Shown here: positions 1-64,000 of the stretch, one piece after another | How the letters are laid out: each line of letters opens with the position of its first letter | How positions within the stretch are numbered: position 1 is the first letter of the stretch | Source of the DNA: Clostridia bacterium | Lineage (GTDB): Bacteria; Bacillota; Clostridia; TANB77; CAG-508 | Length of the DNA stretch: 64,000 nt | Direction of reading: 5' to 3' | Assembly (NCBI GenBank): GCA_022791835.1 | Contig: JAAVZW010000027.1 | Span: forward strand, 10,112 to 74,111 | Program-made: the position numbers and the translations under genes | Notes under the pieces: generated by a model | The model's input: only the letters and a program-made list of their open reading frames with translations | Databases searched by the model: none | Told to the model about the DNA's origin: nothing

Positions 1-485
1 GGTAATTGTACATCTTTATGTTCTGCTATTCTATGTGCCATTATTAAGTTATCATATGCTTCTTGATTATTTTCTGAGAATAACATTATCCATCCTGCAT
101 CTCTTGCTCCATATGCATCTGAATGGTCATTATGTATGTTTAGTGGCCCTGATACTGCTCTATTTACTAATGACATTACTATTGGTAATCTCATACTTGA
201 TGCTATGTATATCATTTCCCACATTAGTGATAGTCCATTTGCTGAAGTTGCTGTCATTGCTCTTGCTCCTGCTGCTTCTGCTCCAATACATGCGCTCATT
301 GCACTGTGTTCACTTTCTACTGCTACAAATTCTGTGTCTACTGCTCCATTACTTACGAATGTTGAGAAGTATTGTGGAATTTCAGTAGATGGTGTTATTG
401 GAAATGCTGCAACTACATCTGGATTTATTTGTTTCATTGCTATTGCTGCTGCTTCATTTCCACTTAAACGTTCTCTTATTGACAT
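1..485 (-). CDS. porA: pyruvate:ferredoxin oxidoreductase alpha subunit, N-terminal ~160 aa (gene continues beyond window start)
   Basis: Minus-strand ATG at 485 gives MSIRERLSGNEAAAIAMKQINPDVVAAFPITPSTEIPQYFSTFV..., a typical PorA/VorA N-terminus. Lies downstream of porD/porG in the operon. Not in the ORF track because no stop falls within the window. Confidence 0.8.
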   Translation of the reverse strand, partial: MSIRERLSGNEAAAIAMKQINPDVVAAFPITPSTEIPQYFSTFVSNGAVDTEFVAVESEHSAMSACIGAEAAGARAMTATSANGLSLMWEMIYIASSMRLPIVMSLVNRAVSGPLNIHNDHSDAYGARDAGWIMLFSENNQEAYDNLIMAHRIAEHKDVQL

Positions 486-497
486 ATTTTTTCCTCC

Positions 498-782
498 TTA
501 TTTCATTTCTATTGCTCCAAATGGGCAAACTTTTGCACATACTCCGCATCCTTTACAATAGTCATAGTTGAAGTCTTCTCTTTTTTGTTCTTTGTTTACT
601 GGAATTGCGTCATCTGGGCATACTGGGAAACATAGTCCACATTGTTTGCATTTTTCACTTAGAAATACTGGTTTTTGCGATCTCCAGTCTCCTGTTTTGA
701 ATTCTAGTGAGTTTCCTGCTTCATATATATTTCCTGCGATTGTCATCTTTTCTGCTGGTGTGTTTGGTGTTATCTTTTCCAT
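498..782 (-). CDS. porD: pyruvate:ferredoxin oxidoreductase delta subunit (2x[4Fe-4S] ferredoxin-like)
   Basis: 94 aa with two CxxCxxCxxxCP motifs (CKQCGLCFPVCP, CKGCGVCAKVCP). Sits between the gamma and alpha subunits. Confidence 0.8.
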   Translation of the reverse strand: MEKITPNTPAEKMTIAGNIYEAGNSLEFKTGDWRSQKPVFLSEKCKQCGLCFPVCPDDAIPVNKEQKREDFNYDYCKGCGVCAKVCPFGAIEMK

Positions 783-793
783 GCATTTACCTC

Positions 794-1363
794 CTATATT
801 TTCTTTACTTCATTTAATGCCATTTTTAAGGCATTCATGTTTCCTTCGATTACTTCTGGTTTCTTTGCGAATTTGTGCTTTAGTGATCCTTCCATATCGT
901 TTATTAGTTCTTCGTCTGTCATAACTTTACTTACTTTTGCTATTGCTGCAAGCATTGGTGTGTTTGGGAAGTATTTTCCTAGAGTTTCTAATGAAATTTT
1001 TCTTGCGTCTACTAGGTAGATTTCTCCTTTATATCCTTTTAGTTTTTGTTTTATTTCTTCTGGCTCTTTGCTTGAATTTATTACTATTGCTCCTGTTTCT
1101 TTTAATCCTGATGTTACATCTACTGCATCTAGTAATGTGTCATCTACTACTACTACGTAGTCTGGTTCGTATATGTTGCTATGTATTGTAATTGGTGTTT
1201 CACTTATTCTGTTATATGCTGTGATTGGTGCTCCCATTCTTTCTGGTCCGTATTCTGGGAAGCCTTGTATGTATTTTCCTGTATTAAATGCTGCATCTGC
1301 AAGTAGGAGTGATGCTGTTTTTGCACCTTGACCTCCTCTTCCATGCCATCTTATTTCTATCAT
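794..1363 (-). CDS. porG: pyruvate/2-ketoisovalerate:ferredoxin oxidoreductase gamma subunit
   Basis: 189 aa, MIEIRWHGRGGQGAKTASLLLADAAF... is the canonical gamma-subunit N-terminus. First gene of the por gene order gamma-delta-alpha. Confidence 0.85.
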   Translation of the reverse strand: MIEIRWHGRGGQGAKTASLLLADAAFNTGKYIQGFPEYGPERMGAPITAYNRISETPITIHSNIYEPDYVVVVDDTLLDAVDVTSGLKETGAIVINSSKEPEEIKQKLKGYKGEIYLVDARKISLETLGKYFPNTPMLAAIAKVSKVMTDEELINDMEGSLKHKFAKKPEVIEGNMNALKMALNEVKKI

Positions 1364-1427
1364 GAAATTACCTCCTTTATATGTTTACTATATATCTATT
1401 TTTGTTTCATGTCAATATTACAGTTGG

Positions 1428-2154
1428 TCAGTTTAATAGAATTTTAATATTGCATGTAGATTTTTTTCGTCTTGGCTTTTTATTTCTACTATATGGCTGT
1501 TTGATTCTTCTGTATAGCATATTGAGACTGTTTCTCCGCAGTTTTATTTGTTTTTTATAGTATATTTCTAGGTTTTTAAATTCTATGTCTAGTTCTTCTG
1601 GAAATATGTCATAAGCTAAGTCTAAGTAATTTGCATTGTTTACGTGATGATTTGCATCTATGTCTCTTTTTATTGCTGTGTACTCAGCTAATTTTTTTAC
1701 TGTTTCTGTTTGTTTTAGTTTTCCGTCTAGTTCTTCTTGGAATACTGTTTCTTCTATTAGTCCATATTCTTTTTCCATATATTCTGGTATTCTTGCGACT
1801 TTTTGTGCTTTTGCATCTATTAATACCCACTGTGTTGTTGCCAAAAGTATTAGATTACCTGATGGGTCATATACTTCGAAGTCTCTCCATGAGGATACTT
1901 TTTCGAATTTTCTTGGCCAAGTTTTTATTGTGATTTCTGTGTTCCAACATGGGCGGTTTATTACTTTGATTTTCCAATATAATAACATCCATGTGTAGCC
2001 TGTTTTTTCTATGTTATTTAAGCCATAGCCGTACTGCTTCGGCATGGGCTCCTGCTGCTTCTGATAGAATGTTTAGGATGCCTTTGTTTGATAGGGTGTT
2101 GTATTTGTTTATGTCTTGGCATCTGATGTGGGTTGTGTAGGTGTATGTGTTCAT
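1428..2154 (-). CDS. acyl-[acyl-carrier-protein] thioesterase, interrupted by two apparent frameshifts
   Basis: N-terminus MNTYTYTTHIRCQDINKYNTLSNKGILNILSEAAGAH (start 2154, RBS GGAGG) is in a different frame from the body (track ORF 1428..2045, ...HVNNANYLDLAYDIF...). The C-terminus ...LGETVSICYTEESNSHIVEIKSQDEK shifts again near 1545 at an A-run. Confidence 0.6.
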
Positions 2155-2268
2155 TTTTGTGCCTCCTTTTGTCGTTTAGTATATCATATTGTTAGGGGGA
2201 TTACAATATAAAACCCACAAAATAAGAGATGTATTTAACTCATACATCTCCTATTCTATGTATCTATC

Positions 2269-2439
2269 CTATTCCTCCTCAGGTGCTTCTACTGGGCATA
2301 CTCCTGCGCAAGTTCCGCAACCTATGCATAGGTCTTTGTTTATTTCGTATCTTTCTTCTCCTTGTGATATACATTGTACTGGGCAACTTGCTGCACATGC
2401 TCCGCATGATACGCATTTGTCTGTTATTTTGTAAGCCAT
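2269..2439 (-). CDS. ferredoxin, 2x[4Fe-4S], 56 aa
   Basis: Hand translation of the minus strand: MAYKITDKCVSCGACAASCPVQCISQGEERYEINKDLCIGCGTCAGVCPVEAPEEE*. Too short (<60 aa) to appear in the ORF track. Confidence 0.75.
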   Translation of the reverse strand: MAYKITDKCVSCGACAASCPVQCISQGEERYEINKDLCIGCGTCAGVCPVEAPEEE

Positions 2440-2468
2440 TTTCTTTCACCACCTTTCAGTTTTTTGTT

Positions 2469-3368
2469 TTAGTCTTTCATTTCGTTTTTGTCTAGCTGTT
2501 CTAGTTTTTTTAGTTCTTTTAGGTCACTATCTTCTAAGTCTTCGTCTGTTTCTTCTACATCTTTTATTATTTGTACGTCTTTTATATTGAATTTTTTTAT
2601 TTTTGTTTCGTCTTTTTGCACTATTTTTACTTTTAATAGTTCTTTTAATGTTTCTACACTCTCTACTGTGCCTTCTCCTTCTTCTGTTTTTACTATTGCT
2701 CCTACTTTTGGTAGTCTTGATAGTTTTTCTTCATATACTTCTTGTTCATATTTTAGGCAACACATTAGTCTTCCACATGCTCCTGATATTTTTGATGGGG
2801 TCAGTGACAGGTTCTGTTCTTTTGCCATTTTTATTGATACTGTTTCAAAGTTTGATAGGTGGGCACAACAACATAGTTCTCTACCACATATTCCACATCC
2901 GCCCATTCTTTTTATTTCGTCTCTTATGCCTATTTGTCTTAGTTCTATTCTTGTTTTGAAGATTGCTGCTAGGTCTTTTACTAGGTCTCTAAAGTCTATT
3001 CTTCCGTCGGCTGTGAAGTAAAATAGTACTTTGCTTCCATCAAATTTATATTCTACATTGATAAGGTTCATGTCTAATTTATGTTTTTTTATGTTTTTTA
3101 TTGCTATATCAAATGCTTCTTTTTCTTTCCTTTTGTTTTCTTCATAGTGTTTTTTATCTTTTGGAGTTGCTATCCTTTTGATTGGTTTTAGGGGTTGTAC
3201 TATTTTGTCTTCTGGCATTTCTTTGTTTGCAATGGCAACTTCTGCATATTCTTCTCCTAATGCTGTTTCTACTATTACAAAGTCTCCTACATTTAGTTTA
3301 TATTTGCCTGGGTCAAAATAGTATACTTTGCCTATTTTCTTTAATCTAACTCCTACTATTGTCTTCAT
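2469..3368 (-). CDS. ricT: PSP1-domain protein YaaT/RicT (stage 0 sporulation protein)
   Basis: 299 aa with GGCGICGRELCCCAHL and GACGRLMCCLKYE Cys motifs typical of PSP1/YaaT. Conserved holB-yaaT synteny. Confidence 0.8.
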   Translation of the reverse strand: MKTIVGVRLKKIGKVYYFDPGKYKLNVGDFVIVETALGEEYAEVAIANKEMPEDKIVQPLKPIKRIATPKDKKHYEENKRKEKEAFDIAIKNIKKHKLDMNLINVEYKFDGSKVLFYFTADGRIDFRDLVKDLAAIFKTRIELRQIGIRDEIKRMGGCGICGRELCCCAHLSNFETVSIKMAKEQNLSLTPSKISGACGRLMCCLKYEQEVYEEKLSRLPKVGAIVKTEEGEGTVESVETLKELLKVKIVQKDETKIKKFNIKDVQIIKDVEETDEDLEDSDLKELKKLEQLDKNEMKD

Positions 3369-3377
3369 TCTTTTCTC

Positions 3378-4160
3378 CTATTCCCATATTTTTAAAATTA
3401 GGTTGTCTATACTCATGTCAAAATTGCTATTTGCTTTTAGTTTATTTTTTGTTTCTTCTACATAGTCTATGCATCTTAGGTAGTTTGCATTTTGTTTTGC
3501 TTTTTTTATTAATATCATATTTATAAATTCTAGATTTTCTTCTATATTTTCTTTGTCTTTATAGAGTATATCTATCTTATTTAATAGATCTATGCTTTGA
3601 TATTTTTCTATGTTTCCAAATATTTTTTCTAGTTCTTCATATCTATTTTTTTCTTCTTCTGTTAGTTCTTCTAGATTTTCTTCTGTAAATACTATTTTTG
3701 TACATCTTGATTTTATTGTTGTTAGTATTGTATTTTCATTGTTTGATACTAATATTATGCTTACAAATTCTGGCGGTTCTTCTAAGGTTTTTAGTAAACA
3801 ATTTTGTGCTTCTTTTGTCATGTTTTCTGCATTGTTTATTACATATATTTTATTTTTTGATGTTATTGGTTTTTCTATTATTTTTGTTTGCATTTCTCTT
3901 ATTTCGTCTATTTTTATGCTTTCTGTTTTTTCTTTGTTTATTTCATAGTAGTCTGGGTGGTTTTCATCATCGAACATTAGGCATGATTTACAGTTTTTAC
4001 AGTAGCCTTCTGTTTCTTCTAAGCATAGTATCATTTTTGCAAATTCTTTGGCGTATTTGTAATTTTGACTTTTACCTGTTCCTGAAAATATATAACCGTT
4101 TACTACTTTTTGATGCTCTACTGCACTTTTCAGTATTTCTTCTATTTGCTTATTTTTCAT
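3378..4160 (-). CDS. holB: DNA polymerase III subunit delta prime
   Basis: 260 aa, HPDYYEI and NCLLKTLEEPP motifs of clamp-loader delta prime. Synteny with yaaT. Confidence 0.8.
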   Translation of the reverse strand: MKNKQIEEILKSAVEHQKVVNGYIFSGTGKSQNYKYAKEFAKMILCLEETEGYCKNCKSCLMFDDENHPDYYEINKEKTESIKIDEIREMQTKIIEKPITSKNKIYVINNAENMTKEAQNCLLKTLEEPPEFVSIILVSNNENTILTTIKSRCTKIVFTEENLEELTEEEKNRYEELEKIFGNIEKYQSIDLLNKIDILYKDKENIEENLEFINMILIKKAKQNANYLRCIDYVEETKNKLKANSNFDMSIDNLILKIWE

Positions 4161-4161
4161 A

Positions 4162-4809
4162 TTAAACCTTTCCCATTTTGTTTAATGGCCAAAATCTTAT
4201 TAGTACTTTGCTTTCTACTTTTTCTACTGGTATACAACCAAATTCTCTACAATCTTGACTTTTGCCTCTGTTGTCTCCTACTGCAAATACATATCCTTCT
4301 GGTACTGTTAAATCGTAAAATAGCCCTGTTCTTTCTGTTTTTACTCCTTCTGGCAAGTATTCTTCTGGCAATTTTTCTCCATTTCTATATACTTCTCCAT
4401 TTTGTATTAGTATTTTATCTCCTTCTACTCCTATTACTCTTTTTATGTAACTATTTTTGCCTATTTCTAATACATAGTATATGAATTTTGAAAATATATT
4501 TTGGGGTTCATTTTTATATATTGCTACTGGATTGTTTGGGTCATATTGGGTTGAGTCTATTCTTCTTACTGATGGAGCTTCGAATGTTATTATATCTCCT
4601 ACTTCTAAATCTTTTTTTATTGTAATACTCCATCTATTTAGAAATAGTCTTTCTCCGTCTTTTAATGTTGGGTACATTGATTCTTGTTCTACTACTGTTG
4701 GAGTGCATATATAATGTCTTACTAAAAGTGCTAGTATTACTGCGATTAATATACATAGTATCCATTCTACTATTTCTTTTATATTATTCTTTTTTTCTAC
4801 TTCTTCCAT
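4162..4809 (-). CDS. lepB: signal peptidase I
   Basis: 215 aa, N-terminal TM, SMYPTLKDGERLF (catalytic Ser box) and GDNRGKSQDCREFG (box E). Confidence 0.85.
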   Translation of the reverse strand: MEEVEKKNNIKEIVEWILCILIAVILALLVRHYICTPTVVEQESMYPTLKDGERLFLNRWSITIKKDLEVGDIITFEAPSVRRIDSTQYDPNNPVAIYKNEPQNIFSKFIYYVLEIGKNSYIKRVIGVEGDKILIQNGEVYRNGEKLPEEYLPEGVKTERTGLFYDLTVPEGYVFAVGDNRGKSQDCREFGCIPVEKVESKVLIRFWPLNKMGKV

Positions 4810-4885
4810 TTATTTTCCTCTCCCTATATTGTGTTTTCAGCACTTTTTATTATATATCAATTATTGTTACAAATCAAGTTAATAG

Positions 4886-6322
4886 CTATTTTTTTGTTGG
4901 TATTTTGATTACTACTTCTGTACCTTCGCCTTTTTTGCTCTTGATATCTATGCTACCATCATTTTTATCTAATATTTCTTTTGCTATTGATAGTCCTAGC
5001 CCTGTGCCTCCCATTTCTCTTGTTCTTGCTTTATCTACTCTATAAAATCTATCAAATATTCTTGTTAAGTCTTCTTCTGGAATTCCTATTCCATTGTCAA
5101 TTATTTTGATGTATGCATCATTGTATACGAATCCAACATATATTTTGATGTTTCCATCTTCTTTAGTATACTTTATACTATTTGTTAATATATTTAATAT
5201 TACTCTTTCTATTCCGTCTTTGTCTGCATGTACTTGTGGAACATTTGCTGTAACAAAACATTCTACTTTTTGATGTTTTTTATCTATTTCTATTTGTACT
5301 TTGTCTTGGCATTGTTTTACCAATTCACCTAGGTCAAATTCTGCTTTTTCTTGTTTTATTTCGTTATTATCATATCTTGACAATGACAATAGGTCTGTAA
5401 CTAGTTTTGCCATTCTCCTAGCTTCTGTTGCTATTACTGTTAGAAATTTGTCTTTTGTTTCTTTGTCATATTCGTCTTCTAATAATGTGTCTGCATAGCC
5501 CATTATTGATGTTATTGGAGTTTTCAGTTCGTGTGATACATCTGCTACAAATTCTTTTCTCATTTCGCTTAGTTTTACGTGTTCTGTTATGTCTTGGATT
5601 ACTACTATTACTCCTGATGGGATATCATCTTCATTTTTTAATGGTGCAAAGTGCATATGCATGTGGTTATCGCCTATTGTTACTCTTTCTTCTGATGATG
5701 TCCAGTTTTCTAAATATATTATTTTTTCTAGATTTATATTTACATTTAATTTTTGAAATATTTTTTCAAAGTTTTCATCTTCTGGTAATAGTCTTAAAAG
5801 TCTCGTTGCTGCAGGGTTTATTAATTCTATTCTTCCTTCCATATTGAAGGCTATTATACCGTCTGTCATGTGGAGTAGAATTGTTTCTATTTGGTTTTTC
5901 TTTCTTGATACTTCGCTTAGATTTTCTTTTAGTTCTCTTGTCATTACATAGAAGGCGTTTACTAGGTCATCTACTTCATTTTGAGCTATTGGTTCTGCTA
6001 GTTCTTTAGTTTGCACTTCTTCTCCTGATGCTATTTTTTTTGCACTATTTATTAGTCTTGTAATTGGTGAAATTATTTTTTTTGTTACAAATACTCCTAC
6101 TAGAACACATATTAGGGTAAATATGAAGATTGTTATTAGTGTTATGATTTTTAACTGTCCTTGATATTTTTGTATCATTAGACTATATTCTTCTATATTT
6201 TCTGTCTGTGATGTTGTTATTGATTGTAGGCTTGTATAATTGATATAACCCATTGCACCTATTATGATTATTCCTACTATTAAGAATATTAGAATTATTT
6301 TGATTTGTATATTTCTTAGCAT
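4886..6322 (-). CDS. sensor histidine kinase (2 TM, HAMP, PAS, HisKA, HATPase_c)
   Basis: 478 aa with H-box SHELKTPITSI and C-terminal GGTGLGLSIAKEI ATPase motifs. Paired with the upstream response regulator. Confidence 0.85.
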   Translation of the reverse strand: MLRNIQIKIILIFLIVGIIIIGAMGYINYTSLQSITTSQTENIEEYSLMIQKYQGQLKIITLITIFIFTLICVLVGVFVTKKIISPITRLINSAKKIASGEEVQTKELAEPIAQNEVDDLVNAFYVMTRELKENLSEVSRKKNQIETILLHMTDGIIAFNMEGRIELINPAATRLLRLLPEDENFEKIFQKLNVNINLEKIIYLENWTSSEERVTIGDNHMHMHFAPLKNEDDIPSGVIVVIQDITEHVKLSEMRKEFVADVSHELKTPITSIMGYADTLLEDEYDKETKDKFLTVIATEARRMAKLVTDLLSLSRYDNNEIKQEKAEFDLGELVKQCQDKVQIEIDKKHQKVECFVTANVPQVHADKDGIERVILNILTNSIKYTKEDGNIKIYVGFVYNDAYIKIIDNGIGIPEEDLTRIFDRFYRVDKARTREMGGTGLGLSIAKEILDKNDGSIDIKSKKGEGTEVVIKIPTKK

Positions 6323-6395
6323 TTTTTCCCTTTCATTTTTGCTTCAAGCAAAGGGCACTTGTTTTTTAGTGCCCCTTGTTTATTTATTTTTGTTT

Positions 6396-7139
6396 TTATT
6401 CTGGCTTTGCGATATAGTATCCTACGCCTCTTTTGGTTACAAGTATTTGTGGGTTTGTAGTATCTTCTTCAATTTTTTCTCTTATTCTTCTAACTGTAAC
6501 ATCTACTGTTCTAATATCTCCAAAGTATTCATATCCCCATACTTTTTCTAGCAATAATTCTCTTGAGACTATTTGTCCTGGTTGTAATGCTAGATATTTT
6601 AGTGCTTCAAATTCTCTTACTGTTAAATCCACTTTTTCTCCTCTAACTCTTACTTCAAATCTATCTACATCTAGGCTTAAGTCTCCTACTTCTATTTTGT
6701 GATCTTCTTTCTTTTCTTTATTTTCTTGTATAACTGTTGGCACTTCTGATTTTCTAAGATTTGCTTTCACTCTTGCCATTAGTTCTCTAACGCTAAATGG
6801 TTTTGTAATATAGTCATCTGCACCAAGCTCTAGTCCTACAATTTTGTCTAGTTCTTCGTCTTTTGCTGATAGGATTAATATTGGTACATTTAATGCACTT
6901 TTAATTTTTTTGCAAGCTGTAAGCCCATCCATTTTTGGAAGCATGATGTCTAGTAAGATTAAATCTGGTTTTTTCTCTAGTGCTGTTTCTACAGCTGTTA
7001 CTCCATCATTTGCTTCTATTGTGTTATATCCTTCTTTTTTTAGATTGTATACTAGTATATCGATTATTGATTGTTCATCATCTACTATTAATATTGTTTT
7101 TTTGTCTTCATCATCAAACATAAATGCTCCGCCTTTCAT
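6396..7139 (-). CDS. OmpR-family response regulator (receiver + winged helix)
   Basis: ILIVDDEQSIIDIL...D receiver domain and C-terminal trans_reg_C. True start probably the internal ATG at 7121 (MFDDEDKK, preceded by AAAGGCGGAG). Confidence 0.85.
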   Translation of the reverse strand: MKGGAFMFDDEDKKTILIVDDEQSIIDILVYNLKKEGYNTIEANDGVTAVETALEKKPDLILLDIMLPKMDGLTACKKIKSALNVPILILSAKDEELDKIVGLELGADDYITKPFSVRELMARVKANLRKSEVPTVIQENKEKKEDHKIEVGDLSLDVDRFEVRVRGEKVDLTVREFEALKYLALQPGQIVSRELLLEKVWGYEYFGDIRTVDVTVRRIREKIEEDTTNPQILVTKRGVGYYIAKPE

Positions 7140-7240
7140 TTGAGACTTTATATCTACTTTATATCACAAATTTGAAATTAAAACAAGTATTTTTATGTTT
7201 TTTATGGTAGAATATTTTTTTATTTTAGTTTTATGTTAAA

Positions 7241-7511
7241 ATTTTCTACAATATTTAAATTATAACAAAATTATTGCTATTGCAAATCAAAAAGGTGGAG
7301 TATTAACATTCTAGAATACTTAAATTATAACTGTCCATATCGGTTACCAAGACTGGAGCTGTATATGCTTTACATTCTAAAATACTTAAATTATAACGCA
7401 TAATACTTGGTGGCGTTGGTATTTCCTTGTATATATTTACATTCTAAAATACTTAAATTATAACACACACACACAGATGTTTTAGAAGACGGAAAAAGCG
7501 ATTTACATTCT
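7241..7511 (-). CRISPR. CRISPR array, trailer-side part: 3 intact or near-intact repeats + 1 degenerate terminal repeat + 11-nt repeat stump; spacers S0-S3 of 35-38 nt
   Basis: Repeat (minus orientation) GTTATAATTTAAGTATTTTAGAATGTAAAT, 30 nt, I-B-like ...ATGTAAAT end. Plus-strand copies at 7302-7331 (2 mismatches), 7368-7397, 7435-7464, stump 7501-7511, decayed copy 7241-7266. Spacers are unique. Orientation matches the minus-strand cas operon. Confidence 0.85.
7501..7511. repeat. attL core ATTTACATTCT (direct repeat of 37257-37267; equals one end of the CRISPR repeat)
   Basis: Identical 11-mer at both prophage junctions. On the left it is preceded by spacer S3 and followed by phage DNA (ACTATATTGAAACC...). 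Confidence 0.7.
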
Positions 7512-7631
7512 ACTATATTGAAACCTTTTTCTCTAAAAATTCTATATATATTCTCACAAGCTACATTCGGCTTGTATCATAGTCCATGTTATTTTTCAAA
7601 GTTAATTTTCGATAACTCTAGATTGATTTTA

Positions 7632-7664
7632 TTAGTAACAAATTAGTAACAAATTAGTAACAAA
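7632..7664. repeat. 3 tandem copies of TTAGTAACAAA (putative integrase arm-type sites, attL side)
   Basis: ttagtaacaaa x3. The same TAGTAACAA motif occurs twice at 37181-37200 next to attR. Confidence 0.4.
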
Positions 7665-7693
7665 AAAATTTTTTAACTTTTTTCAAAAAAGTA

Positions 7694-7722
7694 TTGACAA
7701 TGACGTAACGTCGTGTTATAAT
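7694..7722 (+). promoter_or_regulatory. sigma-A promoter P1 (TTGACA-17-TATAAT) with embedded palindromic operator GACGTAACGTC
   Basis: ttgaca 7694-7699, tataat 7717-7722. 5-1-5 palindrome at 7702-7712 in the spacer. Near-identical copy at 8157-8185. Confidence 0.6.
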
Positions 7723-7753
7723 TAATTTATCCTAAGAGAGAGGAGGTAAACAA

Positions 7754-7873
7754 ATGATACTAAAGAAACTCTTTAAAAAACAAAAAGAGCCGACTTTCAT
7801 TCAGAAAGTCGACAAGTGGCAGACCGAAATGTACCTTTACAAACTTTCCCAAGAACGCAAAGTACTTAGATAA
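7754..7873 (+). CDS. hypothetical small protein, 39 aa (MILKKLFKKQKEPTFIQKVDKWQTEMYLYKLSQERKVLR)
   Basis: Strong RBS AGAGGAGGT 7 nt upstream, immediately downstream of P1. Hand-called (<60 aa). Confidence 0.4.
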   Translation: MILKKLFKKQKEPTFIQKVDKWQTEMYLYKLSQERKVLR

Positions 7874-7884
7874 GCCACTGAGTT

Positions 7885-7915
7885 GAGGAGCTAGCACTCC
7901 TCTTCTCTAATATTT
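7885..7915 (+). terminator. possible weak intrinsic terminator (GAGGAG-ctagca-CTCCTC + T-rich)
   Basis: 6-bp stem hairpin followed by ttctctaatattta. Confidence 0.25.
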
Positions 7916-7954
7916 ATATCATAAAATATTACAAAAAGCAAGATAGGAGGAAAA

Positions 7955-8137
7955 ATGGAAAAAAGAAATTTAAAAATAACATTCAACAAATCAGGCAGCG
8001 GAAGTATAACAAAAAGAATCACACTTCCTAGTAAATTTATTTCAGACATGGGCATAACAGAACAAGATAGAGATGTTGAATTGCTATATGACGAACAGCA
8101 TAAACAAATTATACTAAGAAAAGCTAAAAAAAATTAA
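7955..8137 (+). CDS. AbrB/MazE/SpoVT-family DNA-binding protein, 60 aa
   Basis: ...ITKRITLPSKFISDMGITEQDRDVELLYDE... resembles the swapped-hairpin AbrB/MazE fold. RBS TAGGAGG. Confidence 0.5.
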   Translation: MEKRNLKITFNKSGSGSITKRITLPSKFISDMGITEQDRDVELLYDEQHKQIILRKAKKN

Positions 8138-8156
8138 AAAATTTTGCAAAAAAGTA

Positions 8157-8185
8157 TTGACAACGACGTAACGTCATGTTATAAT
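8157..8185 (+). promoter_or_regulatory. sigma-A promoter P2 (TTGACA-17-TATAAT), near-identical duplicate of P1 with the same GACGTAACGTC operator
   Basis: caaaaaagtattgacaaCgacgtaacgtcAtgttataat; 36 of 38 nt identical to P1. Confidence 0.6.
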
Positions 8186-8245
8186 ATAATTACAGTAAGA
8201 GATAAGACGTTAGCAAATGCAACGCACTCTGAGAAGGAGATTGTT

Positions 8246-8617
8246 ATGAAAGAAGCAAAAAAATATGAAGGAAGAAAAATTTTAGTAAAAGTCGAATCTG
8301 GCGACAAAAATACTGATTATTCGAAAAAAATAAATATTGTGAGAAGCTTAGAAAGCTTTAAAAATGATGTAGAAAATGATATGTATACATCTGTTGAACT
8401 AATTGAAGACAACTTAACTTTATATCAATGCGATGTTAAAAAAACGAGCGATTTAGCAAAAATTCATGAAATTAGAAGTTGCTGGGCAAAAGGAAAATTT
8501 AATTATGATATTTTCTTAACTAAAAATGAAATCAAAGAGTTGCTTGAAAATGATGCTCTTGTAGCTATAAATGGGTTACAAGAAATTGAACTAGAAGATT
8601 TAGAAAAGTTGAGTTAG
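8246..8617 (+). CDS. hypothetical protein, 123 aa
   Basis: Start chosen at ATG 8246 (MKEAKKYEGRK...) with RBS GAGAAGGAGA. The upstream part of track ORF 8144..8617 overlaps promoter P2. No recognisable domain. Confidence 0.5.
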   Translation: MKEAKKYEGRKILVKVESGDKNTDYSKKINIVRSLESFKNDVENDMYTSVELIEDNLTLYQCDVKKTSDLAKIHEIRSCWAKGKFNYDIFLTKNEIKELLENDALVAINGLQEIELEDLEKLS

Positions 8618-8620
8618 TGT

Positions 8621-9040
8621 ATGAGAGGTTATAATATTGATGATTATGTCGGTCAGAAATTCGGCAATCTTACTTTAATAAAAAACTTGAACAAAACAAA
8701 TAAAAACAATTCAAAAATAGCTCTTTTCAAATGCGACTGTGGAAATGAAAAAGAAGCAGCATTCACTCAAGTACTACATAGAGAAGTTACAAGCTGCGGT
8801 TGCATGAATCGAGACAAAAATTCTAATTTAAGACTTCAAAGCGTTAGAGACAAAAGAATAGAATTTACGAGAAATCATACTCAAAAAAATAATAAAACTG
8901 GCTGTAATGGTGTTACATATGCAAACGGAAAATATAGAGCTAGAATACAAGTAAATGGTTCTAGTATACATCTTGGATATTTTGACACTTTTGATAAAGC
9001 TGTCGAAGTGCGAAAAAAAGCTGAGAAAAAATATTTTTAA
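8621..9040 (+). CDS. HNH-like zinc-finger / AP2-domain protein (phage-type)
   Basis: N-terminal Cys cluster CDCGNE...SCGC. C-terminal GVTYANGKYRARIQVNGSSIHLGYFDTFDKAVEVRKKAE is a classic AP2 domain. Confidence 0.55.
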   Translation: MRGYNIDDYVGQKFGNLTLIKNLNKTNKNNSKIALFKCDCGNEKEAAFTQVLHREVTSCGCMNRDKNSNLRLQSVRDKRIEFTRNHTQKNNKTGCNGVTYANGKYRARIQVNGSSIHLGYFDTFDKAVEVRKKAEKKYF

Positions 9041-9047
9041 AAAAATG

Positions 9048-9076
9048 TTGACAGACTTTAAATTTTATAGTATTAT
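9048..9076 (+). promoter_or_regulatory. promoter-like TTGACA-17-TATTAT
   Basis: ttgaca 9048-9053, tattat 9071-9076. It is followed ~40 nt later by a terminator, so the pair brackets a ~55-nt unit. Confidence 0.4.
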
Positions 9077-9084
9077 AATTATGC

Positions 9085-9142
9085 AGTTACTAATCAGGGT
9101 AATTTGCACGCGAGGCGTCGTAAGCGACAGCCTTTTTATTTT
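9085..9142 (+). ncRNA. candidate ~55-nt small RNA (promoter-to-terminator unit, no ORF)
   Basis: TSS predicted near 9085. Hairpin GGCGTCG-taag-CGACAGCC followed by TTTTTATTTT at 9114-9142. Confidence 0.3.
9114..9142 (+). terminator. rho-independent terminator
   Basis: GC-rich stem ggcgtcg/cgac(a)gcc + T tract. Confidence 0.55.
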
Positions 9143-9152
9143 ATAAAAATAA

Positions 9153-9184
9153 AGACTAGACTTAGCCCCCGCTTTGTCTAGTCT
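9153..9184 (-). terminator. terminator for the minus-strand gene 9235-9639
   Basis: 9-bp perfect stem AGACTAGAC...GTCTAGTCT, followed on the minus strand by TTATTTTTAT. Confidence 0.45.
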
Positions 9185-9234
9185 GAAGTTATATATCTAA
9201 CTTTATTTTATTATAACATAATTGGAATATTTTG

Positions 9235-9639
9235 TCAATTCTTCGTATAATATATATCTACAAATACATACATGGACGACCTATCCGCCTTAGACTCTAA
9301 ACATATCATATTGTTATTAATAAACACGCCTACTGTGCTATTGTCTGTGGGTGTTAAAGGTCTTGTAGAATTTAGCGGAATTGCAGATGTCTCTAATCTC
9401 ATTATTCCTTCTATTTTTTCGTATGTAACATTACTTAATCCCGTTTGCACAGATTTTATTACATTGTTAGGTCCACTGCCACAATCTATTCTTTTTCGAT
9501 ATATACGTTTTTTGTCAATATACTCATTTGTAGCACATTCAACGTTTGTTTCAATCTCTACTTGTTTAAGTTTTTCGTTTTCCGCCTTTAATTCTGCCAC
9601 TTTTTCTTTTAATTTCATTATTTCTTCTACAAATATCAT
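9235..9639 (-). CDS. tail-fibre-associated protein, paralogue A (coiled-coil N-terminus, conserved C-terminal domain ending FVDIYYTKN)
   Basis: 134 aa. Roughly half the positions match ORF 12502..12876, including identical ATNEYID, VDCG, NVTY, VGVFI and FVDIYYTKN blocks. The start codon overlaps the stop of an upstream (AC)18-containing leader ORF. Confidence 0.6.
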   Translation of the reverse strand: MIFVEEIMKLKEKVAELKAENEKLKQVEIETNVECATNEYIDKKRIYRKRIDCGSGPNNVIKSVQTGLSNVTYEKIEGIMRLETSAIPLNSTRPLTPTDNSTVGVFINNNMICLESKADRSSMYVFVDIYYTKN

Positions 9640-9652
9640 AGCGAGTTCACCC

Positions 9653-9716
<64 letters not shown>

Positions 9717-9765
9717 TTTTATGCTACTTACAGCATTTTTGTTCATTTTATTTTTACCTCCTATT

Positions 9766-10795
9766 TTAGATAATTTCTACTTGAATTGCGTCTATTTCTT
9801 GTCCGAATATACCTGCGTATCCGTTTGTTGGATCGTTTTCATTATACTGTGTTATCCAACCTAGCCATTTGCCATTTTTTGTATGTACTCTGTACTTTGC
9901 TGTTCCCTTTGTTGCTTTTATCATTATTCCGTCTATTGCTCTGCCTTTGATGCCTGCAAAATCGTCTCCGCTTCTGTCTTTTTCTCTGTCTATAATTTCT
10001 CCTAGCCATCTTCCGTTCTTTGTATGTACTTTATAGATAAGCTTTCCTACATCGGCTTCATTTCCGCACTGTATTACCTCTAAAAGCTGTTATAGCTTGT
10101 CCGTATATTCCTGCATAGTCTTGTGTATTTAATACGTCTTGTAGCCATTTATTCGTGCATGCTTGGTATTTTACATCTATCTTTCTTTTTTCTGTAACTG
10201 TATTTTCTACTGCTTCGGTTTTGTGTTCTTCTTTTTTCTCTATGTTCAAGTATGCTAGTATTCCGTCTGCTATTCCGCTTGCTACCTTTGTTGCGTATTC
10301 TTCTGTTAAAATTAGCGGTGTATCGTGTTCGTTATCCATAAAGCCACATTCTATTAAACATGCTTTCATTTTTGTATCACGTATTATAGCAAAGTTTTGT
10401 GTCTTTACTCCTCTATTTTTCATGCCTGTTGCTTCTACTGCTTTATTATTTATAATTGTTGCTAGCCTTCCAGTTTCTCCGTTCTTACAAGCCTCATTAT
10501 ATACATAAGTTTCTATTCCAGTGCCTCCACCAGCATTATGATGTATTGATACAACAGCTTCTACATTAGCATTATTAGCATTTCTACATCTTGTGTTCAA
10601 GTCTATATCTGTATTTCCTGTGATGTCGTCTAGTCTTATAGCCTCTATGCCTTCATAGCTATTAAGTATATTGCATACTTTTGTAGCTACTCTGTTATTA
10701 ATCACCCATTCCCTTGTTTCGTTTACGTCAAATTGTTTTGCACATCTTTTTCCTGCCGTGTGTAATCCATGTCCTGCGTCTATTCCTATTTTCAT
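9766..10795 (-). CDS. endolysin: N-acetylmuramoyl-L-alanine amidase (Amidase_3) + C-terminal ChW repeats; apparent +1 frameshift near 10058
   Basis: MKIGIDAGHGLHTAGKRC... amidase_3. After the in-frame TGA at 10058 the +1 frame continues ...YKVHTKNGRWLGEII...YRVHTKNGKWLGWIT...GYAGIFGQEIDAIQVEII* (two ChW repeats). Confidence 0.7.
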
Positions 10796-10855
10796 AATAA
10801 TTCCTTCTTTCTTTTTGGTATAGTAAAAGACGTCATTGCTGACGTCTTTATATGT

Positions 10856-11404
10856 TTAATTTCCGCAACATTGTTTATATTTCTTCCCACTTCCACAAGG
10901 GCATGGGTCATTTCTTCCAATCTTTCGAGATACAGCTTGTTGCCTAGCTTTTAATTTTTGTACATAATCTGTACATTCAATAGATGGTATTCTAAAAGAA
11001 AAACATGTTTTTCCTTCATAATTAGATATTGCTAAATCCCCAAGGCCTATAACATCCATCCCTATCAATAAGTCTGAACCTTCAACTGCTGTGAATTCGG
11101 TTACTGCTACTGCTGGAATTCTTACTCTATTTGGTAATTCAATATCAACAATGTATGTATTAACATCTCTTTCTCCATTTGCAGTATTTATAGTTGCTTT
11201 TCCAGTTGGAATTAATCCACATTGTTCTACTACTTTGCTCGAAATTGCTGTGTCTGTTGCCCCTGTATCCCAAATAGCATTAAATTCTTCCTCTTTTGAT
11301 TCTTTGAATAATTCTTTATTTGCAGAAACCTTTACTTTGCTTAATAATACATTCGCCTTAGCTTGTGCTTTATAAGTAAATGCAGAAACGTGTATGTTAG
11401 CCAT
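10856..11404 (-). CDS. retropepsin-like (clan AA) aspartic protease fused to a C-terminal SEC-C zinc motif
   Basis: [12 protein letters not shown] (DTGA active-site loop), ...[12 protein letters not shown]-terminus [19 protein letters not shown] = SEC-C motif. The start overlaps the upstream gene by 8 nt. Confidence 0.6.
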
Positions 11405-11639
11405 TAAATCTTACCCTCGTATGAAATGTCTGTACTTTCTTTTTTTGTAGACATTCTTGTATGATGTATGTTCCTGCTTCTATATTTTTTGCGTTTTGAA
11501 TTGCTTCTTCTAAGGTTTTATATACCCCTATCACTTTTTCGTCTTTTATAATAACAAATTTGTTTTTGTGCTTTTTAAACAATTCTTCTTGATGTTCAGT
11601 ATAATATTTATAGTTTTTATCTATTTCCATACAAATCAC
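11397..11639 (-). CDS. small hypothetical protein, 80 aa, co-transcribed with the aspartic protease
   Basis: RBS AAGAGGTG. Own TTGACA-16-TATAAT promoter upstream. No confident domain assignment. Confidence 0.5.
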
Positions 11640-11686
11640 CTCTTTTATAGTATGAATATTTGTTAAAGAATTATTCTTATTTTACA

Positions 11687-11714
11687 ATTATATAATATTT
11701 TCTAAAAATGTCAA
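11687..11714 (-). promoter_or_regulatory. strong sigma-A promoter (TTGACA-16-TATAAT) for the moron operon 11639-10856
   Basis: Minus strand: ttgaca (11714-11709), tataat (11692-11687). Confidence 0.55.
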
Positions 11715-11779
11715 CTGTTTTGTAATATAATTGTAACATATTAGAGTAGATTTTGCAAGTTAAATTTTTCTAATGCTTA

Positions 11780-11818
11780 ACACAAGAAGATTTCTCAATT
11801 TTCTTCTTGTGTTTTATT
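11780..11818 (+). terminator. hairpin terminator (11-bp stem ACACAAGAAGA/TCTTCTTGTGT + TTTTATT)
   Basis: Perfect 11-bp inverted repeat with a 10-nt loop and T tract. Insulates the moron from the holin genes. Confidence 0.45.
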
Positions 11819-11842
11819 AATACACGAAATTAGTTCTTGTGT

Positions 11843-12148
11843 TTATTTATAGCTATTGTTCCACTTGCCGTCGTCAAGTAAATCTTTTGCTACTTTTCTT
11901 GTGTTATCATACATCATTTGTACTATTGTTTTGAAAAACTGCTCGTTTATAAAAAACTTAATCGCACTTGGTACATATGAATATAGCTTGTCACACACAT
12001 AATCAAATTTAATGTCATTCTCTTTCATATATTTTTCTACTTCTAAAAATAGTGCATTTGCCCTATTACGTATTTTTTCTACTTTGATTATCAAAAATAA
12101 AGCTAAAAATACTAATAATGCAATTCCTATCATAATTATGTATTCCAT
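11843..12148 (-). CDS. putative holin (single N-terminal TM, LL-H-like)
   Basis: 101 aa, MEYIIMIGIALLVFLALFLII TM segment. Lies between XhlA and the endolysin module. Confidence 0.4.
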   Translation of the reverse strand: MEYIIMIGIALLVFLALFLIIKVEKIRNRANALFLEVEKYMKENDIKFDYVCDKLYSYVPSAIKFFINEQFFKTIVQMMYDNTRKVAKDLLDDGKWNNSYK

Positions 12149-12483
12149 TATCTTTCACTCCTTCCTATATAAAATTTCCTAGCCCGAAGTTTTAAAGCAA
12201 TATACGTAAAAATTATTCCTAAAACGAACATTAAAGCCTTGTCTTTTATCTTTTTTCTTGTATCTTCATATTCCTTGAGCGGTTTTTCTTCTAACTGTTG
12301 TAATCTATCATTCATGTTGTTTACATCTTCACGCATTGCTTTTGTTTCTGATGCAAGTAGTTTGACTGATGAAGCAAGTTCGTGTATATCTTCTACTTTT
12401 TCTTCTAAATTGTCTATTCTATGCGTATTTGACTTTGCTCTATCTTCTACTTGCACTAGTCTTTCTCTCTCTTCTAATTCCAT
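12148..12483 (-). CDS. xhlA: XhlA-family haemolysin/holin-like protein
   Basis: 111 aa, coiled-coil N-terminus and C-terminal TM (ALMFVLGIIFTYIALKL), as in PBSX XhlA. Confidence 0.55.
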   Translation of the reverse strand: MELEERERLVQVEDRAKSNTHRIDNLEEKVEDIHELASSVKLLASETKAMREDVNNMNDRLQQLEEKPLKEYEDTRKKIKDKALMFVLGIIFTYIALKLRARKFYIGRSER

Positions 12484-12501
12484 GCTTTCCTCCTTTGACT
12501 T

Positions 12502-12876
12502 TTAATTTTTTGTATAATATATATCTACAAATATATGAAGTGCAGACCTGTCTATTTTCGTTTCAAGCATTATTTTATTGTACGATATAAATACCCCGAC
12601 GCTTGAATTATCTGTCGATTGTTGCGGTCTTGTAAAATTTATAGGAAGACCTCCATCACTTATTTGAGCTATTCCATCAATTTTTATATAAGTCACATTT
12701 CTAAGACCTGTTTCGACTTCTTTTAAAGCTGAATTTGGTGCCGCTCCGCAATCTACTCTTTTTCGATACACTCTTTTATCATCGATGTATTCATTTGTAG
12801 CATATTCAATACCTGTTTTGATTTCTATTATTTCTGTTTCTAATTCTTGTAATCTCTGCTCAATTAATTTACTCAT
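12502..12876 (-). CDS. tail-fibre-associated protein, paralogue B (see 9235-9639)
   Basis: 124 aa with the same conserved blocks and FVDIYYTKN C-terminus. Its start overlaps the stop of the fibre gene (ATGA). Confidence 0.6.
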   Translation of the reverse strand: MSKLIEQRLQELETEIIEIKTGIEYATNEYIDDKRVYRKRVDCGAAPNSALKEVETGLRNVTYIKIDGIAQISDGGLPINFTRPQQSTDNSSVGVFISYNKIMLETKIDRSALHIFVDIYYTKN

Positions 12877-12879
12877 TCA

Positions 12880-13777
12880 CTTGCACCTCGCTTTCTTGTG
12901 TTTGTGTTACTCCTCGCACTATTGCTGTTATTGTTATGTCATTGCTTAGTGTCCAGTCCTCGTCAAGTAATAGCTGTATTGTATTGCTTGTCTCTCCTTC
13001 GTTGCCGTGCTTCTACATAGTCTATGTCTTTGACTAATACTTGTCCGCATAGCAGTACCTGTAATGAGTTATTGCTTACTTGATACTTAAGCGGTAGTGT
13101 TACTATATAATTATTTGTGAGTGTTGTATTTTTTGTTATTGTGAGTAATTTTACATCTACATTTTTCAGTAAATAATTACTCATTTTGTCATTTACTATT
13201 GTTTCTACATTGTTTTCTACTGTTTCTATTTTTGTTTTCAAATCATTATAATTTGCAAGTAATTCATTTAAGTCGCTTACCATTGCATCATATCTTCGCT
13301 CTATGCTTTCTATTTCGTCTGCTCCGTGCTTGTGTTATATCGTTTAGCAGTTTTTTTGCATCTGCTTCTAACTGTGCTATTGCTTTTTCAAATCTTTCTA
13401 TATATGTTTCTGTATTATCTGATGTCATATTTTCTTTTGACGTTTTTTCTATAAATACATTCATGCAAAATGTAGACACTGTCTCTGAATTTTGTTTGAG
13501 TACTATCTCGATTTCCGCTTCTCCGTGCTATTCTTAAGCAGTCGTCTAATAATGTTACTGTGATTGTGCTATTTTCTTCATCTATACTACATTCTTGAAT
13601 AACTATAAGCTCATTCGGCTTTTTGAAAATAATATCTGCAGATAAACTACTCAAGTTTATTCCTAAGCCGTTGTCTAGTATTTTGAAAGTTAATTCTGTT
13701 GTGTCTAATTGTTTAAGCCTCAGTGTCTCATAATTTTTCACTTTCAAATCTAGCACTATTATTTCTGCTCTTTTCAT
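12880..13777 (-). CDS. BppU-family baseplate/tail-fibre protein, broken by at least 2 apparent frameshifts
   Basis: N-terminal MKRAEIIVLDLKVKNYETLRLKQLDTTELTFKILDNGLGINLS... = BppU_N-like. The coiled coil and C-terminus continue in other frames (track ORFs 13415..13777, 13288..13479, 12963..13283 and +1 frame to stop 12880). Confidence 0.5.
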
Positions 13778-13795
13778 TTGCTCTATTTCTCCTTT

Positions 13796-15899
13796 CTACT
13801 TCATATATCCGATTATGTTTAAAACCGCTTTTGCTTCTCCCGTTTGCTGATAGCCTGATATGTTCGGATTTGCCACAGTACCTGCGGCAGGTGCGTTGTT
13901 AGCTGTTTGAACTACCAAAACTGTTCTTCTTGAATTAAGATAATTCTTAATATCTATACTTTCTATTGTTTCTAGTTTACAATTTGAGTTTGAAGCTGCG
14001 GATGCTGTGAAACCATTTGCACCAAATGCGTTTTGTATTTCCATTAAGTTATTATAATAGCTCTCTCCAAATTCGCCACCAAATGCTGTTGCTGTTATTA
14101 TTGCATCTAGTGTTGTTATTTTATATAGTTTCAAATTTCTTGAATATCCCCATACATTGCGTGTTATATCGTCTTTATCCCTGTAATCCCAATAAATTGG
14201 TCTATGTTCTAGCAATATTTTTGCACTTTGTATAACAAAATTTTCGGGAATATTAACATCTAAAGTTAATCTACTTTTGTAGTATTGCTCCAGTATCCAT
14301 GTATAGCCGCAAAATCCACTATCGTAATACTGAAAATTACTTAATACTCCATTTCCACCGATTAACTTAGAGCCATTTAGCAGTGAAATTCCTTCGTTGT
14401 CCGCTATTATTTTGTCTATTGCATTTTCGTCTTTAATTATCATTCTTCCTCTTCCGTTGTTGTTTCCTCCTAAAATTAAGTCACTTCCAAACAATCTGCT
14501 TAAGCTCATTGAACCTGCTTTAATTATGTTCGCGTTAAGAGTTCCGAGCTGTTATGAAATCTGCAACAATTGCCCCGTCCATTGTCATTGCTGTCCCGAA
14601 CGTGCCGTTCAAGCCATTTTTTGAATATCCTAATCCATTTAGATTAAACATCCAAATTTTTTGTGCGGTATTTATATCGTCTGTATCCATGCATAGCAGC
14701 ATGTTCGGCTTATAATACATATTGCCTTCTGTTGCATTTTTTAGGAGTTCACTTGCATTTTGTTTTGCTTGGGTTAATACGTTTGTTTCAAGATTCGCCG
14801 TTTCTTTTTTTACTGCATTAGATATATTCTTATTTGTGTCTGTGATATAATTTGCTTTAAATTCGCCGTAGCTCTAATTTTGTAAATCTTTTATATAAAG
14901 CATCATATACGGTTTTTATTACTCTTACTTTTACCTTTATTCGGTCTAGAACTACTGTTACTGTATCTCCTAGCTTAACTTTTGATAAAAATTCATAGTC
15001 CTGGTATTCTATTGTTTTAGACAAGTCTACAAAATCAACTTTTACATTGATTTGCGGTTTATCTATATTGTTTTGAGAAAACTCTGCAGCTGCTCTTTTT
15101 CTTAATTCTGCATAACATTCGTTTAATGTTGCATATCCTTCTTGGTCGTTTTCGTTTTCTTTTAGCTTAATATCAGAGTAGTCTATTTGTCCAATTTTTG
15201 GATTCGGATATTCATTAATTAGCGGGCTGTCTATATATTTTTCGGGTAACATTAAGCCGTTGTAGCCGCATTGGTCTTAATCTAGTAATTACATTTGTAT
15301 CCTCTTTTGCGAATTTTAGTCCTGTTATATTTTTTCTATATTTGATTTTATAACCACTGTCTTCGCCTCGTCTACTTAACATCTTGATTGTGAAGTTGTC
15401 TCTTACAATCTCTCCGTCCCCAAATGTTTACGAAACTATTGTCTATATCTCCTAATACCGCTTCTATGATATTTTTTCTAACATATCTTGCACTTGCCTT
15501 TTTTGATATATCAGAAAAGCTTTTAAATCTGTGTGAATATTGTGTATGAGTTAGTATCCAGTCAAGAGCTACATTACCGTCTAAATTTTGCGGGAAAGTA
15601 TCGTCCAAAGCATTATCTACTAAGTCATACGATATATGCTGTAAGTTTGCTGTTATTGTAGATAAGCTTTCATTATAATTTTTTACTCTGAAGAGCTGCC
15701 TTTCTGTAGCTCCTGTATCTAACTTAACAATCATATCGTTATCTATATAATTTGAGTATTTGCAATTTTTGGGATATTCGAAATCTACTGTGAATTCTCC
15801 ATTTAGTTCTTCCGTAACTTCGCATTTTATAGTATCTCGTAGGCTTCCTATCCCGTTGTTATTGAAATTCGTTTCTTTTGAGTTATACAAATTAATCAT
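13796..15899 (-). CDS. tail-associated lysin / tail endopeptidase (Tal), broken by at least 3 apparent frameshifts
   Basis: N-terminus MINLYNSKETNFNNNGIGSLRDTIKCEV... (phage minor structural/endopeptidase N-domain). Frame changes at the GGGG run near 15397 and near 15300 (NVITRLRP / YGYNGLMLPEKYI). Track ORFs 15372..15899, 14857..15252, 14535..14720, 13796..14509. Confidence 0.55.
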
Positions 15900-16585
15900 A
15901 TGAAAGCCTCCTCGTATTTTATTTGAATACTAGAGACATTACCTGTCCAGTTTACATGATTTTCTCCACTTACAAGTTTTGGGAATTCTTCACACTCTAC
16001 TTGATTATTACAACTTGAAAAATATTTGTAAGCTTCTTCTAGTTCACAGTTTAATTCGATATATTCATTTACGTTTTTTAGAATTACTGATTTGTTATTT
16101 ATTGTTAGCGTTATATTTCCGCTTCCTTCGATTTTTATGAGTGGGTATATATCGTATGTACTTTCTGTAATAATAATCGTTGTAGGTTCAAATATGTCAA
16201 TTTCTTTTTCTCTAACACTATGTGCAATCGGTTGTACTTCAAAGTTCACTATAAATTCGTTGCAAACTCTATATATCTGTTCGAAATCAATTTGATTTTT
16301 TATTATTACGTCATAGTATTTATCTGTTTCTGTACAAATTATTAGTTTTCCGCTTCCATTTAGCCATTTTGAAATCTTTCGTATATTTGCTCCTGGCATT
16401 AATGTACATGTAATGCTATATTCGAATGTTTTATAACTTTGATTGTCTATATATGTTTTTCCGTTTCGCCCTGGAATTTCTATTTCTTCATAGCTTCGCT
16501 CTGCTTTAGAAACAGGAGGAAGCTTATTTACAACAACTTTCATATCTTTGCTATTTATATTATTAAAAATAAAAAAAGGTATCAA
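15896..16585 (-). CDS. distal tail protein (Dit)
   Basis: 229 aa, position between TMP and Tal, size and composition typical of Sipho_tail/Dit. Confidence 0.55.
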   Translation of the reverse strand: MIPFFIFNNINSKDMKVVVNKLPPVSKAERSYEEIEIPGRNGKTYIDNQSYKTFEYSITCTLMPGANIRKISKWLNGSGKLIICTETDKYYDVIIKNQIDFEQIYRVCNEFIVNFEVQPIAHSVREKEIDIFEPTTIIITESTYDIYPLIKIEGSGNITLTINNKSVILKNVNEYIELNCELEEAYKYFSSCNNQVECEEFPKLVSGENHVNWTGNVSSIQIKYEEAFI

Positions 16586-16586
16586 A

Positions 16587-18661
16587 TCAAGCTCCTCCTT
16601 TTGCTAATTGTGCCTTTTGAAATACAAAGGCTAATTCTTCGCCTAACTCTTTTATATCTTCTTTTGAGTTATTTACAAATGTATCTATGTTTAAAATTAA
16701 TTGAAATTGCTTTTTATCTTTTCTGTCTCTACCTTTGTTTTCGTCTTTATTTTTATCCTCTGCTTTTCTTGGTTTCTGTAAATTTCTATTATACTCTGCA
16801 TTTTCTTCTTTTGTTAAAACTCTTTCGCCTTTATGCAAAAATGCTGCGTAGTCGTCTTCGGGAACATAGTCAATACCTACTTTTAATTTTGGTATCTCTT
16901 TGATATGAATGCCGAATCCTCCGTACTCCTGGTACCCAATCTGGTATTTTTATTTTATTAAGTCCTCGAATAAATGCATTTATCGCACCTATTATCCAAT
17001 TTATCGGCGTTTTGAATATATTTCCAAGTGCATTAGCAATATTTGAAAATATATTTTTTACACCTTCCCAAGCACCTTTCCAGGAGTTCATAAATACATT
17101 TTTAACAAAGTCTATTATCTTTTTAAATGTATTGATTACACCTGATATTATGTTACCGATTGTTTCAAACGCTTTTCCGAAAACATTACTTAGAATGTTT
17201 GCTACTACTGACAATGCACTTTGCAAAGGCGGTAGTATTGTTTTGATTATAGTGTTAAACAAATTTATGATTGGCGGTAGTATTATGTTTATTAATTTTA
17301 AGAGCGGTTGCAACAACGTCATAAACAAATCTATTATAGGTTTTAATAGCTGTATTAAAGGCTCTAGCAGTTGTAATATTGGTTGTAGTAGCTGTATTAT
17401 TATTGGCAAAACTGCTTGTATTATTTGCATTATCGGCGGTAAGAGTGTATTTATTAAGTCTATTAGAACTGGCAGTATTGCTTCTAATATCTGAGATACG
17501 AAAGGTATTATCTGATTAAGTAAATCGAATAATACAGGCATTATAGTTTGTACTAATTGCATCATCGGGGGAAGCAAGTTTGCAAATAAATCAGTTATTA
17601 TAGGTGTCATTTGCCCTATTATTCCTTCTATTGCAGGCATATTACTCATAATAAATTGTACTATTTGTTCTAAAATTGGCATCAATGCATTACCTAGTGG
17701 CAACGTTAGCATTTCAACATTTCTTTTCAATCCTTCGAACATGTCTGATAGATTGTCATACTTTATCTCTTTAATTTTGTTCATTGTGTCTGCTGTTCCA
17801 TTAAATCCTGTTTGCATTTCTCCTAGTGATGTTACTACTTGTGGCCCTAAGTCTTCCCACATTGTACCAAATAAGTCTACACCTATTACATTTTGTTCTA
17901 CTGCATCGTCTACATCTCCAAGTTTTTGAACTACTTCCATAAATGCATTTCTAGCTGTCTCCCCACCTTGTGCAAACCTAGATGCCATGTCGTCTGCGTT
18001 TAGCCCTAACTTTGTAAACCCTTCTATTGTTGTATTTGAGCCGTCCACCGCACGAATGCTAAATTCTTTTACTGCATCTCCTATTTTGTCTAAATTAAAC
18101 GCTCCGTTCTCACTTCCTGTTTTAAATATAGCAAACATATCCTCTGCTGAGAAGCCTAGTTTTTCAAACTGTACGCTATATTCATTTATGTTGTCTATGA
18201 ATTCTCCTGAAAAATCTAATCCTTCTTGCATTCCGCTGTGCAATTAGATTAAACGCTTGCTTTCCGTCTACTCCAAAATGGTCCATAAGAGCCTTTGTAG
18301 CTCTTACTGATTCTGACACTTCAATATCAAATGTGTCTCTTAAAGCAAGTGCATCTTCTGTTATTTCTTGTAGTTCATTATCGTTCATATCTCCTAATTG
18401 CATTTTTACTTGTGCCATACTATCTGCAATATCTTGAAAGTCTTCTCCATAGTTATTTTTATATATATTTTTCAAAACTTCTTCATATTGCTCTGTTGCT
18501 TCTTCTGCTGTACCTGTTGTAACAATATAGCTGTTCATAGCTTTGTCTATGTCTTTTGCTGTATTTACTGCCATTCCACCTATTGCAGCTCCTGCTGTTA
18601 TTGCTGCTGTTCCTATTGCTGCTCCCCACTTGGCGGCAGTTTTGGCGACATTACCAAACAT
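16587..18661 (-). CDS. tape measure protein, with 2 apparent frameshifts (near 18240 and 16850)
   Basis: Track ORFs 18182..18661, 16870..18243 and 16587..16838 join into one protein. Internal degenerate LxxLLxPIIQ repeats. C-terminus ...IPKLKVGIDYVPEDDYAAFLHKGERVL is TMP-typical. Confidence 0.7.
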
Positions 18662-18747
18662 AGCACCTAGCCCTTGTCCGCTTTTTGTCTGTTTTCTCTA
18701 GCTTTTCGTCCGCTTCTGTTGTATCTACGAATATACTTCCGAAAAGT

Positions 18748-19053
18748 TTAAATATTTCCATTTTTGCCACCTGCCTTCTCTTGCTGTTTTTCATATGCTT
18801 CTACAATAGTAAGACCTTGTTTGATTATTTCCTCGTCTGTTAGCTTACTATTTTTAGTACTTACTTGTACTTTTTGTAGTATTTTTTCTTTATACTCTTT
18901 AAACGAAATAAATTCTATTTTTCCTATTTCCATGTAAGGATATAGAGTTAACCATCGCTCGTAAACTTCTTTTTCTTGAGCATATCGTAAAAAATCCGCT
19001 AGTTTTGATAGCGGATAATTTTTAATATTAGCCATGCCGAAATGTTTATTCAA
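18748..19053 (-). CDS. tail assembly chaperone, T-like second ORF (G/GT pair)
   Basis: 101-aa ORF immediately after the 113-aa G-like ORF and before the TMP. Confidence 0.45.
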   Translation of the reverse strand: MNKHFGMANIKNYPLSKLADFLRYAQEKEVYERWLTLYPYMEIGKIEFISFKEYKEKILQKVQVSTKNSKLTDEEIIKQGLTIVEAYEKQQEKAGGKNGNI

Positions 19054-19070
19054 AAGATATATTATTTCTT

Positions 19071-19412
19071 CTATTTTGACATAGCTGCTTGTTTGAAAAA
19101 ACTTACAAATCCTTCGTCTTTCATGAGTTCTTTTATTATAGAAGCTAAGTCTTGTTCTTTTGCATCTTTCTCACTTATTCCTTTATAGTTCATTATAAAT
19201 TCTGTTAATTCGGTTTTTACTAGATACAGTTTACTTCCAATTCTAAGCATTATTTTCATGCCTATTTGAGTTTTTAGTTTTTCTGTATCCTCTCTGCTCT
19301 TTCCTTTTGCTGTCTTTCCTAGGTTTATCATGTCATTAATAAACTTTTCGTCAATTTCCATTTTGTCTATAATACAGCTTAGTAAGCACACACTATCTAT
19401 TGTTAGTTTCAT
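19071..19412 (-). CDS. tail assembly chaperone (G-like)
   Basis: 113 aa, between the major tail protein and the TMP. Confidence 0.45.
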   Translation of the reverse strand: MKLTIDSVCLLSCIIDKMEIDEKFINDMINLGKTAKGKSREDTEKLKTQIGMKIMLRIGSKLYLVKTELTEFIMNYKGISEKDAKEQDLASIIKELMKDEGFVSFFKQAAMSK

Positions 19413-19413
19413 A

Positions 19414-19989
19414 TTACACTTCCTCCAAATCTAAATTTTCGATGTCTTCTATGCTATAAATCGGCTCTATTTTATTGTCGCTATACTCATGATGAGCATT
19501 ATATGCTAATTCGATTTCTCCTTCAGCTTTTTGTACTGCCGAAAAATCTAGTCCGTTTTCGTCCAATGCATTTCTAATTGTTATTTTTACAAAATTTCCG
19601 CCTACTTTTTGACCGAATAATGTTACATTTTTTATGTAGTCTTCGTCTTTTAGTAATCCAAGTTCTCCTGCTTCTATCTTGATTATTTTTTGTGTTGTTG
19701 TATTTCTTGTTATTTTCGCACCTGGTAGTTTTCTTGCGAATGTATCCATAGAAGCATTTAGTGTTTTAACTGTTAAGCTTGCATTTTCGTCGTCTACTGT
19801 TGTTAGCCCTTTTGTTTTTCCTTTCGTTCCGTCATATTCAATATTCCTGTATGTTCTTTCGACTTTAAAGTTGCCACCACCACGGGTCGGACCTATCAGT
19901 CTTTGATTTTCCTCTCCGTAATTTTCATATATGATGCCGTGGTCTATTTGTATGTTTTCGACCATTTCTTTTGTCAAATTTGTATTCAT
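19414..19989 (-). CDS. major tail protein
   Basis: 191 aa, Ig-like major tail protein composition, position upstream of the chaperones. Confidence 0.6.
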   Translation of the reverse strand: MNTNLTKEMVENIQIDHGIIYENYGEENQRLIGPTRGGGNFKVERTYRNIEYDGTKGKTKGLTTVDDENASLTVKTLNASMDTFARKLPGAKITRNTTTQKIIKIEAGELGLLKDEDYIKNVTLFGQKVGGNFVKITIRNALDENGLDFSAVQKAEGEIELAYNAHHEYSDNKIEPIYSIEDIENLDLEEV

Positions 19990-20003
19990 TTTATACCTCT
20001 TTT

Positions 20004-20381
20004 CTAGTACTCGTACATTTTGATTTCAAATGTAAGTACTCTAATTTTAATAAATTTTTCCTCGTCTATTTTCGTATTACAGCTATCAAAAAAAATGACA
20101 TAAGCATAATGCTCTGTCGTTTCTCTTTTTCTGTCTAATAAGCTCTTTAAGTCGTCGCATATTTCTTCTATCTTAGTTGTATTGTTTGTAGCATCTTGTA
20201 ACTCTATTTCTAAAAAATAAGGAATATGCACTTCGTCATTGCTTTCTTTAATATCTGATACGGCATAAGGATACTCTGTGTCGTTATGTGCGTTTAAAAA
20301 GTATGTATTTACTACTTTGTCTATTTCCTTTTTTAGTGCCTCTCTAATAAAAATCCTAGCTTTCTTTTTTTCTTCACTCAT
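20004..20381 (-). CDS. tail completion / tail terminator-like protein
   Basis: 125 aa, position between the gp10-like gene and the major tail protein. Confidence 0.35.
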   Translation of the reverse strand: MSEEKKKARIFIREALKKEIDKVVNTYFLNAHNDTEYPYAVSDIKESNDEVHIPYFLEIELQDATNNTTKIEEICDDLKSLLDRKRETTEHYAYVIFFDSCNTKIDEEKFIKIRVLTFEIKMYEY

Positions 20382-20396
20382 GCTTGTTCCTCGCTT

Positions 20397-20792
20397 TCAT
20401 TGATTAGACCGTAGTGCTTTGTTTTCGTCCTCAATAGATTTTATATACATTCCTTGTATTTTTCGTATTTCGTTTTTTTCTTCTTGTACTGTATTTGCTA
20501 ATTGTGCTATTTTCCTTCTTTTGTTTGTTCCAAGTTCGTCAAATCCCAAATAGAACGCAGCAGGCTTATATCCTACTTGTAAATCTCCTTCTTTTCTAGC
20601 CCAATATTGTGTATATTTTCTTCCTCTGCCTGTTCTCCTTGTTATTTTAGCTTTTGTTCTTTTAGTTAGATATTTTCCCACGTCTTTGTTTGCTGCATGT
20701 ACTAATTGTTTCAATGCATATTTAGTTCTATCTACTTTGCTAATATATTCAATTCCATTTTTTGTAATTTTAATCGAACTTGGTACTGCCAT
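20397..20792 (-). CDS. HK97 gp10-family tail component
   Basis: 131 aa, ...RTGRGRKYTQYWARKEGDLQVGYKPAAFYLGFDELG... resembles the HK97 gp10 family. Confidence 0.5.
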   Translation of the reverse strand: MAVPSSIKITKNGIEYISKVDRTKYALKQLVHAANKDVGKYLTKRTKAKITRRTGRGRKYTQYWARKEGDLQVGYKPAAFYLGFDELGTNKRRKIAQLANTVQEEKNEIRKIQGMYIKSIEDENKALRSNQ

Positions 20793-21111
20793 ATGCTTCC
20801 ACCTCTTTGTTTGTTATACTCGTACAAGTTAGTTCTATTTTTTCGTCTGTTTTTCTCTCATATGTTTTTATTATTTTGTAATTTCTATCGTTATATCTCA
20901 CAAACATTTCGCTATTATATTCGTGTTTCCATATAGCAAATTTGATTTCAGGTTTTAATCCCGTTGCAAATGCTTGATAGAACTCTCTTTGTCCAACTTC
21001 CATTTTTTCAGCATATCTTTTGATTTGTGTTAGTTTTTTTATTGCATCGCCTATTTTGTTTGTTGTGTTTTCTGTTTGAAGTAGATATATTATTTCATTC
21101 ATTGCTATCAC
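20770..21111 (-). CDS. head-tail adaptor / head closure protein
   Basis: 113 aa, position and size. Confidence 0.4.
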   Translation of the reverse strand: MIAMNEIIYLLQTENTTNKIGDAIKKLTQIKRYAEKMEVGQREFYQAFATGLKPEIKFAIWKHEYNSEMFVRYNDRNYKIIKTYERKTDEKIELTCTSITNKEVEAYGSTKFD

Positions 21112-21412
21112 TACTTTCTTTTGTATACTCTGAAGTGGATCTCATATAATTTTTGTTTTCCTCAAAAATTTCCTGGAATTTTGCTGACAAATTAATATCT
21201 GCAAATCTAAAATTTGCTTTTACATATGCTTTTATTGTTGTTACAACAAGATTATCATCCTTGACGATTTTTTCGGGATTAATGCCAGATAGTTCCATTT
21301 TTTGTATTGCTGCCGCTTCTAGTTCTTGTAGTTCTTCGTCAAATTCGCTTGTGCTCATTCCTACACTTTTTCTCAACGCTTCTTTTGTTAAAATATTTTT
21401 ACTATCTGACAT
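21095..21412 (-). CDS. gp6-like head-tail connector protein
   Basis: 105 aa, N-terminal LTKEALRKSVGMSTSEFDEELQELEAAAIQKME pattern of Phage_connect_1. Confidence 0.5.
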   Translation of the reverse strand: MSDSKNILTKEALRKSVGMSTSEFDEELQELEAAAIQKMELSGINPEKIVKDDNLVVTTIKAYVKANFRFADINLSAKFQEIFEENKNYMRSTSEYTKESSDSNE

Positions 21413-21429
21413 TTTTATCCCTCCATTTT

Positions 21430-21801
21430 TTACATTTTTGCTAGTATTTCTGCGACAATTTCGTCTTTTTTTGCTTTTGTTAATTCTATGTTCTCATGTT
21501 CTGCTAATTCTTTTAACTGATTAACTGACATAGCTTCTAACTGTTCTTGAGTATATTTGTTTACTTCGTTTTGCACTGGTTCTTTGGGTTTTGTATTTTC
21601 ATTAGTTACTTGATTTTCTGATATTTCTGTTTCTTGTTCGTCTACTTTAACTATAATGTCTTCTACTCTTCCGATTTTTTTCACATTTAGTTCTTTCATT
21701 CTCTCGATTGATATTTCAAGAAGTGTATTGGCTGTTATGTCTTCTTTTGTGTACTTGTCTTTAAACGGTATTTCTACTCTATACTTTACAATTGTTTCCA
21801 T
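21430..21801 (-). CDS. hypothetical head protein
   Basis: 123 aa, between the major capsid and the connector. Confidence 0.3.
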   Translation of the reverse strand: METIVKYRVEIPFKDKYTKEDITANTLLEISIERMKELNVKKIGRVEDIIVKVDEQETEISENQVTNENTKPKEPVQNEVNKYTQEQLEAMSVNQLKELAEHENIELTKAKKDEIVAEILAKM

Positions 21802-21826
21802 TTCAATTTTCTCCCTTCTATAATTT

Positions 21827-23068
21827 TTAAATTTCGCCTGCAGTAGTTGCAGCTGCTTTTTTTACTCTTACAAATCCGTTGTGAGCTACTACGTTACCGC
21901 CTGCGAATACAGAACCTCTGTGAGCTATTTGACCTTCTTTGAATTTGTAGTCTTCGCTTTGTTTGATTTCTAAGTCTGAGAATAGGGCTATTTCGTAGTT
22001 TGATAATGAACCATACGCCATGCAATAGTCTCCTTCTTTTGTAGCTGGGTTCATTATTGAATTTGCTGCACTGTTTAGTACGAATGGTATTTTATTGATT
22101 TTTCCTGTGTTTCCGTTTAACTCTATGTCATAGAAAGCTTTTCCGTCTGTTGTTCTTACATTTGCAAAGCCTTGTAAGTCATTTTTGTTCATTATCATGC
22201 ACGCATCATTTACAACGTCTTCCTCTCCACCATAAGCAAAGATTATTTTGTTAAGTGTTGTGTTGTCAATTTCAGAAATTTCAATGTCTGTATTTTTGTC
22301 AATTGCAAATTTTTCAGGATTTGTAAATATTCCTTGTAGTCTTCCTTTACTTCCGTCTCCGATTAATATATCTTTGCTCATTTTTTTCTTAACTGCGATA
22401 GTTGTTCCGTTTACAGTTTTGTCGTGATAGTCTTCGTCAGCTAATCTCGTAATTTCTTCGGGTTCTTCTTGATATGCAGTAACTTTTTGTTTTTTAATTT
22501 CTGCATAATCATACTCTGTTTCTACTTGTTTGTAGTTTCCGTTTTCGTCAGTTGCTCCACCTTCTCCATAGTTCTTTACATATCCTCTTTCGTAGCTTTC
22601 TCCACCATTTAGTGGTGTTATGGTAACTAGGTCAACTAGTGTAGATACTTGATTGAATGTATCTGTTACTCCTTTTGCTGTATGCTTTGGAGTAGCAATT
22701 TGACTGTTTCCTACTGTTATTGCTCTTTTTTCTTTTAGTGCTGCTCCTCTTTCTCGTTTTTCCTTTAGTGTCATTTCTCTTTTTGTTTCTTCTCCTTCTG
22801 CTTCCTCTCCTGGTCTTTCAATCATTCTTAGTGTTACTTCTGATTGTTTTCCGTTTGCTGCTCTAGTCATTGCCTCTGCTTTTCTTCTTTTTTCTTCGTC
22901 TTCTGTTTCTTCTACGGCTGCTTCTTCCTCTTTGTTTAGATTTTCTAGTTCTCCTTGCAATTTTTCGATTTCTTCGTCTGTTAGCTCAATTGTTCCTTCT
23001 ACATTAGCACTTAGTTTTGCTCTGATTTCTGCTTTTCTTTTTAAAATTCTTTTTAATTTTTCGTTCAT
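21827..23068 (-). CDS. major capsid protein, HK97 family (with N-terminal delta/scaffold domain)
   Basis: 413 aa, charged coiled-coil N-terminus followed by an HK97 MCP-like core. Follows the prohead protease. Confidence 0.75.
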   Translation of the reverse strand: MNEKLKRILKRKAEIRAKLSANVEGTIELTDEEIEKLQGELENLNKEEEAAVEETEDEEKRRKAEAMTRAANGKQSEVTLRMIERPGEEAEGEETKREMTLKEKRERGAALKEKRAITVGNSQIATPKHTAKGVTDTFNQVSTLVDLVTITPLNGGESYERGYVKNYGEGGATDENGNYKQVETEYDYAEIKKQKVTAYQEEPEEITRLADEDYHDKTVNGTTIAVKKKMSKDILIGDGSKGRLQGIFTNPEKFAIDKNTDIEISEIDNTTLNKIIFAYGGEEDVVNDACMIMNKNDLQGFANVRTTDGKAFYDIELNGNTGKINKIPFVLNSAANSIMNPATKEGDYCMAYGSLSNYEIALFSDLEIKQSEDYKFKEGQIAHRGSVFAGGNVVAHNGFVRVKKAAATTAGEI

Positions 23069-23094
23069 GGTTTTTCACCTTTTCCTTTCTTTTT

Positions 23095-23745
23095 TTAATA
23101 TGTTTGTATTAACATCTTTTTACTTCTATCTTTTTGCAATTCGGCTCTTGCCAGCGCCTTCTGTTCTTGTTCCGCCACCGTAAAACGCGAACTCCTTGCA
23201 GTTATAGAAGTTGTATCATAAGCGGGGATGTCCACCGCACTTACGTCAAATAATTTGTCTACTTTGAGTACTCTCCATGTATGTGTTTCTTGATTATAGC
23301 TTTCTTCTTTGATAGTAAAGCAAAAACTCATTCTATCTATATATCCGCCTTTTATTTCTTCGTAGAGTTTTCTACCTTCTTCTGTTCCGTCTAGTCTTGC
23401 CCTTATGTTTAATCCGTTTGCATCTATGTATAGCTCTAGTGTTTTGTTTCTTGTTCTTGCCACTACTTTTCCACCATGATTGTAATTGAATATTACGTCT
23501 GACATGTCCGCTTCTGAGAATGCATTTCTATCAATTACTTCTTTGTATTCAGTACTGCCACATTTGAATAATGTAGTTGGACTTTCGAACGTTACCGCTT
23601 GTCCCTCTACTATCATTTCTTGAATTTGATTGCCTTCCTCGTCTTGTATGCTTTCACTTCTTACTTTTAGATTGTGAAACATTCTGTACATTCTGTCATT
23701 TCTAAGCATTTTTAGTGTTTCTTGCTTTTTTTCTTCTTCGTTCAT
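23095..23745 (-). CDS. prohead protease, HK97 family (S78)
   Basis: 216 aa from internal ATG 23745 (MNEEEKKQ...). ...AVTFESPTTLF...IDRNAFSEA...FNYNHGGKVVARTRNKTLELYIDANGL... Start overlaps the portal stop (ATGA). Confidence 0.75.
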   Translation of the reverse strand: MNEEEKKQETLKMLRNDRMYRMFHNLKVRSESIQDEEGNQIQEMIVEGQAVTFESPTTLFKCGSTEYKEVIDRNAFSEADMSDVIFNYNHGGKVVARTRNKTLELYIDANGLNIRARLDGTEEGRKLYEEIKGGYIDRMSFCFTIKEESYNQETHTWRVLKVDKLFDVSAVDIPAYDTTSITARSSRFTVAEQEQKALARAELQKDRSKKMLIQTY

Positions 23746-24963
23746 TGTACTTCCTCCTCTTTTTCGTTTAATTGATATTCGTCCGCTTTGTCTGCGTTTA
23801 CAAAATTTAGTGACTGTAACCTTCTGTCTCCGCCCTGGAACTGGTGCTCTGTTCCAAATTTCTCTTTGTTCATTTATAGTGAATAGATGTCCCAATTTTT
23901 CACATATTGTTATCTTAGTGCTATTCGATGCATTTGCTAATCTATTTGCTTCTAGTATTATTTCATTGCCGTATCCGATTTCAGTTTGAGTAAATATTTT
24001 TCGTGTAAGTTCTTGGCTCATTTGTATTGCAAACGGTTCTATTGTAGTTTCAAAATATGCCGTCCACTCCTCTTCTGTGTAATTACCTTTTATAATTTTT
24101 TCGTTGGTATTAAAGTACTCATATAGTTCTTGCTTACTATAATCCATTTGAGCTTTGTTCGGTACATATGGCTCTGTTTTCATTTCTTGAAATTCATATC
24201 GCGGGTCTGTATAAGCTATTCCTTTACTATTATTGATATTTAAGTATCTTTCCGAAAAATCGTTTACATTTTTTTCCACATCTCCTGGTTGTAATACATT
24301 TTTAAACTTTAGTATTCCTCGAATAAATGCTGTATTTCGTATTGCATACTTAATTCCTTGTGTTGTATCATTTATTACATCAAATGTAGTCTGTAAAACT
24401 TTTGAATTGCTTGCACCCCAAAAGTCGTTTTCATTATAGTGTTTTCGTATATGTATAACATCTTTGTATGATGCAAATACAGTTTCTCCATTTCTAAATC
24501 TAAATTTTAAATATAATTCTTTGTTTTCGTCTTCGTATACTTCTACGCTCGAGCTGTTTAGCGGATATATTCCCAAAACGCCATTCATTCCTGGTACATT
24601 TTTATCTCTATCAATATACGCAAATGCATTGTTATTTTCTTCCCTTTGTATCATTATTTTTTGTAAGAAATCAAACATTGTCATATATTTGTTCGGTGCT
24701 TTTAATATTCGCTCTATGTTTTGATTTGGCAAGACTTTTATTTCATTGTCTAAAATTCTAATGTGTTTAGGATGTAGTTTTGCTGCGTTTATGCCGTTTG
24801 TTCCGATTGCTGTTCTTGCTATACTGCTGTCATATATTTTCCCATTCCAGTTGTAAAACGCCGAACTACTGTCATTTAGCATTTTGAATTTATTTATTAC
24901 TTTGTACTTCGGTTCCTTACTACCGAATATATTTTCAAGCATACTTCGTAAATTTTTTCTCAC
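23742..24963 (-). CDS. portal protein (HK97 family), apparent frameshift near 23800 fuses it in the track to the protease ORF
   Basis: In the 622-aa track ORF the stretch GRRQKVTVTKFCKRRQSGRISIKRKRGGST is out-of-frame. The alternative frame gives ...QGGDRRLQSLNFVNADKADEYQLNEKEEEVQ* ending at 23742. Indel at the CCAGGG run. Confidence 0.7.
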
Positions 24964-24975
24964 GTTTTGCCTCCT

Positions 24976-26691
24976 TTACTGTATCATGTTTAAATAGTCA
25001 TTTTTCTTTTGTTCTAATATTACATAAGCATCTAATAGTGCCGCCATTCCATCTATACGTAGAGTTGCCTTTCTTCCTTTTTCTGGCTGTATATTCCCGT
25101 TTCTATCTACATCTATATTTGTATTGCTTAAGCACCATTTGTCAATTGGATTATTGTTGTATACTACGATTTTTGACTTTAAGTCTGCTCCTAAGTTTTT
25201 CATTGGTGAAGATAACGTTTTTTTACCTTGATGTACTTCTATCATTGCCTCTTCTCCAAAGTGTCCTTTCATTTCCTCCACCCAATATTCTGCTGACCAT
25301 GCGTCATATCCTATCCACGGAATATATATTCCATATTCGTCCCTGATTTCTAAAAACCATTTTGTGATTTCTTTTGGGTGCACTTTGTTCCCTGGACTAA
25401 GTCGTAAAAGTTCTCTTTCATACCACTTGTCGTACGGGATTTTGTCTTCTTTTATCTTTTTTTCTAGCAACTCTTCGGGTAGCCAATACATTTGTAGTAC
25501 GTATATTTTTATGTCATTTGGCAATTGGAAAATTACTTTTGCTGCGGTTAAGTCCGTTGTGCTTGACAAGTCTGTACCACCGATACCATATTTTACTTTC
25601 ATTTTTGCTAGATTGAATGTTGCCTCGTTGTTAAGTTCTTCGAATGATAACCAGCTTGACGTACTTGTTTCTCTTACATTGAAGTCCTTGCATAGTAGAT
25701 TTTTTAGTTCGTCTGGCTTACGTTTTGCTTTTGCTACTTTATCTTTCAATCCTTTTAATTTTTTGATTGTGCCTAATCCTGGATTTGCTTTCATATAGCA
25801 ACTTTCGTTTGTCCATTCGTCTTTGCTATCAAGTTCATATATGACTGCAAGTAGTGTTTCGTCTATAAAGTCTAGCGAAGGGTCTACATAACTATTAATT
25901 ACATTTGTTGCATACTCGTATTCGCTATCAAATACATTTTCTCTCACTGTTCCCATTGTTGAAGTTTCTAGAAACAATGGCTGGTCTCTTACGTCCATGC
26001 TATCATATGTAACGTCTATCAAGTTTTTGTCTTTCATTGCATGTACTTCGTCTGCTGCTACAAACGAAGCATTTAAACCGTCTAGTGTGTCTGACTCACT
26101 AGATAACGGTTTGAATGTTGCTTCTTCTTCTTCGTAGTAAAGCTCTGCTATTAAAGGTTTCACTCTCTTTAGTAGCACAGGATTTTTCTTTATCATTCTT
26201 TTTGCTTCTGACCAAAGTATTTTTGCCTGGTCCTTTTTAGTTGCAATAGAATAACATTCTGCTCCAGGTTCTCCGTCCATAAGTAGCATATATAAACCGA
26301 TTGCTGCTGCTAGTGTCGATTTTCCGTTTTTTCTTGCCACGAACAAGATTACTTTTCTATATTTTCTAAATCCTGTGTTTGCATCTACAAATCCGAATAT
26401 AGCTGATACAAAAGCTTTTTGCCATAATTCTAATTTGAACGGTTGCCCCGCCCATTTTTTGCCTTTGCTATGTTTACAAAATGTTTCTATGAACTCAATT
26501 GCAAACATTGCTTTTTCTTCGTCAAAGATATATGTATATTCCTCGTATTCTTCTGTATCTTCGTTTTGAATTAAAACTGTTCGAGGATTATCTATGTCTT
26601 TTACCAGTTTTTCATAGACGATTTTTACTTTTCTTGAAGTTATTATTTCTCCACTTTGAATTTTCTCGTAGTATTCTTTTATGTAGTTCAT
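24976..26691 (-). CDS. terL: terminase large subunit
   Basis: 571 aa, Terminase_1-like ATPase + nuclease, adjacent to TerS. Confidence 0.85.
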   Translation of the reverse strand: MNYIKEYYEKIQSGEIITSRKVKIVYEKLVKDIDNPRTVLIQNEDTEEYEEYTYIFDEEKAMFAIEFIETFCKHSKGKKWAGQPFKLELWQKAFVSAIFGFVDANTGFRKYRKVILFVARKNGKSTLAAAIGLYMLLMDGEPGAECYSIATKKDQAKILWSEAKRMIKKNPVLLKRVKPLIAELYYEEEEATFKPLSSESDTLDGLNASFVAADEVHAMKDKNLIDVTYDSMDVRDQPLFLETSTMGTVRENVFDSEYEYATNVINSYVDPSLDFIDETLLAVIYELDSKDEWTNESCYMKANPGLGTIKKLKGLKDKVAKAKRKPDELKNLLCKDFNVRETSTSSWLSFEELNNEATFNLAKMKVKYGIGGTDLSSTTDLTAAKVIFQLPNDIKIYVLQMYWLPEELLEKKIKEDKIPYDKWYERELLRLSPGNKVHPKEITKWFLEIRDEYGIYIPWIGYDAWSAEYWVEEMKGHFGEEAMIEVHQGKKTLSSPMKNLGADLKSKIVVYNNNPIDKWCLSNTNIDVDRNGNIQPEKGRKATLRIDGMAALLDAYVILEQKKNDYLNMIQ

Positions 26692-27053
26692 TGTCTCATT
26701 TTTTCTTTAAACTTAGTAAAATCATCGTCCATTTTTATATCATTTCCTGGCGGTAGACTTTCTGATAATTGCTTTATAGTTGTGTTGTAGCTTTTCATAG
26801 TTGCATTGTACGCTTTTAGCGCGGGTTGTTCTCTTAGAAATTCCTGTTTTCCTTGCTTGAATTTTTCTATTGTTCCTTTTTTTTCTATAATTTCGTTTAA
26901 TTCTTTAAGTTGTGCATACATAAATCCTGCTTGTTCTATCAAGCCTGCCAGTAGAGCTCTCTGATTTTCTTTTGCTCTTTTAAAGATTTGTTCTAATTCA
27001 TTAATTTTCTGTTCTTTTAGCTCTTTTTTCTTCTTATTTGTCAATACTTTCAC
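26688..27053 (-). CDS. terS: terminase small subunit (P27 family)
   Basis: 121 aa, ...GKQEFLREQPALKAYNATMKSYN... resembles P27 family; overlaps terL by 4 nt. Confidence 0.6.
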   Translation of the reverse strand: MKVLTNKKKKELKEQKINELEQIFKRAKENQRALLAGLIEQAGFMYAQLKELNEIIEKKGTIEKFKQGKQEFLREQPALKAYNATMKSYNTTIKQLSESLPPGNDIKMDDDFTKFKEKMRQ

Positions 27054-27054
27054 C

Positions 27055-27140
27055 TACTTTCTTTAGGTTTACCCCCCCTCGTCTATCAGCACTTGTGTAT
27101 TTTTTAGAGCTGCCCCCAACGGTCCTTTATAATAAAATAT
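27055..27140. other. candidate cos/packaging-site region
   Basis: Three G/C runs (CCCCCCC, GCCCCC, GCGGGGGG) in otherwise AT-rich DNA between HNH and terS. The HNH + TerS/TerL arrangement is typical of cos phages. Confidence 0.3.
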
Positions 27141-27144
27141 CTAA

Positions 27145-27456
27145 TTATTTTTGCGGGGGGATATTTTTTATTAAGTTTCCGTCGCTGTCAAACTTCACAT
27201 CTTCTTTCGTGTACTGATTACTTGAGTTGTGTTCTTTATTGTGACAATCCTGACATACATATTCTAAGTTTTCAAAGTTAAGTGTTATGTATGCATTGTC
27301 TATGTTGCTTGGTTCAAGTTCTATTTTATGATGCACGATTTTCCCTGGTCGTTCTTTGCATCTATTGCATGTCTTGTCTGGTAAGCTATCAATAAAAGCT
27401 TGTCTACATTCTAGCCATGCTTTTGATTTATAGAAATTCTTTGCAAATTCTCGCAT
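27145..27456 (-). CDS. HNH endonuclease (terminase-associated)
   Basis: 103 aa, CNRCKE...HHKIE...CQDCHNKEH zinc-finger/HNH pattern immediately upstream of terS. Confidence 0.7.
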   Translation of the reverse strand: MREFAKNFYKSKAWLECRQAFIDSLPDKTCNRCKERPGKIVHHKIELEPSNIDNAYITLNFENLEYVCQDCHNKEHNSSNQYTKEDVKFDSDGNLIKNIPPQK

Positions 27457-27613
27457 CGTTTATCCTTTCTTTGCTTAATAAAAAAGAGCGACAGACATAA
27501 TCGCCTGTGCTCTCCAGCACACCTATTACTAGGATTAAACACATTATACTATTGACATCTTATATCTGTCTATAAAAACGTCCTCGTTTTGTCCTCGTTT
27601 TGTCTAACTTTTT

Positions 27614-28006
27614 TTAGTCGTCTTTCAAATAGCCTAATACTCTAGCAAAAGAACGTATTGCAAAATCTCTTATTTTATAGTATTCATTTTTGTTTTTAAT
27701 TTTTAGAGATTGCATGACTTTCCACCTTGGCTCGTCTTGAAAGTATCTTAGGTCTATTAGTTTTCGTTTTTCCTCGTTAAGTCTTCTATCATATACGCTT
27801 TCTATTGCAATTATTTTCTTTTTGATTTGTTCGTCATATTCTACGCTGCTTTCTACTAATGATTTGAAATCATATGTATTGTAGTCTTTGAATGTTCTAT
27901 TTGTTATACCTAGTCCGCTTGCCTCTATTCTTAGTATCCAGTCTGGATATTTTCGTAAGTCTTTTTCAACATAATGTATTATTTCTTCCGTTAATCCTTC
28001 TAACAT
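27614..28006 (-). CDS. ArpU/RinA-family phage late transcriptional activator
   Basis: 130 aa, ...KKIIAIESVYDRRLNEEKRKLIDLRYFQDE... sigma region-4-like ArpU family. Confidence 0.6.
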   Translation of the reverse strand: MLEGLTEEIIHYVEKDLRKYPDWILRIEASGLGITNRTFKDYNTYDFKSLVESSVEYDEQIKKKIIAIESVYDRRLNEEKRKLIDLRYFQDEPRWKVMQSLKIKNKNEYYKIRDFAIRSFARVLGYLKDD

Positions 28007-28046
28007 TTTTCCCTCCGCTTCTTGTGTTCTTTAGATTATAGAGTGC

Positions 28047-28184
28047 ATAGTTTTATGTTTCTTTAGATAATCTATTGCACTCCAATATTTTAATCCATAT
28101 TGTCCATTTTTTGTTTTTTCTATTTGTGCTATATATTTTTCTGCTTTTTCCTTCGTCCATATTCTAGCCACTTTTATTTCTCCT
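28047..28184 (-). CDS. small hypothetical protein (45 aa, GTG start)
   Basis: RBS GAAAGGAGA then GTG; VARIWTKEKAEKYIAQIEKTKNGQYGLKYWSAIDYLKKHKTMHSII*. Confidence 0.3.
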
Positions 28185-28309
28185 TTCTACTTTTTATCTT
28201 TATCGTCATTACCAAAGTACACACATATTATTATTGTTACACATATTATTATTGTGATTATTACTCCGTCGCTCATGCTTGTCCCTCCTTCCGCTTCTTT
28301 TTTTATTTT

Positions 28310-28728
28310 TTAATATTCTTCTATCTTGACATATATTCGTGGTGTATTAGAGTACTTTTTTTCTACTTGTAGTTTTATTACTTGTGTATCGTCTTTGAAC
28401 ACAAATGTATTCATTGCATCTAATACTATTTTTGTGATATTATCTATGTCGGGTTTTTTCGTCGGACTTATGTTTTCTGATAACATTTCCGCTTCTTTCT
28501 TTTTACTTGTAGATTTTGGGATACTAAAATATGCAATAATCGTTACAGCGATTCTCCCTTCAAACGGTTTAAAATACGGATAATCTCTTATGAACCATTG
28601 TCGCATAGCATATTCATATAGTTTTGTTTTTCCTGGTGTATATGCTCGTCCTGTGTATGTATTCATACGTGGTCTTGCTTTGCCGAACTGGTTCTCCTAA
28701 CATTTCAAATTCATACATAAATTTCCCC
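28310..28728 (-). CDS. rusA: RusA-family Holliday junction resolvase, apparent frameshift near 28690
   Basis: ...KKPDIDNITKIVLDAMNTFVFKDDTQV... (RusA motif). N-terminus MYEFEMLGEPV... is in another frame. Confidence 0.65.
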
Positions 28729-28733
28729 CCTTT

Positions 28734-29021
28734 TTATTCTTCTGGCATTTGATAAACTATATTTTGAATAAGTTTCTCACTAGGTATGAATTCATTTATT
28801 TGTATTCTTGGTATCTTAAGCATTTCCATGTTTCCATACGCTATGAATATTTCTTGTAATATCTCTTTCGCTCTTTTTACTGTTGTGTATTGTCCTAATG
28901 TTCCACTTGAATTTTTAATATAAAATAAGGTTTTCTCACATTTTATATTTTCGTATAATTCTGTTATCCATATTTCAATGTTTTGCGTAATCTTAGTTCT
29001 ATCTTGACTTACTATTAACAT
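28734..29021 (-). CDS. hypothetical protein
   Basis: 95-aa ORF in the early-gene block, no recognisable domain. Confidence 0.4.
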   Translation of the reverse strand: MLIVSQDRTKITQNIEIWITELYENIKCEKTLFYIKNSSGTLGQYTTVKRAKEILQEIFIAYGNMEMLKIPRIQINEFIPSEKLIQNIVYQMPEE

Positions 29022-29368
29022 TTTACTTCCTCCTTGCTATTTCTTCTAGCTTTTAGTTCCTTATATTTGTCTAGCTTATACTCTAATTCTATATTTTCTG
29101 CTATTGCTTTTTTGTATTTAATTTCCAAATCATTGTATTTTTCTTCTTGTCTATGTTTTGTTTGATAAAGTCTTTTCAATTCATTATCTCTTGATTCTAT
29201 TATTTTTTCCTTTCCTTCGTTACTTCTTCTATTATATTCTGCTATATTTATGTATTTATTTACTATTCTTCTTATTTCGCTATATTCTGATACATTTAAT
29301 TTATTTTCAAGTCCTTTTATAAATATTATTTCTTCCTCTGATAATTCTATTTCGTTGTTATTATTCAT
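29015..29368 (-). CDS. hypothetical coiled-coil protein
   Basis: 117 aa, charged/coiled-coil. Confidence 0.4.
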   Translation of the reverse strand: MNNNNEIELSEEEIIFIKGLENKLNVSEYSEIRRIVNKYINIAEYNRRSNEGKEKIIESRDNELKRLYQTKHRQEEKYNDLEIKYKKAIAENIELEYKLDKYKELKARRNSKEEVKC

Positions 29369-29369
29369 T

Positions 29370-29630
29370 TTATACCTTCTTTCTAAAATCTATATCTTCT
29401 AAGCTTTCTTCTTTTCCTGTTCTAATGTAATTTATTACATCAACTAAAGCATTTCTTTTTACTAGTAAAATGTCCAAATGCTTTTCGTCAAATATTTTAT
29501 ATTTTCCACTGCTTTTATATTGACTGCTTTTTTTATATTCTTCTTTTAGTCCGTTTCTTTCTAAGTCAATAGCTTTTACTAATTCTATTAGAATATTATC
29601 TAATTCTTCTATATCTGTTTTATCGTTCAT
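29370..29630 (-). CDS. hypothetical protein
   Basis: 86 aa. Confidence 0.4.
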   Translation of the reverse strand: MNDKTDIEELDNILIELVKAIDLERNGLKEEYKKSSQYKSSGKYKIFDEKHLDILLVKRNALVDVINYIRTGKEESLEDIDFRKKV

Positions 29631-29649
29631 TTTGTACCTCCAAAAATTT

Positions 29650-29961
29650 CTAATATTTCAAGTACATAATACTCTTTTCCGCTTCTCTGCTCCCCATTCC
29701 GGCTTGCCTTGTCCGTATCCTTAGCTTGCATTTGCATATCATGCTTGGAGAAGTCTTAGAGTAGCCATTTCTAAATACTACTTCTTTTTCTGTTGTAGTC
29801 ATTTTTCTTAATACTTTCTTTGTATTGCTATCTATTATGTGATTTATGAAATAATTTCCTAATCTTTTAGTCCAATATGATTTTATTTCTCTATATTCTT
29901 CTTTCTTTTCTCCGCTTCGTATCATATCAAACCATTTGCGTTTAATCGGTAATACTAACAT
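29650..29961 (-). CDS. ASCH-domain-like protein
   Basis: MLVLPIKRKWFDMIRSGEKKEEYREIK... matches the ASCH N-terminal pattern. Confidence 0.4.
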   Translation of the reverse strand: MLVLPIKRKWFDMIRSGEKKEEYREIKSYWTKRLGNYFINHIIDSNTKKVLRKMTTTEKEVVFRNGYSKTSPSMICKCKLRIRTRQAGMGSREAEKSIMYLKY

Positions 29962-30254
29962 TGTTTTTTCTCGCTTTCTTCTAATAATTTTGAATTACTT
30001 TGTTGTAACAAATCTTGTACACATAGATGAGTTAATGTTTGAGTAAAATCAAGATTGTTCATGTTTTCGCTTGTCAAACGATTATGTATTACTGTTCCTG
30101 CCTTTAAGAATCCTATAAAAAACTGTGTTAGATTTTCTCCCTCTCCTAGTTCTTCAAACTCTATATGTTCATATTCTTGTTCTTCTTCATTGTGAAATAA
30201 ATTCATTATACTTGATATAATATTCTTTGTATATTCTTCATTTTTTCTTTTCAT
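29955..30254 (-). CDS. hypothetical protein
   Basis: 99 aa. Confidence 0.4.
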   Translation of the reverse strand: MKRKNEEYTKNIISSIMNLFHNEEEQEYEHIEFEELGEGENLTQFFIGFLKAGTVIHNRLTSENMNNLDFTQTLTHLCVQDLLQQSNSKLLEESEKKQC

Positions 30255-30267
30255 ATTTTTCTCCTTT

Positions 30268-30961
30268 TCAAATTATAAATTCTCGTATAAATCTATTAGC
30301 ATATTCTTTTGATATTAAACTACGCTCAGCTCCAGGGTTCGTATGTCCTATCTCTTTTCTCTCGTTCCAGACTTGAGCTTCTAGTATCATATTTTGACTT
30401 GGCTTTCTATTTATGAACCAATACTGTGTTGGTTTCTTATAGTAATCTCCTTTCATACTTCTGTCTGTATCAATTATGCTTGCTTGAATGGACCAGTACT
30501 TTACTAGATAATGTGTTGAACTGTAAGGATTCTCTATTATCAAAGCTATCTTCCTTCTAATACACACTATTGCTAGTTTTGTAACTAATTCGTAGAGCTC
30601 ATGTAGCTCTTTATGTAGTTTTAAATCATATTTTAGCTTTTGTTCATCGGTCCAATTCTTTTGGCTTGCACATGTTCCGCCTAAAGAAAAGCTGTATTTG
30701 ATTTTCGAACCTCACACAAGGGAAAAAAGCTAATATTGTATCTTCACTTTTGATATTGTTAAATATACTCTTCTCATTACTATATGCTTTTTCTATTTCA
30801 GCAAACAAATCTATTATGTAATCTGTTTCGTTAAACTCATCTTTAATATCGTAATCATACGCTTCATATCCAAGTTTTCTAAACTCATTCTTGAATGTTC
30901 CTGACTGTTCAAATAAACAATGATATGTCATTTCTTCTCTCCTATTTCCTTTTCTACACAC
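30268..30961 (-). CDS. DNA methyltransferase (Dcm-like motif I), apparent frameshift near 30600
   Basis: N-terminal part CLFEQSGTFKNEFRKLGYEA (motif I-like, LFxGxGG...GF), ...AFFPCVRFENQ. C-terminal part ...ALIIENPYSS... in an adjacent frame (track ORFs 30644..30961 + 30268..30567). Confidence 0.4.
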
Positions 30962-31129
30962 TTTAGTGCTGTTTTTAAGCTATCATATGCTCTTTTATTG
31001 TCTTCATCGTTTAAATCACAGCCTTCTAGTATATATTGAATTCTTTCTTCTATCCACTTTTTTGTGTCTTCTAAATTTTGCATTACCCTTCCCCCTATAC
31101 TTTTTTCATAAATTTTACTTGATACTTTG

Positions 31130-31363
31130 TCATGCCGTTGTTTCTATGCAACTATTATCTCTTGTTTTGATATATTTGTTTTTCCTTCCCATTTTTTTAT
31201 ACTGTTTTAGTTCCGCTTCTTCTATCTGATTTGTGTGTTTTATTCCTAATTCGTAGTAGTTAAAAGATAATCTAATACCCGTTTGCTCGTCTTCGAACAA
31301 TACATGATTTGTATATTTTTTTATTAGTTTCATTTGTCTACCGTGCCAAGTTGGTATTTGCAT
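31130..31363 (-). CDS. hypothetical protein (77 aa from the internal ATG)
   Basis: RBS GGAGGAG before MQIPTWHGRQ.... The upstream portion of the 122-aa track ORF overlaps the sigma-factor gene in another frame. Confidence 0.35.
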   Translation of the reverse strand: MQIPTWHGRQMKLIKKYTNHVLFEDEQTGIRLSFNYYELGIKHTNQIEEAELKQYKKMGRKNKYIKTRDNSCIETTA

Positions 31364-31365
31364 AG

Positions 31366-31905
31366 CTACTCCTCCTTGTTTTTTAATATAAAATACTTTA
31401 TTTTGTTTTCTATTCTTATTTTCTTTCTGCTTATTACAGCTTGTGTACATTTTAATTGTTTTGCTATTTGTATTTGTGTATATCCATTTTGGATCCACTT
31501 TACAATTTTCCTTTCCTGCTTATTTAGATTTTTAATTATACTTTCAATGCCATTTTTTGAGATTATATAGTCTTCTAAGTTGAAATCACTTGCTATTATA
31601 TCTTCTAGAGTTGACCCATTTTCTATTGTTTCAGCTTGTAATGACATTGTTTTCAATTTTAAGAATCTTTTTTGCTTTCTTAACTGTTGCAATATTTCAT
31701 TATTCATACATCTACATGCATATGTAGAAATAGTGCTTTTATCTCGATTATATGTTTTGCATGCCTTCCATAAAGCAAATTGACATATCTGTACTAAGTC
31801 CTCAAATTCAATACCACACATTCTATATTTATTTGCAATAACATATGATAATCGTATATTCTCATTAAACAGCTTCTCTGCATTGTTTTCTTTTGTTTGT
31901 TCCAT
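31366..31905 (-). CDS. sigma-70-family RNA polymerase sigma factor (phage-encoded)
   Basis: 179 aa, region 2 (...FEDLVQICQFALWKACKTYNRDKSTISTYA...) and region 4 HTH (...IQIAKQLKCTQAVISRKKIRIENKI...). Confidence 0.65.
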   Translation of the reverse strand: MEQTKENNAEKLFNENIRLSYVIANKYRMCGIEFEDLVQICQFALWKACKTYNRDKSTISTYACRCMNNEILQQLRKQKRFLKLKTMSLQAETIENGSTLEDIIASDFNLEDYIISKNGIESIIKNLNKQERKIVKWIQNGYTQIQIAKQLKCTQAVISRKKIRIENKIKYFILKNKEE

Positions 31906-31920
31906 GCTGCTGCCTCCTAT

Positions 31921-32075
31921 TTATTTTCTTTTTTCTGCCATGTTTTGCATTTTATGAACATGCCTGTGTGTTCGTCTGTTAATGAACATATGTACGGAAA
32001 GTCTTTAGATTGAGTATTACAATGTTCGCAAGTACTACAATTTTCATGTGCATTTAGTGTGTATTTACTTTTCAT
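31921..32075 (-). CDS. small Cys-rich zinc-ribbon protein (51 aa)
   Basis: MKSKYTLNAHENCSTCEHCNTQSKDFPYICSLTDEHTGMFIKCKTW.... The ATG overlaps the stop of the upstream gene (ATGA). Confidence 0.35.
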
Positions 32076-32805
32076 TTCTTAGCACCTCTTCCGCTTCGTA
32101 TTCTAAACTTTTAATGAAATAATTCAGAACGTCTAATACTGTGTAGTTTGCTTTTACAGCTACATATTTATTTGTATTGTGATATATTTGCAAGACTCTG
32201 TTTCTTGTTGCCTTGTCTAAATATGCTCTGTTTGAGCTAAAGTATATTTCTTTTATTGCATAGCACAATATTTTAAAGTCTTCTAAGCTCTTGCTGTTTT
32301 GTATGTAGTGTAACTCGTTTTTTGGCACATAGAACTCTAATCTTTTTAATATTGCTACTAGATGCGTCTTATCTGCAATCGCTATGTTTTCAAATTCGTC
32401 GCCTTCATTGTTTGATATATAATTAAAGAAATTATTTATTTTTATTATAATGTGTTCGACTGCCTGCTCGTTTGGTTGTTCGTCCGCTTGTTCATGTGCT
32501 TGTTCGTCCGCTTGTTCATTGTATAGTTTGACTATTGAATATTTAGAAGCATCGTTTTGATTTTTTCCTTTTTTGTAGATAATATAGTCATTGTCTATTA
32601 ACTCTTTTCTTGCTCTTTGTAGAGTGGAAATCGACAAATTAACTATCTTGCTCATGAAAACACTATTTGCTACTCTAAACTCACTAAGCCATCCCGTTAT
32701 TTTTGCAATGTTTAATAAAATTAGATACATTGCTATTGCAAACGCAGATACACGCTTATAGTCTAATGTAGAATAGAACGCACAGAGCTGTTTTTCGTAG
32801 TTCAT
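32065..32805 (-). CDS. putative phage replication initiation / replisome-organiser protein (DnaD-like N-terminal wHTH)
   Basis: 246 aa, N-terminal wHTH-like region, internal low-complexity (EQADEQAHEQADEQPNEQA) encoded by a 24-nt tandem repeat. Confidence 0.4.
   Translation of the reverse strand: MNYEKQLCAFYSTLDYKRVSAFAIAMYLILLNIAKITGWLSEFRVANSVFMSKIVNLSISTLQRARKELIDNDYIIYKKGKNQNDASKYSIVKLYNEQADEQAHEQADEQPNEQAVEHIIIKINNFFNYISNNEGDEFENIAIADKTHLVAILKRLEFYVPKNELHYIQNSKSLEDFKILCYAIKEIYFSSNRAYLDKATRNRVLQIYHNTNKYVAVKANYTVLDVLNYFIKSLEYEAEEVLRNEK
32476..32520. repeat. ~2 copies of a 24-nt tandem repeat (ttgttcgtccgcttgttcatgtgc) inside the replication gene
   Basis: Direct reading of 32470-32522. 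Confidence 0.6.
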
Positions 32806-32827
32806 TCTTTTGTTTCCTCCGCTTCTT

Positions 32828-33193
32828 TTATATTTTTGCTATCTTTTCGACTTTTGCACATGCTAAAGCTAAAAACAAACTGTTTGTTATTTTATGCTTT
32901 GTATTAAAATATGTTTGTACATCTATTGATGTAGAAAGAACTGCCGTTCTTAAAGCTCTTTCTACTTGTGAATATGACACATTGTGCTTTATTGCTAATA
33001 CATTATAGACATCTTTCATAGCGTAAAGTTCACATTTGATTTTTTCTGCAACTACATATGTAATTGCTTCTGTCCATAGTTGAAAACCTTTTAAGTCTTT
33101 TTTCATGTCTACATCTTCTAATACTTTTCTTACTGCATCTTTAATAATCAAGCCTTGTGTTTTGTTCTTTACAAATTCTTTTGACTTCTCCAT
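32828..33193 (-). CDS. Spo0A C-terminal (DNA-binding) domain homologue, stand-alone
   Basis: KGFQLWTEAI...VYNVLAIKHNVSYSQVERALRTAV...ITNSLFLALA aligns with Spo0A_C KGYLYLREAI...[24 protein letters not shown]...PTNSEFIAMVA. Confidence 0.6.
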   Translation of the reverse strand: MEKSKEFVKNKTQGLIIKDAVRKVLEDVDMKKDLKGFQLWTEAITYVVAEKIKCELYAMKDVYNVLAIKHNVSYSQVERALRTAVLSTSIDVQTYFNTKHKITNSLFLALACAKVEKIAKI

Positions 33194-33270
33194 TTTCTTT
33201 TCCTCCGTTATTGATTTTTTGTGATTATTGTGTTAGAATAAAAATGTGATGTTTGTTCAATCACTATGAA

Positions 33271-33717
33271 CTAGATGTGTTTTCGAGATTTGTCTAGTTC
33301 ATTTTTTATTATGAATTGTGTAGATGTTTTAGATATAGCTTTTGTTAATTCGTTAATTCTTTGTTGTTTTTCTTCTTCTGAAATATTCCAATCACTCAAC
33401 ACTCTAATATCATGCGTATATGATAATATTGTGCTTGCAAAATCAAATACTTCTCTTTTTAATATAAAATTGTCTATTGTTTTTGAATTATACTTTGAAT
33501 ATGTTATAGCTCTGCGTGCTTTTTCCGCTTCTAACTGTGTACGTAATTTGCATACTTTTGCAAACAACTTCACATTTGTTTTTGCTAATTTCATTACTGT
33601 CCAAGATTCTTTTTCTTTGCTATTCAAATTATTGTTTCTTCTGCTTTCGTCACTTGCTATAATAATTAGATATAGAACTATTGATAATATTACAAATATT
33701 GTAATTGCTGTTCCCAT
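33271..33717 (-). CDS. hypothetical membrane-anchored protein
   Basis: 148 aa, N-terminal TM (ITIFVILSIVLYLIIIA). Confidence 0.4.
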   Translation of the reverse strand: MGTAITIFVILSIVLYLIIIASDESRRNNNLNSKEKESWTVMKLAKTNVKLFAKVCKLRTQLEAEKARRAITYSKYNSKTIDNFILKREVFDFASTILSYTHDIRVLSDWNISEEEKQQRINELTKAISKTSTQFIIKNELDKSRKHI

Positions 33718-33808
33718 AGTTTCTTTCTCCTTTCTTTTCTTTAGATTTTGTATTTTAATATTAAAAATATTAATGATAATTTAATTTTTAATTCTACAAT
33801 TATTTTCT

Positions 33809-34057
33809 TCATTTGCTTTCCTCTAATGCTATTTTTAATTTTTCTATAACATCGTTCAAACTGTTTCTGTGAATTTCTTGATGTAAAGCAATATATTCTG
33901 CATTTACTCTATCGCTCCATCCATTTTCATAATAACGAACATTAAAAACATTGCAATGTGGATAATAATCAAAGAATGCATCTGCTTTTGTTCTAGTTGA
34001 TATTTCATAGCATAATCCTGCCACTTTTTCAAATAATTCTTTTAGTGTTTCTTCCAT
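33809..34057 (-). CDS. hypothetical protein
   Basis: 82 aa. Confidence 0.4.
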   Translation of the reverse strand: MEETLKELFEKVAGLCYEISTRTKADAFFDYYPHCNVFNVRYYENGWSDRVNAEYIALHQEIHRNSLNDVIEKLKIALEESK

Positions 34058-34227
34058 TATTTTTTGCCCCCTTTCTTTTTATTTTCGCTCCAGTATTGCT
34101 TACTTGTATGATAAAACATTAGTAGACCATACGAGCTATAAAGTACTGCTTGATATATGTTTATACCTTTCGCTTCAAACTGTATAAAAATTATAAATAT
34201 GAATATTAAACTAATTAAGCACAACAT
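34057..34227 (-). CDS. small hydrophobic membrane peptide (56 aa)
   Basis: MLCLISLIFIFIIFIQFEAKG... from the internal ATG 34227 with RBS GGGAGAGG. The 78-aa track ORF upstream part belongs to the HTH gene in another frame. Confidence 0.3.
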   Translation of the reverse strand: MLCLISLIFIFIIFIQFEAKGINIYQAVLYSSYGLLMFYHTSKQYWSENKKKGGKK

Positions 34228-34462
34228 TTTTGACCTCTCCCCTTTCTTTTTGCATATTCGTAAACTTCTTCGGGAAATAGCTCGTAATTCCATTTATTGC
34301 CGATTACTTTTTATTGCTACCCCGAAATTCTAGCCTCTTTTGTTTTAATCCGTTTCGAACAAACTGCGGGCTCCTTCCTATTATTTTCGCCGCTTCTGTA
34401 ACTGTCATTTTTTTAGCCTCTTTAATTTCTTGTGTCGTGTCGCCTTTTTTTAAAATTTCCAT
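34215..34462 (-). CDS. HTH_17/Xis-like DNA-binding protein, 2 apparent frameshifts at G and A homopolymers
   Basis: MEILKKGDTTQEIKEAKKMTVTEAAKIIGRSPQFVRNGLKQKRLEFG / VAIK / VIGNKWNYELFPEEVYEYAKRKGRGQKCCA assembled from three frames. Confidence 0.45.
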
Positions 34463-34475
34463 TTTTTGTCTCCTT

Positions 34476-34683
34476 TTAATTTGTAATTATATTTTTCAAA
34501 AAAGTATTTGCATCTACGTTAAGTGCTACTACTATTGCTTCAAATTCTTCTACTGGTAATTTTCGCTTTTCATTAAAAGATGCATTTAGTTTTGGAATTG
34601 GTATACCGTGTTTTTACTGATAATTCTGTTTGAGTAATATTATTTTGAATTAAAAACATTTTAATTCTTTTGCATATTGACAT
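34476..34683 (-). CDS. cro: Cro-like XRE-family HTH repressor, apparent frameshift at an A-run
   Basis: MSICKRIKMFLIQNNITQTELSVKT / GIPIPKLNASFNEKRKLPVEEFEAIVVALNVDANTFLKNIITN*. Divergent from the cI-like gene. Confidence 0.5.
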
Positions 34684-34710
34684 GTATTTTTCCTCCTTTC
34701 TTTTTTAAAA

Positions 34711-34800
34711 TTCAAATTTTCTTTGAATTTGTGTTTATTATATTCAAATTTTTTTTGAATGTCAATGCTTTTTTTATAAAAAATTCAAAAAATTTTTGAA
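34711..34800. promoter_or_regulatory. genetic-switch region with three TTCAAA-N6/7/5-TTTGAA operator palindromes
   Basis: 34711-34728, 34744-34759, 34784-34800, between divergent cro-like and cI-like genes. Confidence 0.55.
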
Positions 34801-34841
34801 TTTTAATATTTACTTTTCAAAAAAAATGTGGTATTCTAAGA

Positions 34842-35243
34842 ATGGAGGGTAATTCTATGTTTCTAAATAAAAAAATTAAACAAGCTCGTCTTGAGAAAAA
34901 ACTTACTCAAAAGGAATTTGCTAATTTACTTACTAAAAATGGTTATAAAACAAGTCATGCTACTGTTTCTAATTGGGAATTGAATATCAGTAGCCCAGAC
35001 GTAGATACATTACAAATGATTTGCAATATTCTTGAAAAAGACGGCAATTATTTTTTTGATTTTACTAATACTACTTTAAACAAACAAGAAATACAAAATT
35101 ATTATGGTAGTTATTCAATAGAATTATTAGAAAATTATTCTTTGCTAAATGACCTAGGGAGGCTGAAAGCAATCGAAAATGTAAAGGATTTAACAAAAAT
35201 TAATGAATACACTGAAACAAAAAACAAACAACAAATCATATAG
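34842..35243 (+). CDS. cI-like XRE-family HTH repressor
   Basis: 133 aa, KIKQARLEKKLTQKEFANLL...HATVSNWE HTH_XRE. Divergent to cro. Start may be the ATG at 34857. Confidence 0.65.
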   Translation: MEGNSMFLNKKIKQARLEKKLTQKEFANLLTKNGYKTSHATVSNWELNISSPDVDTLQMICNILEKDGNYFFDFTNTTLNKQEIQNYYGSYSIELLENYSLLNDLGRLKAIENVKDLTKINEYTETKNKQQII

Positions 35244-35324
35244 GCAAAATTATCCATTATGATTTTACCAAAAAACAGATATTAAGTGAAGAATAGTGTA
35301 AAAAAATAAATAGGAGGCACTTAG

Positions 35325-35783
35325 ATGCAAAATTTTATTATGAATAAAAAATATATATTAATACATATTTTTCTAGCAATTATTACATATGGCATATGGT
35401 TAATTATATTTATATATCTTAAGATTAAATATTCAAAAAATAATGCATTGACTAATGATACTATAGCATGGATTTTAAATGTATCAGGAGTAACATTCAA
35501 AAACGAAGATGGTTCACACAGACAAAAACTTATTTCTAATTTGCATTATAATCAAGAACTTTGTCTTGAGCCATATAAATATGAGAATAAAGACGCTATA
35601 TTTGTAAAAACATTAAACAATGAAATTCTTGGTAACATCTCTTCTAAAAACATTTTGGATGTTTCCAATAAAATTTTACAAAATAAAATTATAAAAGTAA
35701 CTGTTGCAGAAGCAAGTTCATTTTTAGGCGAAGAAAATGAGAAAATATATTATCTAAAGATTAAATTATTAATAAAAAAATAA
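35325..35783 (+). CDS. hypothetical membrane protein between repressor and integrase (superinfection-exclusion candidate)
   Basis: 152 aa, one N-terminal TM (YILIHIFLAIITYGIWLIIFIYL), own terminator downstream. Confidence 0.4.
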   Translation: MQNFIMNKKYILIHIFLAIITYGIWLIIFIYLKIKYSKNNALTNDTIAWILNVSGVTFKNEDGSHRQKLISNLHYNQELCLEPYKYENKDAIFVKTLNNEILGNISSKNILDVSNKILQNKIIKVTVAEASSFLGEENEKIYYLKIKLLIKK

Positions 35784-35828
35784 AACAAAAAAACGGATAA
35801 TGTGTTGTAATTTAGCGACACGACACAT

Positions 35829-35865
35829 TACCCGAGGCGTGAACACTTTGAAAAGTGTTTACATT
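35829..35865 (+). terminator. hairpin terminator GTGAACACTTT-gaa-AAGTGTTTAC + T-rich
   Basis: Perfect inverted repeat followed by attttgtatt. Confidence 0.45.
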
Positions 35866-35937
35866 TTGTATTATATACAAAATGCTTTCATTTTTCAAGT
35901 GTTTTCAAAAAATATTTGAAAAATGGGGGCATTTTAT

Positions 35938-37183
35938 ATGATTAAGAAAAAAAGAAAATATAAATATGGTAGTGTGGTGTATCTGGGAGAAAACCGTTCT
36001 CAACCATATATGGCTAGAGTAACACTTCGGATATAACAAAGGTGGTTATCCCGTCTATTTTTCATTAGGCTATTTTGAAGAAGAACTTGATGCATACATA
36101 TGCTTAAGAGACTTTAATAACAAACTATATGATTTGTATGTAAAAAAACAAGTATATGACAAAATAGACGTGTTCTCTACTTTGCCAGTTAAACTTTTTG
36201 TATCTGACGTCAAGCGAAAATACGAAGACGTTTCAACATACACATTCAAGCAAGTATATGAAGAATGGAAAAAAGTATATTTCCCCACAAAAGAAGAAAT
36301 CGAGGAGGAAAAAAGAACTCACAGGCGAACCCATGGCAAATTTTCTGTTGCAAATAAGGGCAATCTCGCTTCTGCTTTTAGCAATTGCAAGATTCTTCAT
36401 GATAGAATATACAGAGACTTAACTGACTTAGATTTTCAAGAAGTTATAAACAATACAAAACGGTTGTCGCAGTAAGCTCTACAATATACAAAATTTGTGT
36501 AAAAAACTAGATAAGTTTGCTTTGAGAAAAAAGATTATAGAAGAAGATTATGCAAAATTCATTGAGATTGACATTCAAGAAGACGAAACACATAGAAAGC
36601 CTTACACTTATGACGAAATCGCGTTCTTGTGGACCCTAAAAGGCAATATTTTAGTTGATATATTACTAGTGCTACTATATTCACGGCTTTAGAATAGAAG
36701 AATTGCTAGAGCTTGAAATAGTCAATATAGACTTAGAAAACGGAACAATGCTCGGAGGTCTTAAGACTGATAGCGGTAAGCATAGAATAGTACCTATTCA
36801 TTCTATGATACTGCACATTATACTACGATATTATGACAAAAAGAATAAGTATCTATTCACTGACAAGAACGGAAACAAAATCAAATACGATAAGTATTAT
36901 CAAGATTTTCTAAAATTCAAAAAAGAAAACAAAGAAAACTTTGATATTACACATGTTATTCACGAAACCAGGCATTCTGTTTGCTCTGATTTAGATAAAT
37001 ACGGAGCAAATAAGAAGTGTAGAGATATGATACTACGGACACAAAAGCAAAGAAGTTGGCGATAGAGTCTATAATCACAAAACAATAGAAGATTTAAAAA
37101 TTACTATTGAATTAATTACATATAAAGATACAAAAATTGTAAAATTCGATACACAAAAAACAGCTCTTGAAAAGTCTTCTTAG
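35938..37183 (+). CDS. int: tyrosine recombinase (phage integrase), fragmented by at least 4 apparent frameshifts
   Basis: Pieces: MIKKKRKYKYGSVVYLGENRSQPYMARVTL..., ...TFKQVYEEWKK..., ...LVDILLVLLYS/GFRIEELLELEIVNIDLENGTMLGGLKTDSGKHRIVPIH...HETRHS...ILGHKS...VGDRVYNHKTIEDL (R..HxxR..Y catalytic set), stop 37181-37183. Confidence 0.7.
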
Positions 37184-37200
37184 TAACAATCTAGTAACAA
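37181..37200. repeat. two TAGTAACAA arm-type-like repeats adjacent to attR
   Basis: tagtaacaa at 37181-37189 and 37192-37200; the same motif x3 occurs at 7632-7664. Confidence 0.4.
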
Positions 37201-37256
37201 ACGCAAATTTAAAATCGCTATAAGTACTGAAATATAGCGATTTTTCTGTTTTTAAA

Positions 37257-37267
37257 ATTTACATTCT
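37257..37267. repeat. attR core ATTTACATTCT
   Basis: Identical to 7501-7511. Here it is one end of a complete CRISPR repeat. Confidence 0.7.
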
Positions 37268-37286
37268 AAAATACTTAAATTATAAC
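37257..37286 (-). CRISPR. leader-proximal CRISPR repeat (single, complete) now separated from the rest of the array by the prophage
   Basis: atttacattctaaaatacttaaattataac is identical to repeats at 7435-7464. Followed on the minus strand by phage DNA, not a spacer. Confidence 0.8.
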
Positions 37287-37466
37287 TGGTCAATTTAGAT
37301 CGCCCATAATAATAGGGTTTTAGTGTTTGTTTCCGTCGATCTATGATTTATTTTATCATATTGTTTTAGCTCTTTAAAGATATTTTTTAAAAAAGCTTAT
37401 TTTTAGCGTTTTTTGTTATCTGTCGTTCTACTGCTTTTTTTGCATTATTATAGGTCGACAGTTCTT
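37287..37466 (-). promoter_or_regulatory. CRISPR leader (AT-rich, between the cas3 stop and the first repeat)
   Basis: 180-nt AT-rich non-coding stretch downstream of the last cas gene, immediately upstream (minus orientation) of the first repeat. The trailer-end repeats at the far side are degenerate, which supports this orientation. Confidence 0.55.
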
Positions 37467-39659
37467 TTATAGCATTCGTGTGTCTAAATCATATTCTTCG
37501 TCTCTTTTTAACAATAATCCAATTTCATTGTCATACTTTAGGTCTATTATTTCTATTTCGCTAATATATGGATTTGGAGATATGTATTCTTTCATTTTTC
37601 TATACTGTGCGTAGCTTATTGTTGTTGTTAGTTTATTTATTTTTCTTTTTAGTTTGTTTTTATTCTTGTACGTTATTTCTTCTTTATATGCTTGAAATAA
37701 GTCTATATTTTGATCATAGATTGTTTTTGGTATTACTGTTACATTATCTATGTTTCTTAGTAACTTTTGTGCTTCTGTTTTGTTTGTGTCATAATCTACT
37801 ATATTATCTAGAAATTCCATACCCGTTTTGAAAGTTTTTATAAATCTCGTGTTTTCTAGTGTTTCTTTTGAATATAATTTATCTACTAGTTTTATTTTAT
37901 CTGTTTCTTCTAGTATTTTGTTGTTGAATGGTAATAGTAGTTCTATACTTTTTTGATTTATTTCTTCATCATATATATGTCCTATTCCTGTTGCTTCTTT
38001 TGTATAAATGTATACATTGGATTCTTCTTTTTTATATTCTCTGTTTCTGTAGCATCTTCCCATTCTTTGAAAAATGCTGTCTAACGTTGACATTTCTGTG
38101 TATAGGTAGTCAAAGTCTATGTCTAACGAGGCTTCTACTATTTGTGTTGTTATCCATATACCTCTTTTTTCTTGATTTTTTGAGAATTCTTTTATCTTTT
38201 CTTCTTTTTGATTTCTGTCTTTTCCTATAAATCTAGAATGTAATAGTTTTACATTGTCTGCTTGTTTTTCTTTTAGTTCTGAATATAACTCTATTGCTTT
38301 ATTTACAGTATTACATATGACTAATACTTTATTATTTTTGCTTTTTTCTTTTATTTGATCTATTTCTTCTTTTATGTTTTTTTCTTTTATTTGGATTTTA
38401 TGCCTTTGTACGTTTTTTATAAATTCATTGTATTTAAATTGTATTCCCATTTTTTCTAGTTCTTCTTTATAAATTCTTGGTAATGTGGCTGTCATTACCA
38501 TAAATTTTCCACCTAACTTATGTATCATTTGTAAGCCTTTTAGTATAACTGCTACTATTTCTGGAGAGTATGCTTGTATTTCGTCTATAATTATTTTCGA
38601 ATAACTAAGGGTTGCATATATTTTTTCATAGCCTTTATACTTAAAAACGAATGGGAATATTTGATCTATTGTGCATGTTGTTATCTTTTCTGATAGGTTT
38701 CTTGATTGTTCATATATTTGTAGTCCTAAGGATAGTTCATCTTTTTCTTCTAGGTAATCTAATGCTGTTCCATGTAATAATCCTACATGTTCATAATTCA
38801 TACCCTCTCGTATTCTGTCAAATATTGCGTTTATGCTTATTCTTATTGGTAATGTGAAAAAAGTTTTGCTATTTTTACTCCATAATAGGGCTGATTCTGT
38901 TTTTCCTATTCCAGTCGAACCTATGACTAATAAATTATTATCTTGATTTTGTTTACTGAATTCTTGTATGTCTCTTAGCTGATATCCTTTGCTTTTTATT
39001 TGGTTTCCTACTACCTCTCCTATTTCTTCATTTGTTTCGTCCTCTACCTTGATATTCGCAGAGCTACTATGGTCTAATCTATGTAATAATCCTTTGAGCA
39101 GGCAATATTCTTCATATTGCCTGTCCTTTTTTGATATTCGGTCTCTTTTTCCGCTTCCTATATACATTAGATACATTGAATTAGGATGTTTTTCGATTTC
39201 TATACCTATTTCTTTCTCTATTTGTTCTGCTTGTGGAAGTATGTCTGTTTTGATTATTTCTTCTACTAATTTACTATCTACTGGCACTTTTTCTCTTTCA
39301 TGGTGATAGAAAATAACTTGATATATTAATCTCTTTTCTTCTTTACTTAAATTAAATTTTTGTGTTGGTATGAAAAGAGGAGAAAGTTCTTCATGTCTAG
39401 CTATTTCATAGCTAAATTTAGTGGATAAGGTTTCTTTTCCTAATTTTTTTCTTATTTCGTTTTGAAAAGGTGTGTATACTTTTCCTATGTCATGGTATGT
39501 ACATATTATTTTTAATAAGTCCCAAAATCTTTCTTTTTCTATGTTTTTTCCTTTTAAAATTTCTTCGCCATATGTGTTTTTTAGTATTTCTAAGTTTTTT
39601 AATAATGCTTTTGTATGTTCTTCTACTGTTTGCTCAGGTTTAGATTTTGCATAATACAT
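37467..39659 (-). CDS. cas3: Cas3 (HD nuclease + DExH helicase)
   Basis: HD motif ...ICTYHDIGKV..., Walker A GSTGIGKTES, helicase motifs. Start placed at ATG 39659 (RBS AGGAG); the track ORF extends to 39698 and would overlap cas5. Confidence 0.85.
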   Translation of the reverse strand: MYYAKSKPEQTVEEHTKALLKNLEILKNTYGEEILKGKNIEKERFWDLLKIICTYHDIGKVYTPFQNEIRKKLGKETLSTKFSYEIARHEELSPLFIPTQKFNLSKEEKRLIYQVIFYHHEREKVPVDSKLVEEIIKTDILPQAEQIEKEIGIEIEKHPNSMYLMYIGSGKRDRISKKDRQYEEYCLLKGLLHRLDHSSSANIKVEDETNEEIGEVVGNQIKSKGYQLRDIQEFSKQNQDNNLLVIGSTGIGKTESALLWSKNSKTFFTLPIRISINAIFDRIREGMNYEHVGLLHGTALDYLEEKDELSLGLQIYEQSRNLSEKITTCTIDQIFPFVFKYKGYEKIYATLSYSKIIIDEIQAYSPEIVAVILKGLQMIHKLGGKFMVMTATLPRIYKEELEKMGIQFKYNEFIKNVQRHKIQIKEKNIKEEIDQIKEKSKNNKVLVICNTVNKAIELYSELKEKQADNVKLLHSRFIGKDRNQKEEKIKEFSKNQEKRGIWITTQIVEASLDIDFDYLYTEMSTLDSIFQRMGRCYRNREYKKEESNVYIYTKEATGIGHIYDEEINQKSIELLLPFNNKILEETDKIKLVDKLYSKETLENTRFIKTFKTGMEFLDNIVDYDTNKTEAQKLLRNIDNVTVIPKTIYDQNIDLFQAYKEEITYKNKNKLKRKINKLTTTISYAQYRKMKEYISPNPYISEIEIIDLKYDNEIGLLLKRDEEYDLDTRML

Positions 39660-39660
39660 T

Positions 39661-40316
39661 TTAATACTCCTTTTCATAGAAAAATACGTAGTCTCCATCT
39701 TGGTCTCTCAACACTTGCTCTATTCCTTGGTTTGTATGTCTTTCTATATATTTCACATTGACTTTATCCCATTTTCTGAGGTTATTTATTATTTGATATT
39801 TAGTGTTTAATCTATATTGTATTCCACTAATTTCATTGCTCAAATGCTCTGGTACATATGCGTTGTACTCGTTTATCATTCCTCCTGATAATTCAGGTTT
39901 TTGAATGATTTTTACCTCATCTACTCTTACCATATCTTCGTTTCTTCCTAGTGTAAAAGTTTCTTTTCCTGTTACGATGTTTTCATATATTTTTTCTATT
40001 ATCTCATCTTCTGCTTGTACGTGGATAATAAGTTCTATATTTAGTAATTGGTGTACATTTCTTGGCATTGATGTCACTTGGTCTTTTCCTTTAAACATTC
40101 TTAAGTTTTGATAGTTAGAAAATATACTTTCATATTTGCCTTGTATGGAGATATTCATTTTAAAATATTCTCCGAAATTTAGCTCCTAGAATTTTGTGAA
40201 GCATTCCTATTACTGTTGAATATGGTGGCAAAGGATAGGTTTCTGCTACTTTGAAGGCAAATGGCTTTTTGTAGCAGGCTGTTTCTTGAAATAGTTTCAT
40301 TTTTAAATATTTCATT
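39661..40316 (-). CDS. cas5: Cas5 (type I-B), apparent 1-nt frameshift near 40172
   Basis: N-terminal 57 aa MKYLKMKLFQETACYKKPFAFKVAETYPLPPYSTVIGMLHKILGAKF in one frame, the rest (track ORF 39661..40158) in another. One extra G in ...TTTCGG(G)AGAA restores AKFRGEYFKMNISIQGK. Confidence 0.7.
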
Positions 40317-40329
40317 TCTCCCATCCTTT

Positions 40330-41232
40330 CTATTTACAATAGTACTCCTCTACTTGCTTCTCTAAGTTTTCAAAAAATTCTTGTACAGATGTTACTTTTC
40401 CTTCAAAAATTTCTTCTATTTCTTTTTCATTTTTGAAAGTATCTTTTACTATTCCTATTTTTGTATCGTTATATATAGAATTTTCTCCTACTTTTAGACT
40501 TAGTGTGTCTTTTAACATATTTGTATTTATTGTAAATTCTTTGTTTCTTCCTTCTAGTTTGATTCTTCCTAAGAAGAATGGCGAATTTAGGTCATAAATT
40601 CCTCCTATTACAAATAGTGGACTTAGGTTTTCTTCTCTTCCTCTTATTTCTCTATTTAATACTTTTATTATTTCTAATAATTCTTTTACTCTTTTGTTTC
40701 TAATGTTATTGTCCATTGTTAATTCACCATCTACTCCTACTTTTGATAGGTCTATTGTTACTGTGTATGTATAGTAGCTTAAATGTTGTTCTATGTTTGC
40801 TAGGTTTGGGAATTCGTTTATTCTATCTGCTAGTCCTTTGTTGTTTAAGAAGTCCATATCACTTTTATAATCTTCTAAGGAAATTGCATTACTTAGTCTT
40901 ACTGCTGCGCTTCTAATTAGTGACGCTCCTTCTTCTTTTTTTGCTGTTTTCATGTATCCAAATAAATCCATTTCTTCTGAATCTTCTATTGTTAATTCGT
41001 CTTTGAATTGTACTGTACCTTTTGATTTGTCTACTACTTCCAAATTCCATCCAAATAGTTTATTTCCTATCCTTGCTATATCATATCTTAGTGCTTGTCT
41101 TGATGCAAATGTGTATACACTTCCATCTCCTCTTGTTAATTTTTTTAGTTCTGATATATTTCCTATCCCTTCTCCATAGTTTAGGCTTTGTGCTTTGAAA
41201 ATCATTGTTATTGTTAATCCATTTTTATTCAT
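40330..41232 (-). CDS. cas7: Cas7 (Csh2/Cst2, type I-B backbone)
   Basis: 300 aa, MNKNGLTITMIFKAQSLNYGEGIGNISELKKLTRGDG...FASRQALRYDI typical Cas7 N-terminus. Confidence 0.8.
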   Translation of the reverse strand: MNKNGLTITMIFKAQSLNYGEGIGNISELKKLTRGDGSVYTFASRQALRYDIARIGNKLFGWNLEVVDKSKGTVQFKDELTIEDSEEMDLFGYMKTAKKEEGASLIRSAAVRLSNAISLEDYKSDMDFLNNKGLADRINEFPNLANIEQHLSYYTYTVTIDLSKVGVDGELTMDNNIRNKRVKELLEIIKVLNREIRGREENLSPLFVIGGIYDLNSPFFLGRIKLEGRNKEFTINTNMLKDTLSLKVGENSIYNDTKIGIVKDTFKNEKEIEEIFEGKVTSVQEFFENLEKQVEEYYCK

Positions 41233-43063
41233 TTACTTGTTCCTCCTCTTTTTTATTTGATATTAGTCCTGCTAGAAAGCTTTGTCCTATTGCTTCATAT
41301 CCTAAGCTTGTGTCTTTCATTATTTCTATGAATATTGGTGAGACATCTTTTTCTAATGACATATGTATTCTTATAATCGTATCCATTAGCTCTTGCTTAT
41401 TTCCTACTCTAATAGCATTTAGCATTTTATATGTGTATCCATTTAATTTGTTTTCTTCTTTTTTTGCTTTAAGTGTTGCATGTATATCTAGTCCTAAATT
41501 GTATAGTACACTTAGCTTTGCGTTATTTTTCTTTATCTCTTCTTCCATTTTATTTTCCTCCTTTTTTAATAAATTTAAAGTTGCTCTTATTTTTGTTCCT
41601 AAATATGAATAATATCCAAACGGACTGTCTTTCTTTATTTCTTCTAACAGCCTGTCATTTATTACGTATTTAATATCTTTGTTTTTTAGAATACTGTCTA
41701 CTATTTGTAGTTTGTAGCCATAATCTTTGATTTTACTAAGCATTGTGTTTGCATACTCTATGAAAAAACGTGCTACATATCTTTTTATGTTAAAGTACTG
41801 CATTCTGCTGTATGCTCCATATTCTGTTTCAAATTCTACTACAAATATATTTTGTAGTTGCCATTCGCTGATTTCTTTATTTTCTTCTACTATATTTAGG
41901 ATTAAATCAGTATATGGATTTTCCATGTTTTTATCTTTTTTAGATTTTTCACTAAAGTAATTATTAGTCCTTAGCAGTTCTTCTATGCTCATATCATCAT
42001 TTACAAAACTTAGTATTTCTTTTTCTTTGTAAATGCTTTTCCCTTTGTCTTGTTCTTTGACTATTTTTGATATTGTTGTAATTCCTGCTGGTATACAGAA
42101 TAGTATTAATTTGCATATATCACATACTGGAAATTCTGCGTTTTGGTTCCAGAAGAAATTTTTCATATTATCACTGCTAATTGCTAAAGGTGCAAAATTA
42201 CTTTCTGAGTAATTACCTGTAATTGTATGTTCGTTTTCGCACATATAACAAATTGTAAATACTTTATTTTGCAGATATTCTTTTATTTCTTCAAGGCTTT
42301 TGTTTCTTTCTATAAACTTTTTATTTAAATTATTGTATATCTGTTGTACTTCTTTTGTTAGAAGTTCACTATTTGTTTTTTGTATATGTTCTTTTATTTC
42401 TTCTATTGTGTATTTATTTTCTGTAATGTCTTGCATAAAATCTAATTCTATTATATTACTAATATAGTCTTTGTACATTACTTCTTGTTGCTCTTCATAT
42501 GATAGCGCTGTTTTTACTACGTTTAAAAAACTTGGCTGGCCAAAGTAGTTTTTGCTTAATATGCTTTTGAAAAAGTTCATTGTGATTCTTTTATTTATTT
42601 CGTCTTTTTGAATTTCCTTTTTTATATTTTCTTGTATTGTTTTTAGTTCTTCTTTTTCTTCTGCTTTTTCAATTTTATCGTATTCTTCTAATATATTTGA
42701 ATAGATTTCTTCATTTATTTTTTTGATTTTGTCTAGTTGTGATTTTATTATTGCTTTTATGTATTTCTTTTCTTTTTTTATTTTTTCTTTAATTTCTTTT
42801 TCGTTTGCGTTCTCTTGGCTTAAATAGTTTTTTATTTTTTCGAATGATGTATCTATTCTGCTTGATACTCTTTCTGCTACATTGTATGTGTCAAAAAAGT
42901 ATTTGAAATAGTTTTGGTGGAAATTTTTTAAGTCTTTTGTATCAAATTCTATGTAGTTATCTTGCATTTTTGCAAAGTTTTTGTCATTATGTTTTAGTAT
43001 TCTTAAGAATCCGATAATACCTGCATTATAGAACCACTCTCTTGCATATATTCTTGTTTTCAA
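41225..43063 (-). CDS. cas8b: Cas8b (Csh1/Cst1 large subunit, type I-B)
   Basis: 612 aa, N-terminal WFYNAGIIGFLRIL motif, position between cas6 and cas7. Confidence 0.7.
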   Translation of the reverse strand: MKTRIYAREWFYNAGIIGFLRILKHNDKNFAKMQDNYIEFDTKDLKNFHQNYFKYFFDTYNVAERVSSRIDTSFEKIKNYLSQENANEKEIKEKIKKEKKYIKAIIKSQLDKIKKINEEIYSNILEEYDKIEKAEEKEELKTIQENIKKEIQKDEINKRITMNFFKSILSKNYFGQPSFLNVVKTALSYEEQQEVMYKDYISNIIELDFMQDITENKYTIEEIKEHIQKTNSELLTKEVQQIYNNLNKKFIERNKSLEEIKEYLQNKVFTICYMCENEHTITGNYSESNFAPLAISSDNMKNFFWNQNAEFPVCDICKLILFCIPAGITTISKIVKEQDKGKSIYKEKEILSFVNDDMSIEELLRTNNYFSEKSKKDKNMENPYTDLILNIVEENKEISEWQLQNIFVVEFETEYGAYSRMQYFNIKRYVARFFIEYANTMLSKIKDYGYKLQIVDSILKNKDIKYVINDRLLEEIKKDSPFGYYSYLGTKIRATLNLLKKEENKMEEEIKKNNAKLSVLYNLGLDIHATLKAKKEENKLNGYTYKMLNAIRVGNKQELMDTIIRIHMSLEKDVSPIFIEIMKDTSLGYEAIGQSFLAGLISNKKEEEQVNE

Positions 43064-43081
43064 GTTTTTGCCTCCTTGCTT

Positions 43082-43804
43082 TTAAATTATATCAAATAGT
43101 CCGAATCCTACTGCTTTTTTAGTTCCTATTCCGCTTTTATATAAGTAGTCTAGTAGTATGGTATTTCCTGTTAATTCAAATGTCCCAATTGAACATTCAA
43201 TACTATATTCGTATACTTTTACTACTGTCTTTTTTGCTTTGATTGGCTTTATTTCAAAACCTTCTAGCAAATTTAAGTCTAGCCCTTCTTCTTTCATTTG
43301 TTCTTCAATATTTATTTTTATGTATTTGTTGAATTCTTCTGCTTTTTCAAAGGAATAGTACATGTCTTTTTGTGTTTCTCTGTTGTGGTTTCTTACAATT
43401 ATAGGACTAGACATTTTTATGTTTATGCTATTGGTTTTGATTTCTTTTTCTTTTATTAGAGATATTTTAACTAATGTCATGGAATTTTGGTTTAGATGAA
43501 ATTTTTTATTCTTTTGTTTTAGAAATGCATTATAGAGATGTAAGGTATATGCATAATTATAACCTGAAAATATTATGTAAAAGCCTGTGTCTGCTAGTGT
43601 AACTGTGTCTTTGTCGAATTTTGGATGGTTTAGTATTGGTGACCATGTAAATGTCTTTTTCTTTGTTTTTCCTTTGCCATATAGGTCTTCGAATAGGTTT
43701 TGATCATATTCTTGTATGCTGTGTTTTACGAAACTTATTATGCTTTTTCTGTATTGGATGTCTAGTTCTGGTTTTTCTAGGGTGAATTCTAGCTTTAATC
43801 GCAT
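43082..43804 (-). CDS. cas6: Cas6 (crRNA endoribonuclease)
   Basis: 240 aa, C-terminal Gly-rich loop GIGTKKAVGFGLFDII. Confidence 0.75.
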   Translation of the reverse strand: MRLKLEFTLEKPELDIQYRKSIISFVKHSIQEYDQNLFEDLYGKGKTKKKTFTWSPILNHPKFDKDTVTLADTGFYIIFSGYNYAYTLHLYNAFLKQKNKKFHLNQNSMTLVKISLIKEKEIKTNSINIKMSSPIIVRNHNRETQKDMYYSFEKAEEFNKYIKINIEEQMKEEGLDLNLLEGFEIKPIKAKKTVVKVYEYSIECSIGTFELTGNTILLDYLYKSGIGTKKAVGFGLFDII

Positions 43805-43954
43805 CTTTTCACCTCCTTTTTTTGGATTTAAAAATAGATTTAGAAAAGTTGATTTGATTATAGTTTTATTATTATATCATAATGTTTTATATTATGTCGT
43901 AAAAAGTCAAAAAAAGTTGAAAAAAATCATAAATTGCATGTGTATTAAATAAAA

Positions 43955-43993
43955 AGCCAAATCTTGTTCTTGTCATTAAGATTTGGCTTTTTT
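43955..43993. terminator. bidirectional hairpin terminator between the MBL gene and the cas operon
   Basis: GCCAAATCTT...AAGATTTGGC 10-bp stem, flanked by A tract upstream and T tract downstream. Confidence 0.5.
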
Positions 43994-44047
43994 GATTATA
44001 GCATATTTGGTATTTATGGTTCTAGCAAAGTTGTAAAAAGTTTAAAA

Positions 44048-45040
44048 TCATTTTAATACTTCAACATTTGGTGTAACTTCTTGCTTAATAGTATTCTCGA
44101 AAATGTCGACTGTTAATTTAATAACACCATAATTATCTGTAACTGCTGTTTTTTCTATATGTCCAGTGCAACATAGTTTATTAGATCTTTTTTTATATTT
44201 TTCTATCAACTCTTTATTAGGAAGATTAGAAGATCTATATACTGTTGTTACAGAATTAGCAAATATTCTTACATTATTTAGGGACTCTAGCAACAAATTC
44301 GAGCCATTTGAAGTATGGTGTGGTATTTTTAGATAGTCTATTGTATCTTTAAAGAAATTCTTGTCGTTTTCATTCCAACCTTCTTTCCATGATTCTAATG
44401 TTTCATTTTCTGTATCTCCACAAAGTAACATTTTAAAGTCTCCTATAGCAATAGCTGTAATAATACTAAGTTCATTATGGGTTGTTAAGCTCGCCCTTTT
44501 TTCTAATAGTCTTTTTGCTGGATATTTCTCAATAACTGTTGTTATTGGAGTATATGTACTAATTGCTAATGGGTATTTATAACCAGTCTGTATATTTTGA
44601 TACATTATCCTTTTTTGTGGAATAATTTCTATTTTGCCTGAACACGAGATAATTCTATTAGTTTTTTGGGGATTATTCTTATTCATACTAAGATATTCCG
44701 CTATTTTTTTGACACCGTTTTTCACTGCTGTATCATAGTCTTCTGTATTTTGTAAAAGATTATGAGGATATATTATATAAGTTTTTGGTCCTACTTTTTC
44801 TAATATTTTTTCAAGTCCAGTGCAATGGTCTGCATCAGGATGGGTCAAGCAAATAAAATCTACAATTTCAATATTTTTCTCTTTTAATATCTCTAATGTC
44901 TTGTTTGTAAGCTTATTTTCAAAACAATCTATAACCCCTGAAAATAAGACATTTCCATCTCCTATGATAAAAAATACTATACTTTCTCCCATTGGTTCAT
45001 ATCCAATAGTATATATTTCTACAATTAAACTTTCTTTCAC
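44048..45040 (-). CDS. stand-alone ComEC/Rec2-like metallo-beta-lactamase-fold hydrolase
   Basis: 330 aa. ...ICLTHPDADHCTGL... and ...LLCGDTENETLE...YLKIPHHTSNGSN...IFANSV...TGHIEKTAVTDNYGVIKLTVD matches the ComEC C-terminal MBL domain pattern (LTHPDxDH, LLTGDxE, LKVxHHGS). Confidence 0.55.
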   Translation of the reverse strand: MKESLIVEIYTIGYEPMGESIVFFIIGDGNVLFSGVIDCFENKLTNKTLEILKEKNIEIVDFICLTHPDADHCTGLEKILEKVGPKTYIIYPHNLLQNTEDYDTAVKNGVKKIAEYLSMNKNNPQKTNRIISCSGKIEIIPQKRIMYQNIQTGYKYPLAISTYTPITTVIEKYPAKRLLEKRASLTTHNELSIITAIAIGDFKMLLCGDTENETLESWKEGWNENDKNFFKDTIDYLKIPHHTSNGSNLLLESLNNVRIFANSVTTVYRSSNLPNKELIEKYKKRSNKLCCTGHIEKTAVTDNYGVIKLTVDIFENTIKQEVTPNVEVLK

Positions 45041-45213
45041 TATATGTATTGGTTCTTCATTATTATATTTGTCTATATTGCTTATCCTCTTTTCTATTTT
45101 TATATGAAATTATTTTTCCAAAAGTATTATAAGATTCAGATACTGAAAATTTGCTATTACAAATAAATTTATCTTTAGGTTTTGTATTGTATAAATTAGA
45201 TTTAAACTCTACT

Positions 45214-46044
45214 TTACTCATATTTTATTAGCACCTCGTCTTGATAATTTTCTTTTTTTAATTTTTCTAAGAATTCAATTTTTAAAGCTGATTTATATAC
45301 TTTAAACACTTCTTCATTAATCTTTTCTAGACAAATTTCATTATTTTTAACAATATCATCATAAACATCAATATCAACAATAACTTGATATGCAGTCTGT
45401 TGTTTTCCATTTTCGTCTGCTAAAATACCTTGCGATATATTACATAGTTCATTTACTTTGTATTCTCCCATCATGAATCTTTCTAATGTTTGTTTTGCTA
45501 ATAATGATTCTTTATCTTCTAATAATGCATGAAGGCTAAATAAATTTGTTTCAAAATATTCATTAATCTTATTAATATCCTTTAATATGTACATATTAAT
45601 TTTTCTAATACCAATCCTCTTTATTTCTAAGCCTTTTCTAATATTTTTTATTTTTTCTACAACTTTGGAAAATTCTTCTATTAAATTATTAAAATATATA
45701 AATTTTTCATAATTGACTGTCATAGTTGCAAAATTTCTCGTAATATCTATTACTATATTATTTTCATCTTTTACAAATGAGAAAAATTCTTCTTTATCGC
45801 TATTGTCTACTCTTACCACATTATTATTGTCACTTGTCTTATTTATGGTATTTAAATCAACTTTAAATTCTGCTAAAGTGCTAGACTTCATTTTATAGTC
45901 ATTATCTATTAAATAACTATAACTATTTTGTACAATGTTTTCCATGTCTTTTTCAAATAAATAATCATAATCTATTCTAATTATCATTTGTTTTAAGAAA
46001 TTACTTTTTAAGTCTTTTCTTTTAAACTGTTCTTTATCAACCAT
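45214..46044 (-). CDS. hypothetical protein, 276 aa, no recognisable domain
   Basis: Extremely AT-rich orphan ORF between the MBL gene and the polysaccharide locus. Confidence 0.45.
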   Translation of the reverse strand: MVDKEQFKRKDLKSNFLKQMIIRIDYDYLFEKDMENIVQNSYSYLIDNDYKMKSSTLAEFKVDLNTINKTSDNNNVVRVDNSDKEEFFSFVKDENNIVIDITRNFATMTVNYEKFIYFNNLIEEFSKVVEKIKNIRKGLEIKRIGIRKINMYILKDINKINEYFETNLFSLHALLEDKESLLAKQTLERFMMGEYKVNELCNISQGILADENGKQQTAYQVIVDIDVYDDIVKNNEICLEKINEEVFKVYKSALKIEFLEKLKKENYQDEVLIKYE

Positions 46045-46267
46045 TCATTTATTCCCTTCTATATTTTAGTAAACATCATTCTATCATGCTTTTTTATTTT
46101 TGGCAATATTTTATTTGGTTTATTGTTTGACAAAATATGATATTTTTCAACATTTATTGTTATATAAATAAAAGGTGAAAGCGAAATCTCATTATTGTTA
46201 GTAAGATTTAGCTTTTCTATTATTATATAATATTTAGTTTTTGTTTTGTAGAGAAGTTGAAAAAAGT

Positions 46268-47386
46268 TTAAATTTTCAAATATAGCTTTTCTGTTTTAGC
46301 AACTACTGCATCCCAGTCACAGATTTCTAATATATGCTTCTGTATTTCATTTCTAGATATCTCTATTTTTTTATTAATAATTTCTTCAATTTTCTGTTTA
46401 AGCTCGTTTATATTGCCTGCTTCAAATGGTATTGCATTGTCTCCTACTACTTCCATGTTTTCTGGTATATTACTCACTATACACATTTTTCCATAGCTCA
46501 TTGCCTCAAGTAGACTTAGTGGCATCCCTTCTATATCGCTTGGCAAGCAATATGCTAGGCAGTTACTAAATAGTTCTTCTAGTTCTTGTCCTTGAACAAA
46601 TCCTGTCATTATTACTCTATTATCTTCTGAAGCTTTTTTCCTTATTTCTTGTAAATATTCGTTTGTATGGCTGGCTCCTCCAGCTATTACTAATTTTTTT
46701 GTAGTATCTATTTCTTTAAAAGCCTCTAATAGGTAGTGTATTCCCTTTTCTGGTACAATTCTTCCTAAATATAATATATAACTATCTTTTTCTAGATTGT
46801 ATCTTTTCTTTATTATTTCTGGTTTCTTATATTCTGGTTTTTCTATTCCATTAGGTATAAATTCGGTTTCTCTTTTATATTCTTTTATGAAATATTCTTG
46901 CATATTTTTTGAAAGTACTATAATTTTGTCTGCATATTTTGCTGATATTTTTTCTCCGAATTTTAAATATCTTTTTGCAAATCCTCCCCATTTTGCTCTT
47001 TGCCAGTCTAGTCCATGTATGGTTACTACTGTTCTAATTCTAAAGAAATGTGGTAACCAAAGCATTGCTGCTGGTCCCTCTGCATGATAGTGTATTACAT
47101 CATATTTTCTAAATAAGGCTTTTATTGTAGCAAAAAAAGAGTATACTAAAGCTTCCAACCCTTTCTTCCTTAAAGTTGGAATTGTTTTTATTTTTACACC
47201 TTTGTATTCAGTTAGTTTTTGTTTATCTTTGTCTGCGTTCGCATCTTGGATGTTGTTTCCTTTGCGGTTATATACATCAACTATATGTCCTTTTTTGACT
47301 AATCTTGTAGATAATTCTTCAACAACAACCTCAACGCCACCTTCTCTAGATGGGATGCGCTTATGCCCTATCATGGCAATTTTCAT
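46268..47386 (-). CDS. glycosyltransferase family 4 (GT-B)
   Basis: 372 aa, Glycos_transf_1-like C-terminal half (...EGMPLSLLEAMSYGKMCIVSNI...). Confidence 0.75.
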   Translation of the reverse strand: MKIAMIGHKRIPSREGGVEVVVEELSTRLVKKGHIVDVYNRKGNNIQDANADKDKQKLTEYKGVKIKTIPTLRKKGLEALVYSFFATIKALFRKYDVIHYHAEGPAAMLWLPHFFRIRTVVTIHGLDWQRAKWGGFAKRYLKFGEKISAKYADKIIVLSKNMQEYFIKEYKRETEFIPNGIEKPEYKKPEIIKKRYNLEKDSYILYLGRIVPEKGIHYLLEAFKEIDTTKKLVIAGGASHTNEYLQEIRKKASEDNRVIMTGFVQGQELEELFSNCLAYCLPSDIEGMPLSLLEAMSYGKMCIVSNIPENMEVVGDNAIPFEAGNINELKQKIEEIINKKIEISRNEIQKHILEICDWDAVVAKTEKLYLKI

Positions 47387-47519
47387 TGTTCTTGCATCTT
47401 CCTTTGCTTAATATTTCTATACGTAAATATTATATATTAGAAGAATCGATTAGTCAATAATTTTGTCTAATTTGGCCGAATCTCTCTATCTGTCATCATT
47501 TTCCATTTTTATTTCTTCC

Positions 47520-48101
47520 TTATTTCCATTTTGCATTATTCCTTATAACTCTAGCAGGTACTCCTACTGCAATAGAATTAGCTGGTATATCTTTTGTCAC
47601 AATTGATCCAGCACCAATTATTGCTCCTTCACCTATATTTACCCCTTTCATTATAATTGCTCTTGTTCCTATCCAAACATGATTTCCTATAACTACATTT
47701 GCTTCTTTTTTATGATTTCCATCGATTATTTCATGTGCATCAGTATCTCTAATTATAACATCTCTTGCAATAGCTACATCTTCACCAATTTTTATACTTT
47801 TTGCACATACAATTTGTACAAAACCATTGAAATATCCACTTCCTAATTCCAGTTTTGCATTGTCGAACACCCTAATGTCTGAACCAAAACCAACTCCAAA
47901 ACGTCCATTTACCTTTAACTCACTTCTTTTACCTAGACTTATTCTAGTTTCTTGTTTAGATTTTGGATTTTCTTTATTTCCTATTGTTATTCTTCCATTT
48001 CCAGTGATAACTGCTGTCTTGTTAATATTTACCTTTGAATATTTTTTAAATACAATTCTTTTATTACCATATAAAATATTATTTACTATACTTATATCCA
48101 T
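47520..48101 (-). CDS. hexapeptide-repeat acetyltransferase
   Basis: 193 aa, LbH repeats (...[31 protein letters not shown]...). Confidence 0.7.
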
Positions 48102-48108
48102 TTTTCTA

Positions 48109-49275
48109 TTATTCCTTCAATTTTCTATACAATTTACTTGTTTTTATAAATATCTTTATTCTTTCTTTAATTCCTGGTTTTTTAAAAAACTTTTCACATA
48201 ATTCTTTATAAGTCATATTGTCTATGTTCTCAAACACAAGTTCCCTTGATTTTGTTCTATCTGGTGATTTGTAAGTACAAATGTTATCCTCAAATACATC
48301 TCTCGATTCTATGTTTTCACAAACTATATTATTCTTTATTTTTTCAAATAGCTCCTGTCCTTTATTAGAATTTATTAATACCATCGATGTTCCCATATCA
48401 TTATCCAATTTCTTATTTATTTTTTCTATTCCCCAGAAATCTGCTAATGTAATATCTCCTTTTCTTGGAAATCCTTTAAATCTACATTCGTAACATGCTG
48501 GTCTCATGAATGCTGTATATTTCAAATATCCTACCATAAAAGAATCTACATATCTATTACCAATATATACTTTTCCATTTTCAAATTCTATTCTTGTTGA
48601 GAAATTATGCCAGCCATGAATTTTGTTCTTAAATTTGACTTTTTTTACTTTAGACCTATACTTATCTTCTAAATTATTTATGTACATTGTAAAAATTTTA
48701 GGAGAATTCATTCCTCTACATATAAAGTCACATGTATATAAGTTGTCATACCCTTTTTTCAAATAATTGTAAAGCCCTGCAACCTGACAAGGACTACCGC
48801 AAAACAATATTTTATTTTTATCATCCAGTTTTGATTTTATTTGTCGATATATATTATTTATATCACTCTGTAAATATTTGGAGCTTCTAATATTTTCTAA
48901 TTCCAATTTATTTTTTGTTAATATATGTTCTACTCTCCACTCTTTATTATATACCGCACCACATACATATCCATTTTCATCAAATACTTGATTAGCAAGT
49001 TCAGAAAATATTCCACCAGATGTGCTATCCAACCTTATATGTTGATTCTGTGTCCATGCAGCATAAACCTTTGGTACACTAAAATTATTCCTAATCGTTT
49101 CATTAATCATTGGGCATATTTTTTCGCATAATCCACATTTTATGCACTTTTTTTCATTAATTTGGGGATATTTGAAACCTTCTTCATCTTCGTGCATTTC
49201 TATTGCATCTTTAGGGCATACATTATAACATGCATTACATCCCATGCACTCTTCCTTTCTATCTATATTAACCAC
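48109..49275 (-). CDS. Fe-S protein of the coenzyme F420 hydrogenase/dehydrogenase beta-subunit family (polysaccharide-pyruvylation-associated)
   Basis: 388 aa, N-terminal 2x4Fe-4S ([24 protein letters not shown]) + FrhB_FdhB_C-like domain. Commonly paired with pyruvyl transferases. Confidence 0.55.
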
Positions 49276-49278
49276 TCT

Positions 49279-50409
49279 CTACACCAACTTTCTAATAATA
49301 CTTAGCATTCTATATAGTACCACATTTTTTCCTATATAATATTTCGTCTTATTTATGATTGTCAATTTTTCTTTATATGCTTTTGTTGTAAGTGATATTT
49401 TCTCATATGGGATTTTATTCTTTTTATAGTATTTTTTTATTAAATTATCTATTCTTCCATCCCACAAATAATCTATTGTTTGTTTACTTAGATTATTTTT
49501 ATAATATTCTACTGTTTCTTTTATTCCATCTTCGAATTTTATTTTAGCATCAAATTCTGGTACTACAGATTTTATTTTTGAATTGTCAAATTCTCTATCT
49601 ATTCCTTTATCACTTCTTAATACCCCCTTATATTCGGGCATTTTTTCTATTATATATTCACTAGGAATCTCCACTATAATTGCTTTCTTATTTAAAGCAT
49701 TCTCTATGCACTGTGTTGCCTCTTTCCATGTTAATGTGTTATCACTGGTAATATGAAATGCTTGTCCATATGCTTCTTCTTTTAAAAACAATCCTACTAT
49801 TCCTACTGCAAAATCTTTTGTCTGTGTCAATGTGCAAGTTGCTTTACCTCCATCCCATAATACTATTGGTTTATTATTTAATATTCTATTTGCTAATGTC
49901 CAATTTTGAAAAGGTATTATAGCATATGGAATCCTCTTTTCACTATATGTAACATATGGTCTTATTATTGTATATTTTTGCTCACATTCTTTATAATTCT
50001 TTCTTAAGGTTTCTTCACATTTAATTTTATCTAAAGAGTACTCCCATTCTACATTATTAGCTTCTGTAGTTTCAGTTATCTTTTCTCCTTTTTTTGTCTT
50101 TCTATATACAGTTGCAGAAGAGATAAATATATATTGACTACAATTATTATTAAATATTTGTAACTTGCTTCTTAGTTGTGATTCTGTATACGACAAAAAG
50201 TCTATCACAACGTCAAAATACATTCCGCTTACTTTTTTCTTAACTTCCTCACTTTTATTTATATCTACGATTATAAATTTCACATTTTGCTCTAATTCTT
50301 TATTGTTATGACCTCTATTGATTATATAAACTTCATGTCCTTTTTTTATACACAATTTAACTATGTCTGTACTAAGTATTCCTGTTCCTCCAATAAATAA
50401 AATTTTCAT
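49279..50409 (-). CDS. NAD-dependent epimerase/dehydratase-family protein
   Basis: 376 aa, GGTGILS Rossmann motif, YxxxK (YSLDK). Confidence 0.55.
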   Translation of the reverse strand: MKILFIGGTGILSTDIVKLCIKKGHEVYIINRGHNNKELEQNVKFIIVDINKSEEVKKKVSGMYFDVVIDFLSYTESQLRSKLQIFNNNCSQYIFISSATVYRKTKKGEKITETTEANNVEWEYSLDKIKCEETLRKNYKECEQKYTIIRPYVTYSEKRIPYAIIPFQNWTLANRILNNKPIVLWDGGKATCTLTQTKDFAVGIVGLFLKEEAYGQAFHITSDNTLTWKEATQCIENALNKKAIIVEIPSEYIIEKMPEYKGVLRSDKGIDREFDNSKIKSVVPEFDAKIKFEDGIKETVEYYKNNLSKQTIDYLWDGRIDNLIKKYYKKNKIPYEKISLTTKAYKEKLTIINKTKYYIGKNVVLYRMLSIIRKLV

Positions 50410-51368
50410 CTAAATTTAACCTTTCTATATAAATTATAAAATGCCTTATTTTTTAGCATCCAATATCTTAAATTCTTTTTATAATTTGTATATACATCTT
50501 TTTCATGTTTTAATATGTCCACAATATATTCATATTTATCATATTGCAAACCTGCCCTTATTCTTCTTCTGTCATATAGTAACTCTATTTCTTCTTGATA
50601 TTTCTTCCATATTTTCATAGGATTCAAAACATTATATAAAATATCTATATGACTTTCAATTTTCTTTAGCTCTTCTTCAAAAGTATTTACTTTAATTTTA
50701 GAATGACTATTCTCTATTATATTATAATTATAAACTATATTATCTACAAATCCACATTTTTGTTCATATAAAATAGGTAACAACAATTGCCAATTTTGTC
50801 CTGCTCTTGTACAATAAATACTTCTTCCATTTATCTTTTGGTCAAAATCCTTCATCCTTACCATAAATGTCCCTGGAAAACAATATGCATTTTTTGCAAA
50901 CATATAATTTTCAAATATATATTCACTTTCACTTTTCTTTGGCTTACCTATTCTAACAGTCTTATTATCCTTTAATATTCTAACCTTTCCTCTTACTATA
51001 TTATAATCCTGATGTTTTTTTAGAAAATCTACTAATTTTTCAATTCCATTATATTCTAAACAATCATCACAATCCATCCAATATAGAAATTCTCCATTAA
51101 CATTAGGTAATGCTGTATTTATAGCTGATGCCTGTCCTAAATTTTCTTGCTTAAAATGTTTATATATAATTCTATTTTCTTTCATTTCTTTTTCATATTG
51201 CACTAATACTTCCTCTGTCTTATCTGTTGATCCGTCATTGACAACAATTAGTTCTATATGCTTATATGTTTGATTTATTATAGACATGAAATACTTATTT
51301 AAAAACTGTTCACCATTATAGCATGGTGTTATTATTGTTACTAGTTCTTTCTCCATTTGTTCTTCCAC
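50406..51368 (-). CDS. glycosyltransferase family 2
   Basis: 320 aa, ...VTIITPCYNGEQFLNKYFMSIINQTYKHIELIVVNDGSTD... GT-A DXD fold. Confidence 0.75.
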   Translation of the reverse strand: MEEQMEKELVTIITPCYNGEQFLNKYFMSIINQTYKHIELIVVNDGSTDKTEEVLVQYEKEMKENRIIYKHFKQENLGQASAINTALPNVNGEFLYWMDCDDCLEYNGIEKLVDFLKKHQDYNIVRGKVRILKDNKTVRIGKPKKSESEYIFENYMFAKNAYCFPGTFMVRMKDFDQKINGRSIYCTRAGQNWQLLLPILYEQKCGFVDNIVYNYNIIENSHSKIKVNTFEEELKKIESHIDILYNVLNPMKIWKKYQEEIELLYDRRRIRAGLQYDKYEYIVDILKHEKDVYTNYKKNLRYWMLKNKAFYNLYRKVKFR

Positions 51369-52908
51369 CTTTTAATTTATTTAATACTTTATTTAATATA
51401 TTTTTTAATACATCTTTTAAATAATTAAATTCTTTATATTTTCTAAATATTATATATATTAAAATACTATATACTAATATAGCTACTATTAAACTTAATA
51501 CAAATCCATATATACCTTCTATTTTAATAAATGAATCTATAGCATATATTATCATTGCAATTGCTATAAATACTACTAAATATGGTATATTATATTTTAA
51601 TATATATTTATAATACTTTTCTATAAAAATATTTTTAAATAAAATATAACTTCTATAATAATTTGGTAATATACTACTTATTATTGTTCCTAGTATAACT
51701 CCCGCTAATCCCATATAGTATGTTAATATTATAGATACTACTATATTTATAATTGATTGCGCAATAGGTACCCATTTGTCTTCATTATATAATCCTGCTG
51801 CATTTCTTGCCATTGCTGATGTTACTCTTAATCCCGTAAAGAAAAAGCTAAATGATATTAGCATAACTACTAATTGTTCTAGCATAAATTTACTTCCAAG
51901 CCATATATTTATAAATCTACTTGCAACTGCTAAAAATATTATACCACAAAAACTATGCATAATGAATGACATGAAGTCAATTTTTTTAAATATTTCTAAA
52001 TTTTTAGATTTATCTTCATTTACCAAAAGATTTCCAAAGCTAGCAGTAATATTATTATATATCATTGTTATAACAGAATTTATCATCGTTATAATTAAGT
52101 TGTAATTAGAGTAAAATCCTACTGTTGCTACATCTATCATTCTGCTTATTATAATATTATCTGTTCCATAAATGCAATACTCTCCTATTTTATGAAACAT
52201 CATTGCTTTCACGTTCTTTTTTATAGTTTTTAATGTTCCATCTTCTAATTTTTGTTTGCTTTTGAAATTAATTTCTTTATACTCTTTAGTTATATATATA
52301 TTAGTTGCAATTTTCTGTGCTATTTGAACAAAAAACTGTGTAATTAAATAAGCAATAAAATTTTTAAAAATTAGTAGTACTATTATTTGTAATGTATTTA
52401 ATAATGTTGTAAATATAATATTAATTTTAGTTAATTTATATGCTTTTTGATCAGCAGTTATTAATATCTCTTTATATGCCGTATAATATGTAGAAACAGT
52501 GTTAATTAGGTACAATATATATATTATATTAAGTTGTGGTATTGAATTATATTCCTTTATCATTTTATCAAGAAAGAAGTATAGTACTACACCAAACACT
52601 AGTACAATAATTCCTATTATCTCATAAACTTTTTTAAAAAAAGTCATTATAGCACTTACTTTGCTATTATCTCCTTCTACTAATGGTTTATATAATCCAA
52701 AACTTATGGCAGAACTTATTCCTAATTCAGCTAATGATAACATAGATAATACATTTGTTAATAAACCATTAACACCTAAATATGTTTCTCCTAAAATTTT
52801 TATAAAAATTGTCCTTGTTATAAATCCTAGTATATTTTTTATCATATACACTACAAAATTAGAACTAACATTAAATAGTGAATTCTTTGTTCTGCTTGTC
52901 TCTTGCAT
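51316..52908 (-). CDS. wzx: polysaccharide flippase (Wzx/MOP family)
   Basis: 530 aa, ~12-14 predicted TM helices. Start may be internal, because the 3' end overlaps the GT2 gene start. Confidence 0.65.
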   Translation of the reverse strand: MQETSRTKNSLFNVSSNFVVYMIKNILGFITRTIFIKILGETYLGVNGLLTNVLSMLSLAELGISSAISFGLYKPLVEGDNSKVSAIMTFFKKVYEIIGIIVLVFGVVLYFFLDKMIKEYNSIPQLNIIYILYLINTVSTYYTAYKEILITADQKAYKLTKINIIFTTLLNTLQIIVLLIFKNFIAYLITQFFVQIAQKIATNIYITKEYKEINFKSKQKLEDGTLKTIKKNVKAMMFHKIGEYCIYGTDNIIISRMIDVATVGFYSNYNLIITMINSVITMIYNNITASFGNLLVNEDKSKNLEIFKKIDFMSFIMHSFCGIIFLAVASRFINIWLGSKFMLEQLVVMLISFSFFFTGLRVTSAMARNAAGLYNEDKWVPIAQSIINIVVSIILTYYMGLAGVILGTIISSILPNYYRSYILFKNIFIEKYYKYILKYNIPYLVVFIAIAMIIYAIDSFIKIEGIYGFVLSLIVAILVYSILIYIIFRKYKEFNYLKDVLKNILNKVLNKLKGGRTNGERTSNNNNTML

Positions 52909-52993
52909 TTTTCCTCCTATAATAGTCTTTTTTCATTATACTATCTATATAATATTTTTGTCAATTGTAATCTCATATATCACTTATATCAAA

Positions 52994-54046
52994 CTATTCA
53001 AATATTTTTTTTAAAAATTCTTTTGACCTTTCTCTTTCTTTTTCTAAAATCTCTTTTGAATTTATATAGTTACAATTAAAGATTTCTTCATTATCTACTA
53101 TTTTATCTATTTTTCTTCTTTCTTGTCCAAACATTTTTAGTAATGTATCTAACCTTGAATTCATACTTTTTACATCTTTTTGTTTACGATCAAAAACAAA
53201 AAACGGCTTATTAAATATAATAGAAAATACACAGGCATGAAACGAATCTGTATAGATTAGCTCTGCATTATTAAATAAATAAACAAATTCATTTGGGTTA
53301 AATGTATAGTATTTTCTTTGTTTTATATTTGTTATATCTATTAACTCTAATTTATATTTTCTTGCTATGTCTTTTATTTCGTCTATATATTCATTTTCTC
53401 CTAAGAAATATAGCAATATATACTTTTTTACTTCAAAATGTTTGGGTTTTATTTCTATATTTTGCCATTCTTTTCTACTCATTAGCAATGTTGGATCTAC
53501 AAGTACTTCTGCCTCTCTATTTGTTAATTCTTTAATAATTTCTCTTCCTCTTTCTTCTCTTGTTGATAAGTATTTAATATTATTTATGCCATTCTTTACT
53601 GTTTGTTTATACTTTTCTTCTATTATTGATACTCCAAAGCTTGCTGCATATGAAATTGATTGTTCATATTTAGCATATGGTAAAAAGTACTTTTCCAGTT
53701 CTTTCATATAGGTATAATTCCAAACTTGGTCACTTCCTACAATAAAATAATCATATTGATTTTTAGCTACACCCAATTCTTTATCGTTTTTTCCCTTTTG
53801 ACTAATATATTTTTCATTGAATTTTTTAAATCTAATTTCTTTAATTCTTTTAGTATGCCATGTTGGCAAGAAGAATTTTATAAAATTCTTTACTACAGTC
53901 TTTATTCTTTCCATTTTTTTTTGTTTAAAGTAAATAGTTTCACATTCAAATCCAAATCTTTTTATAAATTCTTGTAAAGCATAGTTTTGAAGTCTATTAC
54001 CATAATTATTTGTATCATTAATAGTTACTATCGCAATCTTTTTCAT
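52994..54046 (-). CDS. polysaccharide pyruvyl transferase (CsaB/WcaK family)
   Basis: 350 aa, MKKIAIVTINDTNNYGNRLQNYALQEF... canonical PS_pyruv_trans N-terminus. Confidence 0.7.
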   Translation of the reverse strand: MKKIAIVTINDTNNYGNRLQNYALQEFIKRFGFECETIYFKQKKMERIKTVVKNFIKFFLPTWHTKRIKEIRFKKFNEKYISQKGKNDKELGVAKNQYDYFIVGSDQVWNYTYMKELEKYFLPYAKYEQSISYAASFGVSIIEEKYKQTVKNGINNIKYLSTREERGREIIKELTNREAEVLVDPTLLMSRKEWQNIEIKPKHFEVKKYILLYFLGENEYIDEIKDIARKYKLELIDITNIKQRKYYTFNPNEFVYLFNNAELIYTDSFHACVFSIIFNKPFFVFDRKQKDVKSMNSRLDTLLKMFGQERRKIDKIVDNEEIFNCNYINSKEILEKERERSKEFLKKIFE

Positions 54047-54072
54047 TTTATTCCTGCCTCCTTATTAACTAA

Positions 54073-55035
54073 CTATTTTAATTTTATAATAATTCTTAAT
54101 ATTGAATATTGCTTTATTTTCAACAATAATAAAACTATCATATCATATATTGGCATACATCTCAACTTAATATTATCAAATTCTTTTATCTGTGTTATTT
54201 GTTTGCACAATTCTTCGAACTCACTTTTAGTTGCTTTATTGTTTATAGCATTATTTAATGCTGTTTTAGAGCTTTTCATGTATAATTGTGTTATTTGTTT
54301 TGAATATTCATTATTAGATTTTGGATAAATACTTTGCCCGCTTTTAAATACTTCATACATCTCTTTCCAAACATCATCTCTTTTCTTTCTTGATAATGAT
54401 TCTTCTCTACTTATATTATTAAAATAAAGTGCTTCATTAATAAATTGCAAGTTTTCTATTTTAGAAATATACTCATAAACAAAGCAAGTATCTTCACCAT
54501 ATTCTATTTGTTCATTAAATCTAATATTATTTTTGTCTATAATATTTTTATCAAACAACTTTAAATATGGTACAGAATAAAAATTTATTTCGTTTTTTCT
54601 AGTTAAATCTTTTAGTATATCTTTTTTATCCATATATTTACTATTCTTTACCATATATTGTTTTTTTCCCTTATCACTGACTGTAAAATATCCACTTATC
54701 ACTAAATCTAGCTTCTCATATGTCATTAATCGTTCAATATAATTGTTAGCAATATAATCATCACTGTCTACAAATATTATTTTTTTACCTGTAGACTCTT
54801 TTAATCCAAAATTTCTGCTCTGCGAAACTCCTCCGTTTTTTTTATGTATTACTTTTATTCTATTATCAATTTTCATATATTCATCACAAATACTTGCACT
54901 ATTATCAGTCGATCCATCGTCTATTAGTATGATTTCTAATTTTTCATATGTTTGATTAACTATGCTATCTACGCATCTTTTTAAATCTCTTTCATTATTA
55001 TATATTGGAACTATAACAGATACTAATTTTTCCAT
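54073..55035 (-). CDS. glycosyltransferase family 2
   Basis: 320 aa, ...VSVIVPIYNNERDLKRCVDSIVNQTYEKLEIILIDDGSTD.... Confidence 0.75.
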   Translation of the reverse strand: MEKLVSVIVPIYNNERDLKRCVDSIVNQTYEKLEIILIDDGSTDNSASICDEYMKIDNRIKVIHKKNGGVSQSRNFGLKESTGKKIIFVDSDDYIANNYIERLMTYEKLDLVISGYFTVSDKGKKQYMVKNSKYMDKKDILKDLTRKNEINFYSVPYLKLFDKNIIDKNNIRFNEQIEYGEDTCFVYEYISKIENLQFINEALYFNNISREESLSRKKRDDVWKEMYEVFKSGQSIYPKSNNEYSKQITQLYMKSSKTALNNAINNKATKSEFEELCKQITQIKEFDNIKLRCMPIYDMIVLLLLKIKQYSILRIIIKLK

Positions 55036-55061
55036 TATTCACTCCTCTAATTTTCATTTTA

Positions 55062-56045
55062 CTATTTATAAAAAACTCTATTAATTCTTTTTAGTAATCC
55101 ATGGAATCTTACCTTAAAATATTGTAAATTGAATTTGTTTTTTTTAATTTTTGAAAAATTATCTTTATTAATTTCTTCAAACTCAATTTCTTCAAATTGA
55201 TTTGGTATTATCTTATATCTCTCTATATTTAAGTTATTTAGTTTTATTTGCATTTTTCTCAATTGTAAATGAATATACATATATTCATTTTTGATTATTT
55301 GTCCATTCTTGTATATATATCTATAAATCTCCCCATTGTCCCATACAAAAAATGCATTTTCTTTCTTATTTATTATGTACTTCATTTTTGAGAAATCATA
55401 ATTTGTTAATTTAAAATATGCAGATTTTGTATAGATATTAGCTTCATATTCTTTATTTAAAGTTGGAAAATTATAAATATCATAAATATCATTAATACTT
55501 CCTTTATATTGTTCATCAAAAGCACAAATTTCTTTGCTTTTAAACACCTCTTCATATCTATTTTTTCCATGTAATTCTAACATAAATCTTCTATTATTTT
55601 CTATATTATTTTTATATAATGTACAATGTCCTAGAAAAAATACTTTATCATATTTATCTATATCTATGTTTTCTATATATTTTGACAAGTTACCAAATAT
55701 TAGGTCTGTATCACAATGCCCCCAAAAATCATAGTCTTTAATATAATCTTCAAAAATATATCCATAAGCTGGTTTATAGTCACATAATTTGTAGCCTCTA
55801 TCTAAGCTAATTTCAAATCCTAATTTTCTTTCAATAATACTTTTCAGTTCTTTCATTTCCATATAATTCACTAATACATTATTAGGATATTGAAAATCTC
55901 TTTTATCATCTGTAAATATTATCCATGTGTATTTTTGATTTCTTTCACATGAATTTAAAAACAACTGAAAATAATTATTAAATTGTCCAAAATACGGAAT
56001 AATAAATACTACTTTTTTCATAACCATTTTCCTCTTATATAACAT
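55062..56045 (-). CDS. putative glycosyltransferase / polysaccharide biosynthesis protein
   Basis: 327 aa, ...FIIPYFGQFNNYFQLFLNSCERN...HCDTDLIFG..., located within the polysaccharide locus. Confidence 0.4.
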   Translation of the reverse strand: MLYKRKMVMKKVVFIIPYFGQFNNYFQLFLNSCERNQKYTWIIFTDDKRDFQYPNNVLVNYMEMKELKSIIERKLGFEISLDRGYKLCDYKPAYGYIFEDYIKDYDFWGHCDTDLIFGNLSKYIENIDIDKYDKVFFLGHCTLYKNNIENNRRFMLELHGKNRYEEVFKSKEICAFDEQYKGSINDIYDIYNFPTLNKEYEANIYTKSAYFKLTNYDFSKMKYIINKKENAFFVWDNGEIYRYIYKNGQIIKNEYMYIHLQLRKMQIKLNNLNIERYKIIPNQFEEIEFEEINKDNFSKIKKNKFNLQYFKVRFHGLLKRINRVFYK

Positions 56046-56778
56046 TATCTTCTAGTTTGTATACATTTAAGCAATGTTTGACAAACTCTTCATATCCGTC
56101 AAAATATGGCTTAGTTTTTAAAAACTGCTCCTTTGTAATATTAAAGTTACCAGTCAACTGCATTTTGTCTAAAAATACTTTTGATAATTTATTATCTTCT
56201 CTTTTTTCAAAAATCCAAAAGAATTCATCAAACAATTCTTTTTCGGGAAGTTTTGTATATTTTTTATAATACTCTAAAAACATTTCTTCTGCATCTCTTA
56301 AATACTTTTCTTCTCTCTTTTTTGTATATTTTTTTATATCTGAAATAATTCTAGCAGGATTTCCTGCTACAACTGAATTTGATGGTATATCTTTATTTAC
56401 AACTGAATTAGCTCCTATTATGACATTATTGCCTATTGTTACACCTTGCATTATAATTGAATTCATTCCTATGAACACATTATTACCTATTTGAACTTTT
56501 CTTCTACTACCTATTACTCTTCCATCTAATTTTTTAATAACGCTCCAAGAATAATCATGTGTAATAATAACTACACCTCTAGTTATTTCTACATTATCTC
56601 CAATTTTTACTAACCATGGTTTTTGGGTATCTACATAATTTGTATTCGGCTCATAAAAGGTTACATTATTACCTATTTCTATTCCTTTTTTTCTAAGATA
56701 TTTTATATAGCTTTTTGTAGAACTTTTATAACCATATATCAATTTCTTATATAATTTTTTTAAAATCCTGCTAATCAT
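56035..56778 (-). CDS. hexapeptide-repeat O-acetyltransferase
   Basis: 247 aa, ...IGNNVFIGMNSIIMQGVTIGNNVIIGANSVVNKDIPSNSVVAGNPARII.... Confidence 0.7.
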   Translation of the reverse strand: MISRILKKLYKKLIYGYKSSTKSYIKYLRKKGIEIGNNVTFYEPNTNYVDTQKPWLVKIGDNVEITRGVVIITHDYSWSVIKKLDGRVIGSRRKVQIGNNVFIGMNSIIMQGVTIGNNVIIGANSVVNKDIPSNSVVAGNPARIISDIKKYTKKREEKYLRDAEEMFLEYYKKYTKLPEKELFDEFFWIFEKREDNKLSKVFLDKMQLTGNFNITKEQFLKTKPYFDGYEEFVKHCLNVYKLEDNVI

Positions 56779-56780
56779 TA

Positions 56781-57755
56781 TTACACCTTTTTTACCTTTC
56801 TAAGTAATTTGAAAGTTAAATTATATAAATTAATTGTCCTAACAAAAAGATATGCTTGTACTTTTTTTATAAAACTCCATTCACTATAATTAAGTATATC
56901 ATTAAGATACTTCCTTACCTCATTTTGAAATTGTTTTATCTGACTTCTATTACATTTCCCTTTACTTTTCAATACCATATTATAAACTGTCATATTTGCT
57001 GATGCATATGCTGCTTTAACGCACGTCTCCAATTTAGGATATTTCTGTTCTACATATTTCATTTGTTGATATGCCGCTTCTATAAAATCAAAGTTGATTT
57101 TTTTATTTTTAGAAATACTCCCCACCCTTTGCACATAATAGTACAGAGGTTTAGAATGATATACAATATTTGTAGCTTTATCTAGTAATAAATACATTAT
57201 GTAATAATCTTCGCTCAATTTATCTACTGGAAACCTTATGTCTTCAAATAATCTTTTATCATAAATTTTAGCCCATGCAGACATATCAAAATATTTGAAA
57301 TTGTTTAATTCAAATATAGCATTTTCCGAATTCATAACCAAATCTGTGATTTTATCATCATATCTTATATATTTTTTTTCGTTTTCAAATACATAATATC
57401 TATTACATATTGCTATCTCAGCTTTATAATTATTTATAATGTTTAGTAAAGTCTCTATCATATTTGTATCAATATAATCATCGCTATCAATGAAACTTAT
57501 ATACTTACCTTTTGCTATATCAATACCAGCATTTCTTGCTGAAGATAATCCTCCATTTTTTTTATGTATTACTCTTACCCTATTGTCTTTTTGTCCCCAT
57601 TTGTCACATTTTTCACCTGACAAATCAGTTGAACCATCGTCTATTAGAATAATTTCTATATTTGAGTATGTTTGGCTAGTTATTGTTTCTAGGCATTTAT
57701 CTAAATATTTTTCTACATTGTAAACTGGAACTATTAAACTAATTAAATCATTCAT
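56781..57755 (-). CDS. glycosyltransferase family 2
   Basis: 324 aa, ...ISLIVPVYNVEKYLDKCLETITSQTYSNIEIILIDDGSTD.... Confidence 0.75.
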   Translation of the reverse strand: MNDLISLIVPVYNVEKYLDKCLETITSQTYSNIEIILIDDGSTDLSGEKCDKWGQKDNRVRVIHKKNGGLSSARNAGIDIAKGKYISFIDSDDYIDTNMIETLLNIINNYKAEIAICNRYYVFENEKKYIRYDDKITDLVMNSENAIFELNNFKYFDMSAWAKIYDKRLFEDIRFPVDKLSEDYYIMYLLLDKATNIVYHSKPLYYYVQRVGSISKNKKINFDFIEAAYQQMKYVEQKYPKLETCVKAAYASANMTVYNMVLKSKGKCNRSQIKQFQNEVRKYLNDILNYSEWSFIKKVQAYLFVRTINLYNLTFKLLRKVKKV

Positions 57756-57783
57756 TAATATATCTCCTAGCTTTTTTGTTCAA

Positions 57784-58875
57784 TTATTTTTCTTCCTTTA
57801 ATAAAAATAATCTTTTGAATTTTTGCTTTTTTATTCCTATTTCTATATTTTCATCATTACATTTACTTGAAGAAATTACTGAAATTGTAATTAATGATAT
57901 TATCCATCCTAATGACCACGGAAGACTTGAAGCAGTTAGCATATTAGCAAATGCATATGTCATTATTAGAATTGAATATATTTTTTTATCAGCAATTTTA
58001 TAAAAACTCAAAGTAAAAACAAATAGTGCTAAGATATTTAGTTCTAAATAAATTTGTACTAAATCCATCTCTAAATATCTGCCAATTACTAACATACTAG
58101 TGCCATATCCATAGGTCAAATATCCTTTATGTTCCCATAATGATAATATGTAATCTCTTCCTGTTGTCAATTTATATACATCTATATTTGTAAAAATATA
58201 CCCTTGCATAAATTTTGTGTATATAATTGTAGAAATTGTAAAAAATATTGCGAATCCCCATACAAATTTAGCAGAAATTTCTCCTCTATAATCAACTATT
58301 TTTTCTAATATAATTATAGCTATTGCAAATACCATTCCTAGTCTTTTAAATGCTAGTATTGTAAAAATAAATGCAATCAATTTATATGCTTTAAGTTCTT
58401 TGTTATCAATATCTTTATTTTTAATATTAGAGAAATAATAAAAAAATAAAAATAAGTGTAAAAATGGTTCTGCACATAATGAACTTTCAGTGAAACTACT
58501 TGAACTAAAAATTTTAATATTCATCCATTTTGATATGTTGAAAAACTCCATTAAATTGTGATTTGGCTCACAAAAGTATATTACTATTACTGCTATCAAA
58601 GTTAATTTCATAAGGTTTATTATTTCTTTTATGGAAAATATATTTATAAAACAAAATGCATACATTGCTGGCATTAACATTAAGCCTATTTGTACCACTG
58701 TTCTAAAGTCCATCGAATGTTTTGATTCTATTGCTTTAACTATTGATAATATTAAGAATATAAAACTTACACCTAGAATATATAATAATTTTTTTCCATA
58801 AATATGCTTTATTCTTTTGCTTTGATCCTTAACTTTATGTATTTTTATAGCAAGTGTTATTATTCCGAACCACAA
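57784..58875 (-). CDS. wzy: polysaccharide polymerase (Wzy/EpsG-like), polytopic membrane protein
   Basis: 363 aa, ~10 TM segments, no soluble domain. Lies in the locus between the GT2 and priming transferase genes. Confidence 0.5.
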   Translation of the reverse strand: MWFGIITLAIKIHKVKDQSKRIKHIYGKKLLYILGVSFIFLILSIVKAIESKHSMDFRTVVQIGLMLMPAMYAFCFINIFSIKEIINLMKLTLIAVIVIYFCEPNHNLMEFFNISKWMNIKIFSSSSFTESSLCAEPFLHLFLFFYYFSNIKNKDIDNKELKAYKLIAFIFTILAFKRLGMVFAIAIIILEKIVDYRGEISAKFVWGFAIFFTISTIIYTKFMQGYIFTNIDVYKLTTGRDYILSLWEHKGYLTYGYGTSMLVIGRYLEMDLVQIYLELNILALFVFTLSFYKIADKKIYSILIMTYAFANMLTASSLPWSLGWIISLITISVISSSKCNDENIEIGIKKQKFKRLFLLKEEK

Positions 58876-59049
58876 TCATTAAAGCAAGAAAGAAGTATCT
58901 ACTTCTAGAAATAGGATGCCCCATATTATATAAAGTTAAAGTTGTGAGATATATTATTATATATATTAAATATAATACTCCATTTATAAGTTTATCTTTA
59001 CTAAAACTCGTTGCCATTCCCTCCCTCTTTCTCCATTTTACTTATTATT

Positions 59050-59733
59050 CTACATAGCACCTTCTTTCTTAAATACAGAAAGCACTGTTTTAAATACTAT
59101 CTTTATATCATACCAAAGATTTCTATTATTATAATACTCTAAGTCTAACTGTAATCTCTCTTTAAAAGTATTTTGGTTTCTACCAGACACTTGCCAAAGT
59201 CCTGTTATACCTGGTTTGCATTTAATAATATAGTGATAATATTCTCCCATATCCTTCTTTTCCCTGTTCAAGTATGGTCGAGGCCCTACTAGGCTCATTT
59301 CTCCTTTTAGCACATTTATGAATTGTGGGAATTCATCTAAGCTTGTCTTCCTTAAGAATTTTCCTATTTTTGTTATTCTATCGTCATTTTCTACTTTTCT
59401 ATAATTTAAGTATTTTTCTCTGAATTCTTTGTCTGTTTTTAATTTTTTCATTAGAATTTTGTCTGCATCTACTACCATTGTTCTAAATTTATACAATCTA
59501 AATAGTTTACCATTTTCTCCGATTCTTTTTTGTACAAAAAATATAGGTCCTTGATCTTTTGATATTTTATTTGCAATAAACACAACTATAATAATTGGGC
59601 AAAGTATAACCAGCCCTATGATTGATGCAAGTATATCTATACATCTTTTACCTACTTTATATCCATTTATACTATTTTTTTCTTGAATTCTAATGTTCAT
59701 ATTTATATTATTTACATTTTCTCCGTTTATCAT
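59050..59733 (-). CDS. undecaprenyl-phosphate sugar phosphotransferase (bacterial sugar transferase, WbaP/CpsE C-terminal type)
   Basis: 227 aa, ...FFVQKRIGENGKLFRLYKFRTM...GEMSLVGPRP... signature of Bac_transf. Confidence 0.8.
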   Translation of the reverse strand: MINGENVNNINMNIRIQEKNSINGYKVGKRCIDILASIIGLVILCPIIIVVFIANKISKDQGPIFFVQKRIGENGKLFRLYKFRTMVVDADKILMKKLKTDKEFREKYLNYRKVENDDRITKIGKFLRKTSLDEFPQFINVLKGEMSLVGPRPYLNREKKDMGEYYHYIIKCKPGITGLWQVSGRNQNTFKERLQLDLEYYNNRNLWYDIKIVFKTVLSVFKKEGAM

Positions 59734-60070
59734 ATTCTCTCCTAAAACATATAGCTTATGTCTTACTTTTGTGTTTTAAATCTTTTCTGTCCGTAGTATA
59801 TTTTCTTATGATAAATAATATCATAAAGCGACAAAAAGTGCAAGACATTTGTTTAAATTTGTCTTAGCACTCTTTTATTTTTCGTTTGTTTTTGTATTTA
59901 TATATTCTATTATTAGTAGTTTGAGCAATTTTTGATATATCATACATTAATTATTTTACAATATTTTACTTCTCATATTTAAAAATCATTTAAAAAGTTG
60001 CAGAAAATCCTTATTTTTTCTTTCTATATTAAAATCCTGGTTCTTTGTTTTAAATAATTTCTTATTTGTT

Positions 60071-61282
60071 CTAAAAATCTGTCATAAGCCAATCTAATAG
60101 ATTAAGTTTCTTTATTCCTTCAAAATCTGCATCTAAGTCTTCATCCATTGTTAATATAAATTTTGGATAATTATCATTTATTTTTCTTAGCGATTGTAAT
60201 TCTCTTTCTAATGTTTTTTCTTCTCTAACTGTTAAGGCAACTTGATAGTATATTGTATTTTCCGAATTTCTAGCCACAAAATCTATCTCCATATCATCTA
60301 ATTTTCCTATATATACCTTATATCCTCTACGTAGCAGTTCAAGGTAAACTATATTTTCTATTATATGTCCCATGTCTCTTCCTGCATTTTGTCCGAGTAT
60401 ATGATATCTTAACCCTATATCTACAGCATAATATTTTTCTTGTGTTTTTAATAATTCTTTTCCCTTTATGTCATATCTATTTGCTTTATATACCATATAA
60501 CTAGCTATAAGTGCTTCTACATAATTTGAAACTGTATTGTACGAATTATTCTTTGATAATCCTTCTATATTATCGCTTATCGTCTTTACACTTGTTCTGT
60601 TTCCTATGTTATCATATAAATATTTAGTAGTTCTTTCTAATACATTTTTATCAGTTATTCCTTTTCTTTGCATTACGTCTTTAAATAATATTGTGTTATA
60701 TATTCCGTCTAAAAATAGTTCTATATTGTTAGGATTAGCATTGTACAATTCTATTGCTTGAGGAAACGAGCTATATCTGAGATATTTTCTAAACTTCATA
60801 GATATATCTGTTTTGTCTTCAAATGCAGACATATATTCTTTAAATGATAATGGTAGCATCTTTATTTCTATATATCTTCCTGTAAGTAGCGTTGCAAGTT
60901 CTGATGACAGTAGATATGCATTTGAACCTGTTATATATAAATCTACATCTTTATTTATAAATAGGCTGTCTACTGTTTTTTCAAATTCATATACATTTTG
61001 TATTTCATCTAAAAATATATATGTTTTTTTATTTTTTATCAATTTGCTTTTGAGATATTCGTATAGTTTTCTTCTATCTTGCAGTCCTTCATAATCTGCA
61101 TTTTCAAAGTTTATAGATACTATTTGTTCTTCTTTAACTCCTGTTTCTTTTAAATAATCTTGAAAAATCTCTAGCAGTGTAGACTTTCCGCTTCTTCTAA
61201 TTCCTGTTATTACTTTTATTATTTGCTTATCTTTAAAATTTCTAAGTATAGACAAATAGTCTTCTCTCTTTATTTTTTCCAT
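60071..61282 (-). CDS. AAA-family ATPase with DUF4143-like C-terminus
   Basis: 403 aa, Walker A GIRRSGKST; typical stand-alone ATP-binding protein. Confidence 0.6.
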   Translation of the reverse strand: MEKIKREDYLSILRNFKDKQIIKVITGIRRSGKSTLLEIFQDYLKETGVKEEQIVSINFENADYEGLQDRRKLYEYLKSKLIKNKKTYIFLDEIQNVYEFEKTVDSLFINKDVDLYITGSNAYLLSSELATLLTGRYIEIKMLPLSFKEYMSAFEDKTDISMKFRKYLRYSSFPQAIELYNANPNNIELFLDGIYNTILFKDVMQRKGITDKNVLERTTKYLYDNIGNRTSVKTISDNIEGLSKNNSYNTVSNYVEALIASYMVYKANRYDIKGKELLKTQEKYYAVDIGLRYHILGQNAGRDMGHIIENIVYLELLRRGYKVYIGKLDDMEIDFVARNSENTIYYQVALTVREEKTLERELQSLRKINDNYPKFILTMDEDLDADFEGIKKLNLLDWLMTDF

Positions 61283-61492
61283 AATGAATCTCCTAAATAT
61301 ATATTTTTATTATACCACCTATTTATATTATAGTCAAGTTTTTTCAAATTTATGAAAAAACTTTTGAATTTGTTTCGCTTTTTTCAAAATTATATATAAT
61401 ATTTGCTCATTAAAAATACACCTCCAACTATTAGATTTTTTGTCTAACATTTGTGGTGCACTTCAAAATATTAGTCTTTTTTATACTCTAAT

Positions 61493-62557
61493 TTACTTAT
61501 ATCCTGTTTTCTTTATAATTTGGTTGCTTATTTCTTTTACTTTTGCACTTGGTTCATAGTCAGTTTGTCCAAATGCTTCTTGGTGTAGTTTTTTTACATT
61601 TGCTTCTAGATTTACTGGTACTCCATACCATCTATCTAGTGTTATTCCTTTTGTTTCGTATGGCCAACCCATACTGTCTCCTATGTTAAATGAGGCTACG
61701 CTTGGTAATAAGCTTAAGATTTCTCCTGATGATATATTTGTTCTTATTTTTGGAAGTATTGTGTCTGCTACTTTATTTAGTTGTCCTATTCCCAATGTTT
61801 TGGCTTTTGCTAATACTGCTTCTATTACTGTTCTCATTCTTTCTGTTCTTTTATAGTCTCCACCTGCTGTATATCTTATTCTTGAGTATGCTACTGCTTG
61901 TACTCCTGTTAGAGTTTGCTTTCCTGTTTTTGTTATGTGTTTTGCTGATTTTCCTGATGTTTTTATTAATTCGTCTATATATTGGTTAATGTATTGTAAT
62001 TCACTTGAGTCTATATTTATGCTTACTCCACCTACTGCATCTACTATTTCTATTACTGCATCAAAGTTTACTGTTACAAATTCTGAGATATTTAAGTCTA
62101 GGTTTGTGTTTAGTGCTTTTAATGTGTTTTGTGCTCCTCCATAAGAGTATGCGTGTGTTACTTTGTCTAATCTTTCTGTTCCTTTTTCGTCTAGTAATAA
62201 ATATGTGTCTCTATATACTGAAATTAGCTTTATATCTTTTGTTTTTTGATTTATACTCGCTATTATTATGCAATCACTTCTGTTTCCTACTCCATAGTCG
62301 TCTGCTCTACTGTCTATTCCAAGTAATGCTATATTTCTATATCCTGATAGGGCTTTGTTTGCTTCTTCTGATATTCCTATTTGTGTTTCGTCTATGTCTT
62401 CTTTTTGGATTTTACCTAGTTTATCTGCTACAAAGTATGTTGCTATTCCTGCAGTTATTGCTAATAGTACTAGTATTATTATAATTATAATTAGCAAAAC
62501 TTTTTTCCATCTAGCTCCTGTTTTTCTCTTGCTTTCTTTTTTATATCTTTTTCCCAT
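61493..62557 (-). CDS. LCP-family (LytR-CpsA-Psr) cell-wall glycopolymer ligase
   Basis: 354 aa, N-terminal TM + ...SDCIIIASINQKTKDIKLISVYRDTYL... LCP core. Confidence 0.75.
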   Translation of the reverse strand: MGKRYKKESKRKTGARWKKVLLIIIIIILVLLAITAGIATYFVADKLGKIQKEDIDETQIGISEEANKALSGYRNIALLGIDSRADDYGVGNRSDCIIIASINQKTKDIKLISVYRDTYLLLDEKGTERLDKVTHAYSYGGAQNTLKALNTNLDLNISEFVTVNFDAVIEIVDAVGGVSINIDSSELQYINQYIDELIKTSGKSAKHITKTGKQTLTGVQAVAYSRIRYTAGGDYKRTERMRTVIEAVLAKAKTLGIGQLNKVADTILPKIRTNISSGEILSLLPSVASFNIGDSMGWPYETKGITLDRWYGVPVNLEANVKKLHQEAFGQTDYEPSAKVKEISNQIIKKTGYK

Positions 62558-62606
62558 TAGTACCTCTTTTCTATCCCTACTTATTATTTTATAAATATTA
62601 TACTAA

Positions 62607-63390
62607 TTATTGTAAATCTTTGCAAGCCCTAATTTGTATTTCTTCACCTAGGATAGTTTTTGCAATTTCTTTAAATTCTTTACTTGGCTTACTTAGAAAT
62701 ATTTTTTCTGTTTGTATTTTGTTTTTTTCTTCACCTAAGATATTTTTTAAATGATTTGCAACTGTTTTGCCTGTGTTTATTAGATTTACTTCGTATCCTA
62801 GTTCTTCCCTAATTATTTCGTCATATATAGGGTAATGGGTGCAACCTAGGATTATGTTTTTTATTTTTCTAGTTTTAAATGGTTTCATGTATTCTTTTAT
62901 TGCCATTCTTCCATCTTGGCTTTTGGCTTTGCCTTCTTCTGCTACATTTGCAAGCATTGGGCAGGCTTTATTTATTACTTCTATTTCTGGGATTGTTTGT
63001 TTTAAATTTTTTTCCCATGCTCCGCTTCTTATAGTGCCTTCTGTTGCAATCACACCGTATTTCTTTTATGTTCAATGCTTTTATGTATTCTATTGTTGGC
63101 TCTATAATCCCTATTATTGGCACATTATATTTTTCTTGTACTACGTCTAGTGCTTGACTTGTAGCAGTTCCGCATGCTATTACAACAAGCTTCACATTTT
63201 GAGATAATAGGAATTCTACGTTTTCTTTTGAATACTTTATAATTTCTTCTTTAGTTTTACTTCCATATGGGAAATTGAGTGTGTCTCCTAAGTATATTAT
63301 ATCTTGATTTGGCAATAGTTTTTTTATTTCTGCTAAAACTGTGAGTCCTCCTACTCCTGAGTCAAAAATCCCTATTGGCTTATTTTCCAT
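62607..63390 (-). CDS. murI: glutamate racemase, apparent 1-nt frameshift near 63055 (A-run)
   Basis: N-terminal part MENKPIGIFDSGVGGLTVLAEI...VIACGTATS... (track ORF 62968..63390). C-terminal part ...YGVIATEGTIRSGAWEK...ILGCTHYPI... (62607..63053) in the adjacent frame. Confidence 0.75.
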
Positions 63391-63406
63391 TGTTTTTCAC
63401 TTCTTT

Positions 63407-63982
63407 CTATATTTTATCCTTATATTCTATCCTATACACATCAAATTTGCCACCACATTTTCCACATCTATATTTTTTTGTAAAATTTCTGTTATATCTT
63501 TGTCTATATACTGTTTGACCACACTTTTGGCATTCGATTTTGTAGTTATATTTTCTTTCTTCTTTGTATTCTATATTACTTTGTTTATAGTCTTCTGCTT
63601 TGTTTCCTACTCTTGATATATCATAACCTAAAGCTTGATTTATTGTGTTTGCGTATTTTTTGAAAGTTTCTCCATGGTTATTACAATCTGGCATGCAATG
63701 AATTAGTTCATGGATTATTGTGTTTTTTATTATTTTGTCTTCAAGTTCCATAACCCATGGACTTATTTCTATATGATGTTTTTTATATTTCGTAAATTTG
63801 ATAATTCTATGGTTTCTATTTTTTTCAATATATTTTGTGCTTTCGTCTGGTGCTTCTTGCTTGCATGCTCCATATCTTTTGTTATTTCTTTTTGAAAGTT
63901 TTATATCTATTGTTCCTATTTCTGGATTGTTTTCTATTCTTATTCCTATTTTTTCTAATTCGAAAATGGTTTCTCGGTACAA
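63407..63982 (-). CDS. SprT-like zinc metalloprotease-domain protein
   Basis: 191 aa, HExxH (IIHELIHCM) and C-terminal Cys4 zinc ribbon (CQKCG...CGKCGG). Confidence 0.6.
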   Translation of the reverse strand: MYRETIFELEKIGIRIENNPEIGTIDIKLSKRNNKRYGACKQEAPDESTKYIEKNRNHRIIKFTKYKKHHIEISPWVMELEDKIIKNTIIHELIHCMPDCNNHGETFKKYANTINQALGYDISRVGNKAEDYKQSNIEYKEERKYNYKIECQKCGQTVYRQRYNRNFTKKYRCGKCGGKFDVYRIEYKDKI

Positions 63983-64000
63983 TTTATCTAGTTTTTCTTC

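Follow-up and report, generated by a model that had tools for sequence, protein, structure and literature searches.

The question raised by this locus is how a lysogen can tolerate a CRISPR spacer that matches its own prophage perfectly, beside a plausible PAM. The window, i.e., the whole stretch of 64,000 nucleotides from a Clostridia bacterium that was analysed here, contains a short CRISPR array split by a prophage, and the spacer that abuts the left attachment site of this element (S3) is identical to a site within it. A type I system that targets its own chromosome kills the cell, and S3 must therefore be ineffective in the lysogen. Tolerance of this kind is usually put down to an anti-CRISPR or to mutation of the cas genes, the PAM or the target; spacers directed at a resident prophage were reportedly treated by Stern in 2010 and Rauch in 2017. 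The reading preferred here, with a probability of roughly 0.6, is that S3 records a genuine earlier immunisation against this phage family and was silenced when the phage integrated into the array itself.

The array is a type I-B array of four spacers (S0-S3) that is transcribed from the minus strand. Its 30-nt repeat (plus strand, ATTTACATTCTAAAATACTTAAATTATAAC) has four copies to the left of the prophage, with no mismatches at 7435, one at 7368, two at 7302 and eight at 7237, in addition to a 12-nt stump at 7501-7512 and a further perfect copy at 37257-37286, which lies 29.8 kb off. The degenerate terminal (trailer) repeat (7237-7266, minus strand), with its eight mismatches to the consensus, is followed by S0, the oldest spacer (7267-7301, minus strand), and then by a minus-strand segment (7302-7464) made up of the repeat with two mismatches, S1 (7332-7367), the repeat with one mismatch, S2 (7398-7434) and the perfect repeat (7435-7464), before S3 is reached at 7465-7500. 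The distant repeat is adjoined by a leader-like sequence of approximately 180 nt (37287-37466, minus strand), which carries a promoter-like site (37378-37350).

The decay of the repeats towards 7237, the minus-strand orientation of the cas genes and the repeat ending ATGTAAAT, as in the I-B repeat of C. difficile, show that the leader lies at the cas3 end and that the crRNA strand is the minus strand; S3 was therefore the first spacer after the leader. A comparison of the strains points the same way, given that the S0 end is common to them and the opposite (cas3) end is variable: three sister strains of approximately 99% identity (L083, L088 and L092) have kept S0 and carry two different newer spacers, and a further strain (L085) has two further different newer spacers. 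As these differences sit at the cas3 end, it is there that spacers have been added. The preliminary description had taken S3 to be the leader-proximal spacer before the insertion, and this is borne out by the repeat decay, the common S0 end and the order leader-repeat-S3-repeat-S2 in a contig that lacks the prophage (L001). A search for the repeat in one genome per species and in the JGI metagenome contigs returned no matches, and synteny with the nearest species representatives revealed no related array. In the closest of these representatives, a rabbit-gut Clostridia MAG (L003), the whole block 7219-59034 (array, prophage, cas operon and polysaccharide-synthesis genes) is absent between conserved flanks; this block is a variable genomic island.

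The self-match itself was re-computed, and the earlier claim holds in full: the crRNA-sense spacer CGCTTTTTCCGTCTTCTAAAACATCTGTGTGTGTGT (36 nt) has exactly two copies in the window, at 7465-7500 (minus strand) and 9653-9688 (plus strand), each with 0 mismatches, against an expectation of 0 matches by chance in 100 shuffles. The homology ends at both sides, the spacer copy being flanked by ATGTAAAT and GTTATAAT, both of which are repeat sequence, and the protospacer copy by GTTCACCC and GTGTGTGT, which are unlike them. Since the flanks differ, the pair is not a duplicated block, and a duplication artefact is ruled out; the match is prolonged to 38 nt by chance, through no more than the first GT of the downstream repeat. 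A (TG)18 microsatellite (9678-9713) contains the last 11 nt of the spacer, and the full-length match exists in one register only. The pair therefore combines full-length identity (36/36) with a genuine array in the same genome, and the target lies within a prophage recognised by PHROG structural and lysis matches, attachment sites and an empty site. An assembly chimera was rejected, since the protospacer with its flank and both insertion junctions were seen again in contigs of independent samples (L002 and L096 from JGI 3300051405, and L090 from SRR11195283). The other spacers (S0-S2) have no other match within the window with up to eight mismatches allowed, and S0-S3 have 0 matches among the IMG/VR viral contigs.

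The protospacer lies at the edge of a (CA)18 tract within a 36-aa ORF (9636-9746, minus strand), in which the tract encodes His-Thr repeats and the stop overlaps (ATGA) the start of a 134-aa gene (9235-9639), itself a paralogue of 12502-12876. In the JGI sample, the tract has 19 units (L096 53-91). By our reading, 19 units would lead to an early stop and 17 or 20 units to an in-frame fusion with the 134-aa gene, such that the tract looks like a phase-variable switch.

Directly 5' of the protospacer, in the position of the PAM, stands CCC (9650-9652, plus strand). The newest spacer of the three sister strains mentioned above, which are non-lysogenic, GTCCTCGTCAAGTAATAGCTGTATTGTATTGCTTGT, matches the prophage of the window over 36 of 36 positions at 12956-12991, with a CCA flank at 12953-12955 (second protospacer with its flank, 12953-12991, plus strand). 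Two independent spacers of this array family thus target the prophage, and the 5' flanks of these only two protospacers, CCC and CCA, both begin with CC, an outcome with a probability of approximately 4e-4 by chance, as calculated from the dinucleotide composition of the prophage; no motif is common to the flanks when the orientation is reversed. In the type I-B system of C. difficile, all four CCN motifs were interference-proficient, in that no transconjugants were obtained, and 96% of the newly acquired spacers came from CCN sites (PMC8406132). The preliminary description had suggested CCC as a plausible PAM of the CCN type, which gains support because the second spacer of the lineage matches the same prophage with a CCA flank, and with the low chance probability and the C. 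difficile data, CCC is very probably a permissive PAM, as judged from two protospacers and by analogy with another species.

The prophage (7513-37256, 29.7 kb), the ends of which are set by the empty site, splits the array at the 12-bp core ATTTACATTCTA of the first repeat, and this core is duplicated at 7501-7512 and 37257-37268. At attL, the core (7501-7512) represents the last 12 nt of the repeat in the crRNA sense, including the ATGTAAAT end, and the remaining 18 nt have been swapped for phage DNA; at attR, the intact 30-nt repeat (37257-37286, minus strand), with the core at 37257-37268, is still joined to the leader. Arm-type TAGTAACAA repeats are found at both ends, three of them with 11-bp spacing inside attL (7633-7663, plus strand) and two inside attR (37181-37200, plus strand), and a tyrosine recombinase gene adjoins attR, with its 3' end within the first attR arm site. 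The element therefore had a site-specific phage integrase with arm sites of its own, although the gene (35923-37183, plus strand) is now a pseudogene in at least four reading-frame segments, in which the HxxR and Y motifs are recognisable, and its sequence is identical in L090. The duplicated core, the arms at both ends and the integrase at attR agree with the earlier claim that the prophage had integrated into the repeat adjoining S3.

Decisive evidence of the insertion comes from public assemblies, which were queried with the response regulator (6396-7139) that adjoins the array. One contig (L001, SRR27313147) represents the unoccupied site and is 100% identical to 5791-7512 running straight into 37257-37475, in the order S0, S1, S2, S3, intact repeat and leader, such that a perfect repeat containing the attB core is restored. 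A second contig (L002, JGI 3300051405) has the occupied site with the same junction between S3 and attL, and a third (L090, SRR11195283) matches the attR side over 10.4 kb at 100% identity. The phage-side arm at attL extends the identity with the repeats of a related group (L216-type) to 19 contiguous nt, which suggests that the attP may have been shaped on the I-B repeat of another host.

The prophage is siphovirus-like, with matches to terminase, portal/protease, capsid, tape-measure, Dit, Tal and endolysin proteins, and its megablast search against 50,697 GenBank phage records returned no match. It is real, as had been described, but the decay of its integrase, tape-measure and tail genes had escaped notice: in addition to the integrase, the tape-measure gene (16587-18661) is split into 159 aa and 457 aa, with the same split in the JGI sample and an intact relative of 717 aa, and a tail protein gene (14535-15899) is a truncated pseudogene. 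The element is thus a decaying prophage. In the lysis region, one gene (10856-11404) encodes a retropepsin-like aspartyl protease domain and, at the C-terminus, a SEC-C motif, and cell-wall-binding-like repeats occur in other frames at 9766-10058, downstream of the endolysin amidase domain (10058-10795), such that the endolysin may also be frameshifted.

Given this structure, the following course of events is proposed. S3 would have been acquired from the phage by the type I-B system of the host, at a site flanked by CCC, and inserted next to the leader, where a new spacer is expected to go; a phage of the same family would later have integrated by means of its tyrosine integrase, through recombination of its attP core ATTTACATTCTA with the identical 12 bp of the first repeat, the recombination point being the spacer-proximal end of that repeat. 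Following the insertion, S3-S0 sit 29.8 kb from the leader promoter and behind phage terminators, and the repeat upstream of S3 is cut to its last 12 nt, with phage sequence in place of the part that Cas6 recognition requires. From the separation of the leader and the truncation of the upstream repeat, no mature S3 crRNA would be expected, and the cell would tolerate the perfectly matched, PAM-flanked site in its prophage. The preliminary description had listed the displacement of the array from its leader among several candidate reasons for tolerance, and it is the best supported of these, once joined with the loss of the upstream repeat; the insertion itself, through these two effects, is the likeliest reason why the lysogen tolerates S3.

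This proposal builds on the match, the flank, the array polarity, the integration site, the empty site, the leader separation and the terminators, each of which was observed directly. The prophage genes that adjoin attL (7754-9040) point away from the array, and the sole strong minus-strand promoter nearby (9238-9210, 12/12 consensus) is followed immediately by a stable hairpin and a U-run. This promoter faces another at 9048 (plus strand, 11/12 consensus), which is likewise followed by a strong hairpin and U-run, and the resulting back-to-back hairpin terminators (9100-9185) stand between the lone strong minus-strand phage promoter and S3, where they are predicted to block minus-strand transcription towards the spacer; the convergent arrangement also predicts two small RNAs of approximately 55-65 nt, and a search of 7000-10000 against Rfam returned no match. 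A second terminator-like site is found at 7813-7789, and the attL hybrid no longer forms the weak hairpin of the repeat. We infer that the S3 crRNA is absent and that interference is otherwise competent.

Some of the observations run counter to this. Weak minus-strand promoter-like matches near and inside the array (7535-7507 and 7337-7308) count against silencing, and the cas5 frameshift that is found throughout the lineage counts against silencing having been needed, since interference may have been impaired before the integration. The timing is also hard to square, in that the advanced decay of the prophage stands against flanks of 100% identity in the empty-site contig.

The most serious alternative, which is nevertheless considered unlikely, is that this lineage had lost interference, or retained it only in crippled form, before the phage arrived, its cas5 being split and its partial operon lacking cas4, cas1 and cas2, such that S3 is an inert fossil, and the phage adjoins it only because the first repeat, where the newest spacer lies, is the invariable integration site of the family. 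The operon in question (37467-43804, minus strand) consists of cas6 (43082-43804), cas8b (41225-43063), cas7 (40330-41232), the split cas5 (40160-40324 and 39661-40158) and cas3 (37467-39698), with NCBIfam matches to Cas6, Cas8b1/Cst1, Cas7/Cst2/DevR, Cas5b (in two pieces) and the HD and helicase domains of Cas3. The presence of Cas8b together with Cas7, Cas5, Cas6 and Cas3 identifies the system as type I-B; the operon lacks cas4-cas1-cas2, the leader following directly after cas3, as it does in all of the strain contigs. A partial operon without cas1, cas2 and cas4 is also known from C. difficile. Directly upstream of cas6, an MBL-fold hydrolase and a TIGR04255-family protein are encoded at 44048-46044, and given that the hydrolase has weak matches to anti-phage MBL proteins, the two may be a defence gene pair.

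The cas5 gene is not intact. Its pieces encode 54 aa and 165 aa, and an alignment with intact 220-aa homologues of approximately 82% identity places a single inserted T (+1) within GCT AAA TCC GGA. All 11 of the strain contigs that were aligned have the insertion, non-lysogens with different arrays among them, and 17 contigs from numerous samples encode exactly this 165-aa product. Neither an error of sequencing nor a reaction to lysogeny can therefore account for the inserted T. The lineage-wide insertion, the C-terminal fragment on these 17 contigs and the intact homologues favour a system that was defunct before the phage arrived, as do the two relatives with a readable host side (L178 and L217), which are likewise found at a leader-proximal repeat, and the fact that two of the eight known spacers of the lineage match this phage makes a matching newest spacer not improbable.

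On the other hand, all 10 of the variable sites in cas5 are third-position synonymous changes, each in the frame of its own fragment, and nine of them come from contigs that were retrieved via Cas7, i.e., contigs that had not been selected on Cas5. The C-terminal fragment begins at a Met that is invariant in the homologues, in a TAAAATG stop-start arrangement. Both pieces thus look constrained by purifying selection and still translated, which weakens the notion of a dead Cascade, and the split Cas5 may be functional. Moreover, cas3, cas7, cas8b and cas6 are intact in all of the strains, the leader ends of the arrays show turnover, with new spacers that have the correct CC flanks, and the strains with the CCA-flanked spacer are not lysogenised. 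The cas5 frameshift, which had been named as a possible reason for tolerance, is therefore a weak one, being found in 11/11 strain contigs, non-lysogens included, with both fragments under purifying selection, and the missing adaptation module, also named, is beside the point, since cas1, cas2 and cas4 are irrelevant to interference. In the strain loci examined (L083, L085 and L092), none has a linked cas4, cas1 or cas2, and their leader-proximal spacers differ nonetheless; from these differences at the leader end, it is probable that an adaptation module encoded at another place in the genome serves the array in trans. Programmed +1 frameshifting at UUU-CGG in cas5 was also considered and dropped, given that most strains have UUC and that, compared with the ancestral sequence, the change is a simple T insertion.

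A second alternative, which is given still less weight and is regarded as improbable, is that an anti-CRISPR of the prophage inactivates Cascade or Cas3, either alone or on top of the split array, for which any strongly promoted small orphan gene at 7754-8617, regulated by the AP2-domain protein, may be a candidate. The left end of the prophage (7694-9040, plus strand) carries accessory genes that read away from the array (orf39, orf60, orf123 and the AP2-domain regulator). Two perfect sigma-70 promoters of the form TTGACA-17-TATAAT (7694-7722 and 8157-8185), each with the palindrome GACGTAACGTC in its spacer, i.e., a common operator, drive these small orphan genes and the regulator directly inside attL. 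A related phage (L179/L180) keeps orf60 and the AP2 regulator beside a different, variable ORF, an arrangement that resembles an acr-aca layout, and the left-end genes are, by their position, suggestive of such a locus. In the otherwise identical prophage of the JGI sample (L002 1-105 against 7742-7845 of the window), a different segment of approximately 105 nt replaces the start of the 39-aa gene by attL, which is a small cassette swap. An anti-CRISPR is also required by the phage ΦAP1.1 at entry (10.1101/2020.10.09.333658), and a type I-B anti-CRISPR is reported from C. difficile phages (PMC10732046). The case for one here is built on gene position: none of the four left-end proteins matched Pfam, orf123 has no homologue in known phages, and no likeness to a known anti-CRISPR emerged for these left-end genes.

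A third scenario, which is thought very improbable, is that S3 was taken from the already resident prophage in an autoimmune event, and that excision and re-integration then produced the present order. Self-targeting spacers are reportedly enriched against prophages (PMC7708048), and an empty-site form with S3 does exist, but a new spacer would have joined the array at its leader side, which is the attR side of the prophage, and the array has no linked cas1, cas2 or cas4; the scenario would also need an extra excision and re-integration from an integrase that is broken in at least four places. The least credible possibility is a PAM escape, in which CCC is non-permissive for this Cas8b and S3 was never active against this exact variant, given that, although the only other protospacer known has CCA and the system offers just these two data points, adaptation normally selects interference-proficient PAMs, four of four CCN motifs blocked transconjugants in the C. 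difficile tests cited above, and the flank is identical in two lysogen samples.

Silencing by integration gains in breadth from relatives of the integrase, which were found with the conceptually repaired protein as the query. The intact relatives are 49-59% identical, with 49-55% for those that have this arrangement next to complete I-B operons of other hosts. In one of them (P0127, locus L178), the integrase is followed by TAGTAACAA arms, a hairpin, ATTTACATTCTA, the rest of the 30-nt repeat, a leader and then the cas genes, in a complete operon (cas2-cas1-cas4-cas3-cas5-cas7-cas8b-cas6). The same layout is found in a second (P0133, L217, GCA_948934525.1), beside a complete I-B operon and with a variant repeat, the core of which is ATATAAATTCTA. 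A third group (P0124, L214-L216) has the same core followed by a repeat-like 30-mer; no cas gene was recognised in the gene downstream of the L214 repeat, and these loci count only as a core with repeat-like sequence. In the phage genome P0123 (L179/L180), arm sites flank a related core on both sides, and this site is an attP. A further clade (P0150, 45% identity) has its integration site at another place, where no cas genes lie close by. Among the viral contigs, the repaired integrase found no relatives, and searches for TAGTAACAA-N45-70-core (metagenome and viral contigs) and for the core with an arm (viral contigs) returned only chance matches that had no arm sites or hairpins.

In each of the two relatives in which the host side is readable (L178 and L217), the insertion is at the leader-proximal repeat. 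Based on these sequences, the attB of a clade of Clostridia phages seems to be the leader-proximal I-B repeat, and landing there looks like the normal lifestyle of the family rather than an accident. Given such a fixed landing site, the adjacency of S3 and attL need not reflect selection, and the position of S3 may simply follow from the site. A bolder extension, that the clade integrates at leader-proximal I-B repeats as a dedicated, protein-free off-switch for the whole array, with the S3/attL junction as the natural footprint of an escape, is put forward tentatively, at a little under even odds; if true, it would mean that the split cas5 of the host is still functional.

The locus matters in part because three states of it can be found in public data, namely, a lysogen in which a perfect, PAM-flanked spacer adjoins attL, the empty site of the same strain, and sister strains that have been immunised otherwise. 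The related intact integrases beside complete I-B operons suggest that the strategy is recurrent in gut Clostridia. A tolerated self-target need not imply an Acr protein, which affects anti-CRISPR searches that are based on self-targets, and the interpretation of short or "orphaned" arrays in metagenome-assembled genomes is affected as well. To our knowledge, integration into a repeat as a means of immune evasion formerly rested on one experimentally studied case, that of ΦAP1.1.

Among the known systems, that of C. difficile type I-B (Boudry 2015, PMC4556805; Maikova 2021, PMC8406132) shares the gene order cas6-cas8b-cas7-cas5-cas3, a repeat of approximately 29-30 nt that ends in ATGTAAAT, spacers of 35-37 nt and a 5'-CCN PAM. 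The organism and the body of the repeat differ, however, the present cas5 is split, and the arrays here are very short (2-4 spacers); C. difficile arrays are often found inside prophages, whereas the present one is interrupted by a prophage. Self-targeting spacers against resident prophages are reportedly common (Nobrega et al. 2020, PMC7708048), and they present the same perfect pair within one genome, the tolerance of which needs a loss of interference. Unlike the usual cases, the target and its flank are intact here, and the prophage physically splits the array beside the spacer. The Tn7-like transposons of cyanobacteria are also mobile elements that use the CRISPR repeat as a landing site, although they insert into a spacer, leave the repeats intact and are thought to be near-neutral for immunity (PMC11837452).

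The closest precedent is ΦAP1.1 of Streptococcus pyogenes, in which, as in the present case, a short core inside the CRISPR repeat serves a temperate phage as attB. In that type II-A system, it was shown by experiment that the spacers beyond the prophage are untranscribed and the spacer at the interrupted repeat is unmatured, such that spacers against the phage are neutralised, and that only the insertions that prevent a targeting crRNA survive; there are also natural strains in which the prophage occupies the first repeat and the array behind it is intact (2021, Nat Microbiol; preprint 10.1101/2020.10.09.333658). The likeness is one of working, and a relationship to ΦAP1.1 is not expected: the core has 12 bp here and 8 bp in ΦAP1.1, the present system is of type I-B (Cascade/Cas3) in an uncultured lineage of gut Clostridia, its integrase has TAGTAACAA arm sites and its prophage is decayed. 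ΦAP1.1 expresses an anti-CRISPR at infection for its entry; no anti-CRISPR was recognised in the present phage, the left end of which has candidate orphan genes with strong promoters, none of them homologous to known proteins. The anti-phage spacers in the ΦAP1.1 tests were reportedly supplied by experiment, unlike the natural, perfect and PAM-flanked spacer that lies directly at attL here. Phage escape by integration into the array was thus known already, and its type I-B instance is seen here for the first time. What is new is the I-B setting, the natural perfect spacer directly at attL, observed together with the empty site and with sister strains that have been immunised, and the fact that related integrases recur in this arrangement.

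Follow-up and report, generated by a model that had tools for sequence, protein, structure and literature searches.

The left end of a prophage lying within the 64,000-nucleotide stretch of DNA from a gut Clostridia bacterium analysed here (hereafter the window) carries two near-identical promoters, each followed by small genes, and the question raised by this arrangement is what the duplicated promoters control and which protein in turn controls them. A sequence-only reading had proposed the region as a candidate immunity or anti-CRISPR locus. Judged from sequence comparisons, the region is likely to represent a self-contained, negatively autoregulated expression cassette, which occupies the att-proximal end of a temperate phage genome and faces the convergent lysis genes. 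Positions given below are those of the window, and genes, promoters with their upstream regions, repeats and hairpins lie on the forward strand unless otherwise stated.

Promoter P1 (7694-7722) comprises a -35 TTGACA hexamer at 7694-7699, a 17-nt spacer and a -10 TATAAT hexamer at 7717-7722, while P2 (8157-8185), which begins 20 nt past the stop codon of a gene for a 60-aa protein, has TTGACA at 8157-8162 and TATAAT at 8180-8185, again with a 17-nt spacer. As had been proposed, both are present with a palindrome in the spacer; each scores 12/12, has a TG-extended -10 element and conforms to sigma-70/sigma-A promoters in its -35 and -10 hexamers and 17-nt spacing, such that activity is predicted. 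Perfect consensus promoters are rare in the window (6 observed versus 0.2 expected). The palindromes, with core GACGTAACGTC, form operator O1 (7700-7714; core at 7702-7712) inside the P1 spacer and operator O2 (8163-8177; core at 8165-8175) inside the P2 spacer. At a tolerance of one mismatch or fewer the core occurs in the 64-kb window just at O1 and O2, giving 4 strand-wise matches versus 0.19 expected, a count reached by 0 of 100 shuffles, and relaxation to two mismatches or fewer revealed no additional promoter-borne site in the same window. The palindrome is very probably an operator for a small dimeric repressor. The near-identical pair of 36- to 38-nt elements reported previously does exist, but the second is in register from 8154 rather than 8153, and the duplication is larger than was described: 7663-7756 and 8126-8219 share 79% identity across 94 nt, with cores (7685-7724 and 8148-8187) identical at 36 of 40 positions. 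Since the duplicated block spans 94 nt, it takes in the A-rich upstream region as well as the transcript start. An A/T-rich, UP-like region upstream of P1 (7663-7693) lies within this block, and a ttttttgaaaaaagta tract also precedes the promoters of related cassettes. The exchange of outer flanks between the two copies (AT..GT versus AC..AT), which had been taken as a hallmark of a dimeric repressor operator, is real in the window but is seen in none of 7 related lineages and is therefore not a hallmark; the operator unit conserved across lineages is RACGT-W-ACGTY.

The 60-aa protein encoded between the promoters (7955-8137) is the proposed repressor, and was assigned to an AbrB/MazE/SpoVT-like group (phrog_2329; 466 representative clusters) from its NCBI name and from profile and structure matches. 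An identical protein is named 'AbrB/MazE/SpoVT family' by NCBI. The match to Pfam MazE_antitoxin (PF04014) has an E-value of 0.026 and 14.9 bits, which is below the cut-off of 24.7, and in a PDB profile search residues 21-59 align to residues 15-50 of AbrB with weak E-values (0.85-1.6). The monomer model has a pLDDT of 70.8, with the strands of the N-terminal hairpin not modelled, and 9 of its 10 top Foldseek matches in the PDB belong to the SpoVT/AbrB superfamily (among them AbrB-N, Sso7c4, MazE and SpoVT), these being weak at E 0.12-0.9 and TM about 0.5. Pfam and NCBIfam searches returned no helix-turn-helix (HTH) match. The four lines of evidence are each sub-threshold alone, and together give a weak but concordant indication that the regulator is AbrB-like; it probably forms a swapped-hairpin dimer. 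Encoded between the promoters, it is the best candidate for the reader of the palindrome.

P1 is followed by a small basic ORF of 39 aa (7754-7873; pI 10.1) with a GGAGG ribosome-binding site. Coding support for this ORF is modest, and equivalents that are likewise basic, 30-43 aa in length and equipped with a ribosome-binding site are present in 9 lineages, including those with an alternative regulator described below. Right after its stop codon is a hairpin, GAGGAG-CTAGCA-CTCCTC (7885-7902), and a GAGAGGG/CCCTCTC hairpin occupies the equivalent position in every lineage. In the relatives an internal TTGCAT-17-TATAAT promoter, degenerate in the window, overlaps the 3' arm of the hairpin; given this promoter ahead of the regulator gene, autoregulation at P1 may account for only part of regulator expression. 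A terminator-like hairpin is present on the reverse strand at 7813-7789, and a possible antisense promoter lies near 7925-7950, with a perfect antisense promoter in the related locus L005. A type I toxin-antitoxin interpretation of the small ORF was considered but is not supported: the 39-aa peptide is basic as opposed to hydrophobic, and no conservation of the antisense elements was seen from one lineage to another. Rfam searches gave nothing at gathering thresholds across the whole window, and one chance match only at E<=1 within 7100-9800. Thirty nucleotides upstream of P1, three tandem ATTAGTAACAA(A) repeats (7631-7664) are probably arm-type integrase sites, and two copies of TAGTAACAA are located near attR at about 37183-37203.

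P2 precedes a gene for a 123-aa acidic protein (8246-8617; pI 5.0) with 14 homologues, which is modelled with a pLDDT of 92.7 but has no Pfam family, no sequence match in the PDB and no fold match in the PDB or BFVD. The top fold matches of this model are fragments of Cas9, which at TM about 0.25 are meaningless. Next is a gene for a 139-aa protein with a Zn-ribbon and an AP2 DNA-binding domain (8621-9040), and the operon is likely terminated by a hairpin followed by a T-run (9112-9143; folding z = -3.07). The 139-aa protein is a homologue of gp27 of phage phiCDHM13, with 34% identity over 85% of the protein by tblastn and blastp and E-values of 6e-15 to 4e-20 in small databases or 3e-5 against all phages. 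Alone it has no Pfam match; its homologues match AP2 (PF00847) at E 9e-6 and 3e-5, and the family profile matches AP2/ERF structures (7wq5, E 1.2e-7; 7et4, E 0.014). The ORFs of 39, 60, 123 and 139 aa noted previously are all present and the AP2 domain is supported, but the HNH nuclease assignment given to the last is not: neither the protein nor its homologues contain a Pfam HNH domain, no nuclease is among the PDB profile matches, and the best PHROG 'HNH endonuclease' matches fall on internal, non-N-terminal segments of far longer profiles (193-256 of 617, for example). The 'HNH' label is an annotation carry-over. Searches of the cassette proteins against PADLOC and NCBIfam returned nothing, and blastn of 7500-9800 against 50,697 phage records gave no match.

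Conservation of the cassette was examined in related phages and prophages. All 8 AbrB-type lineages examined (the window, L005, L011/13, L017, L020, L025, L026 and L030) each have exactly two promoters whose spacers contain RACGTWACGTY, the first located upstream of the regulator gene and the second directly behind it, and their regulators are 61-71% identical to that of the window; the promoter pair is kept despite differing cargo, lysin and integrase types. In every examined lineage the cassette lies between the endolysin and the integrase/att end of a temperate phage, and adjacency to the lysis module is common to all related loci, the window having an amidase gene (10058-10795, reverse strand) convergent with the cassette and 1 kb downstream. 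The layout comprises P1 with its operator, the small basic ORF, the hairpin and the regulator, and then P2 with its operator, one to three variable and mostly acidic small proteins (pI 4.1-5.4 across lineages) and usually a Zn-ribbon/AP2 protein. Upstream of most of the more distant relatives of the regulator there is again a promoter that bears a related palindrome of the ACGT type, and palindrome geometry follows regulator subfamily: the 'SITKR' subfamily pairs with GACGT-W-ACGTC in the spacer, and the 'F/YTPR' subfamily (phiCD38-2 gp31 and L042) with TGACG-N3-CGTCA overlapping the -35 element. Pattern scans for the operator-promoter itself yielded only a handful of loci, of which 1 was viral, 5 were genomic and 1 was metagenomic. 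One of these, L023, proved to be a CRISPR spacer rather than a cassette.

These features suggest a mechanism in which the 60-aa AbrB-like protein would bind the 11-bp palindrome GACGT-A-ACGTC, which sits between the -35 and -10 elements of two paralogous, near-ideal sigma-A promoters. Binding at P1 would turn off the 39-aa basic ORF together with the repressor's own gene, and binding at P2 would turn off the cargo operon, i.e. the 123-aa acidic protein and the Zn-ribbon/AP2 protein. Since P1 and P2 are predicted to be very strong when unrepressed, genome entry would be expected to elicit a burst of cargo expression, which would then be clamped to a low steady level, in the lysogen included. 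The cargo slot appears to be exchangeable and most likely accommodates accessory or host-interaction genes, with anti-defence, on weaker grounds, the leading guess.

Whether the cargo counters CRISPR-Cas immunity has to be considered in the context of the prophage, which is inserted inside the leader-proximal CRISPR repeat. The attL core ATTTACATTCTA (7501-7512), together with 7513-7519, makes up a 19-nt phage-borne copy of the 3' portion of a type I-B repeat; no tRNA genes were found as att sites. The spacer at 7465-7500 matches the prophage perfectly at 9653-9688, as claimed previously, and the protospacer has CCC as its 5' flank. IMG/VR contained no match to the excised attP junction or to the protospacers of the other two spacers. 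The argument that lysogeny therefore requires CRISPR interference to be off is weakened by the site of insertion, which probably separates the self-targeting spacer both from the leader and from the upstream repeat that processing requires. Integration in the repeat may suffice to silence the spacer, such that a self-targeting spacer alone does not imply an anti-CRISPR (Acr) protein.

The best surviving alternative is that the region is a true anti-CRISPR locus, in which the 123-aa (or 39-aa) protein would inhibit the Cascade/Cas3 machinery of the host type I-B system, the AbrB-like and/or AP2 protein would be Aca-type repressors, and the Acr would enable the lysogen to live with its self-targeting spacer. 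The 139-aa AP2 protein has as its homologue gp27 of phiCDHM13, which marks the AcrIB2 locus in C. difficile phages (phiCDHM13 gp26-gp29, phiCD38-2 gp27; Muzyukina et al. 2023, PMC10732046); AP2 was used to find AcrIB2 and proposed as an Aca (PMC10732046), and the window cassette occupies the same lysin-adjacent place. The variable, small, acidic character of the cargo is in keeping with this alternative, as is the presence in the host of cas6-cas8b-cas7-cas5-cas3 and of the perfectly matching spacer, whose CCC flank is compatible with YCN, the PAM of the I-B system in C. difficile (PMC8406132). Additionally, the L023 spacer, from another Clostridia genome, targets such a promoter-operator, and a related cassette directly adjoins a I-B array in L054-56. 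However, the cargo matches neither AcrIB2, solved Acr structures or PDB chains, nor defence families (the best match to AcrIB2, phiCD38-2 gp27, in the window has an E-value of 4.1), the 123-aa model has no match among solved or predicted viral structures, and gp26, whose gene precedes that of AP2 just as the 123-aa gene does in the window, and gp27 were both tested and had no Acr activity (PMC10732046). Moreover, insertion in the leader-proximal repeat could explain self-targeting without an Acr, and the regulator family also drives ParA partition operons: in C. difficile phages an AbrB-like homologue (phiCD38-2 gp31, JD032_20) heads the neighbouring convergent ParA operon, indicating that the regulator is a general-purpose module as opposed to an Acr-specific marker. 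An anti-CRISPR function of the cassette is plausible but unproven, and on balance the locus is unlikely, though not negligibly so, to be a true anti-CRISPR locus.

A further alternative, regarded as very unlikely, is that the operators are read by another protein, be it the AP2 protein at the operon end, the cI-like repressor of the prophage or a host factor. AP2 domains bind DNA and an Aca role was proposed for AP2 (PMC10732046), and in phiCDHM13 the ACGT-palindrome promoters flank gp26-gp27 in the absence of an AbrB-like gene, which means that a similar motif can be read by another protein, either the AP2 protein gp27 or the product of a small divergent ORF that is unannotated and possibly HTH. 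Sites of the phiCDHM13 type occur in the window only at chance level, however, and L005 and L030 have the operators while the AP2 gene is absent. A cI-like reader is argued against by the cI/cro-type switch at 34.3-35.3 kb, which has unrelated operators of its own (TTCAAA-N-TTTGAA); on the same grounds the proposal that the cassette is the immunity region is rejected. The decisive observation is a swap of regulator and operator. L035 and L037 encode homologues with 60% identity to the 123-aa cargo, along with AP2 homologues and a small ORF of the same family, yet have an unrelated 54-60-aa regulator, which in L049-53 is found with an AP2 homologue and different acidic cargo. The promoters of these cassettes carry TACGTGTACACGTA or close variants instead of the GACGT palindrome (both promoters found in L035, L037 and L053; P1 only found in L049-52), and the L037 AP2 protein is closely similar to that of the window in its N-terminal part although the operator differs. 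Since a change of the middle regulator is accompanied by a change of operator, whereas AP2 homologues are retained, it is the regulator between the promoters, and not AP2 or a cI-like repressor, that is indicated as the reader. The alternative regulator is referred to as an unrelated small basic protein because it matched no family, the sole ribbon-helix-helix hint being HicB_lk_antitox at E 0.088.

The least probable alternative, a type II toxin-antitoxin module in which the AbrB/MazE-like antitoxin and a downstream toxin would stabilise the prophage, draws on the weak MazE_antitoxin and PHROG 'antitoxin' matches, the PemI or SymE labels of homologues in other phages and the palindrome autoregulation typical of antitoxins, but it is argued against by the full promoter (P2) between the regulator and the downstream genes, by downstream genes that differ wholly between lineages with no toxin-family match and are ParA partition genes in phiCD38-2, and by the occurrence of the same cargo with an unrelated regulator.

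The autoregulated cassette has implications for the search for anti-defence genes, in that neighbourhood searches rely on HTH-type Aca proteins, whereas here a different repressor fold appears to serve the same logic, with the second, unrelated repressor as a drop-in alternative. Its signature, a consensus promoter with a spacer palindrome on both sides of a gene of ~60 codons, could serve to search Clostridia phages for accessory and anti-defence genes. In the literature consulted, only one type I-B inhibitor from C. difficile phages is validated (AcrIB2; PMC10732046), and the link to its locus makes the variable acidic proteins testable candidates, the 123-aa protein first. At its most ambitious, and this combination is considered rather improbable, the cassette would serve as a functional anti-defence locus in a widespread group of gut-Clostridia phages; the 123-aa protein, confidently modelled yet matching no known fold, would represent a new type I-B CRISPR-Cas inhibitor; the AbrB-like protein and the 54-60-aa protein that substitutes for it would be the first Aca-type repressors outside the HTH class, each exchangeable along with its operator; and integration into the CRISPR repeat would be a second anti-CRISPR strategy. 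The matched repressor-operator pairs might also provide potentially orthogonal and very compact switches for Clostridia genetics.

Finally, the locus was compared with known systems. Prophage integration into CRISPR loci was reportedly described in Streptococcus pyogenes (Varble et al. 2021, doi 10.1038/s41564-021-00996-8; cited in PMC10651486). As reported for that case, the window prophage lies in the leader-adjacent repeat of a CRISPR array, and a portion of the repeat is copied in its attP. The system in Clostridia is of type I-B, however, and that of the streptococci of type II-A. The 60-aa regulator resembles AbrB/MazE/SpoVT proteins in size, probable fold and proposed role as a dimeric repressor; it differs from them in standing alone with no toxin partner and in its sharply defined 11-bp palindrome in a promoter spacer, AbrB itself having loose sequence specificity. 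The AcrIB2 locus shares with the window cassette a position directly beyond the endolysin, a homologous AP2 protein and small acidic proteins, with gp26 weakly similar to the L017 cargo, and phiCDHM13 likewise has a pair of nearly identical promoters with ACGT palindromes in their spacers, located ahead of gp26 and ahead of the split acrIB2. In phiCDHM13, however, the operator reads AACGT-AA-ACGTT, no AbrB-like gene is present between the promoters, AP2 is encoded between the promoters as opposed to downstream of P2, and the window is without an AcrIB2 homologue.

With respect to Acr-Aca operons, those of Aca1, Aca2, Aca11/13, the self-repressing AcrIIA15 and AcrIF24 were compared (PMC9410906, PMC8633003, PMC12282945, PMC10901769, PMC9001735). 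These resemble the cassette in that an inverted-repeat operator accompanies a strong promoter, the locus encodes a small repressor and variable small acidic genes lie beside a conserved regulator; indeed, Aca repressors act on strong acr promoters (PMC9410906, PMC8633003), which the cassette design fits. Described Aca families are HTH proteins (PMC9410906) encoded downstream of acr in one operon, whereas the cassette regulator is AbrB-like, or the unrelated 54-60-aa protein, and is encoded upstream, between two copies of its own operator-promoter, in a cassette with no validated Acr. The Acr-Aca architecture attributed to the region by the sequence-only reading therefore holds for the strong promoter, the predicted autorepression, the variable small acidic genes and the prophage-end position, but not for the regulator, which has no HTH match, or for the cargo, which is not AcrIB2-like. 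The cassette probably represents an Aca-like autoregulated accessory locus that departs from those described in its probable regulator fold and its two-promoter design.

The two promoters of the cassette, P1 (-35 TTGACA at 7694-7699, -10 TATAAT at 7717-7722) and P2 (-35 TTGACA at 8157-8162, -10 TATAAT at 8180-8185), lie on the forward strand, match the consensus at 12/12 positions with 17-nt spacers and a TG-extended -10, and each hold in the spacer the palindrome GACGTAACGTC (7702-7712 and 8165-8175), which consists of two 5-nt arms and one central base. When one mismatch is allowed, the 64-kb window contains no other site, with four strand-wise matches observed against 0.19 expected, a number reached by no shuffle, and at up to two mismatches no further site was found within a promoter. 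The window has a G+C content of 29% and contains six perfect TTGACA-N16-18-TATAAT promoters against 0.2 expected. The P1 and P2 regions are paralogous (79% identity over 94 nt; 36/40 identical in the core), and the duplicated block takes in the A-rich tract upstream and the first transcribed bases. The duplicated promoter/operator pair described in the sequence-only reading is thus real, although its second element is in register from 8154 rather than 8153, and the swapped half-site flanks that had been regarded as a hallmark of a dimeric repressor operator are present in the window but in none of the related cassettes.

Genomic context was then collected for homologues of the 60-aa regulator (61-71% identity over the aligned length, mostly from gut metagenomes), and eight AbrB-type lineages were compared, namely the window and the fetched loci L005, L011/13, L017, L020, L025, L026 and L030. 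In 8/8 lineages exactly two consensus promoters, each having RACGT-W-ACGTY within its spacer, flank the regulator gene, a wider occurrence than the sequence-only reading could show. In every lineage the cassette is located between the endolysin on one side and integrase or lysogeny genes on the other, a position that is constant despite varied lysins (Amidase_2, Amidase_3, GH25, C39-like) and recombinases (tyrosine, serine). Its order is P1 and operator, small ORF, hairpin, regulator, P2 and operator, a cargo slot filled by one to three unrelated small proteins that are acidic for the most part (mostly pI 4.1-5.4), and usually a gene for a Zn-ribbon/AP2 protein (139-198 aa, 6/8 lineages). The small ORF (30-43 aa, basic, with a good ribosome-binding site) is absent from L017 and L030; together with its ribosome-binding site it is kept in nine lineages, synonymous changes make up 44% of the changed codons in the most divergent comparison, and it is probably a genuine gene. 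The interval between small ORF and regulator has the same construction everywhere, with a GAGAGGG/CCCTCTC hairpin after the small-ORF stop codon, the 3' arm of which overlaps an internal TTGCAT-17-TATAAT promoter, followed by AAATCAAGGAGG. Since this internal promoter is degenerate in the window, the regulator there probably relies on read-through from P1.

Comparison of the cassettes suggests that the operator pairs with the protein encoded between the promoters, as opposed to the AP2 protein or the cI-like repressor. Homologues of the 123-aa cargo (60% identical) were found in cassettes that share this layout and small-ORF family and include an AP2 homologue; in these cassettes (L035 and L037) an unrelated 54-56-aa basic protein takes the place of the AbrB-like gene, and the palindrome at both promoters differs (ATACGTGTACACGTAT in L035, TACnGTGTACnGTA in L037). 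A third lineage with this alternative regulator (L049-53), again with acidic cargo and AP2, has the palindrome TACGTGTACACGTA. Most of the more distant AbrB-like proteins also have a promoter with a related ACGT-type palindrome ahead of the gene, and palindrome geometry follows the subfamily, with gp31 of phage phiCD38-2 and the L042 protein being paired with TGACG-N3-CGTCA overlapping the -35. The AP2 protein is an unlikely operator reader, since L005 and L030 keep the GACGT operator without an AP2 gene, and L037, which encodes the closest relative of the N-terminal part of the window AP2 protein, has another operator. The earlier proposal that the AbrB-like protein is a candidate operator reader gains from these exchanges. 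The protein belongs to phrog_2329 (E 7e-22; PHROG function unknown) and is named an AbrB/MazE/SpoVT-family protein by NCBI; it matches Pfam MazE_antitoxin weakly (E 0.026), its residues 21-59 align weakly by profile to AbrB 15-50, and nine of the top ten PDB matches of its AlphaFold model (pLDDT 71) are from the SpoVT/AbrB superfamily, AbrB-N, Sso7c4, MazE and SpoVT among them (E 0.12-0.9). These lines are individually weak but concordant, and point to an AbrB-like fold. A full HMMER scan returned 466 representative clusters for the family at E<=1e-3, many of about 60 aa and some of them tandem duplications.

A dimer of the 60-aa protein seated on the palindrome, between -35 and -10, would block RNA polymerase at both promoters, with occupancy of P1 exerting negative feedback on the regulator's own gene and the small ORF, and occupancy of P2 setting the level of the cargo operon. 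Given the near-ideal character of both promoters (consensus hexamers, 17-nt spacing, TG extension and upstream A-tract), a genome entering a repressor-free cell would express the cargo strongly and at once, and expression would later drop to a clamped level lasting in the lysogen. We infer such binding, repression and kinetics for the 60-aa protein at P1 and P2; the comparative evidence supports this regulatory reading of the cassette well, and we consider it likely to be correct.

The window derives from a Clostridia metagenome-assembled genome, in which the prophage occupies roughly 7513-37256 (about 29.7 kb), with its structural genes and amidase (10058-10795) on the reverse strand. The tyrosine integrase (about 35939-37065) is broken, its sequence spread across four or more reading frames, which may reflect a prophage unable to excise, or frameshift errors in assembly. 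The cassette is the first element inside the left prophage end, is transcribed in the direction of the convergent lysis genes and has a hairpin with a T-run at its end (9112-9143, forward), whereas the cI-like HTH protein is encoded elsewhere (34842-35243) and its gene faces a region with three TTCAAA-N-TTTGAA operators. Position, direction and the separate cI-like region together indicate that the cassette is not the immunity region, as had been suggested. Two convergent short transcription units occupy the interval from the AP2 gene to the late operon, one with TTGACA-17-TATTAT ahead of a 55-nt two-hairpin RNA (9048-9145, forward; z = -3.1), the other with a perfect TTGACA-17-TATAAT ahead of a 65-nt RNA bearing a strong terminator hairpin (9238-9135, reverse; z = -5.7); an Rfam search gave no match to either. 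A second accessory module lies between the lysin and tail genes (10856-11714, reverse), where a perfect promoter at 11714 drives genes for a DUF5678 protein (80 aa) and a retropepsin-like aspartyl protease (182 aa) that also has a SEC-C motif; weak PADLOC matches (PDC-S12, E2) map to the SEC-C end. Also encoded by the prophage is a 121-aa protein (32828-33193, reverse) with a match to the C-terminal DNA-binding domain of Spo0A (E 2e-10), by which the phage could interfere with the control of sporulation in its host.

The spacer at 7465-7500 matches the prophage perfectly at 9653-9688, as originally noted, and the 5' protospacer flank CCC (crRNA sense) fits YCN, the PAM used by the I-B system of C. 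difficile (PMC8406132), which the host may or may not share. Adjoining the protospacer and partly overlapping it is a (TG)n run, about 18 units long (9680-9715), which could be slippage-prone; the run lies within a 36-aa reverse-strand ORF ('HTHTHT...', 9636-9746) overlapping the start of a 134-aa coiled-coil-like ORF (9235-9639). A perfect host repeat (37257-37286) lies 180 nt downstream of cas3 (37467-39698, reverse), with a promoter-like site between them (37378-37350, reverse), and the other spacers are 30 kb away from this repeat and 180-nt leader. The 'degenerate repeat' at 7501-7525 has only its first 12 nt in common with the host repeat, but its phage-side 19 nt, AATATAGTAGAATGTAAAT (crRNA sense), match the 3' part of the I-B repeats of L054 and L023 at 19/19 positions, so attP appears to mimic a CRISPR repeat; TAGTAACAA is repeated at both prophage ends. 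The best reading is that attP copies part of an I-B repeat and that the prophage sits in the leader-proximal repeat. The strand of the array was assigned from cas gene position, the degenerate far-end repeat and the presumed orientation of Clostridial I-B repeats. A prophage in a CRISPR locus reportedly has a precedent in S. pyogenes, from Varble in 2021 (cited in PMC10651486). Such an insertion would leave the self-targeting spacer without its leader promoter and without the upstream repeat that Cas6 processing needs, so an anti-CRISPR is not required by the data for the spacer to be tolerated, and the argument that lysogeny needs interference to be off is weakened.

The reading of the cassette as an anti-CRISPR locus is plausible, and favoured by the homology of its AP2 marker, its position and the character of its cargo, but sequence searches revealed no AcrIB2-like protein among the window proteins, it is no longer needed to explain the lysogen, and we regard it as rather improbable. 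Also in its favour, an I-B array of an uncultured Clostridia genome (L023, 1083-1119) contains a spacer that is the reverse complement of a cassette promoter-operator (TTGACAAGGACGTTACGTCCGTATATAAT), indicating that hosts acquire spacers against this element, and in three samples (L054-56) a cassette with the alternative regulator directly follows the last repeat of an I-B array. In this array-cassette arrangement (L054 1563-2653 and 2751-3503; also L055, L056), the cassette, comprising small ORF, alternative regulator, 83-aa cargo and degenerate promoters, lies about 100 nt beyond the last repeat of a cas4-cas1-cas2-linked array, which counts 17, 39 or more, and 2 or more repeats in the three samples; no other phage genes were found nearby, and the orientation with respect to the repeat is the reverse of that seen in the window. 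The 123-aa cargo was modelled confidently (pLDDT 92.7, pTM 0.83), with no significant structural match in PDB or BFVD, no PDB sequence match and no Pfam, NCBIfam or PADLOC family. A toxin-antitoxin pair was rejected on account of the promoter between the genes, non-conserved partners and an exchangeable regulator.

The host cas operon, cas6-cas8b-cas7-cas5-cas3 (37467-43804), with no cas1, cas2 or cas4 among the adjacent genes scanned, resembles the interference-only 'partial' operon of C. difficile, the active one there (PMC10732046). The same paper describes the closest known system to the cassette, the AcrIB2 locus of C. difficile phages, discovered via the AP2 protein gp27 of phiCDHM13, beside an amidase. 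The 139-aa window protein is homologous to gp27 (34% identity over 85%), and its family profile matches AP2/ERF structures (7wq5, E 1.2e-7); domain searches of the protein and its homologues found no nuclease domain, so the AP2 part of its original HNH/AP2 label holds and the HNH part is attributed to annotation carry-over. In phiCDHM13 (L034), gp26-gp27 and the split acrIB2 are each preceded by a promoter (3298-3326 and 4467-4495); the two are near-identical and have AACGT-AA-ACGTT as spacer palindrome, a pair of which no mention was found in the accessible text of PMC10732046. Unlike the window cassette, this locus has no AbrB-like gene, and some other protein must therefore read its motif. 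An unannotated small reverse-strand ORF, possibly HTH, lies between the amidase and gp26 (about 3020-3230), and is annotated in JD032 as the 69-aa JD032_27. Phages phiCD38-2 (L033) and JD032 encode an AbrB-like homologue 44% identical to the 60-aa regulator, after a 42-aa ORF and a palindrome-bearing promoter, at the head of a ParA partition operon, which identifies the regulator as a portable switch for varied cargo rather than something that in itself marks anti-CRISPR genes. In phiCD38-2 (3545-4174) a promoter with TGACGACCCGTCA is followed by gp32 (42 aa, with a hydrophobic segment) and gp31 (AbrB-like), upstream of an iteron-rich region and the ParA operon, and the module may regulate plasmid-prophage partition there. 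With no HTH and no validated Acr, classical Aca identity was rejected; the locus is rated instead as an Aca-like autoregulated accessory locus with two promoter copies and non-HTH, exchangeable repressor-operator pairs, and the action proposed for the 60-aa protein would follow the logic by which Aca repressors are known to control acr promoters (PMC9410906, PMC8633003).

Follow-up and report, generated by a model that had tools for sequence, protein, structure and literature searches.

The window analysed here, a 64,000-nucleotide stretch of a Clostridia bacterium contig (JAAVZW010000027.1), carries a prophage in which the list of open reading frames and scans for local signals delineate, on the minus strand from 11714 to 10826, a promoter, a gene for a small DUF5678 protein, an overlapping gene for a retropepsin-like aspartic protease, and a hairpin (Table 1). 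This cassette is flanked on one side by holin-like genes and on the other by an Amidase_3 endolysin gene, and both of its open reading frames are present on the minus strand, in keeping with the initial annotation of the locus, which had described a two-gene, promoter-equipped unit between holin and endolysin. The prophage is bracketed by a host two-component system at 4886-7139 and by Cas3 at 37467-39698, which places the cassette some 2-3 kb from a prophage end. At least five other metagenomic samples show this arrangement too, and a Megablast comparison of the region with phage records gave no match. The Cas3 gene, which encodes an HD-helicase on the minus strand, is near the likely far end of the prophage, and an HNH-endonuclease-like gene (8621-9040, plus strand; phrog_374, E 1.2e-28) is situated in the interval that separates the prophage late genes from the host two-component system. 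The stretch from 4886 to 7139 was itself considered as a defence island and rejected, its weak PADLOC matches being explained by an ordinary response regulator and histidine kinase.

Table 1. Features of the cassette and of the lysis genes that flank it, in window coordinates.
Feature	Coordinates	Strand	Basis or remarks
XhlA/'hemolysin'-like protein, phrog_937	12483-12148	-	PHROG match
Holin-like 101-aa protein, phrog_15303 (unknown function)	12148-11843	-	hydrophobic N-terminal stretch in translation
Upstream hairpin	11779-11813	-	follows the holin-like gene; stem of 12 bp, loop of 11 nt, no U-tract
Sigma-70 consensus promoter	11687-11714	-	-35 TTGACA 11714-11709, 16-nt spacer, -10 TATAAT 11692-11687
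Shine-Dalgarno sequence of gene 1, AGAGGTGA	11636-11643	-	5 nt before ATG 11630; read from sequence
Gene 1, DUF5678 small protein	11397-11630	-	77 aa from ATG
Gene 2, retropepsin-like aspartic protease	10856-11404	-	182 aa
Codons for putative catalytic D46-T47-G48	11261-11269	-	read from sequence and translation
SEC-C / SecA-type predicted metal-binding domain	10859-10915	-	residues 164-182; PF02810
Downstream terminator-like hairpin	10826-10849	-	AAAGACGUCA-gcaa-UGACGUCUUU, then UACUAU; directly after gene 2
Amidase_3 endolysin	10795-10058	-	domain match

At the level of sequence, the hexamers of the cassette promoter match the sigma-70 consensus at 12 of 12 positions, as had been proposed, and since the window holds six perfect TTGACA/TATAAT promoters where 0.15 would be expected from shuffled sequence, such sites are best regarded as real signals here. 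The other five, with spacers of 16-18 nt, are found at 7694-7722 and 8157-8185 on the plus strand and at 9210-9238, 34737-34765 and 52935-52964 on the minus strand; those at 7694 and 8157 are near-identical, and both have a palindromic GACGTAACGTC spacer that could be an operator. Gene 1 had been assigned 80 amino acids, the length of the longest open reading frame, which begins at a GTG at 11639. It most likely encodes 77 instead, starting at the ATG, because this codon is preceded at a distance of 5 nt by the Shine-Dalgarno sequence and because an identical protein annotated by NCBI (P0121) is 77 amino acids long. The 8-nt overlap between the two genes (ATGGCTAA) is exactly as reported, with gene 2 starting at 11404 and gene 1 ending at 11397, and it leads us to infer that the two are probably co-translated.

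Hairpins are found on either side of the pair. The upstream one had been described as an insulating terminator, and a stable hairpin does exist there (minimum free energy of the surrounding 75 nt -16.5 kcal/mol, z -3.0 relative to shuffles), but to call it a terminator was an overstatement: as it has no U-tract, it is not a canonical intrinsic terminator. It was not called by the terminator scan, and the block shared with other loci does not reach it. The downstream hairpin, which the initial annotation did not include, looks more terminator-like. It folds with -13.2 kcal/mol (z -4.8), which none of 200 shuffles equalled, and was picked up by the terminator scan, on the plus strand, its stem being palindromic; its U-tract is short and lies partly within the stem, and the endolysin gene beyond it must still be transcribed. 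That gene, separated from the cassette by the hairpin, starts 30 nt past it, and no promoter of its own was found in the 60 nt that follow the cassette. It may therefore also be served by the cassette promoter or by read-through, which blurs the picture of an insulated moron.

The surroundings of the lysis genes have some further features of their own. The C-terminal repeat of the endolysin has the form HTKNGxWLG...(Y/F)AGIxGxxIDxI, and past the stop codon at 10058 two more copies of it continue in a different frame as far as 9766 (9766-10100, minus strand), so that the cell-wall-binding domain looks frameshifted, reflecting either a pseudogenised tail or an error of sequencing or assembly. 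A (TG)19 microsatellite (9677-9714), a tract that could be slippage-prone, occupies the intergenic space between the end of the endolysin region and a gene for a 134-aa protein (9639-9235). The latter gene, located after the endolysin near the prophage end, is a paralogue of one for a 124-aa protein (12502-12876) that stands just before the lysis genes among unannotated late genes; both are on the minus strand, and their products have a common ATNEYID-KR-YRKR-DCG core and a VDIYYTKN C-terminus, with no PHROG match for either.

The protein encoded by gene 1 matches the Pfam family DUF5678 (PF18929) with 34.9 bits against a cutoff of 23.2 (E 1.4e-8), and structural matches of its model in BFVD are to DUF5678 proteins. 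Its conserved features are a GT(F/Y)(L/I)IQxC core and a C-terminal QTFH(S/T)RVxF tail; an antitoxin DNA-binding domain of the HTH, RHH, AbrB or Phd type is not recognisable in it. A profile search with this protein, which we refer to as the partner of the protease, returned 2,538 clusters at 50% identity, nearly all of them stand-alone proteins of ~80 aa. Among the best 150 matches there are tandem DUF5678 duplications and unrelated N-terminal extensions, and there is no fusion of partner and protease. A 288-aa protein that was considered as such a fusion (P0061, at 6001-6867 of locus L090) was rejected, as it proved instead to contain an exact internal duplication of ~100 residues of the N-terminal half of the protease, which reflects either a genuine tandem duplication or a fault in the assembly. 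Proteins of the DUF5678 fold also occur in Pandoraviruses, giant viruses of amoebae (A0A2U7UG46, S4VV29 and A0A2U7UD66, matched by the gene 1 model in BFVD with Foldseek E values of 3e-4 to 1e-3).

The product of gene 2 can be divided into an N-terminal beta extension (residues 1-38), the protease core (39-140), a helix (147-154) and a SEC-C tail (164-182). Searches with Pfam models bore out the retropepsin-like and SEC-C domain calls that had been made for it: PF13975 and PF13650 match residues 39-119 with 42.2 bits (cutoff 28.2) and 40.4 bits (cutoff 24.3), respectively, and PF02810 matches the tail with 42.2 bits (cutoff 20.4). The protein is also assigned to the retropepsin fold on structural grounds, at 11-24% identity to its structural matches. 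The active-site motif WDTGATD can be read directly in the translation, W45-D46-T47-G48-A49 being invariant and LIGMD (113-117) conserved in two alignments (A1 and A4), and D[TS]G[AS] is kept in 119 of the 120 best protease homologues; the active site is apparently intact. Inspection of the sequence revealed no signal peptide or transmembrane segment, and the protease is predicted to be soluble and cytoplasmic.

The tail is nearly that of a SecA protein, with 20 of 21 residues identical to the C-terminal zinc domain of Escherichia coli SecA (PDB 1sx0), and its CxCx8C[CH] motif also matches the C-terminal peptide of YchJ (9l6b). The SecA metal-binding domain binds SecB and ribosomes, a property known for SecA and YecA (bioRxiv 10.1101/613315). 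Nearly all of the 120 best homologues of the protease have a SEC-C tail. In a set of 68 representative proteases (67 from viral, metagenomic or genomic loci and that of the window), SEC-C is present in 30. Of the other 38, in which the motif is absent or incomplete, 32 have a polybasic tail at this end, with a net charge of +4 to +10 over the last 20 residues and often resembling HGKGKxKRRK. That SEC-C can be swapped for plain basic stretches suggests that the tail serves to tether the protease to an anionic partner, for instance the ribosome, RNA or a membrane, rather than to bind SecB specifically. SEC-C tails are also found at the C-termini of the PADLOC models PDC-S12 and CBASS E2, which makes them a recurrent appendage of defence-associated proteins.

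Database homologues of the protease number 1,422 at E <=1e-5, and relatives of it are encoded by 204 IMG/VR viral contigs; for the latter, an alignment trimmed of SEC-C was used, as the full-length query had matched mostly unrelated SEC-C proteins. A DUF5678-like open reading frame is directly upstream and on the same strand in 90 of the 91 protease loci considered (viral contigs, metagenomic and genomic contigs, and Leptospira phage LE1), and the lone unpaired locus is a 697-bp contig that is cut off upstream. The spacing of the two genes across loci is typically between about -11 and +26 nt, which is to say that they overlap by 1-11 nt or are less than 30 nt apart. When the question was asked from the side of the partner, three of three independent look-ups found the protease directly downstream, and judged by these gene neighbourhoods the pairing looks obligate. 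At 50% of 68 loci, the 200 nt upstream of the pair contain a promoter-like site that matches the consensus at 10 or more of 12 positions, compared with 6.5% of control windows.

The cassette also appears to have moved as a whole. In blastn comparisons, nucleotide homology between the window and five other loci (L082, L191, L094, L095 and L084), which sit in unrelated contexts, extends from 11703-11738 to 10848-10868 of the window. It thus spans the cassette from promoter to stop codon, so that the transferable unit consists of the promoter and two genes, ~0.87 kb in all; the downstream hairpin is just outside the conserved block, and the lysis genes are excluded from it. The initial annotation had viewed the pair as a moron in the lysis region, and as an autonomous, promoter-equipped insertion it has stood up well, the boundaries of homology agreeing almost exactly with the extent that had been claimed. 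The copy in L191, whose protease is 78% identical, follows an unrelated M15 lysin and comes just before an integrase and an S24 repressor. In the closest relatives of the endolysin (L174 and L175, 76% and 72% identical), the holin abuts the endolysin with gaps of 57 and 4 nt and no insert; the holins of these two loci are not homologous to that of the window, and so the comparison is not cleanly isogenic. No relatives of the 101-aa holin-like protein were found that might have provided an isogenic empty site. Taken together, the sequence comparisons indicate that the cassette is a self-contained, horizontally mobile unit of promoter, small-protein gene and protease gene.

The places in which other copies are found are varied. 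They include positions beside an LPD38 giant protein, directly downstream of secA, in an integrase/Mob/NERD island adjoining tsaE and tsaD, beside HigBA and a transposase, after a prophage glucosaminidase and before a methyltransferase/restriction gene, at the edge of an ICE beside ParB_N and ArdA (on the strand opposite to these two genes), next to a Phd/YefM gene, and among housekeeping genes in Bacteroides. A Pfam tally of ~250 flanking genes yielded tape-measure proteins, HTH and S24 repressors, amidases, integrases and methyltransferases, none of which predominates. The initial annotation had proposed a survey of the neighbourhoods for defence islands or prophages; phages and other mobile elements are the home of the cassette, and known defence genes are not dominant among the flanking genes tallied. 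The cassette tends to lie close to the termini of viral contigs and at the margins of other mobile elements, the pair being in the terminal 10% of the contig at 27 of 80 viral loci when 16 would be expected (p = 0.003; the loci are not all independent). Among the 72,556 plasmids of PLSDB, tblastn found no match to the protease core, and absence from plasmids is unusual for a classical addiction module. It was also observed that two elements with the cassette, one of the integrase/Mob_Pre type (L087, 10004-12555) and one of the ArdA/ParB_N ICE type (L178-L181, 7049-8862), both adjoin host tsaE-tsaD, which may be an integration hotspot that they share.

How does the cassette relate to systems that are already known? 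The only PADLOC match for the protease core is to PDC-M08B, and it is weak for the window protein (E 1.5e-3, 16.6 bits); four of five short relatives of the protease match the same model with E values between 3.6e-6 and 4e-3 and nearly full coverage of the profile. PADLOC PDC entries are unvalidated candidates that were proposed from genomic association. PDC-M08 (PADLOC-DB 2.0) is, like the cassette, a two-gene system, composed of a small A component (a profile of 86 positions, the size of the partner) and a retropepsin-like B component (~127 positions). The window protease is ~55 aa longer than PDC-M08B and has in addition the N-terminal beta extension and the SEC-C tail, gene 1 has no match to PDC-M08A, and only three of the 53 partner relatives that were scanned match PDC-M08A, weakly (E ~0.02-0.03). 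In view of such weak matches, the cassette looks like a divergent relative of this unvalidated candidate pair and not a member of it. In a literature search, we found no published function or mechanism for PDC-M08, and no relevant paper on DUF5678 in this setting, on PDC-M08, on a bacterial retropepsin in phage defence or in a toxin-antitoxin system, or on an aspartic protease with SEC-C in a phage. The domain combination had been put forward as one without a described function, and the search turned up no paper on it.

Several better-characterised proteins invite comparison. Among retropepsins, APRc of Rickettsia is embedded in the membrane, and those of retroviruses are released from polyproteins by cleavage. 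The window protease differs from APRc (ApRick, PDB 5c9b) and from the retroviral and Ddi1 enzymes in being stand-alone and, by prediction, soluble, in having a small partner gene and a zinc or polybasic tail, and in residing on phages and ICEs. Unlike in SecA, YecA (AscA) and YchJ, the SEC-C domain is joined here to a protease rather than to a translocase or chaperone, and it is interchangeable with polybasic tails among the relatives of the protease. Lit, encoded by the e14 prophage of E. coli, is a protease that cleaves EF-Tu upon T4 infection; it is a zinc metalloprotease and has no partner gene. The analogy with Lit is therefore functional only, in that both are prophage-borne proteases with a role, proposed in the case of the cassette, in shutting down translation during superinfection, and no relation of sequence or fold is to be expected. 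As for morons, the term as defined by Hendrix and colleagues denotes an architecture and not a function. The cassette resembles them in having its own predicted promoter and a downstream hairpin and in being inserted between genes that are adjacent in related phages, but it is also found outside phages. With type II toxin-antitoxin systems it has in common a small upstream gene, an overlap, strict pairing, a predicted promoter of its own and a home on mobile elements, whereas it differs from them in lacking a recognisable antitoxin DNA-binding domain and any tblastn match in PLSDB.

It is tempting to speculate that the cassette is a lysogen-expressed protease module of a toxin-antitoxin-like or abortive-infection type, in which the partner is a regulator and the tail a tether to the ribosome or another anionic structure; we favour this reading tentatively, giving it a little less than an even chance. 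According to such a scheme, the cassette, which has inserted into a Clostridia prophage between holin-like genes and endolysin, would be transcribed in the lysogen by the RNA polymerase of the host. The DUF5678 protein would bind the protease, for which its conserved C-terminal QTFHSRVxF strand may be responsible, and would keep it inactive or set its specificity, much as an antitoxin or a sensor might, while the basic or zinc tail would tether the protease to ribosomes or to some other anionic partner. Phage infection, loss of the element or some similar trigger would cause the protease to cleave a host or phage protein, and growth would stop, to the benefit of the prophage and its host. An anti-phage or lysogen-benefit role is plausible, its only database support being the weak similarity to an unvalidated PADLOC candidate.

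The main rival to the toxin-antitoxin or abortive-infection reading is that the protease acts in anti-defence or host takeover, destroying a host immunity or stress-response protein upon entry or induction, with the small protein as its chaperone or specificity factor. The almost exclusive occurrence of the cassette on mobile elements, the 204 IMG/VR contigs among them, would suit such a role, as would the ICE-edge copy that adjoins the anti-restriction gene ardA and a ParB_N gene and the frequency of methyltransferases among the neighbours. On the other hand, that ICE copy is on the opposite strand to ArdA and ParB_N, some copies are among ordinary chromosomal genes, and the cassette has its own constitutive-type sigma-70 promoter and a location at prophage ends, the usual place of lysogen-expressed genes. 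We consider anti-defence unlikely. A purely selfish addiction module, which would stabilise the prophage or ICE while doing nothing against other phages, is in our estimation quite unlikely. The two genes are small, they overlap or nearly abut, are strictly paired, have a predicted promoter of their own and are found on integrative elements, with HigBA and a Phd/YefM gene among their neighbours, much as one would expect of such a module, yet the lack of any match to PLSDB plasmids speaks against it, as does a partner without a recognisable antitoxin DNA-binding domain.

The tail prompts another thought, namely that the protease is a ribosome- or Sec-associated quality-control enzyme, comparable to YecA/AscA and YchJ, which merely rides on mobile elements. 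It is, after all, a SecA-type metal-binding domain, which in SecA binds ribosomes and SecB (10.1101/613315), and one copy is directly downstream of secA. Such an enzyme would not be expected to show the patchy, mobile-element-associated distribution seen here, to be without the SEC-C motif in the majority of representative copies from viruses and metagenomes, or to be accompanied nearly always by the partner gene (90 of 91 loci) and at half of 68 loci by a promoter-like site, and we regard this explanation as very doubtful. Finally, the position of the window cassette between holin-like genes and endolysin, together with viral copies that neighbour amidases or lysins, might suggest that the protease processes the holin, antiholin or endolysin of this phage, and a regulator of lysis timing had in fact been among the initial proposals. 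This idea is disfavoured and seems highly improbable: the closest endolysin relatives, L174 and L175, lack the pair, the 78%-identical copy follows an unrelated lysin, and many copies have no lysis genes nearby, being located instead beside SecA, at an ICE edge, or next to HigBA, integrases or tail genes. In addition, the conserved block excludes the lysis genes, and inspection of the protease revealed neither a signal peptide nor a transmembrane segment. The pair did not turn out to be part of a conserved lysis-regulation module in related phages.

Bacterial immunity is increasingly seen to employ proteases as effectors, and we know of no characterised system with a protease of the retropepsin type. 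The individual domains are already catalogued, as is the PADLOC candidate PDC-M08; the conserved cassette, its mobility with promoter included, the alternation of tail types and the breadth of its distribution appear to be undescribed so far. The cassette is compact (~0.87 kb) and widespread, and it comes with directly testable hypotheses, that the partner is an inhibitor, that D46 is catalytic and that the tail is a tether. A more far-reaching possibility, which we would advance only speculatively and hold to be rather doubtful, is that the pair constitutes a new class among the immune or addiction effectors of prokaryotes, namely an aspartic protease tethered to the ribosome, restrained by a small partner and spread across phyla on prophages and ICEs. 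It would be the first retroviral-type aspartic protease in the conflict between phage and bacterium and a prokaryotic relative of the retrovirus/Ddi1 protease fold. Should the protease act on the ribosome or on nascent chains, it would constitute a new way of shutting down translation. If true, this would also provide a function for DUF5678 and for a large set of proteins that are currently annotated as 'predicted aspartyl protease'.

What the first reader, a model, noticed from the sequence alone, without database searches (positions are those of the whole stretch)
32828..33193. Prophage encodes a stand-alone Spo0A C-terminal DNA-binding domain homologue
The 121-aa product aligns across the whole Spo0A effector domain (KGF/Y, EAI, VERAxRxA, TNSxFxA blocks) but has no receiver domain, so it could occupy 0A boxes independently of phosphorylation. 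It sits in the early region, together with a phage sigma factor (31366-31905) and an ArpU activator. A phage-borne constitutive Spo0A DNA-binding domain could manipulate host sporulation or solventogenesis decisions to the prophage's benefit.
Basis: partly seen in the sequence, partly recalled or inferred. Interest (0 to 1): 0.65.

Follow-up and report, generated by a model that had tools for sequence, protein, structure and literature searches.

The report
Phage-borne receiver-less Spo0A DNA-binding domain

Summary
ORF 32828-33193 (-) encodes a 121-aa protein that passes Pfam Spo0A_C (40.8 bits, cut-off 25). Its predicted fold matches only the Spo0A effector-domain crystal structures. It has no receiver domain and keeps the three recognition-helix residues (E213/R214/R217, B. 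subtilis numbering).

It lies in the repressor-controlled early lytic operon of a ~27-kb siphovirus-type prophage, just upstream of the replication initiator and a phage sigma factor.

It belongs to a large, old family of stand-alone ~100-130-aa Spo0A_C proteins. Six of seven sampled contexts are phage DNA. The family shares two loop deletions and has lost the residues Spo0A uses to activate transcription.

The idea is not new. Schwartz et al. 2023 (mBio) reported effector-only spo0A homologs in gut phages with the same interpretation, UniProt already names such viral proteins, and a 2025 review lists them as "not validated".

The prophage carries no consensus 0A boxes. An apparent TGNCGAA excess is a codon artefact.

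Best reading (moderate confidence): a phosphorylation-independent occupant of 0A-box-like sites that acts as a competitor or repressor rather than a Spo0A-like activator during lytic growth. A phage-internal role, with its sigma factor or its origin, is not excluded. Whether the host sporulates was not determined.

The parts
32828..33193 (-). Stand-alone Spo0A_C (Spo0A effector/DNA-binding domain) gene, 121 aa
   Evidence: ORF; Pfam PF08769 40.8 bits; PDB 1LQ1/1FC3 by sequence and by fold; recognition-helix residues E78/R79/R82 = Bsu E213/R214/R217
33202..33206 (-). Ribosome-binding site GGAGG, 8 nt upstream of the ATG
   Evidence: Read directly from the sequence
34737..34765 (-). Perfect sigma-70-type promoter (TTGACA-17-TATAAT) of the early lytic operon, in the divergent region facing the repressor gene
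   Evidence: 12/12 consensus match; no terminator-like site between it and 31000. Function inferred.
34842..35243 (+). XRE/CI-type repressor, transcribed divergently from the early operon
   Evidence: HTH_3 E 1.3e-9; phrog_3 transcriptional repressor E 9e-14
34304..34462 (-). First early gene, small HTH_17 protein (Cro/excisionase-like)
   Evidence: HTH_17 E 8e-4, below cut-off; phrog_6058
32065..32805 (-). DnaD-like replication initiator, immediately downstream of the Spo0A_C gene; carries a 12-nt x 3.5 coding repeat at 32476-32517
   Evidence: phrog_19658 replication initiation protein E 6e-14, phrog_186 DnaD-like; homologs downstream of Spo0A_C in L001 (56% id) and L008 (41%); repeat
31366..31905 (-). 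Phage sigma-70-family factor in the same operon
   Evidence: Sigma70_r2 E 8.5e-15; phrog_351 E 3e-30; best NCBIfam partial matches to SigK/SigE/SigF, all far below cut-offs
27614..28006 (-). RinA/ArpU-type late transcriptional activator upstream of the packaging genes
   Evidence: phrog_248 E 2e-12; RinA family 20.7 bits, below cut-off
10058..37081 (.). The prophage as a whole: endolysin, tape measure, major head, portal-protease, large terminase, late activator, RusA, sigma, initiator, Spo0A_C, repressor, integrase remnant
   Evidence: PHROG/Pfam hits. Flanked by host OmpR-type two-component genes on the left and by cas3 on the right.
36065..37081 (+). Tyrosine-integrase pseudogene (frameshifted)
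   Evidence: tblastn against the intact L001 integrase gives 4 pieces in 3 frames; the same sequence is present in the separate run L002, 100% identical over window 30278-40668

Best explanation
The gene encodes a receiver-less paralog of the Spo0A effector domain. It belongs to an old family that, in the contexts sampled, is mostly phage-borne.

Shown: it has the six-helix Spo0A_C fold with an intact helix-turn-helix, and it keeps the three recognition-helix residues that (from my memory of the 1LQ1 complex) read the 0A box. It sits in the early operon that starts at a consensus promoter next to the CI-type repressor gene.

Inferred: it is therefore made on induction or infection, not in the lysogen. 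Because it has no receiver domain, it can bind 0A-box-like DNA (TGNCGAA) without phosphorylation, as isolated Spo0A DNA-binding domains do in vitro. The residues Spo0A uses to activate RNA polymerase (the helix-E sigma-A-activating region and A257) are not conserved, and two surface loops are deleted. The most likely action is therefore to occupy Spo0A sites as a competitor or repressor. That would uncouple the host's Spo0A-controlled stationary-phase and sporulation programme (and possibly Spo0A control of replication origins) from its normal signals while the phage replicates.

The stated confidence is for this mechanism. Confidence in the identity (phage early-gene, Spo0A_C-fold DNA-binding protein) is about 0.95.
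For: Identity.

Recognition residues: E78/R79/R82 align with Bsu E213/R214/R217. Across 125 stand-alone family representatives these are E in 118, R in 104 (plus K in 12) and R in 119.

Activation surface not conserved: 224-228 and 240-244 are deleted in about 120 of 125. In the window protein S231 is D, S233 is Q and A257 is C. Only F236 is kept.

Early-operon placement: 12/12 promoter at 34765-34737 with no terminator-like sites after it. The same slot next to an XRE or S24 repressor is used in L001, L008, L090 and L092.

Family context: 6 of 7 sampled contexts are phage DNA. Six UniProt viral proteins share the fold. At least one host is a spore-former (cotJA/cotJB beside the L008 prophage).

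No consensus 0A box in the prophage, which is compatible with targets elsewhere.

Isolated Spo0A DNA-binding domains bind legitimate targets without phosphorylation (PMC3485338).

The same reading was proposed for 29 virome sequences (PMC10294663).
Against: There is no binding or phenotype data for any member; a 2025 review lists phage spo0A as 'Not validated'.

It was not determined whether the host of this prophage has spo0A or sporulates. Its nearest genome representatives are uncultured gut Clostridia MAGs.

The family is far from any host Spo0A (real Spo0A proteins appear only at E about 5e-6, against 1e-21 to 1e-10 for stand-alone members), so its DNA specificity may have drifted.

The recognition-helix neighbour H218 is T here, and Y/T/H across the family.

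The most consistent neighbours are phage replication genes, and twice a phage sigma factor, which fits a phage-internal role equally well.

The roles assigned to E213/R214/R217, 227-240 and A257 come from my memory of the primary literature (Zhao et al. 2002; Hatt and Youngman 1998; Buckner et al. 1998; Perego et al. 1991). I could not re-read those papers here.
Confidence: 0.4

Rival explanations
1. Phage-internal regulator. The Spo0A_C-fold protein acts on the phage's own DNA. It could be a transcription factor working with the phage-encoded sigma factor on middle or late promoters, or an accessory protein at the phage replication origin. On this view it has nothing to do with host sporulation; the fold is simply an HTH scaffold that phages have kept.
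For: A replication-initiator homolog lies directly downstream of the Spo0A_C gene in the window, L001, L008 and L090, and SSB is adjacent in L008 and L092. A Sigma70_r2 gene overlaps the Spo0A_C stop codon in L092 and lies two genes downstream in the window. The family is ancient and distinct from host Spo0A. Helix E is conserved within the family (I-x-x-Y-F-N) but differs from Spo0A, as expected if it contacts a different partner. The adjacent initiator gene carries three xGxCGAA heptamers at 24-bp spacing in a 12-nt repeat, and L001 has two.
Against: There is no consensus TGTCGAA box in the prophage, L001 or L008. The initiator genes of L008 and L090 have no GNCGAA at all. The repeat encodes a conserved acidic (EQAx)n linker, which explains it without any binding site. 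Sigma linkage holds in only 2 of 7 contexts. The phage already has a dedicated late activator. Being upstream of replication genes is simply where miscellaneous early genes sit in temperate siphoviruses.
Confidence: 0.3
2. Constitutive Spo0A mimic that activates. The protein switches on Spo0A-dependent promoters without phosphorylation and pushes the infected cell into sporulation, for example so that the phage genome is carried into the spore.
For: An isolated Spo0A C-domain is active without phosphorylation (PMC3485338; Ireton 1993 and Grimsley 1994 as cited in PMC10294663). The DNA-recognition residues are conserved. The operon also carries a sigma factor whose best partial matches are sporulation sigmas SigK/E/F. 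Phage sigF/sigG homologs do alter sporulation (cited).
Against: [quoted passage not shown] From memory, substitutions at these positions in B. subtilis abolish activation but not DNA binding or repression. The gene is in the lytic early operon, where driving a slow developmental programme is hard to reconcile with lysis. The phage sigma scores far below every sporulation-sigma cut-off.
Confidence: 0.15
3. Functionless relic. The prophage is grounded (its integrase is a pseudogene) and the gene is decaying cargo.
For: The integrase is frameshifted in three places, and the same sequence is seen in a separate run.
Against: The ORF is intact and has a strong RBS. It is 100% or 99.98% identical on contigs from four samples. 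A 54%-identical homolog occupies the same slot in another phage that has an intact integrase. The functional residues are held nearly invariant across 125 family representatives. All structural and lysis genes look intact.
Confidence: 0.05

Closest known systems
Phage-carried truncated spo0A homologs (Schwartz et al. 2023, mBio, 'Human-Gut Phages Harbor Sporulation Genes', PMC10294663)
   Same: Effector (DNA-binding) domain only, no receiver domain, encoded on gut phage genomes of Firmicutes. The same hypothesis was proposed: signal-independent control of sporulation initiation. [quoted passage not shown] PF08769 was reported as enriched in gut Firmicutes mobile elements (10.1101/214213).
   Different: This particular protein is annotated only as 'hypothetical protein'. 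It belongs to a rare subfamily: one relative at 54% identity, none in IMG/VR, in GTDB representatives or among deposited phages. Details added here that I did not find in the parts of that paper I read: the operon position, loss of the activation residues and two loops, and linkage to the initiator and sigma genes. I could not compare directly with their 29 sequences because none are in the supplements.
Spo0A, the sporulation master response regulator (B. subtilis, C. difficile; structures 1FC3, 1LQ1)
   Same: Same six-helix effector-domain fold (TM 0.59-0.78). Same recognition-helix motif S-x-V-E-R-A-x-R, and the conserved G172, Y198, F236 and T248-N249.
   Different: No receiver domain or phosphorylation site. 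24-28% identity. Loops 224-228 and 240-244 are deleted. The sigma-A-activating residues and A257 are not conserved. L176 is W across the family. A 20-residue N-terminal helical extension is present in this subfamily. It is encoded in a phage early operon rather than at the chromosomal spo0A locus.
Use of host Spo0A by phages phi29 and Nf (0A boxes on the phage genome repress early promoters and replication; PMC2731898)
   Same: A link between phage development and Spo0A-type DNA binding, including at replication origins.
   Different: There the phage carries the binding sites and the host supplies the protein. Here the phage carries the protein and has no consensus sites.
Phage-encoded sporulation-like sigma factors (sigF/sigG homologs that lower spore yield when expressed in B. 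subtilis; cited in PMC10294663)
   Same: Phage early-region transcription regulators homologous to sporulation regulators. One sigma-70-family gene shares the operon here, and another overlaps the Spo0A_C gene in L092.
   Different: A different protein family. Those have experimental support and the Spo0A_C proteins have none.

Membership tests
Pfam PF08769 Spo0A_C (Spo0A effector domain superfamily) | Profile score at or above the curated gathering threshold, over most of the domain | tested here: met
   40.8 bits against 25, profile positions 1-102 of 104
Pfam PF08769 Spo0A_C (Spo0A effector domain superfamily) | Six-helix fold with an embedded helix-turn-helix, as in 1FC3/1LQ1 | tested here: met
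   AF2 model with pLDDT 86.3 and six helices. The only significant PDB matches are 1FC3/1LQ1 chains, TM 0.59-0.78.
Pfam PF08769 Spo0A_C (Spo0A effector domain superfamily) | Recognition-helix residues that contact the 0A box (E213, R214, R217 in B. subtilis; residue roles recalled from Zhao et al. 2002) | tested here: met
   E78, R79 and R82 align with them and are nearly invariant in 125 stand-alone relatives
Pfam PF08769 Spo0A_C (Spo0A effector domain superfamily) | Sequence-specific binding to TGNCGAA | not testable with these tools
   Needs EMSA or DAP-seq
Bona fide Spo0A (NCBIfam TIGR02875 equivalog) | N-terminal receiver domain with the phospho-acceptor aspartate | tested here: not met
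   121 aa in total. The match covers model positions 144-253 of 262 only. No Response_reg hit in this ORF or the upstream ORF.
Bona fide Spo0A (NCBIfam TIGR02875 equivalog) | Equivalog score cut-off (200 bits) | tested here: not met
   31.5 bits
Bona fide Spo0A (NCBIfam TIGR02875 equivalog) | Sigma-A-activating region in helix E (about 227-240) and A257, needed for transcription activation (roles recalled from the literature) | tested here: not met
   G227 deleted, S231 is D, S233 is Q, the V240 region is deleted, A257 is C; F236 is kept
Phage-carried effector-only spo0A homologs (Schwartz et al. 2023) | Spo0A effector domain without a receiver domain | tested here: met
Phage-carried effector-only spo0A homologs (Schwartz et al. 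2023) | Encoded within a phage or prophage genome | tested here: met
   Inside a prophage with terminase, portal, head, tape measure, endolysin, repressor and integrase remnant. 6 of 7 family contexts are phage DNA.
Phage-carried effector-only spo0A homologs (Schwartz et al. 2023) | Host is an endospore-former | tested here: inconclusive
   The host is an uncultured gut Clostridia lineage. No sporulation-specific gene was found in the host flanks that were annotated. The host of relative L008 has cotJA/cotJB.
Anti-phage defence systems (PADLOC) | Match to a known defence-protein model | tested here: not met
   No hit for the Spo0A_C protein at E <= 0.01

The most novel reading that the evidence does not exclude
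The stand-alone Spo0A_C family may not be a sporulation hijacker at all. It could be a phage-intrinsic DNA-binding module that co-operates with the phage's own sigma factor or replication initiator, for example as an origin-binding or middle-gene factor. Alternatively it could shut down the host chromosomal origin through 0A-like boxes, so that the replication machinery is handed to the phage. Either way, 'spo0A' calls in viromes, and the use of spo0A as a sporulation marker in MAGs, would be partly misleading.
Probability: 0.3. Interest if true: 0.6.

Novelty: new member of a known kind. Interest (0 to 1): 0.35.

Why it matters
If these proteins do bind 0A boxes without phosphorylation, phages of gut Clostridia would have a one-gene handle on the decision that controls spore formation. 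That decision affects the persistence and transmission of many gut Firmicutes.

This example is a well-defined candidate for the first experimental test. It is a small intact gene, its operon context is clear, its DNA-reading residues are conserved and its activation residues are lost. Together these predict a specific outcome: repression or competition, not activation.

There is also a practical caveat. Phage-borne Spo0A_C genes can be picked up by KEGG or Pfam-based 'spo0A' screens, and some studies use spo0A presence to infer sporulation potential in MAGs (for example PMC11536998).

Tried and rejected
1. 0A boxes on the phage. TGTCGAA occurs 3 times in the window (3.35 expected) and never in the prophage. 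TGNCGAA looked enriched (25 against 12.6), but every coding-strand TGACGAA is in one frame, xxT-GAC-GAA = Asp-Glu. The cause is avoidance of GATGA (8 observed, 22.9 expected), not selection of GACGA (63 against 54.8). Other Spo0A_C phages do not share it. Rejected as a binding-site signal.

2. The 12-nt repeat in the initiator gene, with three xGxCGAA at 24-bp spacing. It encodes a conserved (EQAx)n linker that is also present in L001. The initiator genes of L008 and L090 have no such boxes. Not pursued further.

3. Close relatives in IMG/VR and in GTDB species representatives: none found. A broader alignment was too diverse for the locus finder.

4. Deposited phages (INPHARED). The window protein gives no hit. 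A typical family member and Bsu Spo0A-C hit only unannotated fecal 'Bacteriophage sp.' contigs. Twelve of the 14 are at least 50% identical to Bsu Spo0A-C (up to 73%), so they look like host-type spo0A.

5. Alignment-based word searches returned only 10-13 proteins each, so the context survey rests on seven loci.

6. Defence-system role: no PADLOC hit.

7. An explicit list of DNA-contact residues could not be found in the searchable literature. The residue roles rest on my memory of Zhao et al. 2002.

8. Host sporulation capacity could not be determined. Only about 37 kb of host DNA is in hand, and the literature search on the presumed lineage was uninformative.

9. The sequences of the 29 virome homologs in Schwartz et al. 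are not in the supplements held here.

Full report
**1.

The minus-strand ORF 32828..33193 encodes 121 aa, starts at ATG and has GGAGG 8 nt upstream.
- It passes Pfam Spo0A_C (PF08769) at 40.8 bits against a gathering score of 25 (E 2.4e-10), covering profile positions 1-102 of 104.
- The full-length Spo0A equivalog model TIGR02875 matches only through its C-terminal part (positions 144-253 of 262), at 31.5 bits against a cut-off of 200. There is no receiver domain, and the ORF upstream is not one either.
- phmmer against PDB finds the Spo0A effector domains 1LQ1 and 1FC3.
- An AlphaFold2 model built on a 10-sequence alignment is confident (pLDDT 86.3, pTM 0.79) and has six helices.
- Foldseek against PDB returns the seven 1FC3/1LQ1 chains (TM 0.59-0.78, rmsd 2.4-4.4 A, probability 1.00) and then nothing better than E 0.28.

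**2. Genomic setting**

The gene lies in a prophage of about 27 kb (roughly 10.06-37.08 kb). The recognisable genes, in order, are:
- endolysin, tape measure, major head protein, a portal-protease fusion and large terminase;
- a RinA/ArpU-type late activator and RusA;
- a sigma-70-family factor (31366-31905) and a DnaD-like replication initiator (32065-32805);
- the Spo0A_C gene, then small early genes;
- a divergent XRE/CI-type repressor (34842-35243) and a tyrosine integrase.

The integrase is frameshifted into four pieces in three frames. The same sequence occurs in a separate sequencing run.

A 12/12 consensus promoter (TTGACA-17-TATAAT, 34765-34737, minus strand) sits in the divergent region and points into the operon that carries the Spo0A_C gene. 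No terminator-like site follows it down to 31000. I infer that the gene is an early lytic gene under repressor control. It is not a lysogeny-expressed moron.

The host flanks are ordinary low-GC Firmicutes chromosome: RicT/YaaT, HolB, a two-component pair, a polysaccharide locus and a type I cas operon. The nearest genome representatives are uncultured gut Clostridia MAGs (79% RicT identity to a rabbit-gut MAG, 66% to Clostridium sp. CAG:440). Whether this host sporulates could not be established.

**3. The family**

An exhaustive HMMER search of 1.84 billion representatives found 349 proteins at E <= 1e-3.
- About 125 of the best 150 are stand-alone proteins of 89-146 aa.
- A minority are 235-849 aa with 2-6 tandem Spo0A_C copies.
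- True Spo0A proteins (258-271 aa, with a receiver domain) appear only around E 5e-6.

So this is not a recent capture of a host gene. It is a member of an old, separate subfamily.

Aligned to B. subtilis Spo0A, 125 stand-alone representatives show the following:
- The recognition-helix residues are kept: E213 in 118, R214 in 104 (K in 12 more), R217 in 119. G172, Y198, F236 and N249 are also kept.
- Loops 224-228 and 240-244 are missing in about 120 of 125.
- W replaces L176 in 102.
- The positions that matter for transcription activation in Spo0A are not conserved. These are the sigma-A-activating region of helix E (G227, S231, S233, V240) and A257. In the window protein they are deleted, D, Q, deleted and C respectively.

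The functional roles of these residues are from my memory of the primary literature. The searchable papers say only that such contacts were defined structurally and are conserved in C. difficile.

**4. Contexts elsewhere**

The exact protein occurs on contigs from four samples at 99.98-100% DNA identity.

Across seven independent contexts, six are phage DNA:
- **L001:** a 54% homolog sits in the same slot of another temperate phage, with an intact integrase, an XRE repressor and a divergent early operon.
- **L090:** same layout, with a DnaD/DnaB_2 initiator and DnaB helicase downstream.
- **L008:** a prophage beside cotJA/cotJB, with the order cro, LysM, a small ORF, Spo0A_C, SSB.
- **L092:** SSB, then Spo0A_C, then an overlapping Sigma70_r2 gene.
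- **L006:** a 39-kb phage contig.
- **L091:** chromosomal, next to serine-recombinase fragments.

Homologs of the window's initiator follow the Spo0A_C gene in L001 (56% identity) and L008 (41%). [quoted passage not shown]

**5. Are there binding sites on the phage?**

No consensus TGTCGAA lies in the prophage, L001 or L008.

The relaxed TGNCGAA looked enriched (25 against 12.6), but all coding-strand hits are xxT-GAC-GAA, that is Asp-Glu. This led to a side observation. Prophage genes encode Asp before GAA as GAC 30 times out of 31, against 50% elsewhere (p = 5e-8). Host genes do not show this.
- The effect is specific to Asp.
- It reflects avoidance of GATGA (8 observed, 22.9 expected), not selection for GACGA (63 against 54.8).
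- It is absent from the other Spo0A_C phages.

It is therefore unrelated to Spo0A_C.

A 12-nt coding repeat in the initiator gene yields three xGxCGAA heptamers at 24-bp spacing. It encodes a conserved (EQAx)n linker that is also in L001, and the initiators of L008 and L090 have no such boxes.

**6. Mechanism**

Shown: the fold, the intact HTH with conserved base-reading residues, the absence of a receiver domain, early-operon placement, and mostly phage-borne family contexts.

Inferred: the protein binds 0A-box-like DNA without phosphorylation, as isolated Spo0A DNA-binding domains do (PMC3485338). Because the activation surfaces are gone, it more likely blocks or represses at such sites than activates. 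During lytic growth this would cut the host's Spo0A-dependent stationary-phase and sporulation programme off from its signals. I put this at about 0.4.

The rivals are:
- A phage-internal role with the phage sigma factor or replication origin, about 0.3. It is supported by gene linkage and weakened by the lack of sites on the phage and by the sigma link holding in only 2 of 7 contexts.
- A constitutive activator of sporulation, about 0.15. It is contradicted by the lost activation residues and the lytic-operon position.
- A decaying relic, about 0.05. It is contradicted by the conservation.

**7. Comparison with what is known, and novelty**

Schwartz et al. [quoted passage not shown] An earlier gut mobile-element survey found PF08769 enriched in Firmicutes mobile elements. 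A November 2025 review lists phage spo0A as 'Not validated'.

What this analysis adds:
- The DNA-reading residues are kept while the activation residues and two loops are lost across the family.
- The gene sits in the repressor-controlled early operon next to the replication initiator, and sometimes next to a sigma factor.
- The phage itself carries no 0A boxes.

**8. Verdict**

The feature is real and correctly recognised. It is biologically interesting but already described, and its function is untested. Interest 0.35.

Noticed in passing
window 10058-34462 (prophage genes, minus strand): Asp followed by GAA is encoded as GAC-GAA 30 times and GAT-GAA once (GAC is 50% elsewhere; Fisher p = 5e-8). 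Host genes in the window show 17:16. The cause is avoidance of GATGA on the coding strand (8 observed, 22.9 expected, z = -3.1). GATTC (3 against 15.4) and GAATC (8 against 20.6), i.e. GAWTC, and CTATAG (0 against 9.1) are also depleted. This may be avoidance of restriction or other nuclease sites. Related Spo0A_C phages do not share it.
   Followed up: partly
window 36065-37081 (+): The prophage's tyrosine integrase is a pseudogene, split into four homologous pieces in three reading frames. The same sequence is present in a separate sequencing run (L002). The prophage may be unable to excise even though its structural genes look intact.
   Followed up: partly
window 37467-43804 (-): A type I cas operon (cas6, cas8b-like with a CXXC_CXXC domain, cas7/DevR, a probable cas5, cas3) ends directly at the degraded integrase. 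The window contains no cas1/cas2/cas4 genes and no CRISPR array, so the prophage sits where the adaptation module and array would normally follow.
   Followed up: no
window 32455-32517 (-), inside the initiator gene 32065-32805; also L001 4750-4830: A 12-nt x 3.5 coding repeat, (GAACAAGCNNNN)n = (E-Q-A-x)n, is conserved in the 56%-identical initiator of L001. In the window it gives GGACGAA, GGACGAA and AGTCGAA at exactly 24-bp spacing. It could be origin iterons inside the initiator gene, or just an acidic linker.
   Followed up: partly
P0011 (416 aa), P0012 (849 aa) and about 20 other proteins: Some proteins consist of 2-6 tandem Spo0A_C domains with no receiver domain. In P0011 the third copy is very Spo0A-like and keeps both loops. 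I did not look for any description of this architecture.
   Followed up: no
L092 9001-9856: In a 71-kb phage contig the Spo0A_C gene (151 aa) overlaps by 20 nt the start of a Sigma70_r2 gene (139 aa) and directly follows SSB. This suggests translational coupling of a Spo0A-like protein and a phage sigma factor.
   Followed up: partly
L008 43-2330: A prophage with a large serine recombinase lies immediately after cotJA, cotJB and a 70-aa Mn_catalase (cotJC) fragment. It may be an intervening element that interrupts a spore-coat gene, like skin or SPbeta.
   Followed up: no
INPHARED records MT835504.1, MT835781.1, MT836727.1 and others (H12-H25): Fourteen unannotated 'Bacteriophage sp.' contigs from human faeces encode Spo0A C-domains. 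Twelve are at least 50% identical to B. subtilis Spo0A-C (up to 73%), much closer to host Spo0A than the stand-alone family is. They may be bacterial fragments in a virome set, or phages with recently acquired spo0A. I did not check whether a receiver domain is attached.
   Followed up: no
window 9678-9714 and 9860-10035: A perfect (TG)18.5 microsatellite and a pair of 35-nt direct repeats 141 nt apart (83% identical) lie just outside the endolysin end of the prophage, possibly near the attachment site. No attL/attR pair was identified.
   Followed up: no
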